Notes under the pieces: model-generated
What the model saw: the letters and a program-made list of their open reading frames with translations, nothing else
Databases searched by the model: none
What the model was told of the DNA's origin: nothing
Program-made: the position numbers and the translations under genes
Part shown: one piece after another, positions 1 to 64,000 of the stretch
Numbering within the stretch: the first letter of the stretch is position 1
Layout of the letters: every line of letters starts with the position of its first letter
Assembly: GCA_024137785.1 (NCBI GenBank)
Contig: JAHRHZ010000031.1
Location: forward strand, 7,512,535 to 7,576,534
Source of the DNA: Ginglymostoma cirratum
Lineage: Eukaryota
Direction: 5' to 3'
Length of the DNA stretch: 64,000 bases

Positions 1-487
1 TCTACTTGCCTGAATGAGTACAGCTCCAAAAACATTTAAGAAGCTTGACACTCTCCAGAAAAAAGCAGCCTGCTTGATTGGTACCACTTCCATAAATATT
101 GACTCACCCTACCACTGCCGGAGCAACGGTGTGTACTATCAGAAAGATGCAGTGCAGGAATTCACAGAGATTCCTTAGACAGCAGTCTCTGAACCCAGTG
201 CCACCCAGAAGGCCAATGGCACAGACATGGTGGTAGCACCATTACCTGCAAGTTTTCCTCCAAGTCACTCACCAACCTGACTTGGAAAGATACAACAATT
301 CTTTCAGCATCGCCGGGTCAAAACCCAGGAACTCCCGCCCGAATGGCTTTGTGGGTGTACCTAAACCATGTGGACTGCATGCTTCAAGAAGGCAGCTCAT
401 CACCATCTTCTCAAGGAGAATTAGGGATGGGCATGAAATGGTCATTCACCCAGCAAAGCCCACATCACATATATGAATAAAAAGAAA
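1..487 (+). mobile_element. L2/Crack-type LINE 3' fragment
   Basis: Degenerate LAWMS..P.T.KKLDT.Q.KAA.LI coding motif at the start. Ends in the family tail ttagggatgggca...cccacatc...tgaataaaaa. Confidence 0.7.
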
Positions 488-2659
488 ATCCAATGTGTTG
501 TATAAGGTTGTAAGGAGCTGAAATGGTTAATGATGAGGACCATTAAGCATCACCCATGACTATGAGATATTGACTTGTGGGAGAACAGCTTAGGATCCTG
601 AGGGAGGATCATTTCGGTCTTCTTCATGCCTTCTGTAAAAATGTCCATTGTATTAATGTAACTTACACATACTTGATGTCATTCAATAAACTATATTTTG
701 TTTAAGACATAAGTCCTTTCTTTGGATCATAAAAATTCTCTGTTTACCACACCTGACCAATTGGGTACTATAGATCCCTACAGAAAGAGTATGATGGCTG
801 CAAGTCAACCAGAATGCTTGCGCAAAATGATGAGCAGTGGTGAGTGTTGTATTATTGAATAGATGCTGGATCAGATAGGGCTGTACCTTTGAGGCAGTAA
901 CATACATTACAACATGTTTCCTTTGAAGGTGCCTGCTTTGCCTCCAGTCACTTTGTGCAACGGAGTCAATGTTGTCAGTCAGTTCTGTGTGTATAATACA
1001 CGGTAAGATCAGTAAACACAGAAGAGACAGTGTGTGTGTAAGGCTGTGATATTGTAGCCATATACATATTGTTGTATTTAATTTCAGGATACCTGACTCA
1101 ACAAGAACACAGGTTTCTTGGTGTATGTTGCAGGTCTAACATTTAGAAAACAGCAAAGCACAGCAATGAGAATTCATTTTTCAACAAGATTCACCTTACT
1201 GATAATGGAGGAGATATTAGGGCACTCGCTCAAAGAGTTTAGGATTACACAGCATCTTAAAAGGAGAGAGAGGTGGAGGCAGAGGTTTGTGGTGGGAGCT
1301 CCAGACCTTAGTGCTCAGAAGGTGAAGAAACATCCACCAGTGGAAAATAAGGAAAGTGAGAAGGCAGGACAGCACCAGTCGAGCTCGATAAAGGAAGATG
1401 CCAAGCAGCCATCCTTGCGACCGTTACGCCTATTTTTCAAGTCATTTTGCACTTTTGAAGTTTGCGTTACAGGAAAAAGACAGGTCAGACCAGTTCACAG
1501 AGGTATTAGAAAATACAAGTGACCACTTGTCTCGGGGGAAAAGCCGTGTTTACACTTTGGGGATGTTCAAAATCATTATTTGGAACACAAGGTGGATATA
1601 GAAAGCAGAAATAAGTAAAACTGGCTAATTATAAGACAAGGAGCTTTGATTTGGTTGTAAAACAGAACAGGACTACACTCTACAATACACCAATGTTCTA
1701 ACTGCCACGACACAACTGCGCTTCATTTAACAAGTAACATCAACAATTGCACATCCAAATGTAATGTAGGACTAAGGGAAAACACTCAAAATAGGAGACA
1801 ATAATATTTTTGGAATCTTGCGGCGGTTACAAGGACTTTGTTACTAGCAGTAAAACTGACAAGGGCTACTTGTTACCTCTTTTGACACAGACACACCGTA
1901 TCGTGCACAACTGAGGCATACGACAGGCCAGCAGTCCACTGGTATCAATGAACTCTCGGGACAAAAGGTCCTGCATACCAAGAGCTGCTGGTCAATCAGA
2001 TGGAAGCAGTTTCATTGAGCAATTGTGCCACTGATCAGGTGGCGGCTGCTGCTGGTAAGACACCAAGAGAAGGGACAACATCATCACTGGATCAAGGCCA
2101 CAGCTGACTTGATGATGGCACTGGGAACACGGATGAAGATCTGGGAAAGGGGATGGAGAAATCTGAATGGTTAGTAGCAGTGAGATGAGGCCCTTCAATC
2201 CTCATTCATTACCCACTTAAGGGCTTTAATTGTCAGTGGGTTAAGTTGGCTGTCCAGCTGCTTTCCTGCTACTGACTTAGTCGAGAAGGGCAAAACATTG
2301 CACCAAACGAATGAGAAACACAAGAGAAGCTAAATTTGTGGAGATTGGATTTTTCCTGTGTTCTGAATCACCTGTTATTATCATTCATATTGCAAAATGC
2401 TGTTCACTTCAATGTTCACAACTCAGATAGAATTAGACTTGACAGTAATCCATTCTAAAATTAATAGCATGTATTTTCTACTTTGATAAATTTTCTAAAT
2501 TATACAATAGAAGCAGCTAATATTGCTGAATAAGATTGAAAATATGCAGCAAATAATTCACAGAATATCTCTTTAATTATATTCCTGCACTCAGAAAATG
2601 TAGTTGACAAATAAACTGTCAACTGAATCAAGACATTAATCTACGCTAACTACAAGGTA

Positions 2660-2940
2660 TCATTCTATTTATTCATTCACGGAATGTGGGCGTCACTGAC
2701 TTGAACAGCATTTATTGCACATCCTTAATTGACTTTGAGGTGGTGATGGTGGGCTGCCTTGTGAACTCTTGCAGTCCATGTGGCGTAGGCACATATAATG
2801 CTGTTAGGGGGTGAGTTCCAGGATTTTGGCCCAGCAACAGTGAAGGGATTGCAATATAGCTACAAGTTAAGATGGTGCGAAGCTTGGGGAAATTGCTAGT
2901 AGTGGTGTTCCCATTAATCTGGTGCCCCGGTCCTTCTGAC
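2660..2940 (-). mobile_element. L2/Crack-type LINE 3' fragment
   Basis: Reverse complement of the same tail (tttattcattcacggaatgtgggcgtc...cagcatttattgc). Confidence 0.65.
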
Positions 2941-4439
2941 TTAACTTGTCAATTTGAAGTTTATTTCTGGGTTTATTTAATGGGCATGTTTAGAGAATAT
3001 GGAAGCACACGAAGCACATAGAGGGCTGGAGTGAATGACACATGCAGAACCATCGACATTTGGGAATGGCGGCAAGAGTGGGATGGGAGTGATTGGCAAA
3101 GAACAAAGAAAAGGTCAGAAGGTAAGCAGCCTAATGACAAAGTTGCCCGGGCTGGAAAGATTGTTTCCATGAGGGATCCAATGGAATTTATGGAGTTGGA
3201 TAGGTTGGTAAACAAAGGGTGGAAGGAATGGGATTGGACAGCACAGAAATGGTGGATGAGATACTGAAATTGATTAAGTATGGGAAAATGGCAGGAACAG
3301 TTAAATAACTCAACTTTTACTTAAAAGCTACAAATTAAGATTCATGAGATTTGAATAAAAATGCTTAAGAAAAGCCGCCAGGTGAAGAAAAAGAACACAC
3401 CCACAATAATTCCTTTGACAGAGCAGATGGTGACATTCTATACCATTCAGAATTTCTACACAGTCTAACTCTTGCGGGCGCGTCAGACAACAAACTTTAA
3501 ATGAAGGAAAGCATAGTTCTACTGTTACCATGAAATTTCAATCCAGAATAAGGACCTTTTCCTGGTACAAGATTGGTAGTTAAGAAACTATTTTCTGTAA
3601 TTATAGATGTTGATGTGACGGACATTTGCCAAGGAAGTAGTGTTTATCCCTCAAATTGTAATGAACCCATCAGATGTAAACCTGCCTTTACATCTTTGGA
3701 ACCAATTTCTAATTAGACTATCTTATTCTTTGGCTGTAAAGATGTTACATTGTCAGACTATTGACACAATTTGTAGTCATGACATATACTTAGGCCTGTT
3801 TTTATACATGAGCAGCTGAACGACACTACTTTTTTGAGTGAGACATTTCAGTTATATATTCTGATGAAGTCTCAGTTGAGAAAGTAGCTGGAAACCATGC
3901 ATTTGAGGAAATAATGTCTTGGAGATACTCATTCGATTGTAAACTTTTGCTGGTTTTTACTAGTTGTATAATAACGTTGTTTCTGATCATGAACCTTCCT
4001 CGAGTTTTCTTTTTCCTATGTCAACTGTCTGGGAAGCAAATGGATTTCATTCCTGACACACAAATTAGTCCTTAGCGGATTTACCCGGGCATCTAACTAT
4101 GTGGCCTGCCTATCTGAGAGCTGTCGACAGACCTGGGATCCAGTGCTTTTTCCATTTTGTGGCCTCCAGTAAAGGAAAGGGAGGTAATGTTGTTTGATGG
4201 CAGGATTATCCAAGCTTGCTGGATTTATATGGCCTACTTTTAGCTATACAGTGAGTTCCATGAATCTCACCATGGCAGCCCTAGTAAAATGTAACTATTT
4301 GATAGAATCATTTATTTACCAATTTACTTTCCTTTGAGTGAGAAAATAAATGATTTCGACTTGCCATGTGTGATGTGACTGAAATGAACCACCTGTGGTA
4401 AGCAAAAGGCATAGCAAAATGTCAATTACATTAAATAAA

Positions 4440-4865
4440 ACAAAAAACTTTCAATTCTAGAACTCATTTTATGACCTCAAAACATCCCAAGTACTTTATG
4501 GGCAATGGAGTCCTTTAATAGGACAGTTACTACCGTCATGTAATGAAAGGTGGGAAACATATCTGTATACATCATACTCACACAAACAGAAATGATAAAC
4601 ATGACTAGATATTCTAGCTTAATGATACTTGTTGCAACATAAATTTATGGACATGAATCCAATGCTGATGTTTAAATGGTACTATGACTTCTTTCACATT
4701 TATTGTTTTACATCACAGATTGTTTTATATCACAACTCAAGAGGATTACCTCTGATGGTCTCACTTGAAGTGTAACATTAGATTGCACGTTCAGGTCTTG
4801 ACCTGAGGAATAAATCCACGTTCTTCTAACACGAAACTGATAATGTTATCCCTGAGTCAAGGTGG
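4440..4865 (-). mobile_element. Old DeuSINE/SacSINE-like SINE remnant
   Basis: aacatcccaag...cacaaacagaaatgata...ctgagtcaag pattern, shared with 7400-7635 and with 28795-28960 plus 31320-31482. Confidence 0.45.
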
Positions 4866-5550
4866 AATTCTTTCCTCAATATTTTGTTTCTGATATTGTT
4901 TGCAGATAATAGTCTCCTGGGGATCTCGTGCAATCATCGTCATCTATGTTAGTTTGGCAGCAGATTCATACAGGATAGCTGGAATATGCATCGAACAAGA
5001 CAAAACTAGAGGCCAACTGTACAAGATACTCAACAAGAAATACAACAGTGAATTCAGAAGTAACACGTTTGCTTTGTGAGTGATAACAATGTGGAACTCA
5101 TTACTGCAGGGACTGGCCGAGGGAAACAGATGCATCTCAGAGGAAGATGGACAAACCCATACAGAAGAAGGAATACAAGGTAACAATGATAGATGAGGAA
5201 AAACAGAAGGAGATTGAAAAGGAACATAACCATCAGCATGGATCTGCTGGGCTGACTGGCCTGACGCCACGCCATATATCAGATATAAAAACATTTTGGA
5301 GTATCACGTCACAGAAATCCCGAACAGATAAATCTTGCTGCCAGCGTGCTTACATACTTGTTCATAAATCTTTAAACCCATCACCACTGTGTAATTGTGA
5401 TTTCCAATAACACAACAGATGGAATACTGGACATAGCTGCAAAATAAAAGCTGCCTTACTACACTTGTACTAGAATCAACTCTCAGACGTCACAGCTCAT
5501 GCCACTGGTTTACAGATTTCACAGAATAAACAAGCTGGACTGCAGAATAT

Positions 5551-6492
5551 AGAGTCATAGAGTTGTACAGCACAGAAACAGATCCTTCTGTCCAACTCCT
5601 CCAGGCCATCCAGATATCCTAATCTGATCTGGTCCCATTTGCCAGCATTTGGCCCATATCCCTCTAAATCCTTCCTATTCACGTATCCATCCAGTTGCCT
5701 TTTAAATGTTGTAATTGTACCAACCTCCACTAGCTCATTCCATACACACACCACCTTCTGCATGAAAAGGTTGCCCATCAGGTCCCTTTTATATCTTTCC
5801 CCTTTCACCTTAAACTTATGTCCTTTAGTTTTGGACTCTCCTATCCTGGGAAAAAGACTTTGGCTATTCACCCTATCCATGCCCCTCATGATTTTATAAA
5901 TTTTTTTTAGGTCACCCCTCAGACTCCAACTCTCCAAGGAAAATATCCCCAGCTTATTCAGCTTCTCCCTATAGCTCAAACCCTCCAACCCTGGCAGAAT
6001 CCTTGTAAATCTTTTCTGCAACCTTTCAAGTCTAACAACATCTTTCCTACAGCAGGGAGACCAGAATTGAGTGTACTATTCCAAAAGCAGCCTAACCAAC
6101 GTCCTGTACACTCTCAACATGACACGCCAACTCCTTAAATCAATGCACTGACCAATAAAGGCAAGTGTAGCAATGCCTTCTTCACTACTCTGTCTACCTC
6201 TGACTTCACCTTCAAGGAAGAATGAACCTGCACCCCAAGATCTCTTTGTTTGGCAACATTGCCCAGGATCCCAGCCTATAAGTGTATGGGTCTTACCTTG
6301 ATTTGCCTTACCAAAATGCAATACCTCACGTTTATCTGTATTAAACTCCACCTGCCACTCCCCAATCCATTGGCCCATCTGATCAAGGTCCCGTTGCTCT
6401 GTGAGATAACGTTCTTCATTGCCCACTACACCACCAATTTTGGTGCCATCTGCAAACTTACTAACCATGCCTCTTATATTCACATCCAAATC
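5551..6492 (-). mobile_element. CR1-clade (HER1-like) LINE, 5'-truncated, RT C-terminus and 3' UTR
   Basis: ORF remnants SKFADGTKIGGVV...QRDLDQMGQW, YRTLVRLLLE and QKRFTRILPGLEGLSYREKL...LFSLE..LRGDL. Ends in a ctatgactct tail. Confidence 0.92.
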
Positions 6493-6675
6493 TGATACCA
6501 AAATACAATGAGAAATCCTGAAAGCTAACATAAAAATTGGAATTCAACCAATGTGGTTAAGTACAAAGCGTGGCTTCAGCCATAGACGTTTATTCAAGGC
6601 CATTCTTCAGTTTTGTGTCATTTTCAAATTGTTGGGTTTTGGGGTCCACCAAGGTATAAGGCAGGAGTGTGGTAG

Positions 6676-6965
6676 TTATCATTGTCTTGCCTGGATGAGT
6701 TCAGTTCCAAAAACACTTAAGAAATTAGACACAATCTAAGATAAAGCAGCCTGCTTGGTTCAGATCACACTCAACATGCAGTTCCCTTCACACACAGTGG
6801 CAGCAGCGTGTACCATCTTACAACATGTACTGCAGAAACTCACCAATAATCCTTTGACAGCAACCTCTACCACTGAGATCAAGAAGAATAGCAGACAAGG
6901 GCATGGGAACACCATGACCTACGCATTGTCCTCCAAGTCACACACCAAATGGGAGTCTATAAATG
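6676..6965 (+). mobile_element. L2/Crack-type LINE fragment
   Basis: Encodes LAWMSSVPKTLKKLDTI*DKAACL. Confidence 0.7.
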
Positions 6966-7159
6966 TTCTTTCTTTTAATGAGGTGGTTATTTTTGAAAAT
7001 TAAGTGGAGGTGGTCTGTGAGAGAGTGTTCACCAAGTGGCTTCTGTAGCTGGCATCAGGTTCTACCTTGCAGCTTCTTCAAGCACCCTTCAGTGGATCCC
7101 TTGATGAGCGTCAGACTTGTTCTTTAGAAAGAGAAGCTGGAAGCCCTAACTGTTTATGA

Positions 7160-7380
7160 TATCGAATCATAGAATCCTTGCAGTACTAAATAGGCAATTC
7201 GGTCCATCGAGTCCGCATTGACCCTTGAAAGGGCATTCCACCGAGACTCAGTCTCTTGCTCTATGTCTGTAATCCCGCATTTTATCCTGGCTAATCTACT
7301 TTGCCTGCACATCCCTAGACACTGCGGACAATTTAGCATGGCCAATCCGCCTAATCTGCATATTCTTGGATTTTGGAAAG
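7160..7380 (-). mobile_element. HE1-type V-SINE 3' part
   Basis: Reverse complement similar to 33600-33772 (aatttagcatggccaatcc, gattctatg tail). Confidence 0.75.
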
Positions 7381-7399
7381 CCAAAGTCGAAATTTGGGA

Positions 7400-7635
7400 A
7401 TGCAATTTTCACACAGCAAACACCTACAAACAGCAACGTGATAATAATCAGATTGTCTGATTGTGCGACATGGATTCATGAAGAAATAGTGGAGAGTGGT
7501 GATAATTCTTCTTCTCTTCTTTGAAACAGTGCCGCAGAGTCTTTAATGTTGATCTGAAAACACAGACATGACCTTGGTCTCATGTCACACTCAAAAGACA
7601 GTGCAGCACTTTACTCAATGCCAACTGAGCCATAG
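7400..7635 (-). mobile_element. DeuSINE-like SINE remnant
   Basis: cacacagcaa...acaaacagcaacgtgataat...ccaactgagcca. Confidence 0.5.
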
Positions 7636-7658
7636 CTGACCAGGACAGTGCAAGTAAG

Positions 7659-8027
7659 TTTTTCTTTCCCCTTTACTCATTAATGGGATGAGGGCGTCCC
7701 TGGCTAGGCAGCGTTTATTCCCCATCCCTAATTGCCCAGGGGACAGTTAAGACTCAACCACATTGCTGTGGGTCTGGAGTCACATGTAGGCCAGACCAGG
7801 TAAGGATGGCAGTTTCCTTCCCTAAAGGACTTCAGTGAACCAGGTGGGTTTTTTCCCGACAATCAGCAATGGATTTGTGGCCATCATGAAGTTCTTGATT
7901 ACAGATATTTCATCGAATTCAAATTCCACTATCTGCTGTGGCAGGATTCGAACCCGGGTCCCCAGAATGTTATCTGGGTCTCTGGATTAACAGTCCAGCA
8001 ATAATACCACTAGGTCATTGTCTCCCC
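7659..8027 (-). mobile_element. tRNA-derived SINE with L2/Crack-type 3' tail, near full length
   Basis: Minus strand starts ggggagacaatgacctagtggtatt (A-box-like) and has ccgggttcgaatcc (B box). The 3' end gggcaattagggatgggg matches the LINE tail at 420-487. Confidence 0.85.
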
Positions 8028-10039
8028 TAATGACCACAGTAAAAATAACAAGCAATAGATTGAAACTATCACAAAGATGCACTCTCTTCCTTTTAAACCT
8101 CACGAAACACCATCAGATGATAAACCTTAGAAACACTTCATGATAATATCAAGACTGTATTAAATTGTGTACACTTACTTACAGTGGTTTCAAGAAACAC
8201 TAGCATCCATTTGAGTAAAATAATTTTTTTTGATAGTGTTTGTTGGATTTCTACTGAAGGTTACAGAATCAACAGCACATGGTTCTCAGATTTAAATTAG
8301 GGCAACTGTAGTTTTGTTATCTCAGACTCCAGCATTGGCAGTTCCTACTATCTCTGTAATTTAGTGTATATTTTTTATATAGATAATATAGACGCAAGTT
8401 AAATACTTCACAAATAGTATAATTGTTTTTGCACAATAAGGTTATCCAACACAAGTGTTATTGTTCTTGTGGTACATTAAATTATGGATGGTTAGCAATA
8501 TTATAAAAGTAATTTCTTCCAGTTCAGATGATATCCTAAATTGTGAAAGAAATGCACAATGATTTACAATTGTCATCTGAACTCCGAGATTAAATTACAC
8601 TCCTGCTTACTTATCATACAGAATTCTCTCATAAAATCGACTACAGCCTCAGGAAAGTGAAGATGGCACTGAAATCACACAGCGCTATAAGTAACGATGG
8701 CAATATCACCACTAATAGGAAGGAAAGATATTTTCTGATCTTTGTGTTGTGCCACAGGCAGCTCATCAGTAGTTCACTCAAGCAGACTCTAAGGTAATGC
8801 ATGTTGGTCACGAAATTTCTTTGGAAGGAGTGGAGGTACCATCCCCACCAAAGAACCTGGATGCACTTTCCAGCAAGAAATCATTGGATAGCAATCAGAA
8901 GCACAAACTTTGCATTTAGTTTTCGGTTTAGGCATGGACTACTGCATTTGCCATCTTAACCAACAGGGATGCTGGGTCGTGGTTCTGACGTAGGGTTACT
9001 TGGCAATTAAAAGCTTAACGCTGACACAATAAGTGGCTCAATTCTTCATACACCAAGTCATTTTCACGAGAAGTCTCCTCAAGGCAGGAAGCGAAGGCAA
9101 GTGATTTGTTGTCTCACAAATATCTTTTTTTACGATGCACAATTGTACAATCCAAGTACTACACAGTTTTGCACTTACAAGTCTGAAGTGTAGCCAGAGT
9201 GCCAACTGCCTACATTGATTAGTCTAAAGAAAAAATGATATTGAAAGAACAGGGAACCACAGTCTAAACCAAAGACAACACATGGAAAGTTTTTTAGAAA
9301 ACACATCATAAAGTATATCCTCATTGAGATGCTCCATAAAAAAATCATTGCTGAACTATTCTTTTATTGCTTTTCAACCAAGTGAGGTCTATTACAAGTA
9401 TTAGTGTGGTCATCATATAAATGTTGGCTTTCGAAGTTTGGCAGCACTGTCATTGTAACTTTCAGAAGACTAGTTAAATCCAATCACTACCTTCTGGCAT
9501 GATTCTAGGATTTGCTTTTTTTAAGGGAAGAAAGGGACAATATTTCAATTTGTTTTCTTCAACATGAAGGGTTTTGTCTTGTAATTCAAAGTAAACATAA
9601 TCATATACATTGGATTCTTCTGCAAAACAGGAGTACGTGTTTACTTAGATCAATTGAAATTTTATTTTTTTTGAGAAAGGACTGAGTTGCAGACAAGAGC
9701 AGTTTGAACTTTCAAGACAAGTGCAGAAAGGCATCAAGTAAAATTCCCTGGTGTGCTGTTTCAGCACAGTCATTAACCCTGCGCTAGAATGGTATACTAA
9801 GTAATTTCATATGAATATCTTAATCAGTATACTACCAGAAGTAATTAAGCTTCATTAACAGTGATTACTCTGTGCAGCAGAGGGTTCAATCCATCAGCAA
9901 AGAGAAAAATTTGCAACTGATTCTTTAAGCCTTAGTACATCAATACTGAAGGTCATAGTTCCACCACAAAGTAGTCCATCAAGGTGGCTAAATGACAAAA
10001 TTGTGCAATAGTTAAAATTAGTCAGGACAAAGTACTTAC

Positions 10040-10212
10040 ATTTGCCTATCATGGTACATCTTGTTTACATTTTCCCATTTAGCATCAAGCTGATCCAATG
10101 CATCCTGTATGTGTTCAGCTTCTGTATAAGGGATGGTCTGTAGAGCTGCAGGTTTCTTGCTGTGTACTGCTTCTACTCTGTCTGAAAGTTTCTCCAAGCT
10201 CCTTTTTATGTT
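10040..10212 (-). CDS. DMD: Dystrophin exon 43 homolog (173 nt, phase 0-2)
   Basis: ctgcag|AACATA...GCAAAT|gtaagt. Translates NIKRSLEKLSDRVEAVHSKKPAALQTIPYTEAEHIQDALDQLDAKWENVNKMYHDRQ. Same length and phase as human exon 43. Confidence 0.95.
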
Positions 10213-10379
10213 CTGCAGTTCAGAAAACAGGTTTCAAAAAAAAATTAATTGTACACTTGTGACTCATGATAAGGAGGTTTATAAATATTGAGAGTACTGT
10301 AAGCCTAATCAACAAAAAAGGATAATCAAAATGTCCTTACAATGATTTTCTTTTAAAGTAAATTCAACCCATTAGCAAC

Positions 10380-10715
10380 ACTGATGTCAAGGCAATATGA
10401 TTGTACAATGCTTTAGGGACACAGATCCAAATCCCAGTATGGCAGCTGCTTGAACATAAAGCTAAGTCTTTGTAACGGTGACTATGGAACTATCTTCAAA
10501 TATAGTAACTCAGCCATTTGGCGTACTGATATTCTTCAGGGAAGGAAATCTGCCACCTTCTCCCAGTTTGCCCGACATATGATTGCAATGCTACAGCAAA
10601 GTAGCTTACTCTGAATTACCCTTGAAAATGATTCTTGTAAGCTGCTCAGTAAGAGGTCATTAATGGGCAACAATCGCTGCCCTTACTATTGACATGCATC
10701 CCATGAAAAAGCAAT
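10380..10715 (+). mobile_element. Old tRNA-derived SINE with L2-type tail
   Basis: ttcagggaaggaaatctgcc...atgggcaacaatcgctgccctt...catcccatgaaaaa. Confidence 0.55.
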
Positions 10716-11018
10716 TTTTTTTTAACAAATGATTATTTTTGGAAGGAGAATTGTTGCTGCAATCACAACTGTTGTAAATAAAAGATGACGACTGACGATT
10801 TGAGAAGACAGTACCAATTTTCAGTACTATCAGAAACAAGCCTTTTAAAAATTAGACAAGGGACAGCAGTGCTAAACAGTCGGAAAGGTCAGACTCCAAG
10901 TTGAGCTCTGAAGCAAAGGGTCACAGATGACCATTTGGGGTCACACACTCCATGGAGCAATGGCAATTGTCATGGAGAGACTCTGGTGGACTATGATTGC
11001 CATCAAGGATCTGTTTTT

Positions 11019-11151
11019 NNNNNNNNNNNNNNNNNNNNNNNNNNNNNNNNNNNNNNNNNNNNNNNNNNNNNNNNNNNNNNNNNNNNNNNNNNNNNNNNNN
11101 NNNNNNNNNNNNNNNNNNNNNNNNNNNNNNNNNNNNNNNNNNNNNNNNNNN
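11019..11151. other. Assembly gap (133 N)
   Basis: Run of n characters. Confidence 0.99.
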
Positions 11152-11789
11152 GGTCCCATCAAAATCTTCAAAATGGTTCTATATAAAACCACCGGTCCTC
11201 CATTTTGGAAAGTACTGGTTTAAAAAGCAATGTTCTCATTGCTGGTTGGAAATTAGAGCAAAATGTGTTTTCTCACACACCTAATTTATCTCTGGTCAGA
11301 TTCTCTTGTTTCATGATTTGTTTGTACAAAATCAATATTCTCCTTCTGCTTACAGAATCTGTCAATAAACCATTCCAGATGTATTTTTCTTCAGAATATG
11401 TTACGTGTTTTTTAAATAAATGGACTGTTGAGATTTTGGATATATTTCCTACTCCTTGTGGTGCTAATGAGAAGTATCACTAATTCTGGTTTTAAGTATT
11501 TTTGTAAACTAAATTTGGCAATTTGAAAGAGGTCAACCAAAAGCAAGTGAAAGCTTTAGAAACCCCTAATCACACTGTGTCGGCTTCAAAACTTCATTGA
11601 TCAAAAAGTCTCCTGCAAGGTAACTATTCAGATGATTTTCTTTTCCATCATTAATGGATAAACAGCTTTAAAATTTCCAACAGTAATTTGACTAGGTTTA
11701 ACTGATTAAATGCAAAAGCTTAAACTACAACAGCGCACTGGCCTAACAAGGCTGAATTTTATGATCTCTTGGACAATGGGAATGGTATA

Positions 11790-13440
11790 ACTATCTTCAG
11801 TTGTTTCATTCATGATCTTCCCTCACGTTCACAGATGTCTGAACTGTCTTCAGTTCTATTCACAACTCCTCAGATGATGGGCTGAATCTTTTGAGAAGTA
11901 GCAATCTCCATCAGACTGCCAATCCGCTCCTTTTCCCTGCCTTTGTTCAGACATTACTCATTTCTGCTCTGTATTTCCAAACCAGATCTCTTGAAAAGTG
12001 CAGAACATACCTGTTTTAGGACTCAATTTTCCCATCGTTACATCATCAAGGAAATTCAAACTATGCCACCTTTCATGATACGGTCTGGAATACTTTTAGA
12101 TCTCAAGGTCAGATTGGAATTTTGACAAGCAATGGAGAAAAATATTTTGCTTGTAAGGTATGTGGGTGAGGGAGTACTGTCAGGTTATAATGTCAGAAAT
12201 AGGTTGGGATGTAAAAAGTTGATTGCCCTATAGGGGAAGGGGATAAGGTGGAAGGTGGGTCCATGAGGGGGCAGACTGGCAGATGGGTGGGTAAAAGGGT
12301 TGGTTAGCAGATGGATCAGGGCCACATGGTGAGAGTTGGGCTAGTTTGGGAGTTTGAGGGAAGTCAGGCCAGAAAATAATGTCTCAGTTAAGGTCTGGGG
12401 GTGGGGGAGAAGGCGGTGAGCTGCTGTTGGTAGGAGTAGTTGGTTGAGGTCCAATCAGGTCAGGGTCAGTGGGGTTGGGTTGGGGTAGCACATATTGGAT
12501 TGAGGGAGTCAGGGGTTCAATTTTACAGTCACCCAGGAGTAAGAGCAGGTTTTAATCCCTCTAAATTTTCCTGGATAACTACTTAGGTAAACAAACTGGA
12601 ACTTTCCAAAGACTCTGACTTGAACTCAGCATTAGAGATTTTTAAAGTGTTCTAGATAGCACGTAAATCTCCCATTGGAAGTTCCCAGCTAGTTAGTCGG
12701 TCAGGAATTCTCAGGGACACTGTAGTGCATCTTTCAGAATATGACTGTCTTCCAAACAAAAGATCTGGGCCAATGAAGCAGTCTGCACCCATGTGCACAA
12801 AGAATTGGACAACATACAGGCTCAGGCTGAAGGAAGGCAAATAAGATGTGTGCCACAAAAATGTGAGGCAGTGTCCATCTCAAGCAAGAAACTGTCTAAC
12901 AACAATCTTGCCATGACATTCAAAGACATTACCACCCCCTCCTGGGTCTAGCTATTTAAACACTGTTGCTGTAACAGCAGGTCAGAGACAGGGAACTCTG
13001 TGGGGTGTGCGGCTGATCTCCTGACTGCTTCAATATTTCCAACATCTACAAGGCACAAATAAAGAGTGTGGCAATGTATTCCCAGTTTTCGGGCATTAGT
13101 GCAGCTCCAACACACTGAAGAAGCATGGCACCATTCCAGGACAAAGGAATCTTCGTCACTGGCAGTCCATCTATCACCTTGAAAACTCAATCCCTGCTCC
13201 CACCGGTGCACTAGAGCTCCTCGTAAACTCAAAAACTTTGGACTGCCTTAGAATGGAATGACTTCTTGTTCCTTCACTATCATTGGGTCAAATTCCTGAA
13301 ACTCCCTTTCTAAAGGGCTGTGGGTGCACCTACACCATAATGATTACAAAGGTTGAACAAGCTGGTTCACCACCAACTTGTCCAGTGCAGCAAGAAATGG
13401 GCAATAAAGGCTGGCCTTAGCAGCATTTGCCACATTTAAC
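11790..13440 (+). mobile_element. L2/Crack-type LINE fragment interrupted by a DNA-transposon insertion
   Basis: LINE RT sequence (aactcctcagat | aatgaagcagtc...ctggacaacat-like) continues on both sides of 11879-12771. Family tail present near 13400-13435. Confidence 0.7.
11879..12771. mobile_element. Non-autonomous DNA transposon (Harbinger-type MITE)
   Basis: Imperfect TIRs GGGCTGAATCTTTT / AAAAGATCTGGGCC, 3-bp near-duplication gat/aat, and it splits a LINE. Confidence 0.55.
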
Positions 13441-15239
13441 TTCAATACCTGTGGCTTAAACGTACATTGAACCTGAAGAGAAACACAAATTAAAAAGCTC
13501 TTGCCAGAAATACCAACAAAATTAATTTGAGCCAATGTTAATCTCCGATCTAAAATCAGATGTGCATTACCCCTTGAACACCCACAGTGATTTTCTAGTT
13601 AAAATCATCCCCAAAATATACATGCTTTAGTCAAAGGAGGCACACACTTGAAAAAAATAAAGGGTGTTGGTGTGAGAAAGAGGACCGTGCTCGAGAAGAT
13701 TAATTCAAAAATAGATCACAAGTAAGAATACATTTCAAAAGCCTTGCCACTTTTACCATCAGCCCATTGTGTTTGGAAAAAAAGAACCCTCCAATGTACT
13801 ATCACTGAGTGATAAATACAAAATGGCACAATGAAGTATATCGAACAACCAAAATCACACATTGTTGTGTCACTGATGACCCAGAAATATATGAAAACAT
13901 ACAAGTTTCAAAATGATGACTGACTATTCAACCCAACTAATTGAGGCTCCATGTGAACAAACAGTCCTGATCACATCAATCTCTCCTGATTACCTTTCCT
14001 TCATTCATCAAGCCAATTAAACATTGGATGCTGGCACAGTTGCTGCTAATCTTGGAAACAGGTTCTCCAGCCTTTCAAATCTCTGAAAACAAACTTCCCT
14101 TCTTTCCTGTTCTAAATCTTTTACATCTAACCGTACACATCTAACCACTTGCTCTTGATGCCTCAGCTACCAGTATCAAACTGTTTTAACTTGTCATACA
14201 TTTCAGAATATTGAAGCATTCGGTCAGATTACACAACAATCTACACCTGACTTTTGTTTAAAATGCATGTATTTTAAAAAAAAAAACTCCTTACGTTCAA
14301 TGCTGCTTAGAAATAGGCATGGATTAACTCCCTGAATCTATGCATCACCATACTAAATCTGGAGTACCGAACGTGTGATGTCAATATTGCAACACAGCAT
14401 CTACTGAACCTTTTCTAGAATGAAGCTTCTCAAATTTGAATAACTAAGAGACTTATTTTTGGTGCAGACAGGAGCCTGATGCCTGCAAAGGATTGTTGTA
14501 CCAACCAAAACCCTGTAATTGAGAAGGCTCATTAAAACTGAAGATGAAGTAAAAGAGGATCAACAGTTTCATGTAACTAGGCTCTGAAGATGAAGAACCA
14601 CGTTCAGCAGGGTTTATTACAAATCTGTTTGTGACAAATTAATTCCAAATTATATTAACTTCAGTAAAAATACTTAAATACTACACCACTTAAAGAGAGT
14701 GTACAAGATGTGATTACCGATTATAATTTAGATGATTGGGAAGTGCTAGTCCTGAAGGGCACACAAATTAGCTTTTGAAGCCTTACTGCAGTAATAGACA
14801 CTAATAAATTTATTAACACACTTCTATTCTCTTTCTTGCAGCATGGGATCTTCTTTTGATTTTGGGCAGTAGTTTAATTTGAATTACAGGGACAAACAAT
14901 GGCCTGTATGACATTCTGGAGTGGATTTAATGAGAACTCTTAGATGGCAATTTCAAAGCCAAGATGGACTAAACAAACATTTCCAATGTCCATAAATTCC
15001 GTCTCAGATACTGGAATTGTTTTGCACTATACAAGTTACTGCCAGCCCCTGGTTACTGAGGGATTTTTGGAAATATCCATGCTGACTACAGGAATGCTTC
15101 TTTGGCCCTTGGCTTATTGTTCCATGAGTTGATGAATGGGACTGGGACTGTTATTTCTTCTGTTTGCTACCATGAAGAGTTTTTTTATTTGCATTCTCTA
15201 AAATAGAAGTGAAACAGAACACTTATGTAGGGGATAAAC

Positions 15240-15585
15240 AAACAGGAACGACCATCTCAAACAAGAGAGAATCTAACCAGTGCTTCTTGACATTCAGGGG
15301 TGTTACCATTACCGAATTCTCTACAATTAACATTCTGGTAATTACTATTGACCAGAAAGTGAATATAAGTAGCCATATGAATACAGTGGCTCCATGAGTG
15401 GGTCAGAAGCGAGGAGTCCCGAAGTAACTCAGCTCCTGACTCCTCAAAGCCTATCAAGCATCTGCAAGGCACAAGACAGGGGTGTGAATACTCTCCACTT
15501 GCCTGGATGGCTGTAGCTTGAACAACGCTCGAGCAGCTTGAGATCATCCAGGACATAGCAGCCCGCTTGATTGGCACTATTCCTG
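15240..15585 (+). mobile_element. L2/Crack-type LINE fragment
   Basis: Encodes EYSPLAWMAVA*TTLEQLEIIQDIAARLI. Confidence 0.75.
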
Positions 15586-16974
15586 CACTGGCTGGTGTTA
15601 CCATGAAGGATTCTCCTTCTCAACCTCTCCTATGCTTTAACTTTTACCACAGATTGAACCACTTCCATGGCCTCAAGCCTGCATCATTATCCATAATGGA
15701 TTCTACCTACCATGCAGTCTGGGTGCTGGGTATCTGTTCCTCACTCTTGAGGCTGTACTACTCAGGTAGGCTGTTCCTCTGGATTCAACAGCATGTTTAT
15801 TCTTAAATAAATTACTAGGAGGAGACTAGAAATTGAAAATTTACATTTAATAGTCATCATTAAACCACAGGAAATAGAAACGGGATTCGGCAGTTAGGCC
15901 CTTTGAACCTGTATCTCCTTTTCCAAGCCTGTTTCTTGTATCCTAGTTCTTATGAGAACAAGATGAAAAGCTTCACCTTCTTGTCTCCTTTTAGAAATCT
16001 CTCTTATTTTTACCAGATCGAGGAAAAACTATTGTCTCACTCTCAGCAGCTTCTGTAAATTCTATTTACAGTCTAACACATAGATTATTGATTTCAGCTT
16101 TCTTCTACAGTTCTTCCATTTTGCTCTCTTCTCAACAGCATGCGACCGCTGGTATCAGAGCTGCTTCATTCTATAGATCCACATTGTTTTTAACATATTT
16201 ACTCCCCATTTCACTGTAGGGTGGAGGACAGGGGTTCAGATCACTTGGTCATTATCACTCCCATCTGGATGAGTTTGGAAAATCTCAATTTGCACCAACT
16301 TAGCAGTGTCTTTCAGGTAGTTGAAAACCACATGCCTTTGGAACATTCATTCACTTTTTTGAATACCTTACACTTGGTTTTACACTAACTGAAAATTTCT
16401 TCAGAATGTTTGCATTTTGCTGCTTTTGTGTGCATACATCGTGAATGTACAGAAGTCGCAAATTACACTGACTGTAGAGAGATGGTAAGGGACAATGTTC
16501 TGAACAGGCACTACATGAGCACTGTTGAAAGGCATGTTCTTGTCCTCTTGGGGCAGCTCAATTACTCTCATGGCTTTAAACTGCAGGAGAGAGAAGAGGC
16601 AAGGACAATTATTGAGGGAGCTATCTCAAGTCCGCATTGCTTCCGTACATCATCCTTGACAGGTTTAACTGCAAGTTCTTGGATCCCTCAGGAGATGATT
16701 GCTGTTCTGCATCTTTACTTCAGAGCATTTTGATCACCCTTAATATAATCTAATCATTCTGCTTATCTGAAACTACTTGTACATTAGCCTTTTCTGTGGT
16801 TATTACTTAATATGAGGCATGTAAAATTTGATAAAAAGTTGTGCACCGAATCCTGCATCATCCAATCCAATCCATTTAAAATTCTCAGAATTGTTGAGTA
16901 CAGAAGAGGAGCTTTGGTCTGTCCAGTCTGTGCCACCAAAAATACACCACTACCTACACTGGTCCTAATTTCTT

Positions 16975-17985
16975 CAACTAGGCCCATAGCTTTGAATGTT
17001 AGGACACTTCAAATGCTCATCCGAGTACTATTTAAAGGGTGTATGGCTACCCGCCTCAATTACCATTCCAGGCAATGCATTCCAGGCCGCCACCATTCTC
17101 TGGGTGACAAAGGTTTCCCTCAAATCCCTCCTAAACCTCCTGCCTTTCAAGTTAAAAAATATACCCCCTTGTTCTTATCCCTTTGACTATGGAGAACAGC
17201 TGTTTTCTATTCACCCCGTCCATGTCCTTCTTAATGTTACACACCTCAAACAGGTCACTCCTCAATCCTTTCTGCTCCAAAGAAAACAACCTGACTTATC
17301 CAGCTTCTCTTCATTGCTCATATGCTCCATCCCAAGCAACATCCTGATGAGTCTCTTCTGCATCCCTTCTAGGGCAATCACATCCTTCCTACGGTGTGGC
17401 AACCAGAACTGCACGCAGTACACCAGTTGCATCCTGACCCAAGTTCTGTGCAACTCCAAAATAATCTTCTTGCTCTTATAATTGATGCCTTAACTGAGAA
17501 AGGCAAGGATCCCCTACGCCTTCTTATCTACTCTACTAACCTGTCCAGTCACATTCAGGGACTTGTGCACAAGTAACCCAAGACCTGTCTGTTCCTCTGA
17601 GCTTCCCCGTGCCTTGCCATTCATTGAATACTTTCTCATTTCAGTACTTCCTCCAAGTTTATCAGGGTTAAATTCCATCTGCTACTGATCTGTCCATATG
17701 ACCAATCCATCTATATATTCCTATAACCTAAGTACTTCCTCCTCAGTGTCAATCACCTGGCCGTCCGCAAACTTATTTATTGCTCCCCTACCCCACCACA
17801 TTCTCACCAACATCACTTTGGAATATCACAAACAGTAAAAGACTTAGTTGTGATCGCTGTGACTATACATCAGCCTGCAAATGGACAAACTGCCTTCTAC
17901 CACCACCCTCGGTCTCCTACCACTAAGCCAATTTTGGATCCAACTTGACAAATTCCCCTGAATCCCATGATCTACTTTCTTTGTT
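16975..17985 (-). mobile_element. CR1-clade LINE fragment
   Basis: Minus-strand remnants HGIQGNLSSWIQNWLSGRRPRVVVEG and YCVQFWLPHRRKDVIALEGMQKRLIRML. Confidence 0.88.
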
Positions 17986-20169
17986 GGTTTCCACTGAGAC
18001 TCTTTAATTTGGCTCCAATTACTTGATTTTAATCCCTTGATTGTGCAAACAAGATTTGTTGAATAAGAGTCAAACAACCCCATAAGAAAAGAATGCCGCT
18101 TTATGTCAACTTGTGTAGTATCATTTCATAACCAGCTCCAGTAATGATAATCTTTGCCAGAATTTCAATGAAAGTATTTTCAAAGAATCTGGTCTTTTAA
18201 AAATGCAATCCTTTTAACCAGAGATACAAATAGAATACAATGTGAAGTCTGGAAGATCAGCTGCGTCTCACTTTGAAAGGAAAACAGGATCAGAATTAAA
18301 TTAGAGTTAGCCAGCCCTTTCGACCTGCCTAACAAGAATGTCCTAGTTCTCCACTGTGTATTCTACTAAATTAATAGCCATGATATGAATAATAATTAAT
18401 GAAAAATTCATTTTCAGCATTCTTAAAAATGATTGTGGGCAATATAAGTTAGAACATTAACATTTTGACTTTCTAAACATTATATATTTATGTAACAAAG
18501 GCAACTGTTTGAGAAGAAGTTCATCCCAAATTTTATGTCAGTTAGTGAAAACATTAGCTGAAAAACGTATGCACAGTTTTCTTACTTTTACTACTTGATG
18601 ATGACAACGATGAATGTGTTCATGAGAAAATACATATTCATTAATCAAGTCAAACATATCTCCTTTATTCCCCCATTTTACCATCACACAAAAGTACAAG
18701 GATCATTTGTAGCTGCTGCAGATTTATTTCAGCTCAGGACGGAACTGTGCCCATGGCTGCATCTCACGACAATTTAATAGTTCAGCTCAATTAAACCTAA
18801 GGCCAATACTTGTGTGTAACCAGGGCAATCAATATCATTAAAGTTGGTGTCGGCCATAACCGTATTTAATGTGTGTTAAGGAACAAGACATTACTTGTTG
18901 GTGCGAATCAAAATAAGAGTGTAAAATAAAGATCTGGTTGCCAAACAAAAAATTTAATATGCAGAGGTCAATGCTTTTCAGGCCAAGTCAGGGTGAGGTC
19001 AAAAGCACACCAATGTTTAAAAACTACAAAAAGTCACGCTGGTCACAAGTGCAGGGAAGCAGATTTACAATTGCATATATGGACAATAAAAAAAAATTCA
19101 CATATGCTCTATTAAAGTGTTTGGATTTACAAAAAGCATTCCCTTCTTTTATGTGATATTTGGACTTGATGTTGTGAAGCTACAATGATATAATTACGAC
19201 CTCGAAGAGGTTGTACACAGTCTTAAACGGATATACCAGTCTAAAACCAACATGTTGGAGCAGAAACAGAACTGTGTTGGGTGAGTTCTGCCTGAGAATA
19301 GACGCTAAAGCCAGATTTTAAACCTGAAGAAATTCGTATACAACCACCTGGAAACAATTCTAACCAGCAGCAGATTCCTACTTTCCACTACATAATCACC
19401 AATGATTCACTGTAAAATTCCAGCTTGATCTTTTCCCCCACATAAGATAGAAATGGGAGGAATAAAACAAAAGAACAAATCATCAAGCCAATCTTAAACA
19501 CAATGGTGTTAACCAGGGAAAGGAAGAGGAATATATTCTCATTTTATCCAATCTTAGTCATGCACCAAAATGGGCAACTGCATCAGGCTAACATCATGTT
19601 CCACCATTTAGTGAATGTTCTTTCACTTCTCAGTTTTTTTATATATCCACTAAATCATGAAACTGATATTTGGTATTTTTGATATATACCAAAAGTTACT
19701 TGACAAAGTTACTGAGGGAGTAGAATCATGGAGGTGGTAAACAATTATTTTATAAACAAATACAGAAAAGCACTTAAGGTATCTGCTACCTACAATTGAG
19801 ATGGTTGGAAATGGAGATTGATCTGTGGGATGAGTAAGATAGATGGTCATTTTTATGCTGAGACTACAATCTTTCAGTACGAAATAGATTTGATAATAGG
19901 ACAGTGTACCAAAGCTTTCAAATTCGTTAAACTTGGTGGTATTGAATTGAAAAAAATAGAATAGAAGTTTTTAAAAAATGGAGATACAAAGTGAGTGAGG
20001 AAAATACAGTTCAGTAAATCCAACTGTGAGATAGAACTACCTCTTAAATGAGTTAGCACTGAAGAATAGATGAATAAATTGATTTTGAGATCGAGATAGA
20101 TGTCGTTACAAGCTAATTCATGAGCAAATAATCAAAAATATCACTTGGTTCACAACATGTTTAGAATAT

Positions 20170-20610
20170 AAAAGCCAAAAGTATTATTGCCTTTACAGAG
20201 CACTACATTTGGAATACCATATTCAGCTTTGAGTACAACCTATCAGGAAAGGTCTTTAAATAAAGTTTCAAAGTCACCACAACTCAGTTCCTCCATCTAA
20301 ATAATGAAGAACATGGCAAAGGAAAGTTGGAAACAATTCTTCCCTCTGATAGTAGAAAATGGAATCAGCAAATTCAGGAAAGATAAACAATTCAGACAAA
20401 GAATTAGAAGCATTGGCAAAATCACTTTTCTGAGGAAGCATAATTACAAAATCAGCTAAGGTATTTAAGGAGGGAAACTTTATAAGAAATTAGGATATTC
20501 AGGGATACTGAAAGAAAGTCAGAGCTTTTGATTGTAAAATTAGACCTTTAATGAATAGCTAAGTCGTGAAGCAGACTTAATGGGCTAACTGACCAATTTG
20601 TGTTCCTACA
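20170..20610 (+). mobile_element. Old CR1 LINE 3' remnant
   Basis: catttggaataccatattcagctttga and the terminal gcagacttaatgggctaactgacc...tgttcct resemble CR1 3' ends elsewhere in the window. Confidence 0.45.
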
Positions 20611-20841
20611 AAATGAAGTTATCCAGTCAGACATTGCAATTTCTAAAGTTTTGTATGATGTCTAAGGTTGAAATAGCTGAACCGCGGCACATTCAGAGGA
20701 AGTATGGGTTTTAATAACAGCTATTCAACAATGTGATTCAAAATACTTTCTTGCTTTCAATTTTTGTGATTAACTGCTTGTACAATCTTCATTTAATTCT
20801 GGCTCTAGTTAATGATATTCTCTCACTTCAGCACATCTTAC

Positions 20842-21039
20842 CTTTAAACAAGCATCCTGCTTGGAGAAATCTTCAAAGTCCTTTGCTTGGAGCTCAGGGG
20901 AGTTGAGCAGAACCTCCACATCACACACAGCTTGGTGAAGCTGGCGTATCTCTGCCAGGTAGGTGGAAGGCACATAAGAGGGTTCTGGTGATATCCCTTC
21001 AGTCAGCACAGTTACAATGTTCTCTTCATAAATACTTCG
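20842..21039 (-). CDS. DMD: Dystrophin exon 42 homolog (198 nt)
   Basis: caccag|CGAAGT...TTAAAG|gtaaga. Translates RSIYEENIVTVLTEGISPEPSYVPSTYLAEIRQLHQAVCDVEVLLNSPELQAKDFEDFSKQDACLK. The SYVPSTYL and KDFED motifs match human exon 42. Confidence 0.95.
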
Positions 21040-23160
21040 CTGGTGTGAAAATACAACATAATATTCAACAACAAACTAACAAATAAACAAACAAACAGGC
21101 ACTGGCTGAAATAACAAACTGCATTAGCGAGGTTGACAAAACATCTAAGTTCTGAAAAATCATTTTACCCATTGTAGCTGATTGTGCTGTTAGTAAATAT
21201 GGCACTTCAGGTTCCTAAAATGGCCCTTCAAAGATTGATTTATCGTAAAGCTTACACACAGTGCAAATGCAATTTTCTTTGGGAAGTTCGCAAATCAGTT
21301 TCCGTAATGACAGAGTTAAAAACATAGAATCAAGTTTTGAGGAGTATAAATTCAAAGCACTGAAATGGATACAGCATTATTCTCCTGTCACCAAAATACT
21401 GCTAAATACAAAATCCCCTTTTCCAAGGTACATGACTTGTGGAGTCAATGTGTGGAGTTATGTGGAGTCAAAATATTTGCCCAATTTGGTGTCTTTTCCC
21501 CCCATTAAGCAGGGAGGTTAAAATAATTTCTAAGTTGTTCAAAGCCTGTCACATTGGTTTTTGCAACACTAAAATTTATCCGGTCTCAGCAAACACCCAA
21601 GTAATACAAATACTTGTTTGTAGAATTTCACAAGCAGCTATACAGGCTTCAAAATAAAGTATAAATGTGTATCACTAATGATCTTAATTGGCATAAGCCA
21701 TTATTTTAAACTTGACAGGTAAGTAAATATGTGAACTGAGATCACTCAAAATATTTTAACCAATTAGCCAATCCCTGCATCCTCCCCACTTGCAACCATA
21801 AGTTTTATAAAGCTGTTAATGAACAGAGTGAAGAATTACTCAAATATTCAACATTAACAAATATCTTACAATTTAAAAAGAAGTAGTTTTCAGGCCATGC
21901 AAGTGATGACTTTAGATGTTCGGCTTCACCGATATAACATGTTTTTACAATTAAGCCAATTAATATATCGGTTAACTCCGAAAAACTTAGACAAATAGCA
22001 AAAAGGATGAACATAAAAATGAATTAGGATTGTAATGAAGCAGCATGGAATTCAATGAGAAATATGTCAAAAAAGATTTTAAAAATACCATGAAGCCTTG
22101 GGTGTCTTCAAGATGGAAGAAGATGTGATGCAGCATTCTGAGCATGTTCCTGTATGTGTGAAACAGGTACAGCTGCAAGCATCTTTTGAGTTCAACAGTG
22201 AACACAGCAGTCATGTTTTCAACAGCTCCAAAGAAAATAAACAGTATGTAAAATAAGGTTCAACACCATGCAACTTTTTCCTCCACATCCTAATGCAGCC
22301 TTGAGATCAATAAATTTCAAGTGGAATACATCAAGCACAAATTAATAGCATAGAATAAAGTTATGTGTTTCCTGTCAAAAAAATAACCTGGTAACTTGTT
22401 TTCTGCAGTTAAATCATCATATCAAACCTTTCTGAACAATGTGTGAACATTAATTTAATTTCAAAGGGATAGTTTTCTCAAAATTTCATCTTCAATTCTA
22501 AAAACAAAACAATTGCCTCAATGAGTTCATACTTTATTTCAGCAGTGTAAGATATCCTGTTAATAATGATTTAGGCAAAAAAAAAGTCAAATGCTTGAAG
22601 TGTTAAGTTATGTATTTAGGGAAATCAGGCACTATTAATGCTATCTGTTACTTCAGATTTACACTGGAATAAGAACTCATAGGTGGCCCAAAGGTTGATT
22701 TGTTATTTGGCACTTTATATAAATCAAATCCATAGCAATGTGTCATATTTCAGAGTACTAAGTTTAGTTAAGTTTAATTTAGAGTAATGTTTATTTATTT
22801 TTGTTATTAAATGGTTTAAGCTAAAGCACTGGAATTGTTTACAGTAAATGTTTCTGTTTGATCGTTTTAAAATACACCAACAGAGAAATATATAATGCTT
22901 CACCGTAAAACTGGAGATTAAAATTTATTTCCCAATAATTTGTAATTTGTCAATGAGTCAATATAAAAGATAAAGGAGCATAAACGGGTAGGTATCACGT
23001 GGAACATTAAACTGGTTCTCAACAGATTCGTGCGCAGTTGATTCTGTCAGGAGTAGGGATGGAAAATGAGAGCAGAAAAATTCGCAAAGCTAAAGATCTG
23101 AATAACATAAGAGAACTTGAAGGAAAAAAGAACCGATCAGCCCAAAGAGTATTGCAACAA

Positions 23161-23804
23161 TACTATGGTTCTAAGATGTGTATTTTGTCCTTTTTTTTTG
23201 TTTTGAAGAAAAGTTTTAAGAAAGAGGTACTGAGCTGGCTATTTGATTCTAAAAAAGTAAACAGTTCGAGAGGCCTTGGTTTCTTTTTTTTTTAATAAGA
23301 GTTGGAACAACAGAAGCAGCCTGAATGGGTGGGGTCAAACTTACACAGAGCCAGATTTTAGTTTTAGTTTTTCAGTAGCAGTTGTTGTCGTCTTGAAGCT
23401 GGGTTTAGAAGCTGCCGTACATCTCTCTCTGCTACTCTCTCTTTCTCTGAGTTTTCTCTTCATGCTTTTCCTCCTGGACTAGAGAACTGCCTGTGAGACA
23501 ACCTGTTTTCCCGAATTAAGAGATATTACTGTATTGGAACAGTTAATTAGTAGTAGTGAATATATCTACTATTTTGTTAAGCATTTCAGTAGAGTTACAG
23601 TTAAACCAATGCTTCTATTTTTATTTGGTCTGTATTTTAACTATAGTGTAAAAATGAAGCGTGTTTTGCTTAATGTTGAGTGGTTCAACCAACCAAATTG
23701 CTTCTGGAATGCTACATCTTATATCTATCTTTAAAATATGAAAAAGTTAGGGTATAGACTATCTTCTAAATATTTTGAGGGGGTATAATGCGGTCCATAT
23801 AACA
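23161..23804. mobile_element. Probable solo LTR (Gypsy-like)
   Basis: About 640-bp block with a CT-rich core, ending ggtccatataaca (CA terminus). No TSD resolved. Confidence 0.45.
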
Positions 23805-24491
23805 TGCTTGTTTCACAACTTATTAATGGCTACCTAATCCAGGGCTTCCTTTTCTCTTCTAAAATCTCCAGGTTCTTTTCTAAATTCCCATTTAAATCTG
23901 ATCTATTAATATCTCTACCTTTGCTGTTGCTTGCCTTCAGTCCTTTATCATTGAGAGCATGAGCAAGAGGCTGACACAAAAGGGTCAAAACATTTATGTC
24001 TGCAAATGTGGTATTCACAGCTCAGCTAATAGTAAAAACAAAAATCAAGATAATATGAACAAATTATTAGCTTTGGCCCCTTTTCCCTGTACTGCTAATT
24101 ATAAAAAGATACAGCTTAATAAGCACCAAATTCCTTTCTAGACAAGTGTTGCTCTGACTTCTTTTGAAAATGATGAAATCTGTTTTGAAGAAGTTCTTTT
24201 AACTGAAAGATCAATGCAGTAAAATTTGCATTATTTGGCTCACCACCAACAGGAATCTCTAATAATACTCTGCAGGCATCACAGTAGTCATACAAAAGTA
24301 GATTTTGCAAATCTGTAAAAGAACAGGCTGAACGTTGAAGTATTTTTCCCTCACTGATAGAATGAAAAAGAAATCAAAGGTGGAGAGGGTGTAAGCCAAG
24401 TTGTAGTATGTTAAGACATTTCTGTTTGATTCCTATAATAACATGAACAGTGATCAGTTAACAGGCACCATTTGATCCTAGCGCAGTGAGA

Positions 24492-24577
24492 AAGGGTTTA
24501 GGCCCGAAACGTCAAGTTTTCCTGCTCCTATGATGCTGCTTGACCTGCTGTGTTCATCCAGCCCCATGCTTGTTATC
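24492..24577 (+). mobile_element. Penelope-like element terminal fragment (truncated inside the hammerhead motif)
   Basis: Near-identical to the arms at 62405-62497 and 62746-62832. Confidence 0.85.
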
Positions 24578-25599
24578 ACAGTTAGATTACACAAGTTTTA
24601 CTATATATCTTGTCTTTGCAAATGCTGTGTGTTTTCTATGTTGTTGTCACCTTATGCTGCAGACCATTAATAGACATAATTGATCACTGAACAAATTAGA
24701 TCATTTTGGATGAATATGGTTTTACATCTAGTCATGTGTAAGTTTTATTGAAATAAAAATTGATCTCAAAAACAAAGAACCTCTCTAAAGACTCAGCAGG
24801 AGTTTGTATATGGAGTGGGTGAACTATAAAAAACAGAATTTGTTCAGATCCAGTCTTCAATTATACTGAGTAAATTGATTCTTCTTTGGTAAACTACAAA
24901 AATCCTTAATGGTTTCGGGGAGGGAATAACTATTGCGTGAACAATGAGCTGATTGAAAACGTGCAGGTTAGAAAGGGAAAATGATCCTAGAGTTTTTGCT
25001 TCCAATCATTATCAATGACCTCTACTGAAAATACACTTGCTTGGATGAGAAGGTTCGGGCTCAGCTCTTATGTCCTGTTGATAAATAGCCTCCGAATATT
25101 CACTTGTGAAGCTGCTACATAAATAATGGCCACTTAGTCTAGATAGCAAAAAGGTTCCCCTGGAACTGAGCTCTGAGCTGGTAAATGCTCACAGTAGCAG
25201 GAGAAGGCAGAGGAAGAAAAGAAATCTTATAATAAGACTGCATTGCAAAATGATCAGACGTTATGTATTTTGTTCATTTACTTATTCAGCAGGGTTTTTA
25301 AAGAACTGAAAAAATTCCATTTGGTTTCCTGTTGAAGAATAAAAGTAGACTCAGCTCTGTAGAGTTAATGAGATGAATTTTCCGAGGCCCTGGTGCCACG
25401 TTTCAAAGTGGTTATGGGTAGTGGTGAGGGCAGACAAATACAATAGTTAGGACAGGTCCTGTTGCATTCTCGCCCACCAGGAGCATCTCCAGGGTTGGGA
25501 TGGCAAGTGCGTCAGCAACCCCCCATCTCAATAAGACAAGCAGATAAACGACTGTTAATGCCTCAATTAGGAACGATTTTACATTCACTAGAATTTATA

Positions 25600-25955
25600 A
25601 GGTAACAGGGTTGATCGCATCAAAGTCTTCAATATACTAACAGGGCAGATAAAGATAGACTACTCCTACTTGTTGGGGACTTTAGAACTAGTTGGGGGCT
25701 TAGTCTGAAAATTAGGGCCAGAGCAGTTCACGTGAGATGTTAGGAAGTTCTTCGACACACACAAAGGCTGGTAGATGTTTGGAACTCTCTTCCACAAATG
25801 CAGCAGATGCTGGATCAGTTGTTAATTTTAAATCTGAGATAGACAAATTTTTATTAAGCAAAGATATTAAGCATATGGGCCAGCCCATACGGAGTTAGAC
25901 CACAGATCAGCCATAATCTCATGGAATGTTAGAATAGGCGCAAGGGACTGAAAGG
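25600..25955 (+). mobile_element. CR1 LINE 3' end
   Basis: gtttggaactctcttccaca...gagatagacaaatttttattaagcaaag...cagatcagccataatctcatggaatg. Confidence 0.7.
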
Positions 25956-26200
25956 AATATAGAAACTGCCATAGACCAAAGTTCCCATCTCTTTCCCATT
26001 TTGTCAGCTGATCAAGTTGCCACCAACTACGCAGACCATAACTCAATTGTGAGCTTTCACTCTCAAGGAGGTGAACAAATTGATGAAATGTCGTAATCAT
26101 GGGCCAGGCTAATACAATGGAAAAGTTTCCCCTCCAAGCTAATTCACCAATGTCCTTATATGGTGGTTACCCGTTGCTTGATATGGAGGTCAGTCATTAA

Positions 26201-26591
26201 GTTTCATAGTGTCATAGATATATACAGCATGGAAACAGACCCTTCGGTCCAACCAGTCCATGCCAAACACAATCCCAAACTAAATGAGTCCCACTTGCCT
26301 GATTCCCGGCCCATATCCCTCCAAATCTTTCCTATTCATGTATTTATCCAAATGTCTTTTAAATATTTTAATTGTACTCACATCCTCTACTTCCTCAGGA
26401 AGTTCATTCCACATGTGAACCACCCTCTGTGTAAAAGATTTGCCCTCGGGTCATTGTTAATTCTCTCTCCTCTCACCTTAAATATGTGCCCCCAAGTCTT
26501 GAATCCTCTATTCTAGGGAAAAGACAACTACCATTAACTTTATCGATACCCCTCATTATTTTATAAACTTCTGTAAGGTTGCCTCTCAACC
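26201..26591 (-). mobile_element. CR1 (HER1-like) LINE 3' end
   Basis: Colinear with 5551-5930 (catag...acagcatggaaacagacccttcggtccaac...). Confidence 0.85.
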
Positions 26592-26659
26592 AAAACTACC
26601 TCGTCATTGCTGAGACGGTCCCATCTGCGGCAAGTACAAGTTTGGAATCTTTTCAAAAA

Positions 26660-27150
26660 CATAACTTAAGGGTTGTGGGCTTTGCCAGATGGGCCAGCAT
26701 ATATTGCCCATCCCTAGGTGCCCTTGTGAAGGTGGTGGTGAGTCGTCTTCTTGAGCTACTGTGATCCATGTGCGATAGGTAGACCCGCAATGCCATTAGG
26801 GAAGAAATTCCAGGAATTTGACCCAGCAACAGTGAAGGAATGGCAGTGTATTTCCATGTGAGGGTGGTGAGTGGCTTGGAGTGGAGCTTGTAGCTGGTAG
26901 TGTTCTTATGTATTTGCCGCCGTTGTCCTTCAGTTTATTAATTTGGAGGTACAAAGTTGCGTTGATGAATTTCTGCAGTGCATCTCATACATAGGACACA
27001 CACTGCTGCTACTGAGTGTCAGTGGTGGAGGGCGTGGATATGTGCGGATGTGGTGTCAATCGAGCAAGCAGCTTTGTCCTGGATAGAGTCAAGCTTCTCA
27101 AGTGTTTCTGGAGTTGTACTCATCCAGGCAAGTGGGGGGTATTCCATTAT
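26660..27150 (-). mobile_element. L2/Crack-type LINE 3' fragment
   Basis: Encodes MEYPPLAWMSTTPETLEKLDSIQDKAACSI, followed by the family tail. Confidence 0.8.
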
Positions 27151-27159
27151 TAACTGAGC

Positions 27160-27396
27160 CTTGTGGGAATATAACATCGCCATAGCCCCAGAGGGCCATA
27201 AGGCTGCTCTCTGATTAGAATGAGACAACTTGTGGTGAGTTTAACCTGAGGGTCACCATGCCTCGGGCGAGGGGCAAAGTAGTGAAGATGAAACCTTCAT
27301 GGTAATCTCTGCTAATGTGAGAAGTGAACCTTATTCAATTTTGGGAATTGTCAGTGTCACTCTGTATCACAAACCACTCATCCAGCCAACTGAGCC
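27160..27396 (-). mobile_element. tRNA-derived SINE fragment
   Basis: Minus strand starts gctcagttggctgga (A-box-like). Contains cctcgcccgaggcatggtgaccctcaggttaaac. Confidence 0.6.
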
Positions 27397-29929
27397 CGTG
27401 AACATACCTTCTCACCGACAGTAAAAAAAAGCTTGTCCTTATCTGCTTGAGCAAAGCTCTTCATAATTTTGAACAAACCCAGCAACTCTTTCCTTAAGGT
27501 CCTCTGCTCCAAACAGCATAATTTCTGTCTTTGTCCTCTCTCACAGGAATGAAGTCTTCTTTCGTGGTACTAATCTAATCTATCACTTCAATCCCTTTTC
27601 CCAGTAGGAAAAAAGTTCTGCAATGAAAAACAATGCAGCAAGGCTTCAGCTACAAGTTGATTTGAAAAAAAAATTGCGAAAAATTAAAATTAAAGTCAGA
27701 GTTGTGCAAAGGAATTTCTTAACCAAAAACATGAGATTCTTTAAATGATTTTATCCAATCCTAAACCAGCAGTTAAGATTAAGGGATAATCATGATACAT
27801 TGTTTGCTCCATTGCAATTACATTTGCAAACAGGAGGGGATGGCAAGGAGAGGAACAGGTCACATTAGTGTCAAAATTGAAAGCAGGTGGGAAAAATCTG
27901 ATCTATTGTTCTTTGTTCGTCCTTTGACGTCTATTCATATATTGTTACAAGCTTTTCAGAATGGCAAACCAAGAATGGGAAAGGTTAACGTAAAGCAAAT
28001 ATTTGTTTTTTTCCTGAAATTGTATTTTTTCTTGAAATTCTGTGTAAAGTCTGTCATAGTCATTCAAATATTATCTCTCCCCGCCATCCATCCATCCAAC
28101 TTCCAAAGCAGTATTTTGTGAAGAGGGTTTTTTAAGTTCAAAACACGCTTGTTTAATCTCACTGAAAGCAGAGGCTCAGAAACTATATAGCTGTAAAAAG
28201 CAGACCAGCTTACTGCAACTATTATTTTTCAATGAGAATTTTTTCTCAAAACATATTACTTTGTTGGTACCTAAATGAACACAGTTGTGTGCACCTTTGA
28301 AAGAGGAGATTTGCTTTTACTTTATATGACAACACTTGAGCATTACAATGAGTATTACAAGTAGGACAAGTATAAACAACAACTTCAAGAATGTTTCCCT
28401 CTCTTTTTCAAAACTATGGAAAACAAACGCCAATGTTACCAATTAAAGTGAACAATGATGCAGGGTAACTTTATTTGTTTGTAAAATAAGAACTGCAAGC
28501 CTCCAATTCACTCTCCATGTAATCTAATTTGGAAGTAGTCATGTACAATTACTTGCTGCTTACAATGGATATCAGAGTATTACGCTTGTTTCTTTTCAGA
28601 ATGGAAGCCTAGACGTTACTGTTGGTGATCTTGGTATTGGATACATTGGTGAGATATTTGCCTGCCCATTACTGTAATATAATCATTCACTTACTTATTT
28701 TAAATCTATTCTCTCCTCTGTTAAAACATCAGAAAAAAAGGTCACATAAACAAATTAATCTTTTATCTATCAATATCCTGAACAGCATTGTGTAAAGAAA
28801 ACAACTTGTACTTTTCACGATTTCACAGTATCCTGTTCTCACTGTTGTAATGTGGGAAGCATGATGGCTAATTTGTGAATGACCAGGCTCCATCAACAGC
28901 AAATGAGATAACAGCCAGATAGTTTGATTACAGTGATGTTGGAGGAGTGTTTAGGGATGATCTAGATCCTGATTCGATTTATTTATTGTCACGTATATTC
29001 TGTCGCAAAACACAGAGAGAAGTGTTGGTACAGTGTTGCCACTCTCCAGTGCCGTCCTAAAACACGGAAGTATAAACCACAACATAGAATATAAAGCAGA
29101 GAAAAGAAGACATAAAGAAGTGTTCAACTTTATAGTCCTTTCTGTTAAGTGCTCCGCCATGGGCCTGGTGACCAGGCATGAGTCTCCTTCACCGCATCAC
29201 TGCCGCTATAATGAAAGCTGCCACTCTTCAGCGTCATGTTGTCTCCACCGATTCTGTCGGCATGACGAATCCTCGATGGACCATGCCAATGCAGATGCCA
29301 CCAATGCCACCGGGTACCACACTGGCCCAAACTTGACTCTGCCACCACGGCGACTCTGCTTCAGGCCCACCTCGTTGACGCAGCTACTGCTAATGCCGCT
29401 GGCTCTCATACTGGGCCCAAAGTCACCTTCACCGCCACCTCCACGAGTCTATGCTGCATGCCGACACCACCGGGAACCCAAACCCGCCGTTGTCACTGCA
29501 GTCATGAGTCACGGCTAGGACCATGATGCAGAAGCTGCCAGGAACACAAACTCACCTCCGATGCCACCACCACAAGTCCACGCTGCTGGGTCTACGTGCT
29601 GCTATCAATACCGTCGCTGCAACAGAGCTCTTCAGCAAATAAAAAAGAAAAGAAAGAAGAAACTAAAAAGAAAAAAAGTGGACAGAGAGGACAAGCTCCA
29701 GGTGCAGAAGCCCTACTCCATTGTCATCTTACTGAAAGCCTGGGGGATTTTGTATGCTCTTCTTTGAATCCGAGATATGTTTTTTTTTTAATCAAAGGAT
29801 ATGGGCCAAAAGCAGGCCTATTATGGTGGCCACAGATCAGCCGTGATCTTATTGAATGGTGGAGCACGCTTGAAGGGCTGAATGGGCTTCTCCTGTTCCT
29901 ATGTTGCAAACACAACACACCAGAAGTGC

Positions 29930-31315
29930 CAAGAGGATGATCCATCTCAGCTTCCACTGGAGATCTCCAGCATCACAGTTGTCAACCTTGAAACAATCTG
30001 ATTTACTCCATGTGACATCAAGAAATAGCTGAAGGCACGGGACTATGGCCCTGACAACACTTCAATATTAAGTTGTTTCAGTGTAGCTATAACACTAGCT
30101 TCCGATAATGTGGAAAATTGTCCACGAAAAGTCCACGAAGTGCAGGGCACATTCAACTCAGTCAGTGTCGGTCAACAGTGTCAATGAGCAAGACTACAAA
30201 AGAATAAGCTGCTTATTGACCCTCAGGTTAGATTCTGCCAGAGCCACTCATCCCCTGTCCTCATTACAGCCTAGGTCTGAACACGGACAAAAGAGCTGCA
30301 TTTCAGACAGGAGAAGAGAAAGACTTTATGTATTTTGTGGCAAGGCTACATTTGACAAATTGTGAAATCAAGGAGCCCTAGCAATACCGGGAGTCAAGGG
30401 GAATCAGGGAGAAAAGTCTCTGCTGGGCGGAGTCATTCCTAACACAGTAGAAGATGGTTGAACTTGGAGGTTGACGATTTTAGTCTCAGACACGAAGCAG
30501 AATCCTCAGTTGCTTTTAATGATTTTTCCTCCATCATTAAGACAGAATCGAAGTAACTCACTACCATTTGCAGAACATTCAGGACCACTTACCATTTCTC
30601 AGAGACCGAAGCAGTTCATGTCCACCTGCACAAAGATCTCGACAACACTTAGGCTTAAGGCTAATGTGTTAAATAACATCCAAGCCACATAAGTGCTAGA
30701 CAATGACTGCCTCCAATAAGATGCAATCTAACAATCCCTCTGTGACTTTTAATGGCTTCACCATCCCTAAATTCAATTCCGCAGTATCAATTTCCTGGGA
30801 CTTATAATTGACCAGAAACTGAATAGAACTAGCCAAATAAATATGTGGCTATAAAAGCAGGCCAGAGGTTGTAGCAAATAATCCATTTCCCATCTTGCAA
30901 TGTCTGTTCACCATCTACAAGGCATCTACACTCAGTGTAATGGAATACTTTGCACTTGCCTGGATGGGGATAGTTCCAGTAACGCTCAAGAAGCTTGATA
31001 CCGATCAGCACCAAGCCACCCACTTAATTGTCAACCCATTAATCAATTCCAACATTGACTTTGTTCACTGTGAACGCTACCAGCAGTGTGTACCATCTAC
31101 AAGTTACACAGCTGTACTTCTGCCAGCCACCTACCAAACCTGCACCTCTACCAGCTAGAAGGACAAGGGTAGCTGACGGTTGTGAACACTACCACCTACA
31201 AGTTCCCTTCCAAGCCACTCACCATCCTGCCCTGAAAATCCACCAGATAATGAGGGACAGACAATAAAAGTAGGCCTCACCAATGGTGTCCACATTCCAT
31301 GAAAAAAAGGTCAAA
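29930..31315 (+). mobile_element. L2/Crack-type LINE, degenerate RT region and tail
   Basis: Remnants gcaTTTGAC...atcaaggagccctag and TIYKA...MEYFALAWMGIVPVTLKKLDT. Tail cacattccatgaaaaaa. Confidence 0.75.
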
Positions 31316-32329
31316 AAGAGCCACAGTTTAACATCCCACCTCAAATCTGTCACCTCTGATAGAGCAGCACTTATTCAGTACTGCATTGTTGTGTCATCCT
31401 AGCTTACACTAAGAAGTTTCTGAAATGGTATTTGTACCTTCTTACTCAGAAACAAGAATGTGGCCATTGAGCCAAGGCTCACACTGAGTTCACAGATACT
31501 TTGCGATCCTTTTCAGGTCAGGCGCAACTCTCAAAAGTAGAATGCATCAACATTTTTGGACGAGAATACTTGAATCCATTCCTTGAATTATTGTTAAGAA
31601 TCTATCAGCCAAATTACCACTTAAATGTCTTTTCCATTTCCAAGTGTAAATCAGACAACTGAGAACAGCAGGTGCCGGATATTGTGACATTTTTATTTAA
31701 GAAACAAGAGTCAAAATGAAAGCCTTGCAAATTTATTCCATATGCAACACAGTGGGAAACAGGATGCAAAGAAAGAATCAAAGCACTAACTATAGTTAGG
31801 TTTTGGAACAAATGATAAAATTAAGTCAGTTTCAGTCCATTAAGCACAAGAGTTGGAAATAGCAACCATTGTGAAGAATACCATTTGAATTACTATTAAT
31901 TCTCAAATAAAAAAAAATCATTCCAAGACCTTCACAAAGTTGTGACTGAATTGGATGTTGAAACAAAGAGGGCTAGTTCAGAAAACAGATTTATTTTTAC
32001 AGATAATGAGATCTGGTTGCCAGACAGGACAATTACCAAAGACTGGGTGGAAAGGGTACATAAATGGTCAGCAAAACATGGGAAAAATTCTTCAGACATG
32101 AGGGTCGGAATTTGTAATTCACAAATTTCAACTCGAAGACAACACGAGTCTTCACATTGCAACAATTTCAGCATGCAGTTGTACGTGATCCATACTGCTG
32201 ACTGACAGCATGCTGAAATGGGCGTCTAGGAGCATGTACGACAAGCATTTATGTCAAACAGTCCGTACATTTTCAAGGAATTGGTGCTTTTAACAGAGAC
32301 CTCCATCAATCAGACAAAATCTCTTGCTG

Positions 32330-33330
32330 ACCATTGAAGAATTGGCTAGAAGTAAAAAGCACACCAAGTTAGTATTACAAGAGATCGGTGTTGCTCCAGA
32401 GTCTGCCTAAAGGCCCTGAGAATTTTGAGACTGGATTGGGAGTATATGGACAGCTGGATTCCTGGAGACTCTCCTGTGGACTTGGCAACAGAGTCGCAAT
32501 AGTTCAATGATCTTACATGGGTGTTCAAGGTCAGTGTGTCTATCTTCATAGGACATCGCCCTACCATTGCACTAGCAGCCTCACACACTCCCACATTCAA
32601 TCAGCAAGCAGGACTCAAGACTAACAGAGGCTCCAAATCATCCTCACATGCATACCAATGCTGCTGTCCACACATTCACCTCTCATTGTTTCCTTAGAGC
32701 TACAGCTATTTGGTACTGTCATCCACGTATACTGTCCTGCGATCACCGAGATTCCTTCCGCATTTTTTTTGCAGAAAACAAAAATGGCCATAACAGAAGG
32801 AAACACAACAAAACTGAAGGGCTCAAGAAGACAGCGCGTCATAATGTTCTAGGGTATCTAGAGCTGGGCATTAAATGCTGGCCCAACCAGCAAAGCCCAC
32901 ATCCCATAAATGAATGAAAAATAAAGCTGAGGGATACATGCACACTGATGTCATCTGAATCTTCTCAAGGAGGTTGTGCTCAGAAGTCCAGGATCAGTTT
33001 TGACAGAATCTACCATATCAGGTATTGCCAGTCCTTCCTATTGCACCTTCTCCAGTCCCTCCCCACCCCCATCTGGCATGCACAGAAAGCTGCAGATCTT
33101 TGGCAACTGACCTCATGTTTTTCATGATACCTTCTTCCACATCTCAACTTTCAGATACCAGACGATTGTCACCTGAGCAGCCTTCAGAGGAACAGCAAGA
33201 ACTGCACCTGATCTCGGAGGAAGAAAACTCTTATTTGACCTAATAATCGCAGCTACCAGTTCAGACATCAGTACTGAGCAAACGTGCAAGAGTGTGGAAT
33301 AACTGCATGTGGTGAGTCACCTGACAGTGG
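32330..33330 (+). pseudogene. Harbinger Myb/SANT-like DNA-binding gene remnant (spliced, frameshifted)
   Basis: WTWQQSR/FNDLTWVFK|gtcagt (32530) ... ttttgcag (32774) then GHNRRKHNKTEG. A third segment after tttcag (33154) reads SEEQQE...DLIIAATSSDIST. Resembles the RT..QCRKKFNDL....K / AHNRRE..KTGGG motif of Myb/SANT-like proteins. Confidence 0.55.
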
Positions 33331-33450
33331 TTAGCTACGGCGCTAGAATAGTTGCTGTGCCAGCTCACTAGAGTGTAGTTCAGAGTTGTTTTTCAATGAT
33401 TAATCATTTTCACTTAATCAAGCAAATGAAAAATTAAATTGTTTTGTTTA

Positions 33451-33772
33451 GGGCGGCACGATGGCTCAGTGGTTAGAACTGCTGCCTCACAGCACCAGCG
33501 ACCAGGGTTCAATTCCACCCTCGGGCAACTGTCTGTGTGGAGTTTGCACATTCTCCCCCTGTCTAGGTGAGTTTCCTCCGGGTGCTCTGGTTTCCTCCCA
33601 CAGTCCAAAGATGAGCAGGCTAGGTGGATTGGTCATACTAAATTGTCCCATAGTGCACAGGGATGTGTAGATTAGGTGACTCATAGGGGGATGGGTCTAG
33701 GTGGGATGCTCCGAGGGTCGGTGTGGACTTGTTGGGCCGAAAGGCCTGTTTCCACACTGTAGGGATTCTATG
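33451..33772 (+). mobile_element. Full-length HE1-type V-SINE
   Basis: A box tggctcagtggttag, B box ggttcaattcc, V-domain tgtgtggagtttgcacattctcccc...ggtttcctcccacagtccaaagat, CR1-like tail, and tgttta repeated on both flanks (possible TSD). Confidence 0.92.
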
Positions 33773-34498
33773 TTTAACGGTGATTAGCTAATAGAAAAAA
33801 AAGAGTTCCGCAACGAAGCAAGCCAAACGGCTTAGGACAAATTTAAGGTCATGAGTTCCTGGTGTTATGCTTGCTTTTATGGATCAAGCTAACGTAAACC
33901 GTCAAAATGATTTGAGGTAAAAGACTTTTACAAAAACAGCGTTATGTTTTAAATTGGTTTAGTTAATTTTATAAGTTAAAAATATGCAAAGTGTATTAAT
34001 TTTGTACAGTTAGTTTGAAGAAGCATTAACAGTTACTTTGGAGTCGCACATGGTTTGTCTTGTTTGAGGGCATTCATAGGATTTGCACAACATTCAGATG
34101 TATCAGATGGGACGTGTGAGAACGTTGTTAAATTGTGATGTGATGACTCTATGTACTCTAGATAGACACATTAATTGTTCATCGGTGCCACTTTTTCTTA
34201 GTAAAGAGATATGGAATTGGTAAACTAACAGTAAATTAATTAATTTCGCCAATCCAAGATAGACCATTAGACAATTAGAGTTCAGGATATCTCTGATCAT
34301 GCACAGAGGTCAGCTACGGTTAATGAGTGCTGATTCTTCACGGTTGGATGCACAAGCGAGGAAGACCGAAGACTGAATGAAAACTTCAGTCAACAGAATA
34401 AGCAGACCTGTGCCCGATCAAGCACAACTTTTAACATGTATCGTTTAGTTTATACTTACTAATTTCATAGGTTAGGGGCTCTTGTGGTGCTGTGGTAG

Positions 34499-34826
34499 TT
34501 TTTTTTTTCTATTCATTCACAGAATGAGGGCATTGCTGGCTAGGCCAGCATTTATTACCCGTCCCTAATTGCCCAGAGGGCAGTTAAGAGCCAACCACAT
34601 TGCTATGGGTCTGGAGTCACATGTGGGCCAGACCAGGTAAGGATGGCATTTCCCTCCCTAAAAGGACATTAGTGAATCAATTGGGTTTTCCTAACATTTG
34701 ACAACGGATTCTTAATTCCAGATTCCACGATCCGTCATGGTGGGAATCGAACCTTGGTCCGCAGAACATTACCTGGGTGTCCGGATGAACAGTCCAGCAA
34801 TAATATCACTGGGGCACTGCTTCCCC
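34499..34826 (-). mobile_element. tRNA-derived SINE (same family as 7659-8027), nested in another SINE
   Basis: Shared core ctggagtcacatg.gggccagaccaggtaaggatggca. T-run at the 3' end. Confidence 0.85.
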
Positions 34827-34987
34827 TGTTTCTACCTCTGTGCCAGGAGACCATGTTTAAAGTCCCAGCTGTTCCAGAAATGTGTGATAACATCTCTGAA
34901 CAAGTCGACTAAAATATCTAAACTTAGCTGTTTGCTATAAAAACTTCTGAAAACATCTTGTAACTAATCAAGACTAATAAATCTGAC

Positions 34988-35093
34988 TTCTGAGGAAGGG
35001 TCACTGGACTGTAAACTTTAACTCAGTTTCTCTTTCCATCGAGGTTGCCAGACTTGCTGAGTTTCTCCAACAATTCCTGTTTCTCTTCTAGTA
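34988..35093 (+). mobile_element. Penelope-like terminal fragment with a degenerate hammerhead-like motif
   Basis: ttCTGAGGAAGGGTCACTGGACTGTAAAC...gccagacttgctgagtttctcca. Confidence 0.5.
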
Positions 35094-35419
35094 AACGTTT
35101 CCATTGAATTTGGACTTCTGACTGTAATTGACAAGTAGGTTTTACAATTATAGTGAATGCCAAAACTTTAAAGGAGTTGAAGGCCAGAGACCAGTTCTGG
35201 TATAATGGACACAGGTGGGGCTTTGATATGACAGCATTGGAGAGATGGTTGGTACGTAGGACCACCTTTTAAAGAGCAAATAGGTTTCTGGTTTCAGAAC
35301 TCTTAACGTAGAGTTTCACGTAGTGATTTCAGCCTCTCCTTTCCAGTGAGAAGGCAGTGCTGGCCAACTTCGTGACAGTACAGGCAGAGTCATACAGGAT
35401 TTAACAATACAACACACAG

Positions 35420-35762
35420 GATTTTTCAGAGGCTTGACAGAGTTAGCGTTGAGAGGACGTTTCCCCTCATGGGAGAGTCTAGGCCCAGAGGTCTCAGAAT
35501 AAAGAGGTGCCAATTTAAGACTGAGATAAGGAGGAATGTCTTCTCACAGGGTTGAGTGTCTTTGGAGCTCCTTCCCACAGAGAGCTGCGGGGCAGTGTCC
35601 TTGTATATATTTAAGGTTGAGATAGATAGATTCTTGATCAGTAGAGGAATCAAGGATTAAAAGGGGAAAGGGCAGGAAAGTGGGCATGAAGAGTGTTGGA
35701 TCACCCATGATCTTGTTGAATCATTGAACAGGGTTGACGGGCTGAGCAGCCTACTCCTGTTT
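35420..35762 (+). mobile_element. CR1 LINE 3' end
   Basis: tttaagactgagataaggaggaatgtcttctcacagggttg...gagatagatagattcttga...ccatgatcttgttgaat. Confidence 0.8.
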
Positions 35763-37013
35763 GCTTTTTACCAGGATGACAGCATATCACTGCCCTCGCC
35801 AGCACTCATTTCCTATTTCCATTCAGTCCAGACTGTTTCCACCCATGCCAAGAGACATAGGGCAAACCTCAGGATCCAGAGTTGCTTCACACCATTGGCA
35901 GTCTTCACAGTGTGTCAGCAATATTCCAACAGCCCTGCTACATACATCCACTGGGGCTGTACTCCACCAGACCAAAAAGCCAGGCATATGCACCCACAAA
36001 AACACTCAATTTATGTACAATGTCAAATAGTTAGTGTTATAAAATATATTGTTGGATAAAGAGGTTTCTCTATTGCAAGATTTTGGTCAAGGGGATGTAA
36101 GGGTTCTGTGCAAAGATGGATTGAAATTATGGAGAAACTTTGATATTGTGATGATGTCTTGGAAAACAAATACACAAAGATTTGCTAGCCATTCACTGTG
36201 GGCTCCACAATGTCCCTTATGGCTACATGGCTCTCATTACAGGTACATTGGCCTTACCCAGTCAGCTGGCAGAAGAGATACTATGCAGGACACAATGTGT
36301 AAGGGTTATATTAGGGACTAGCCAGCACACATCATTCCATACTTGCACCCACTTTATGAGTGACAGAAAAAAATCAGTGATGACTTCACACATCTCTGGG
36401 GAAAAAAAATTAATTCTATGCATGAACTTTTCAAGGCAATACACAGACATTCACAGTTTTATGTATTCTGGGCAGATCACATGTCCACTTTCCCTCGTAG
36501 CATATTGGTTTGCTACGAAACTGCAAAAAGCACTACCTCTCGCAGATTCAGTGCTGCCTTACAGGATGTTCAAGCATTTTAAGGCAGCTTAGCAGTCTAT
36601 GTGCTCTCTGAAATACTTTTGATAGAAGGGTCAAAAGATGATTCCTCAGGATTCATCTCAGCCCACTACCTTTCATGAGGACTTCACCACACAACACCTA
36701 AATATCTTATTGAGACTACAGCCTTAACAACTACCTAACTTTAGACGCATGCAATGTGCATACAATGTCTCACTGACTGCTGTTCCTCCCCGATGGTCAG
36801 TGGGATAGACAATGCGTAGACTCCTCAAAGTGGATTCTTCACCCGAAGACTACAACCATGCAGCCGCATGGACAATGAGACACTTATTCTACAACACAGA
36901 AGGTCAAGGTCTGTAAATAAGAAGATAAGTATCCACATATCCTGTGCACTAAGCAAGCCTGCTTGCCATATTACTGATGGAACGTTAACAATTAAACAAA
37001 ATCCAGAGGCAGC

Positions 37014-38440
37014 TCATTCAGCCTGGTTGTAGGTTTCCATGAGGTTATCTCTGGCCTCTCGGTTTCAGCGATGCATCACTCTGCCATCTCTCTTGGTAAG
37101 GCCTCCTGGTCGATGTGCAGATCCTCAGTCTAATGTTCATCCTCGGAAGATTGCTGTTTCTCCCTTTTTCCATCTGCATTCAGAAACGTTCCCCCATGCC
37201 CATTTTGTCAGCTTCAGTTGTGAAGGAGACAATTATCCCAGGAGGTAATTTCTGAGCGAGACTGCAAGGTTCTGCTGGTGCAGTCAAGGCATTGAAGGCA
37301 TATCTGAAGGAGGCCTTTGGTCTGTTCCACCAGAATTAGAATTAGAGTTTTATTGCCAGGTGTACTCAACTACAGGAATACAGGAGTACTGCGAAAACCG
37401 TACAAAGTTGTCAAAGTAGGTACAAAAAAAAAACTAGAATTAACAGAAACAATTATCTTAGATAGAAAACCAAAGCAAACATTTTAGATGCAAATAAATA
37501 AACTAAAAACAAAAGCAAGAAACGGAGTCAAGAAGAAAAGGAAAGGTATGGCCCTGATGGAAGTTAAAGCACAAAGAGTGTTGTGTCTTCATTCTGAATG
37601 TAAGAGAAGGGTTTGGAAAGCTGACAACTACACTTGGAGGGGGTACCCTTGACTCCCAGCAGTCATATCCCTATATGGGCCAAGAACCTGGAAAGGAGGA
37701 AGCGACCAAGGAGTTCTTTCATACCAAAAGTCACTACAGTTCCCAGGATATTTAGTGCAGTTTTTTAAAAACATTAATGGAGTAAAAGCCTATTCTGTAG
37801 ATGAACTCTACAGGTTGGTGCTAGGGCACTCTCAAAACTATGTTGGTGCAGGCTTTAGTGCTTTGCACCTGTGGTCGGCCAGCGATCGTACAGAATGCTG
37901 CTGTCTGAGCTGCCCAGCTGCCCTCAGCACTGGAGAAGTAGAAGAAAGACTGTGCTGTGGAGAAAACAGCACCAGTCATAGACTGGAACCACTTAAGTGT
38001 TGGGGATTGGGAAATGGCACTCCGGTCTCGAGTTGCTCCTTGAAAGGAGCTACGAATATCAAAATTCAGGGCAGCTGTCACCTTGATAGCCACCCTATCC
38101 TTCTGAGCACAAGGCCTCCTCCAACAGATGATACAGTTCAGAGATGTTGGACCAGGATAACCTTAATCTGTGCCTGACCACCTTTTAGGCCATTGAAGAA
38201 AATGACAGTGAGTCTTGGAACAGTGGAAACTTATCATTCTCTTCTACCTCCTTGGTGAATCTTGTTCTAACATAACAAGTGTAGAGCTGGATGAACACAG
38301 CAGGCCAAGCAGCATCAGAGGAGCAGGAAAGCTGACGTATCCTGCCAGCTCCGAATCTTGTTCTGTTGCTTTTCCCATCAATAGGCCGAGCAGCAGCTTT
38401 TGGGATTACTGTTCTTCCCAAGCTTGTTGACAAAGTCATG
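37014..38440 (-). pseudogene. Degenerate Harbinger/PIF (HARBI1-like) DDE transposase
   Basis: Ordered minus-strand motifs: RHRLRLS, VAIKVTAALNF..RSSFQGATRD..AISQS, IAGRPQVQSTKACTNI, GFYSINV, YPGNCSD, LLGVKGYPL, VEQTKGLLQICLQCLD, LHN, SSEDE, ARDNL. Interrupted at about 37333-37560 and 38270-38345. Confidence 0.82.
38270..38345 (-). mobile_element. Penelope-like terminal fragment inserted in the transposase
   Basis: gctggatgaacacagcaggccaagcagcatcagaggagcaggaaagctgacgt matches 62421-62474. Confidence 0.8.
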
Positions 38441-40769
38441 CCTACTATTCCCTTCTATACTGTCTTTGGAGTAGTACCAAGGCAATAATTCTGGCAATGG
38501 CAGTCTTTATGTGAGCAGACCTTCTGTGGGGAATATCACAAAGATAACACACTATATTGAAAGAATCCTTTCAGCCTTTATCACCATAACAATGAAATGT
38601 CATGTTATGCCCTTACACAATGTGGCATGGAAGCTTCGCAAGGAGGTCATTGTCTTGCCTCCAAAAGGTGCTCTGAGGTACGTCACATCATACAATTATG
38701 CAATGCACAAACAGTTTTCATCCTACACCTGGAAAAGAATGCTGCCAGTAAGCGACCATGACAGCTCCCACTGTGCCCTCCCTCAACCAAACAAAAGACT
38801 CTCTTCCACACCATGGACCATTTCCTCGGATACTTGCCTCTCGGTATACAAATCTAGCAGCTATAAAATGTGGTCTTCCAGTGCTTACTGTGGAATGTGG
38901 GTGCGAAATACTAATTTTGTGCTTTGCTTTTCAATGTCTTGTTCTCACTACACTTACTTAGTTGGCATGACAAGGAGGCAATTGCATATTGTAATTTTAA
39001 TGATTTATTGAGGCCACAACCTGTAACTGCAAGATTGGAAAATAAAGGACCACTGATGATGTAAGAATTGAAGCCAGAGGTCTGGTTTTGCAGAAACAGT
39101 GCAGGCGTGATTATTGAAATTGCATCTAGAAGGTCCTACAACCAGCTTTATTCTGGACTCAAAAAAAAAACTACAGTAACTTACTCTGTCCACTTTACCA
39201 GCAGTATCAGCCTATTTGTACGTTTATTGTGCAGTTGACTTTTGATCCGATGTGGCAAGGTGAAATGTTGTTTCACAGAAAGTAATGCGCAGATTCTCTG
39301 CGACTCTCAAATTCTCCCCAATCCTTCTGTGATGATGTGCCTGTGACGCCAGGGACTATTTAGCACCCCCTTGTGCTATTTCTGGTGAGCCCCTTTATGT
39401 CACTATTAACGTGCAACATTATCCCAAGCATCAGACTTCAGAAATTACCATGATGTTACTGGCCCCAAACCCTTCACAAGTAGAAGTCAGCGTTCTCTCA
39501 ACCTGTTTGAATCCTCCATTCCACAGCTCACAGTCCCTTCCCATTCACTGTGTGATCCCACCCTACCATCTGCAATTGCCTCCCATCACAATCAGCATTC
39601 CCCCAGTGGCCAGTCCAATGAAGCCCAACCCCAAATTTGAGTTGCTGCTTTCTCCAGGACTCCATGAGTTTGTTCCATTACACCCATATGGCCAATAGAG
39701 ATCAATTCTTTAGGCCTGACCATGGCCCACTAGCCAAAATGACTTGGTCGACCAGCTCCTACTAGCCACAGCCCACAGGCTTCCCTGGTCCTGAGTGACG
39801 GACCTGTAACACTTGGACGGCAGGACTGACTGTGGACCTTCGCCAGACTGCTAGGACACAGATTCTGGAATCTGGTTGGACGAAATACCAAAGTGATCGT
39901 GGCCAACCACCAGGACTGGAATGAGCAAGCTCCTTGACTGACTGCAGTTCCCCATCACCTCAGTTAGGAGTGCTCCATTTGGCCTTTCACACATGGCCAT
40001 TTGCTTGAAGCACAGGCAGTGTGTGCCTGCCACTTAAACTTTTGGCATTTGCGGCTGGTCTCCAGGTGATATAGCATGGTGCCCCACAGTGACATGTAGC
40101 TGACCGATAGACTGTTTAATGCTCCCCATCATCGCAAGCTGCATCTCTCCTTCTGCACTCAATAAACAGTACAAGTCACAGAGGCTGACAGCCTGTAACT
40201 AAGCACTAAGGATCCCAAACTAAGGAAACAATGTGACCCACAGAAGGTTCGCAACCTGCGAATAAGTGAAGTCAATGAGTGCGCACCCAGAAAGCAATGT
40301 TAGGTATATAGAGGCTTGCAGCCTTCAAGTAGGCACTAAAGTAGTTAGCAACAAAGAAAGCAAGTTCAAGCCTGTGAGGTGCATCCTGTTCAGATTTGTG
40401 GATGTCTATGTTGCAGGGCCATCTGACGGAAGTATTCAAGTCATAGGTGCCACTGAGATTCAAAGTAAAGTGTTGAGGAGCTGAAATGGTGTCCAGGTTG
40501 CTCTGAGAGGAGGCTTGAGGATCTGGTGAGGATAGTGGTTTATCAGTAATGAACAGCATGGGAAAAAGGAAGGCTCTGTTGGTTGTGGAGCATGTAGCAA
40601 TGTTATTGTGAAGAAACAGCAGTGCGGTGGCCCTCAGAAACATACGCTGAGCTGCAGCCGCCAGGTACATGCTCTGATTTACATATCGGGAACTTGCCTT
40701 AGCCAATTTCAAGGAAAAGGAGAAAGGGATTGGAAATGGCATAGAAGTTTGACAAGTTGGATCCTAAAT

Positions 40770-40950
40770 GAGATGCAAATACATAGATATTTAAGACAGA
40801 GATAGATAGTTTCTTGATTGTCGGGGGAATCAATGGTTACAGGGAGAAAGTGGGGAAATGGGTTTGGGAAACCGATTAGCCATGATTGAACGCAGAGCAG
40901 ACTCAATAGGCCAAATGGCCTAATTTCTGCTCCTTTGCTTTATGGTCTTA
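40770..40950 (+). mobile_element. CR1 LINE 3' end
   Basis: gagatagatagtttcttgatt...agccatgattgaa...ggccaaatggcctaatttctgctcct. Confidence 0.7.
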
Positions 40951-43245
40951 CACAGTGGTCGCCACTCTAAGGTTAAATTACAAAGACATTTATGGCTTTA
41001 GGGGGAAAAATAAGAGGAAAAACTTTCTTACTATTGAGAATCTGATTCTATTTCATACTTCCGTATTTTCCCACCTTTCTCATCATGACTCACGTCACGC
41101 CAGGGAGGGGAAAATTCCATCTACAGACTTAAACATGGAATCTTACAACCAAATAATAAACGGAAAGATATCACGTGTTACCCTGAAAGATAGTTCACAC
41201 ATTCCAGTGAATATCCATAGCCCCGGTAGGGGTTGGGGCATGGAATGGAGGATGTGGTGGTGGAGGAATTTGGTTTGTTTTCTGAGCACACCACTGGAAG
41301 AGGAGTTAGTCAGTCAGAGATCTCATTGGTAAAATCAGTGAATAAGGCAGGTATCAGAAGCTTATCATTTCTAGAAGTATTCTGAATACAGTATAAGGAA
41401 ACAGACAAGAAAAGGATTCAGTGGCAAGATGAACCATGGGGAAACCTGACCTAATAAGTGAAGGTTTTTCACTGCAAGTCCAAAGCTCTCCATAACCTGG
41501 AGCACAAAGCATAAAGAAAGATCCTTACTTACAGCATTGTGGCTTATTAATTGCTTCTATTGTGCTTAAGGAGATTCCTGCAGCTTATTGAATCATTGAG
41601 GATTGATTACAACCATTGATGCATATTTCCCTTTTCCATCTGTAAAAATCAAACCTCCTTAAATAGTTTCTGCCTATTAAACAAACACCTTTTCAGTCTA
41701 CCTTTCATAAGATTGTAGAAGCAATTGACAGACAGAGGAGATAAATTAACCATCATTATGAACAACGTTTTGAGATGTAACATGAAGGTTACGGAAGCCA
41801 ATTTGCCTTGTAACTTTGCGTAGTCCATCTCTTTCAGATACAGACATGCTGCCAGATGAGATGCAGGCAACTTTTTGATGGTGTAATCAGAGTTAGGCAC
41901 TTTGCATTTGGTTCATAACACTGGCTCTAGATTGAAATTGGCATACAATTAGGTCAGCGTTGAGTCACACGTGATCTGCCAGGCCTTACCAGCATTCCTT
42001 AAAGAGATTGCTGGAGACGGCTTGTAGGGAAAGAAAATCAACCAGAAATTCATCAGACACAAACCAGTAAGCAGTACCAGACTGTCCGATTGGTTTCTGC
42101 AGCTAACATCTTCAATTTACTTAAGGCTTTAGATCCAATTTTAACTGGCCATCAGGGTAATGGACTGGCACAGAATTCTGACATTTCATTGGGTTGCATA
42201 ATTTTTTGGGAGCAGCAAATCCAATCTCTCAACCAAAGTATTGCCTTCATACATCAGAGGATTATACAGTTATGATCCAAGGTAATGCACTATTATACCA
42301 TTAGATACAGACGTTTCCTAAATCTATCGTTACAGAAGTGACTCCCGCTGCTATATCAGCCAGACCAAAGGCTTATCCTCGAGCAGTTATACCATCTACT
42401 TGAACAGCAGGTCTAACAGTCAGATTCAATATTTGACTTACTTATTGGTGAAAAGTTAGCAAAACTAATCTTTGCTTCCCAATCATAATGACATTTCGTT
42501 AAAACTTGTCAAATCTGAACATCAAACACTTGCAATGCACAAACATTGCTTATTGAAATGCCTCATAAACGTTACCTGTGCTTGAAGAGTGAAAGTCAAA
42601 GATAATATGAAAAGACAAATCAGACATTGGGATGGTCCTCTGTATTTAGACAAATTTTCATTCAAAGTAAGTTTTTAGTGCTACTTTGCTCTTAAGGATC
42701 AAGGACACACTAAAATTCAAAACAGAGGGAAAGAAAATTGAGTAAATCAACTAATAAGTAATCTTTAAATCTTATAGATTCAAGGGATACTAAGACAGAC
42801 AAGGTTTTCCACATAATGAAAGACAGCAATTAATACCACTTTTTCAAAATAAAAAGTTGCATGGAATGAACTCTTTACATGAATGGTTCTTAAATCATTT
42901 TCTGAATACTGCATCAATTCAGACTTCAAACATGCTGCTCAGAATTTGGATGTAATGAGACCATGAGGCAAATTAAAGAAAAATAAAATACGTCATTTAC
43001 CTCCATTAATCAGAATTTTGCCAATCATATGTTTCAGGTTTTGAACAGTTGTGCCTTGCAGTCCCTGAATAAATCGGTTTAGTAAACAATATTTTGCAAA
43101 GATGGAACACTTGATACAAACCCTAAGGTTGCATCTGCTTTCAAACAAACATGACATGATTATTAAAATATGTCTTTTCTTTTGCAGGAGTTCATCTTAG
43201 CAAAAATTGCAAGCAAATCTTTAAAGCTTGCTTTGGGAAACTCAC

Positions 43246-43428
43246 AATTTGTGGATAGTTCAACCTTCGATATTGAACAAATTTGCTCTCAATGTCATTC
43301 CAGCGTTTGTTGAGCTGGATCAGCTGCAGCTCCAGTGCCTTAGCAGCTCCTTTCTTTGACAGGCTCTGTGCTTGCCTGCACACAGCATTCAGGTCTCCCC
43401 TCTTCTCTTCCAGTTCTGCATCCATCTC
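43246..43428 (-). CDS. DMD: Dystrophin exon 41 homolog (183 nt)
   Basis: cactag|GAGATG...CAAATT|gtgagt. Translates EMDAELEEKRGDLNAVCRQAQSLSKKGAAKALELQLIQLNKRWNDIESKFVQYRRLNYPQI. Same length as human exon 41. Confidence 0.96.
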
Positions 43429-45787
43429 CTAGTGAGTAAAACCATACGGTCCCAGAGCAGTTAGCTAGCTATTGTCTCAACTTGAAGAAAAACTAAACAA
43501 ACTGAAATAAAACATTTTCAACTTCTTTATTTAAGCGTCTTGCTTCATGAACACATCATAATTTTATCAAATAACAGGATAGAAAAGCAATGTCCTAAAT
43601 AGCATTGAACCATTGTCTTACCATTTGCAAGCCAAAACCAGCGCTATAGAGTATTACCCGACACAGTTTACTAATCTGGAAAAATGGAGTGTTTTAATAA
43701 CTCAATGCGGCACAAACCAGAAACAGCTCACTTTCAGAGAGTTTGGTCTTCTCTCAGCCAGTTTCGTGGATGTGGTGCATTGCCAACATGAGGTAGTTAT
43801 CAAGAAAGGAGCAGCGGTATTGCTGAGAATAGCGGGAGATAGAACCACCTGCTTTAAGTCCAGCATTGGCATTTTTGACTGCTTTTGTAAACTTCTGTCA
43901 GCTAAAATCTCGGGAGGCAGCATTGCAACAGTACAGACTGTGGACCTCAAAGAAAGTTGGTATAAAAAATTCTAGTTACCTGTCGTGTGGATTTTTAACG
44001 TCAGTTTGAATCTGACAGTAAGTTAAGGGAATCTCCAAGCACCCAACATCAGTGACATAGTTAAGAAGGCGAAGCTGCAAATCACAATAAAGTATCCTCA
44101 CAGACAGTAAACTGCTTTTTTTCACTTTTAATTAAAATATTATAGAGAATTTAAGACATGATTAGAGTACACAACATAAGACTAAGGTAGAAATATCATA
44201 AAAGAAACTTATTAAAGAAGTTTCTTTTGAAAAATTGGGTTTTTTTTGTGAAAAATGGTGGAGAAATTTGAATTTCCACAAGAATAAAGCGAAGTTTTTT
44301 TAGGGCCTGTGAAGCACTCAAATATAATGATAAACTTAATGTGCAGTTAACCATCCAGTTAACCACATATAACAAGGTACATTTTCTTCCAAGGGTTTTT
44401 ATACTGAGATCAATTATGCAAAATGGAAGCTTTTATCAGTTCAATAATTTCTATTTGGTAGGATACTGCAGAGACTTTGGAAACACAGCCTATGGTGAAA
44501 CAGAAAAATCCAAAAAAAAAAAAATAGCTGTTAGGGATTCTATGTGCTTCCTCTAAAGGCTGCTGTCAGTTTCAGGCCAACAAAGACTGTGAGCACTGAC
44601 AGCTCCACAAAATCTGGAGCATCACTTTGCTTCAGCTGGAGTTAACCTTTGTGATTCTTGACTGGAAATGGTCATACAAATGCAATTGTAAAACACTATA
44701 AAGGACATTGCATTGCTAATTTTGAAATTACTAATCTGGATGGATATATCAAAATTACTGATAATAATCTTTTCAAAGATTCAAGTTATGATAACACAAT
44801 AATCATAGTTTAAGACTTAACAAGGGTTCTTTGAAGTTGAAAAAACGTTTGCATTAACAAATAGCTGCCTGAAGCATAAGCGTGCTAGTTTACCCTATTG
44901 GCTAGCCTGTTGATTGTAGTATTGGGTGATTTTTCTCCTGATAAAGACAGTTCCTTTATCTTAAAATCTGCTAATTATTTGTAAGTCAAAATGACAAAGC
45001 AAGTGAAGAAGCAAATGAAAATAATGAATCATTAAAAAAGTGAATCTGACACGTATAAATAAACTCAGGGAAATGTACAATGACAACAGTGATACATGTT
45101 CTGAGCAAATAAGTGAGAGAGAGAGGCTATAGTGGTAAGGCCACACACATTATCAGACAGTGCAGGGACCATACAACTGTCCCTTAACTGTTCTGCGCAT
45201 AACAACAATAACTGGACAATTGGTTTCCTGTAATAAATGAGATTTAAAAACAAAAGAACATCCCAATTACATTTGTATTTCTTATATGTTGACACAATTT
45301 TGATACAGATCACAGTACCATTGGTGAGAGTCAGGCAATTTCTATTCCAGGTTTTATATGGAGTGTAAGATAGAACTATTGATAACTTAAAGGCCTCACA
45401 TACAGTGACGCCGGGAGGAATAAAGTTATTAAATTCACATACCTTCTGCCTTCAAATTCTTCACCCCATCAAATTTTTATTAATAACCACATTTTAAAAA
45501 AATTCAGCAATATCATTGATAAATTAAAAACCATTGCAGATTTTGTATAAATGAAAAAAAAAGACTAAACGCATTTTGGCTCTTTCACCAATAGAACATA
45601 GGCCGCCAGCAAAAAAAAAATCAGTAGATAATGATCAAACAGTCTGACTAGAATAAATGCACCCGAAGGTACAAGATGTATTACAAAGGAGTGCCACATG
45701 CATCCAAATCTTTAGTTACAGCTGACTATTTTTTTCTCTGATTATAGAAAGAGAAATGCAAACACCTGTTTTTAAAAGAAATGTTAC

Positions 45788-45940
45788 CTTCATCTTCTGG
45801 ACATCTTTGGGTTCTGGAAGCCTGGCTAATCTTTTCTCAATGTCATCCAACCACTGCAAAAGATTGTCGGCCTGCTTCTTGTACTGATACCAATGTGGAG
45901 AAATCTCCAGTGCTTTCTTCCTCCTAATTGATCTTAAATC
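45788..45940 (-). CDS. DMD: Dystrophin exon 40 homolog (153 nt)
   Basis: aaacag|GATTTA...ATGAAG|gtaaca. Translates DLRSIRRKKALEISPHWYQYKKQADNLLQWLDDIEKRLARLPEPKDVQKMK. Same length as human exon 40. Confidence 0.96.
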
Positions 45941-46529
45941 CTGTTTAAAAAGGTCAATGATTATTACTTGTTAGCCATTGCATAATAAGAGCACAAAGTA
46001 TCAGAAACACTTAGCCTAAGTTCACACAACTTGTTCAAGGCATTTTTATTTTCCTCCTGTGTTCCATTCTGACGCCTTTGCTTAAAAAAAAACTCTTGTC
46101 CGAAACAAAGTTAACAATGTAGGTTGATGATCTTTCTTGCAAAGTCATCAAACTGAAATGTTGACATTAATACCAAATAGGGGTCCTGAGGCCACATTTG
46201 CTGGAAGCCAGACAGGCAAAGCTGTTTTCCTGGAAACAGCCTGATACTTGTCTACCTCTGCAACTGCTTTGTATTAAAGACAGTGATTGGTCCAGTCACA
46301 GGGCCAGTCTGTTGGGGAGAGGTAGGTGTTCTTAAGCTAAGAGGCAAGCTCAAAATGGAGGCTCTTGCAAAACCCCAAAATGTAGTTTTTACAGGGGGCC
46401 ATGGCAGAAGGCCAATTGGATTGCAGAAAAACTCCTTCACTCAGATCTTTGGGAGATAGAACCTCTGACCCTCTGACTCCAATCACCCTCAGGGTTGTAA
46501 CCTGCATGAAGCTGGTAACCTCCCCATAC

Positions 46530-46745
46530 AGTGAGTGTGCCTGTGTGTGTTTGCATGATTGAGAGTAAACAAGTGAGAATGTGAGAGTCAGAATGGGAGG
46601 GTGAGTGAATAAACAAGCATGAGAGTTTGAGTACGAGAGTGTGCAGGTTTGTGAGTGAGTGTGAGAGTGAGGGTCACAATGTCAGAGTACACAAACGTGT
46701 GCTTGAGTGAGAGCAAGAGAGAGACAGTGTGTGTGTACTTGTGTA
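46530..46745. repeat. Degenerate (GT/GA)n low-complexity tract
   Basis: gtgagtgtg/gagagt repeats. Confidence 0.7.
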
Positions 46746-49173
46746 AATTTGCTGCATAACTTTCCTACCTACACTGGGGAACACCCTTAGCAGTGGGAAG
46801 GCATGGAGATGTATGCTCAGTTAGCAGCCCACTATCCCTGCAATCCTTCCACACCCCCACTCCAAGCTGCTACCATTGGACAGGGAAAGCTCTGCTCGTT
46901 AGCTTGCTGTTTTCTCTGAAGATGCCATCTTTATTCTTTGCCAATAGTGTTGTTACCCATATGATAATCTCTGAAATTGTTATCATCTGTTTAGATTAGC
47001 ATTTAAAGATAAATCCAAAAACCTAATAACACAAGAAGAAAATAATGCTTCAAAATTTCACATTTCACACTTCAAAGCACAAACTTCATTGCATTTAAAA
47101 TAGTTAAACTAAAAAAGCAATTAACACCAGAAATTATAACTACACATGTTTTGGACATGGATTTGTACTTTCCTAAATAGCCTCACTTTCAAACATAATG
47201 TAAAATCCTATCATATTGTGGTCAGTCATTCCTAGAGGTACTTTTACAAGGAGTTTGTTCATTAGCCATGTTTCATTACATAATACTAGATCAAAAGTAA
47301 CTTATTGAGGATTGTTCCTCGTAAAATGCTTTAGAATACCATCCCTAATGCAATCCAACAAGTTATCCTCCAAGCTTTCGCGCTTAATTTTCACTGAAGT
47401 GGAGAAATAAATTTATTTTGCAACCATTCAGGATTTACTACTAAATTAAGTTCTACCTGTCAAAACATAACCATCTTCTGAACTGCCCGTACAGTAGAAA
47501 ATATTTCTACCCAAAGATCTGAAAATGGGTCATCTATTGTTTTGTTTTCTTCCCCTTCTGTTTAATGATCTCACTTTTTGAGCTGTTAACCACTCAAGTC
47601 AACATGGCCCTGGCCTCTTGATTAACATGGTGTTTCTTGAGTTGTAATTAATTCAGGCATGATTTAATTTTATTTACACCATAACTTACCAGTATCAAAA
47701 TTAGCTTTACTTGATGTATGTTTCAATAGTTCAGATTAGCAGCAATTACTGAGCCTCTGTAAATTTAAATAATAACTATTTAAGGTTGTACAACAATATT
47801 ACCTTACAGCAGTATATTGAATGCTGCTAAAACCAAGGTGGACTCTCCTCGCACATTTCTGTCATGTGATTACTTATATCATCACCATGGGATGCGCTAT
47901 TTACACTGTCTCGAACACTAATCCTTTTAAACCTTTATACTACACCCCCAATTCTCTACAATTACTACTTAGGTCCCTGAAGCCAAAACTTTTGTTCTAA
48001 ACCAAAAGCTATGAACTTAAGTATTCCCGACAAGTCATTTGCTGAAGAAATCTACAGTCACGCTTACTTCTTACATTTTTTCCACAAGTTTTGCTAATTA
48101 CCTACGATTTTTTTCAGGCCTTAGCTAGCACAACAGTGATAAATGCTTCAAAAGCTGATTATTGTTCCCTTATGTCAACAGTTAAAAGATGCATGTGATT
48201 CAACCAAATGTCCTTCACAGAGATTTCTCCTTGCACATAATATATTCAGTGCCTCGTGCAGCTAAGAGCTTACCATCTCGGAAGGATGATCAGGAATCCA
48301 CTCAATATCATTCCACGGTACAGTGAAATGAAACAAGTAAGAATCCAAACATTGATTTTACATATTACAGCACTATGTCATATCTCATCAAATATGGAAG
48401 AGCTCAAAAATGTAAAAGACCTATGTTGTACTTATTACCTCTGTTAATCACTACTTTCAGAGTGAAGTTATCCCGCAAATATACTTGAATAGCTGGATCC
48501 CAAATGTACAATTTCCATTTCCACTCAACGAAGTTTGATGATTGATAATGGAGCTATGACAACAGCAACATTTTTAAAGGTTGCAGATTAAATAGGAGTA
48601 ACTTTTTAAAACTGTTGTGGTTGGTCATTGATAAGTAATATTATTAGACTACTTTCTCCAGTATTCGCTCCTACATCTGGTCATAAGAAGCAATTTTGTC
48701 AAGAGGAGTTATGAGGTGCTTGCTTAACTTATCTCAGAGGTATGGCCAATTCTCAGAATTTTCCTGCAAGTCTCCAAGTTAATTGCTGACTACATTAGAA
48801 TCTTTCATATCAAACTGATTAAACATTAACCATGCACCTTCTTTAATGCAACACATTGCCAAAGGGATAGTCATGTATGATACTGTACCTTACATTGACT
48901 TAATGAAAGCGTAATTTCCTAAGCATGAGCTTGAAAGTAACAGATGGGAAAATCACGGGCAAACTGCCTGTTATTTGCTGCTGTGTGCTGCCAGGAGGTA
49001 AGGTCCCAAATGACAGTCCATCTCATCAAATTATTCACTTTATGCAAACCTTAGACACAGGAAATTGAACACTTCCATTTCTGTTACCTAATCACAAATC
49101 CACAGTTTTCAAATATACATTGAATTCTCTCAGAAAGAAAGTTCATAAAAAGGCAAAAACAAAACTTTGGTGA

Positions 49174-49416
49174 AGATAGTAAGAACTGCTGATGCTGGAG
49201 CCAGAGATAACACAGAGTGGAGCTGGAGGAACACAGCAGGTCAGGCAGTATCAGAAGAGCGGGAAAGTTGTATGTTTCAGGTCGGGACCCTTCTTCAGAA
49301 GGATCCCGACCCGAGACATCAGCTTTCCTGCTCCTCCGATGCTGCCGGGCCTGCTGTGTTCCTCCAGCTGCTCACTGTGTTATCTCTGGCTCCAGCATCA
49401 GCAGTTCTTACTATCT
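49174..49416. mobile_element. Fold-back (palindromic) Penelope-like element
   Basis: About 120-nt inverted arms (agatagtaagaactgctgatgctggagccagagataacacag... / ...ctgtgttatctctggctccagcatcagcagttcttactatct) joined at a hammerhead-like motif. Confidence 0.85.
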
Positions 49417-50888
49417 CTAATAAAAGTTAGTGATGTTTTCCAGTTACAATTATGGCACAACAATGGTCTGGAGACCCTAGTGAGCGGCATTATAATTAAT
49501 CCATATCAACCGAGAGATCAGAGAAATGTTGCAATGCTGTGCCCAATGATAAACTTGATCCCGGCATGGTATGGACAGTCACATCTCACTCAACCTTCTG
49601 ACTATGATTTGAATAAGTGTAGTGAACAAAAGGTAGGCATCATCTTTCCTCCAAGAGTTAATATTCCTTCAATTCTCTGCCTCTCCCTTTGATGGGAAGA
49701 GTCATCATGAGAATTTATGCCATACCTTTTCAGGGGGACTTGTACAGCTATGTGTTCACAATGATAAAGTACTTCTACTTACAGAATTCAGTAATGCAAT
49801 TGCATATCGCTGTTAGGTAGCAAAAGTTAGGAAAATAATGGCCCTCTAACATCAAGGAAAATTGAATGACTCTGTTGGATGTCTTTAACCCTGGCCTGCA
49901 AGTAAAATTTCAAGGACGAAAGGAGAAGGTTGTAGTAACCTTTATGGCTACTCACAGTGCCATTTGCAAATAAGTGAAAATCATTGTTAGCAATTGTACA
50001 GTCAGCATGATCTTCAGGCTCAACTGCAATCTCCAAAATATTATATTGCAGTACACCCTAAGATGTTAAAGCTAATAGTTTGTAGACAACTTTTGGTGTA
50101 ACGCATCCTCCCCCTCAAAGTCTGTAACAGTGACAGAATACAATACCCAATTGTAGTCTGTATTTAGAAGAAGCTTTTGTTAAATTAGCTGTTTCCCTGC
50201 TCAGCATCTGTATCCAAATTGTAAGAACCAAAGAAATGCACCAAATATGCAATGAGTAAATTCACTATTTTGGCTCATCTTGTGTTATTATTGTATTAGA
50301 AAGGTCAAGTATTGTTTCACATACCTGTTGTACTCAAACAGAGAAATTCTCTCAAGTGACACATTTTTAAAACTGGGAACAATCAAAAATCATATATATT
50401 AAGCCATATCTTTGCCTTTGTTACCATCTTTCTAACCAGTCTCCTCAAAATAAACCACTTAACAGCATTCAGTTCTGTGCAATGGACCATACCGATACAT
50501 TACCAACCTAATGTCAGTGAGCAACACAGTGCAATTTACTTTGATGTTTAAATTGCATAAGATATGCATTCCTTATTCATTATCTGAAGCTGTGGACTAA
50601 ATATCCAGTGTCGTCTTCAGCACTGTTGGGGAAAGAAATATCATTTTGAGAACAAGCAGCACACTGTCTCACTTGATTTTATTTTGTCAATGGTGAATAA
50701 TTTAACTTGAGGGGCTATCTGCAGAGATTCCAACAAATTGTCCAATTTTGACAGAAACATTCCAAAGTACACAAATGGAATGACCAGAAAGTAAGTAGCC
50801 TAACAAAAGGACAAAACTGTATTTAGTTCCTGGTATTCCAAGGGAGTCTCCAGCTGATGTTGATTCAGGAATTGTTGATTGATCATAC

Positions 50889-51026
50889 CTTGAGAATATT
50901 AAATTTAGCCTGCAACATCTGCTGCTTCATTCTAATTTCTTCTCGCTTCTTCTCATTTGTGACATTCTGTTGCAATTTGTCTCCCATTTTTGCCAGTTCA
51001 TTCATTCGCCTCTCATCATCTTCACT
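50889..51026 (-). CDS. DMD: Dystrophin exon 39 homolog (138 nt)
   Basis: ttctag|AGTGAA...CTCAAG|gtatga. Translates SEDDERRMNELAKMGDKLQQNVTNEKKREEIRMKQQMLQAKFNILK. Same length as human exon 39. Confidence 0.94.
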
Positions 51027-51120
51027 CTAGAATATTAATAAAGTTGCATTACAATTACATAGGTCACATTTGGGGACAAAAAACATATATACTTTTCAGA
51101 ATTAACTTTTCATTCACTTC

Positions 51121-51570
51121 GCTGGACCTGAAGGGTTTGAATTATAGGGAGAGGCTGAATAGGCTGGGGCTTTTTTCCCTGGAGCATCAGAGGCTGAGTG
51201 GTGACCTTATAGAGGTTTATAAAATCATGAGGGACAAGGGTAGGATGAATAGCCAAGGTCTTTTTTCCTAGGGTGGGAGTCCAAAACTAGACAGTGTAGG
51301 TTTAAGGTGAGAGGGGAAAGATGTAGAAAAGACTGGAGGGGTAACTTCTTCACACAGAGAGTGGTGCATGTATGAAACGAGCTGCCAGAGGAAGTGGTGA
51401 CGACGAATACAGTTACAACATTTAAAAGATATCTGGATGGGTATACGTATAGGAAGGGTTTAGAGAGATATGGGCCAAATGTTGGCACGTGACTACGTTG
51501 GATTGTAATGTCTGGTCAGTACAGACAAGTTGGAACAGAAGGTCTGTTTCCATGCTGTATATACTATCTT
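51121..51570 (+). mobile_element. CR1 (HER1-like) LINE 3' end
   Basis: Encodes LKGLNYRERLNRLGLFSLEHQRLSGDLIEVYKIMR. 3' UTR ggtctgtttccatgctgtat. Confidence 0.9.
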
Positions 51571-53809
51571 CCACTCTCAATGTGGTGGCGCTTGGCTTGT
51601 CTCCATTTCAAAAGGAGCTTGTAAAGGGTACTTGCTCACTGTGCAATATCAGCCCTTTAAACCTACAATCATGCCCTTAATGATGATCCGAACCGGCACT
51701 GAGCAATTCAAAACTTCCATTATGTTAGAAATAATACTCTTCTCAGGAGTAATGGTCAGTTCCAATCTGAAGAACAGTTCAACAAAAGATGAGAAACGAA
51801 AACAGATAATATTTTATAAAGGAGATCCAGTGCATTATAAAATAAGTCATGACTTCTGTTATTTATTTGACAATCTCTAAAACTAGGGCTATAAATAAGG
51901 GGAAACATCACACATCATTTGAAAATAATACAATTTTAAAAGCATAACACAAAATTAGATTCTCTCTTAAAATAAAACTGCTGAGCCGTGGAAGTAAAAT
52001 TACTCTTGTTGACCATTTCAGCAAAGCTAAGGTCAGCACTCTCAATAATCACATTTTTTTTTCACAAAAATGATCAGCAGTGGGGATTTCACACACTGTT
52101 TCCGATGAAAGATTGAATTAAAATTGCTGAACAAGAGTTATTGGGTCCTGGATTTGGGTTTTCAATTCCAGTGGAACATGAGAAATCAATTACTAAATAT
52201 AATACTTTTCACTGAAATGTAAAAGAAAACAATGCACAAGGTTAAAGTAAATTAGGCGGATTACTCTGTGCTAGCTGAATAAGCACTGTAATTGATCTGA
52301 ACCAACATTAATGGAATATTTGCTTTTTTGGTGCAAGTCTACAATTATCCAAAGGTTTTGCAAAAGATACTGTTGAACAGTTTCTATTTAGATTTTTCAA
52401 AATAGTTATTTGTCATACTTTGACCTTTTCCTTTTGCAAAGTTTGTCAAGACTGTATTTTATAACTTTCCAACTATATACTTGTTCATGAAATAAATGTT
52501 GAATTTTTCAATTATATGCATTTTGCTACATTTGGGAATCCACATTGATACATCTTAAAATTTCTCAGACTTTTTCCTTCAATGTACTATCTAATTATTA
52601 TGTTCCCTTTTCCTCTGTGCTTTTGACCACTTCCAGTTCTTTTACTATCTTTCTTGTGTATTTATGCAAGAGCATGGATAATAACACAAAATCTGTCACT
52701 GAGTCCCTTGAGCCAGTTTGAGTATTCAATTAGGTATTAGTAATCTGTATCTCAACTCCACTATCTGCATTCATAACATAACATTTCATACGTTTGTCAG
52801 CAAAAGCAATCAAACACTATTATGTTACAGTTCTAAATTTCAAAATCTATTGACAAGAGATCATTGCATTTTAAATGTGTGTTACGTGATCTGTAAATAG
52901 ATAAAAACAAAGAAAATAAAACTAAATGAGTGGTGTATGACATAAGAAACTTCATTTTTGATGCTCCAATGTCACCCATCTTAAACTTTGCAGGAAGGGA
53001 TTAGTCTGTTAAAGCCAATAACCTTGTATGGTTTCTGAAAATTGCTACATTCTTACATTGCAAAGATACATCAGTGACATAAGCTTATTTTTGAAAAAAT
53101 ATATTAGTTTTCAATGTCTGGAACCGTGAATGTATGAGAGGAAAGAAAAATACTCTTTATCTACAATTCTCCTTTCAGTGGTGTTAGATTCAATAATTTC
53201 CAACAGTGAAATCATTTCTCTTTCCCCAAAGAAGTGGAATGCAAGATCCCGAATAAAGGTTATGTTACACATTAAACAAACCAACAAATGTTGGAGCATT
53301 GTCACATTTTTCATATCCCTGATTTCTCTGCACATTTTCTCCTCTAACTTTGTCTCCCATATTATGGAGATCAAGAGAATGCTCTCAGACTGTGATGTAT
53401 GATCTAAACAAATGCATGTCAGCTAACCCAATGACTAAAATGAGGGTTTTACATGTTTATTTTGTTTAAACAAGATTATATTCAAAATTTCAGATGTGAG
53501 CTTTCATATTCTTGTGAACTGCTACATCCACATGCCTCTTTGAATTTCAAGGTTGAAATTTCTTAAGTCTAAACTCAGAATTAATGTGTCAAGATGTTAC
53601 TCACGCAACCATGAATTTCTATTGCTACAAGTCTCCATGTTTAAAGGAGAAACACTAAGATATGAATAGTGGCAGAATTATTCCATTAATTATACTATCC
53701 AATTGAGAAACAACAATCTTTTGTGTTTAGTCCTTCTTGGAAAGTCAGCCATCAATTCAGCATTTGGTTACATCGCTAGTCCTAATATTGCTACTTATAC
53801 CCAACTAAC

Positions 53810-53926
53810 CATCTCTTTCTCAAAATCCCCTTCTTTTAGATTCTCTCCTTGTTGTATTTCTGATTCCAATTCAGCAAGCAGTAGCTGGATATTTGTATCA
53901 AACTGTTCCAACTCCTTTGGAGATAC
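53810..53926 (-). CDS. DMD: Dystrophin exon 38 homolog (117 nt, phase 0-0)
   Basis: tttttcag|GTATCT...GAGATG|gttagt. Translates VSPKELEQFDTNIQLLLAELESEIQQGENLKEGDFEKEM, versus human ASIPLKELEQFNSDIQKLLEPLEAEIQQGVNLKEEDFNKDM. Confidence 0.92.
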
Positions 53927-55749
53927 CTGAAAAATAGGCAGATAGAATTACTTTGTTTAACTGCATGTAAACCTGCCTCTAAGTAGTCATGTTCACAGGC
54001 AATACACAGAACATTTAAACACTATATTTCGTCTTAAGTCAGGTTATTTGTGTCTGTTTACGAATCCTCACAAAACAAAACACAATGATTTCAGTTCAGA
54101 ATCTACAGCAGTTAGATTAAAATCCTTACTCAAGCTTAGTAACAGATCATTAACATTACAGGCTCTCCCACTCAGACTAGCAGTAATTGCTCATAACTTC
54201 CAAAAGAAACATGCCCTTTCTCCTCTTACACTGTGATTTTTCATGATGTGGAAGTGATTTGGTCAATCTTGCAACATACTAAAAATGTAACCAAAGTTAA
54301 GAAGAAGCCATTACTTATTTGAAAAGAAAACCTGCAATCATTTGGTACCATGACCAATCTTAAGCCTTGTTTGAATCTTCCAACGATAAGCATCAACACA
54401 AGCTCTAAGCATGTCCGCCAGTGGAACGTGTTCTAGGGAATTCACACGCCGAGTGCATATATGAAGATGTTATTATCAATTGATGGTGGTGCACTTGGGT
54501 GCAGATAATCATTCCTAACTGCAAAACTCACGCAACAACATATCAATAGGACTAATTGGATGAGATTTTTGCAGTGAATGGTAATTAATTGGCCTCAGTG
54601 GCACATCACCAATTTTTGAAAAAGAGGAAAGAACTTTGGATAATTGATGATGGGACACAGCAACTAAGCAGATGAAGATCAGTCAGCCCATCAAGCCTTC
54701 TTCACCATGCAATTAGATCATGGCTCAGCATCACTTTTGCTCATTATTCCCACTTTGCTTGAGGTTCTTGCTTTCTGGAAAGCAATCAATCCCTGTCTGG
54801 AACATCCAATGACTCAACATCCACAGCACTGTAGGACAGCAGATTGCTGACAATGATTCTATTGCTTAGGATTGCTTTGAATGAAGGGATTGTTCAACTC
54901 AGTTCTAAATGCCTAACTCTTCAGAAACTGTGACCCGTAGTTCTTGATTCCAGTTCAGGGAACCATTTTCTGTCAAGCAGCTGAAAAAAAAATTATGAGG
55001 AGCATTTGACATTGCCCCATTAGTGCATTCGCAGGCAGCAAAACCCATATAATTTCCTGGCTGATCACCCCAACATGCTCTCACCATCTTGACCTATCCA
55101 CAATTTTATGGGTGATTAGGCCTCGGGCAGCCCTCTGACCGCATCCAAATTAAGACCTTTAAACGGGCATATAAGGGTTGCTTTCCACGTAGCCTCAAAT
55201 TTAAAGCTGGCAGCTGAACTTCAGGAATGGGTTGACATCCAGCAGATCTCACCCTCAAGCCTTAGGTGGGAGGAAGAAACCTCCCTCAATGGTCTACTTT
55301 CCATAGTGGGCCCCAAGGTCTGCAACCCTTGGAGTTTCTATTCACTTTATATGATTGTTCTCAAAGAATCACCTAACAGGTTACTGTCTGGAGGTTTGCT
55401 GCCCAGTGACACAACTGTCAGCATCTCAGACTCCTCAGAAATCAAAAAAAGGGATGTGAAAGCTCAGAATAAACAAGAACTGTCTTGATACATTGTGTAA
55501 TATAACCAGTTTGATGGAAGGTATAAACCAAGTTACATTAATGGTGATAACGATCCCATACAAAATGGTTGGTACAATGACTCTGATTTGGGAGTTTTGC
55601 CACAAACAGTACAGCAGACTGTGCACAATGTCATTTACCACAAGGGGAACTGAATGCAAGAGTAGGAAAATTATGCTTCAACTATATAGGGCATATCTGG
55701 CATACCATGCACAGTAGTGCTCCTTGTATTTAATTAAGTGACATATAAG

Positions 55750-56972
55750 GTGTGTGGCATGAATATTTTAATATCATTTTTTTTGAGTTTGGATTTTTGA
55801 ATTTGAACTGTTGGCATAGGATTTTCTGCATCTGAAAGAATTTAATTATGAACTTATAAATATTACTGTCACCATGGTGTTTCTTTTAAAAGTGACACTG
55901 ATAGTTTCCAAGGACTTACGGGTTTTTGTTTTCTTTGGGAGAGTTTTTATGGTCAAACAAAATAGACAGGTGTTGGTTAGAGGTTCTAAAAATAAATTTT
56001 TTTTTAAGCAGAAGTGGAAGCATTCATATCTTTGGGAAAAACGTTTATAAGTTTTAGTTTGAGGAGTTCTATAGGATTCTTAGCTAAGCTGAATGTGCAA
56101 AACAGTCACCCCTGATAAACATGGAAGATTGCTTAGAATTGTTAAAAGTAGTTTACTTTATAGTGTTTTCTTTATATTCATTCATACTACTGTAGTCCAT
56201 TTGGTGTTGGTAGACCCATTATGCCATTAAGGAGTGAGTTCCAGAATTTTGACCCAGTGACACTCAAGACACATGGATATATTTCCAAGTGAGGATACTG
56301 AGTGACTTGGAGGGGAACTTGTAAGTGGTGGTGTTTCTATTTCACACTCTCAGTTTCCTGCGTCTGATGTTTCTTCAATAGTTCACTCCATTCTGCCACT
56401 CCTGCAGGGCCCTTTCAAATCGAGATTCTCATTGTTTGCTGTCCTACATCAGTCCATACACCCTATCCCAGAGTCAAGGAAGTGAGAGGCAGGATGATGT
56501 TTACATTCATCTGTAGATATGGAAGTCAAGAGTGGAACAACAGTAAGAGTTCCAGACCAGAACTGTTTGGTCAAAACCCCAAAGGAGTTATTTTAAGCAG
56601 AGGAAATAAGGTTGCTTCTAAGGAGGCTACAGGAAGAAGCTATCAGAATTCCAAGATGGGGAATTGAAGCACAGTTAGATTAAGACCTAGAGGAGTGATC
56701 GAGGAGAGCATTCTCTCTGGTGCAAATATTGTGAGGGGTGATTTTGGGACAACTGTGATTATCTTTAAATGTGTGTTATATGAAAACAATTTATGGTTTA
56801 TTTTGTTCTATCTTCATCTCTTTTGCTTCATAAACTTCTGTTTTATTTTTGGAACCAAATCTGCACCCATGGCATGTTTGTTTCAATGAAAAACCGTTTT
56901 GCTAAAACTGGAAAAAAAAAAAATCACTCATCAAGCCAGATTCAGTCTGGAATGTGACTTGACGAGTAACAG
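55750..56972. mobile_element. Probable solo LTR with an internal L2-type fragment (about 56170-56340)
   Basis: Block begins tgtg and ends gagtaaca. The inner segment matches the reverse LINE tail (gagttccagaattttgacccag). Confidence 0.35.
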
Positions 56973-57039
56973 CAACAGAAGGATGTAATTGTCGAAGAAG
57001 AAAATCAAAGATGGTTTATTCAATTGACACCTGGAATGG

Positions 57040-57460
57040 AGGCGTGTGTCTTATGAGCCAGGGCTGGACAGGCTAAGCTTGCAACTGTTGGAGCTTAGAA
57101 GAGTTCGGGGTGACTTGAATCAGACAAGATCCTGAGGGGTCTTGGCAGGGTAGATGTGGACAGGATGTATCCTCTCATGGGAGCATCTAAAATAACGACT
57201 GTCCATTTATAGCAAAGATGGGCATTTCTTTTTCTCTCAGAGTGTCATGAGTCTTTGAAATTCTCTTCCTGGATAAGGAGGAGGAAGCAGAGTCCTTGGA
57301 TATTTTTAAAGAAGTAGGTAGATTCTTGTTAACTAAACTGGTGAAAGTGTACCAAAAGTAGATAGGAATGCAGATTTGAGGTAACAATCAGATCAGCCAT
57401 TGTCTTGTTGAATGGCAAAGCAGGCCCAGGCTAAATGGCCATTCTTGCTCCTTGTTCATG
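57040..57460 (+). mobile_element. CR1 LINE 3' end
   Basis: ttggagcttagaagagttcggggtgacttga...atcctgaggggtcttggcagggtagatgtg...cagatcagccat. Confidence 0.75.
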
Positions 57461-58159
57461 CTCATTGTGCTCACTATCTACAACATCATGATAATAGCTT
57501 CACAAGTGCACTTAGTGTGTGATATTTCCAGAACCCTACAGAAATATTGTATGTTTAAAAAATTGTTTGGACATTGTACCTGTGTAATCAGCAACAATAA
57601 ACTAAAAGTGTGAGCTAAAACCCATCTTGATCTCTGTTGAGAGCATCATTACACATATTAGTAGAGTTTGAAAGGAATTTAACTTCAACCAGCCAAGCAT
57701 GAAGTTAACAATGTGCTACTTGAATGCAAAGAGGGAGGGAGAACATGTGAGAATGGAAGACACAAACACACAAAAGTTGAGACTGAGGTTAGATTCTGTG
57801 CACACAGCAACTCATCAGGGATAGCACTAAGTGAATGAATCAGAACTGCAGATCAACTTTGAGACTGAATTTGCATCTGTACTTTCTGGCAGAATTTGCC
57901 TTGCCATAAAAATTAAGAAGAAGCTTGAATTAGTGACTTTTCTTTCAGTATTTTAGGCTGTCATTCTAAACACAGCAAATTCCACTTTCTTAATATCAGC
58001 ACACATAGAAACAATATCATCATCCACAAGGACAAAAAAAGAATAATTTTGGGAATTAAAATTTTAACAATGACATCATCCAAATTTCTTATGTAAGATG
58101 ATGAAGTTGGTGTACAATGGGAACCCAACTGAATTCTAGCTTTTAAAATATTTTTTTAT

Positions 58160-58229
58160 ATAGAATCCCCGTAGTGTGGAAACAGGCCATTCAGCCCAAC
58201 AAATCCACACCAACCCTCCGAAGAGCATC
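58160..58229 (-). mobile_element. HE1 SINE short 3' fragment
   Basis: Reverse complement of 33705-33770. Confidence 0.75.
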
Positions 58230-59799
58230 AGACTGTGGATACATTTGGAAAACATAAGAGCTGATGTCTGAAACACTGATTTTTAATCAAGCCACAAATT
58301 TATTAAGTAACAAATTAACATTTTGGCAACTCTGCACATCTTTTAAGTTGCATTTCCTTCCAAATTTGTGAACACATCTGCTGGGAAGCTTCAATCCTGG
58401 ATGAATCATAAAAAGAAAGATTTTGGCATTGTGATCGAAGATTCCAATAATCACAAAGCAATGAACTTGTTACATTTTGTTACTGAGTGCAGAAATGCAT
58501 TACCATGATTTAGATGTCAAACTTTTAGTCCGGTTTGACCACATTTCCTATAATAATCGACCAGCTGCAAAGGGATGATATTTCTCTTCTGTGCCAAACA
58601 CAAGCTGCATTCCAAAGATTTACAAAAAATACATATATCTCATATCTATTACACACTACAATTCTCTTTACAAAGTACCACATCATTCCCTAATGGATCA
58701 CTGTAGTGTGAACCCTGTAACAGGAAGGTGATATTCTACCCAGTGGAATGATTACTGTTACTGGTAGTAACGGGGTTAATGGTGGAGGTAGTGTAGGGGA
58801 AACCTTGGGTGACTTTCAACAATTTTACAGGGTCACGATGAATCTTTCAAGAATAACTTCAGAGAATTTAAAGTCAAAGAAAACTAGGTGGGATGGCTGT
58901 CTCTCACTGATAGATGACATCTTCAGCAGTGGAATTTTGAAAACTGATTTGAATGGTTTTCAGAATGACAGAATTATTTCTCCAAACAGTCGGCCGGAAA
59001 ATTAGTTGACTGAATAGTGCAGAATGGTAGCCAAATGAAGAGTTGTCTTTATCATTTACCGCACAAAGTATTTTCAAAACCTTAGGTCTATCCCTGTGAA
59101 AGAACACATCAAATTTGTAACCTGGTGACTTCCTGCCGGAGATGGGCCAGGAAAAAGAGAGGGATGCAGACAGGAACCAGAGGTTGAAGATGAACGAATA
59201 GTTGATAAACTAGTCAGTCGGTAGGTTTCCTTCAGTCCCTCAGTTGATTTTTGATGACTTTCTAGAAGCTTAAGCTTCACCAAAAGAAGATAGTGAGGAG
59301 CATGAGATGGAAGTATAGTTTTTTGATACAGCATGTACAATCTATGAAGCATGAGACACAAAAGTACAGACCTCTAAAAGAAACAGTAAATACTGTTTAT
59401 AAAATGGAATTAAATCTGTTTTTAAGATCTTTGTATTGAAATAAAGTGAAAAATATCAGATTGTGATTCAAGATCAAATTTGCAACAAAACCAAGCCCTT
59501 AGAAAGTCCTTCAATGGGACACATGCATTCAGAGAATGAAATACTCTATTGTGGGATTCTTAAGGGAAGATTTGGTCCGTTGCTCTCGAATGAGCACATA
59601 CTATATGTCAATAAGTACGCTTAAAAAAAAAAATCACAATTTTCCGTGTTGTAAATTGGAAAAATATTCTTGCTGTTAACGTAATGCTGCTAGACTGTGA
59701 CACCCTATTTTATTTGCAATACGTATGTTTTTCTTTTGAAATGTATCAACATTATGATTGAACTGGATGAAAATATTATCAGCATTTACAACACTGAAA

Positions 59800-60780
59800 T
59801 AAACCATTTAATTCCATAGATTCACATCAGTTTTTATGCTCCATTTGAGAATCTTCCCACCCTTTTTCAATTAACCTTCTTCACCATAATCCTCCCATTC
59901 CTTTCTCTCTGTTTTTATTGAGTTTTGCCTGAAATGTATCTATTCCATTCACAGCAACTCATCCTAGGAGTTCCACTTTCTGACCATCTGTTGGGAAGGA
60001 GGAATTTTTTCCTGAATTCCTGATTGGATTTATTAGCAACTATTACGAGACCCCTAGATCCAATCTCCACTGCAAATGTAAATTTCCATACTAAATCCCT
60101 TCATAATTTTAAAGACCTCTTTCAGGTACCCCTCAGTCATCTCTTCTCTGGACCAAAAAACACCTAACTTGTTTAATTATTTCACACTTAATATAATGCT
60201 AGAAAAGGTGCAGAAACTATTTACCAGTGATTCTATATCTTTTTTACAACATCTAAACCAAAACATAACTCCAAGAGCGTGATTTAACCAAGTGTGAAAA
60301 CTTCTCTGCTTTTCAGTTCTATTCATCTAAAAAGCTTTGTTTGCTATCTGTACAACCTACCTGACTCTCTTTTTGTTTATTGATCTGTATATCCTTCACT
60401 CCAGATTCCTCTGCTCCTATACCCATTTAGACATTAATTTTCAAGTAAATGTATGGCCTGTTTGTTCTTACTTCTAGAAATCCATCACGTCATACTTGGT
60501 TTTTGCAAAGACAATTTTCCAATTACACATTCCTTCGAGTTTATTCAGAGATTTCAATACTTTCATAAATTACTCACACATTTACTACACAGTTCAATCT
60601 GGTGTTGGCCACAAATTTTAAAATTATACTTCATATTCCAGTGTCCAAGTGGTTATATAAACAATGAACAATGATGATCCTTATGGAACACTTCTACCCA
60701 ACTTTTGCCAGTCTGAACTACCCAGAAATCCTACACTTTGATTCCTGTTTCACAACTACCTTGTGATTCATATGTCCATT
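59800..60780 (-). mobile_element. Old CR1 LINE remnant
   Basis: tttcctgaattcc, cccttcataattttaaagacctct.tcaggt and ccagattcctctgctcct resemble the reverse CR1 copies. Confidence 0.55.
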
Positions 60781-61459
60781 TTTGTCATGTTGTTTTGTTA
60801 GTGTATTAAATACAATATAGTTTCTATCGCTGCAATCTGATGATGCCATGTATATCAGATGAGTCACAGAACGTCTCTGTTCAGTCTAAATTAAATCATG
60901 GCATACGATCAATGAGGAGGCAACCAGACACGAATTTCAGTTAAGCAAGGAATGTGGATTTCTGTTCCAAAAATATTGGACTAGAGTAGATTTCAAATAA
61001 ATCTGAGAATAGGTCTCACCATCAGGTTTGTCTTACTATATGATGGTTTAAAAAAAAATGGAAACCACTTTGAAGTCTCTAAGCTGCTAATTCAAGAATA
61101 AATATCTTATAATTGCCTAACTTCAAAACTGGAGTCTTTGAGGGCAAGTAATCACCATCACAGATATATTTTTGTTTATCAAATCAAGATCACAGCATTT
61201 ATTTAGATAACTGTGATCAGAATGTTAAGCCATTACGTCAGAAAACACTGCAGAGTTCACACCTGCCCAACAAAACAACAGATGTTCTTCGAAGTTTCGT
61301 ACTTAATTACTCCTGACATCCATCAACCCAAAGCTTGTTGCTTTTTAGATCTGGTGAGCAACACTGTGGTGTCATGGGACCAGCCTATCATTCCTTCCAT
61401 TCAGCAGATGTTCTACTTTGCTTTAACCAACCGCTGTATCAGCTGCTAAGCCATCATAC

Positions 61460-61570
61460 CTGCTGCTGTACTTTTTGCTGCACAGCAAGAAAACTCTTCT
61501 GGTTTCTCAGTTCATCAGGATCCATCAGGAATGTATACGGGGAAACAGATACATACTCTAGCACTGGTTG
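61460..61570 (-). CDS. Candidate additional in-frame dystrophin exon (111 nt, 37 aa) between exons 37 and 38
   Basis: Strong acceptor cttccttttcctcacatgcttgcttttcag| and strong donor CAG|gtatga. Only the phase-0 frame is open: QPVLEYVSVSPYTFLMDPDELRNQKSFLAVQQKVQQQ. Confidence 0.6.
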
Positions 61571-62465
61571 CTGAAAAGCAAGCATGTGAGGAAAAGGAAG
61601 TACAACTAAGAATTGTTGTAAGAAAAGTCAGGGATGTACATGTAGAGGGTATGATTAATTAAATGTTTCTACACATCTTTAAAAAAATATTCAGCACACA
61701 CCAAATCTTTTAACAAAACACAATTCTTTGTTGGATTCCTATAATTACACATCAGCAAATTAAAAAAAAACTTCCACAAATTCGATTAAAAAAACCTTGG
61801 AATTTAGAGGAAAATACATGTTGGCGTTTGTGGTATGAACATAATGTACTGCAAATGTTGAAGAACTGAAATAATCAGCAATTTTATCTGCATGCGTGGC
61901 GAAAGAAAGACAGCAAACACTTGACGTTGATGACATACTCATGAAACATTAAAAGCATGCCTCCCTCCATCGATGTTACCAAACCTGGATATTTCTGACA
62001 TTTTCTATTTTTATAGATAACTGTGATATTGAATCTTGTTTTCAAATACAAACAACCATGACTTAAAAACTACCTTGTATTTTATTTAAAATGAGTATTT
62101 ACCTGCTTATAACACATCTTAAACCTCTTTACAACTGGACCACAAAGATGACTGTCTTCAGAATAACTTCCATTGGCTTACAAATAACCTTCATAGTTTC
62201 TTTTTAAATGTTATTCTCAGGTCATTCACAAGGTAATGTCTGGGGGAAATCTGGTACAGCCTTTGGGTGTTAAATTGGATTGCTCATGACAACATATGAG
62301 GTTCACAACACATGACTTGCTTGTTGATTGTAATGCAGTGGCACACCATTTGTTGCAACCTGCTGCCTATTATACACTTTCAATTCAAACTACTACAGTG
62401 TCTTAGATAACAAGCATGGGGCTGGATGAACACAGCAGGTCAAGCAGCATCACAGGAGCAGGAAA

Positions 62466-62501
62466 ACTTGACGTTTCGGGCCTAGACCCTTCATCAGAAA
62501 T
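62466..62501 (-). ncRNA. Minimal type-I hammerhead ribozyme motif (sense to DMD pre-mRNA)
   Basis: ATTT-CTGATGA-A-GGG-TCTAGG-CCC-GAAACGTC-AAGT: catalytic boxes, a short stem II, a palindromic ACGT stem III, and a GUC site. Confidence 0.65.
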
Positions 62502-62735
62502 GGGGGTAGGGAGGAGATAGGTCAGTCCAGGGAGGACGGACAGGTCAAGGGGGCGGGATGATGTTAGTAGATAGGAGATGGGGGTGTGGCTTGAGGTGAG
62601 AGGAAAAACAGGTTAGGGAGGTGGAGATGCCTCTTAGACTTGTCTGCCTCCTCTCCACCTATCCTCTCCTCTATCCATCCTATATCCGCCTCCCCCTCTC
62701 TCCCTATTTATTTCAGAACCCTCTTCCCCTCCCCC

Positions 62736-62771
62736 ATTTCTGATGAAGGGTTTAGGCCCGAAACGTCAAGT
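62736..62771 (+). ncRNA. Minimal type-I hammerhead ribozyme motif (antisense to DMD)
   Basis: ATTT-CTGATGA-A-GGG-TTTAGG-CCC-GAAACGTC-AAGT. Confidence 0.65.
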
Positions 62772-62897
62772 TTTCCTGCTCCTATGATGCTGCTTGACCT
62801 GCTGTGTTCATCCAGCCCCACGCCTTGTTATCTCAGATTCTCCAGCATCTGCAGTACCTTTTATCTCTACTACAGTGTCTTGTTCGCTTGCCCACTT

Positions 62898-63366
62898 GTC
62901 CTTAATGTGCTGCAATGCTCCAGCAAATCACAGTGAAAACTGGAGGAGCAACATCTCATTATCAAACTAGGCACTTTATAACCTTATCGGCTCAATATTG
63001 AATTCAACACCTTCAAATTGTGAACCCATTGCTTTCCTCGTTACATTCTCTGTTACCATGTCCTCTCTCCCTTTCCCCACCACAGTGGGACTGTCTGTTC
63101 TTTCCAGTCTGGAAATCAGACACACCATTGTTCTGCCATTCTGTCATTCCAATCACTTAATCTGAACTATCAACATCCTTTCTGCCCCGGTACTCCAAAA
63201 CCACCCCCCAGCCCCGACTATTGCATAAATGCTGCCCTGTCCACGTTTCATTTTAGCTCTGATGAAGAGTCATCTAGACTCTCTCTTCATGGATGCTGCC
63301 TGACCCACTGTGATCTCCAGTAATTTGTTTTCAGTACAGATTCCAGCATCCACAGTACTTTGCTCC
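62898..63366 (+). mobile_element. Penelope-like element 3' end (GIY-YIG endonuclease C-terminus remnant and 3' region)
   Basis: Encodes VLNVLQCSSKSQ*KLEEQHLIIKLGTL*PYRLNIEFNTFK, matching the E..LI..LGTL.P.GLN motif. Downstream CTGATGAAGAGTCATCTAGACTC. Confidence 0.8.
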
Positions 63367-64000
63367 GAAACTGTTCATCAGTTGCACAAATCAATAGAAG
63401 ACCTAAAATTATAATTTTTCAGCAGATCTGAAAGCTCTTAAAAGGGGTGGAGCATTGGGATTGAAACAATCTTGCAGAAAGGAAATGTGAAGTGAGAAAT
63501 CAGGAAGAACGGTATAACACTGATAAGAACGAGTCTAAATTTGTCAGACACTGCACAGGATGTGTTGATGGAGGAAATCGAAGGATGGACAGCAGTTAAC
63601 TATTGGAGCCCAGTAGACCTTTCAGATATACACTCTAAAGATATTGACAACAATGAGCCAAAGAAGTCAATGCCAGAAATCAAGCCTCTAATGACCTGGA
63701 TATAGTGTCACAACAAATTCAATTACCTCACACAATGATCAATGAATACATCTTCAAATGCTAGCTACCACCAACTAACCACAACAACACTATTCACCTG
63801 GCAATGACCTTTACTCTGTCAGGAACAAGACTGAACATTCATGGCTTTGCCTCCTCTTCACACACTCAGCACTGCTGTAAGCCTCACATCACATCACCTG
63901 ACAGTCAGCTTGTGCACATCAACTGTTCAACATGACCGCGAGATCACTCAAATAGATTGTGAAGCACTCAATGACATACTCCTGTCTGTCTTGAAGGACA

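Follow-up and report, generated by a model that had tools for sequence, protein, structure and literature searches.

The question raised by this locus is whether a 111-nt segment at 61460..61570 of the window (the whole 64,000-nucleotide stretch of Ginglymostoma cirratum DNA analysed here) is an optional coding exon of the shark dystrophin gene, as an earlier note on this DNA had proposed. The segment, referred to here as 37a, lies on the minus strand (window 61570..61460), which the earlier note had left unstated. It comprises 37 codons in phase 0/0, and its translation is the 37-aa peptide quoted there. Considering its sequence, reading frames, splice and codon scores and word conservation together, we assign a probability of roughly 60% to the reading that 37a is a conserved, usually skipped cassette exon that inserts 37 residues into the linker between spectrin repeats R13 and R14.

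Exons were mapped by tblastn of four retrieved dystrophins against the window and 50 kb of adjacent genome, and the mapping bears out dystrophin as the host gene. Ten DMD exons were located (171, 180, 129, 171, 117, 138, 153, 183, 198 and 173 nt), which we take to be exons 34-43 on the basis of human exon sizes. Exon 37 (171 nt) lies at 7583985-7584155 of contig G000:C31, 7.45 kb past the window end. On the minus strand of the window itself are exon 38 (117 nt, the downstream partner of 37a; 53810..53926, found by tblastn and in spliced contig 24 of run X6), exon 39 (138 nt; 50889..51026), exon 40 (153 nt; 45788..45940), exon 41 (183 nt; 43246..43428), exon 42 (198 nt; 20842..21039) and exon 43 (173 nt; 10040..10212), the last five located by tblastn. 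The 37a segment is thus flanked by 9,880 nt of intron upstream to exon 37 and 7,533 nt downstream to exon 38, and it lies on the sense strand of this DMD intron with AG/GT ends, a length divisible by three, matching phase and no stop. The position of the human variant c.5326-215 in intron 37 (PMC4704476) confirms that the human 37/38 junction is likewise phase 0, as the earlier note had stated.

Some other features of these introns and exons were apparent. For exon 42 (window 20842-21075, minus strand), the likely true acceptor at 21039 is preceded 36 nt upstream by another in-frame acceptor, use of which would add 12 residues. Introns 37-39 contain very high-copy repeat fragments at ~49200-49420, 51130-51540, 56230-56340 and 58170, where contig depth runs from thousands to hundreds of thousands. 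Open-frame fragments, which we take to resemble a LINE reverse transcriptase, are present in intron 37 upstream of 37a (L003 ~2500-2950, minus strand).

The sequence immediately upstream of 37a reads ...cttccttttcctcacatgcttgcttttcag, with pyrimidines at 23 of the 27 positions from −30 to −4. The 3' splice site (61571..61600, minus strand) consists of this pyrimidine tract, which contains TGCT twice (at −14 and −10), and a terminal CAG; the closest upstream AG is at −37, such that no AG occurs for 33 nt. Two candidate branch points, a putative CTCAC at 61586..61590 and a second, CTGAC, at 61631-61627, both on the minus strand, were identified by motif match only. The 5' splice site GTATGA (61454..61459, minus strand) is identical from +1 to +6 to the donor of the real exon 39. 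With an acceptor ending in TTTTCAG and a donor CAG|GTATGA, the 111-nt segment is open in phase 0 only: frame +1 contains the stops TAG, TGA and TGA, frame +2 contains TGA and TGA, and read-through past the donor gives GTA TGA, a stop. The open frame around 37a is 57 aa from stop to stop. The sequence feature is therefore real, just as it was first described.

The same is true of the statement that 37a has no recognisable repeat origin. In its own 4.36-Gb genome, 37a has one DNA match and one protein match (each a minimum count). Contigs in the 37a bin add up to a depth of at most 2.7, whereas repeats nearby reach thousands to hundreds of thousands. A transposon-derived pseudoexon was rejected on these grounds, as no multi-copy source was apparent, and a scan for tandem repeats returned none. 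Duplication of exon 42 or another part of dystrophin was also rejected: in comparisons with exon 42 and three dystrophins, shuffled sequences scored as well as 37a in 179-299 of 300 cases.

We scored splice sites with approximate matrices and took as candidates all open phase-0 non-exonic segments in 114 kb. The summed acceptor and donor score of 37a (9.35) exceeds that of all but one of the ten real exons (34-43) and ranks first among 70 non-exonic sense-strand candidates. Nevertheless, higher scores occur in 4 of 61 antisense candidates, and a control of 20 order-5 Markov sequences yielded on average 0.9 hits at the level of 37a per 114 kb, indicating that the splice and frame signature alone is not beyond chance. 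At the codon level, 37a scores 0.096 on a measure trained on the real exons, a value reached by 7 of the 10 real exons (leave-one-out) and by 12 of 130 decoys. As evidence for an exon, these splice and codon scores are suggestive, not decisive. The runner-up among non-exonic candidates, a 108-nt open phase-0 segment in intron 41 (window 29921-30028, minus strand), scores 7.85.

Conservation was examined at the level of words, using 8 overlapping sampled 31-mers from 37a. Five of the nine sequencing runs listed contain 37a words: X1 (organism A) has 8/8 and X2-X5, which are four runs from one sample of organism B, have 6/8 each. Run X2 aligned across 45600-61800 covers all 30 bins, as genomic DNA would. 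Over 8 listed intronic pieces it differs from the window at 372 of 4,842 sites (7.7%, range 5.6-9.0%), a divergence biased low by the 88% cut-off. If words were sampled at random, the simulated neutral chance of at least 6 of 8 31-mers surviving is 0.008 at 7.7% divergence and 0.03 at 5.6%, the lowest local divergence, in a comparison with one sample of one species that was picked up through holding 37a words. Sharing of 6/8 words is best fitted by 1-3 mismatches within 37a, versus 8.5 expected under neutrality. Because such word survival is improbable and the fitted mismatches are so few, 37a is probably constrained, being conserved above the intron background at the word level in one relative, and this word sharing points to purifying selection on it.

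Runs X1 and X6-X9 are presumed to be RNA. The junction search that had been proposed to test 37a was carried out on contigs, and it revealed the skipping form but not the inclusion junction: neither a 37-37a nor a 37a-38 junction was among the joints listed for contigs of four runs, such contigs tending to drop rare forms. Contig 24 of run X6 (340 nt) matches exon 38 without differences, and its last 71 letters fit the depth in the exon-39 bin. X6 has a depth of 0 at 37a and the first 150 letters of this contig, upstream of exon 38, fall outside that segment, so a spliced form lacking 37a exists; the upstream part of this contig is presumably exon 37. Contig 8 of run X1 (61448-61616) spans both 37a splice sites unspliced, like the other intronic contigs of X1. 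Depth in X1 is ~16-18 in the bins of exons 38-40 and the extra on 37a is at most 1.2, figures that hint at low inclusion and that we do not count as evidence, since contig depth cannot rank gene parts. The zero share of 37a words in X6-X9 was similarly given no weight.

At the protein level, the 37a peptide (47-residue open frame) yielded no candidate among proteins of 84-2000 aa. P0028, the sole match among 1.84 billion 50%-cluster representatives, is a tandem-repeat protein with 8/24 identities and was rejected as spurious. There were no matches to the peptide in the PDB, none among Pfam families at E up to 1 (including the spectrin repeat profile, PF00435), none in a metagenome pattern scan and none in an exact look-up of six local peptides from 37a (0/6).

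Among 264 dystrophin-related proteins retrieved, 239 join exon 37 to exon 38, and none of these 239 carries an insert. The claim that the peptide lies outside known dystrophin thus agrees with every retrieved junction, a set that includes no human protein. The named proteins in this set are from birds, turtles and lizards plus one sturgeon model, with no shark and no human dystrophin among them, and the full-length search covered the best 120 of 559 matches, all from birds, turtles and lizards and ranked in a manner that favours insert-free proteins. The remainder comprises four isoforms in bird or turtle models that lack exon 37 (P0174, P0188, P0191 and P0217), five in such models that lack exons 36-37 (P0151, P0205, P0247, P0249 and P0258), all nine joined to exon 38, as well as four intron read-through ORFs and 12 proteins without junction anchors, six of which were checked by BLAST with no match. 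Two proteins (P0014 and P0161) start at a Met within exon 37. In the sturgeon model P0009, exon 38 is joined to exon 40 and exon 39 is missing, perhaps through faulty prediction. Several lineages may vary at the acceptor of exon 38. Shark gene models produced automatically might already include 37a.

Alternatively, 37a might be a conserved non-coding element, such as an enhancer or splicing regulator in intron 37, whose AG/GT framing and phase-0 openness are accidental. Such an element would account for the word conservation, for the finding of only unspliced and skipping contigs and for the lack of any protein match. However, it requires that splice sites of the highest rank, exon-like codons, the right phase and a length that is a multiple of three coincide by accident. 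In addition, 37a has no Rfam match at E up to 1 and its RNA fold is ordinary (z = −0.64). We consider this explanation unlikely, albeit the best of the alternatives.

Somewhat less likely still is a chance pseudo-exon in neutral intron, with the shared words reflecting a lucky low-divergence patch. Chance should produce about one decoy of this kind in every 114 kb, and the selection of runs favours those holding the words. Moreover, human DMD has pseudoexons with strong sites (PMC5206723), two of them in intron 37 (PMC7175933). The latter, of 51 and 77 nt (PMC4704476, PMC7175933), are exon-like and share their intron with 37a, but they are activated by mutation, introduce a premature stop or frameshift, differ in length and, by eye and unaligned, do not resemble it. 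Against chance stands the neutral probability of the word sharing, only 0.8-3%. Furthermore, a neutral relative at 7.7% divergence would keep one or more words in 32% of cases and yet no run with a low share is among those listed, so that, within the runs covered, selection of organism B from among many species looks unlikely.

We regard as improbable, more so than either of the preceding explanations, that 37a is the 3' end of an alternative first exon transcribed from an internal promoter. An in-frame ATG at 61585 (61583..61585, minus strand), 15 nt upstream of the 37a acceptor, starts a 42-codon stretch that is in frame with exon 38; the product would be an N-truncated isoform of ~1,950-2,000 residues, like Dp260, Dp140 and Dp116. 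By the usual rule for start codons, however, C at both −3 and +4 makes its context weak; the region has a GC content of ~35%, and the sequence upstream of 37a is a strong acceptor, with its pyrimidine tract, CAG and AG-free run. Internal DMD first exons are located in introns 29, 44 and 55. One is located in intron 62 (PMC1790709), and those of Dp260, Dp140, Dp116 and Dp71 resemble what 37a could be in that they are intronic, end in a donor and in some cases encode a conserved peptide (PMC1790709), but they need no acceptor whereas 37a has a strong one. DMD does have internal promoters whose coding first exons are conserved, and the accessible text of Jin et al. leaves the case of cartilaginous fish open and reports an unexplained 260-kDa band in fish (PMC1790709). 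Finally, a recursive-splicing (ratchet) exon for stepwise removal of intron 37 is highly improbable, for although splicing of DMD introns takes several steps and predicted recursive sites coincide with the ends of some pseudoexons (PMC5206723), the 37a acceptor is followed by CAACCA (AG|CAACCA) rather than a GT donor and the intron is only 17.5 kb.

If 37a is a cassette exon, its regulation is not explained by the factors considered. Control by MBNL had been suggested on the basis of UGCU motifs in the acceptor, but YGCY occurs 4 times in the upstream 250 nt and 2 times downstream versus 2.6 expected, and is also present in the acceptors of exons 37 and 38. TGC is found between the branch point and AG of 37a at −14 and −10, which again is not specific because the exon 37 and 38 acceptors have it likewise. 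UGC in this interval is a feature of SRRM3/4-dependent neural microexons (10.1101/2024.09.17.613571), which are 3-27 nt long (PMC13174390); at 111 nt, 37a is far above that range and shares the UGC feature alone. From sequence, control by either MBNL or SRRM3/4 is thus unsupported.

The cassette-exon reading places the insert at a defined point in the rod. Residues 1-55 of the 57 encoded by shark exon 37 match positions 45-98 of 105 in the Pfam Spectrin profile, and exon 37 therefore stops at the end of a repeat. Together with the position of R13-14 within R11-15/17 (PMC3162007), this supports the view that the 37/38 junction falls at the R13/R14 boundary inside the rod actin-binding region. 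Modelling of the human repeats treats R13-14 as a break caused by proline, a putative small junction that lies within R11-15/17, the proposed actin-binding region (PMC3162007). When a 682-aa bird fragment was modelled with AlphaFold (from a 10-sequence alignment; mean pLDDT 70), helices at 390-416 and 423-449 were separated by a low-confidence loop at 417-422; the 37/38 junction, K418/P419, is within this loop, and pLDDT is under 50 at 420-422. The shark junction also holds a proline (TGK|VSPKE). Shark exon 38 lacks two codons at its 5' end relative to the bird, lizard and sturgeon proteins, which leaves a shorter R13/R14 linker in the skipping form.

Judging from these models, the R13/R14 linker site would tolerate an insert. 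The 37a peptide alone is predicted to form coil at residues 1-17 and helix at 18-36 (pLDDT 78, single sequence). Inclusion of 37a, which we suppose to be limited to some tissue or stage, would thus be predicted to add 17 residues in extended form and then a 19-residue helix, with both flanking repeats remaining folded. Midway along the R11-15/17 actin-binding region, such an insert would make the joint longer and looser, and it may offer a new docking surface or motif and could change actin binding. The earlier note had described 37a as adding a proline-containing linker to the rod; the junction is indeed at a linker, but because that linker already has a proline, 37a would extend a break that is there without it and not introduce a new one.

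In a literature search to which most subscription papers were inaccessible, we found no description of a dystrophin exon like 37a, and the name 'exon 37a' combined with dystrophin returned a match that concerns CACNA1A. Cassette exons that have stayed hidden are common. In human skeletal muscle, nearly every DMD exon is constitutive (PMC5206723), and the conserved DMD alternative splicing described so far, in the accessible text of PMC1790709, is C-terminal. Exons 71, 73 and 78 are likewise optional internal exons, the first two of them in frame (PMC1790709, PMC7589424), but they are C-terminal, belong to the human gene and have demonstrated splicing, whereas 37a is in the rod, is absent from all 239 retrieved non-shark junctions and is known from sequence. 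The 20-residue insertion in the R15-16 linker (PMC3162007) is similar to 37a in placing extra loop residues between spectrin repeats in the actin-binding region; that insertion is constitutive and encoded within exon 42, to which 37a has no significant similarity.

If real, an optional 37-residue insert between R13 and R14 would be a natural experiment on the tolerance of the rod actin-binding region, and it would bear on the hinge-versus-helix question for inter-repeat linkers, and on the design of exon-skipping and mini-dystrophin approaches. More tentatively, cartilaginous fishes may keep a tissue-switched dystrophin exon that is missing from amniote gene models, a coil-plus-helix module splitting the actin-binding region at R13/R14 (or, less likely, a ~225-kDa internal isoform), and sharks may thus tune rod mechanics or partner binding by splicing at a point where human muscle is constitutive.
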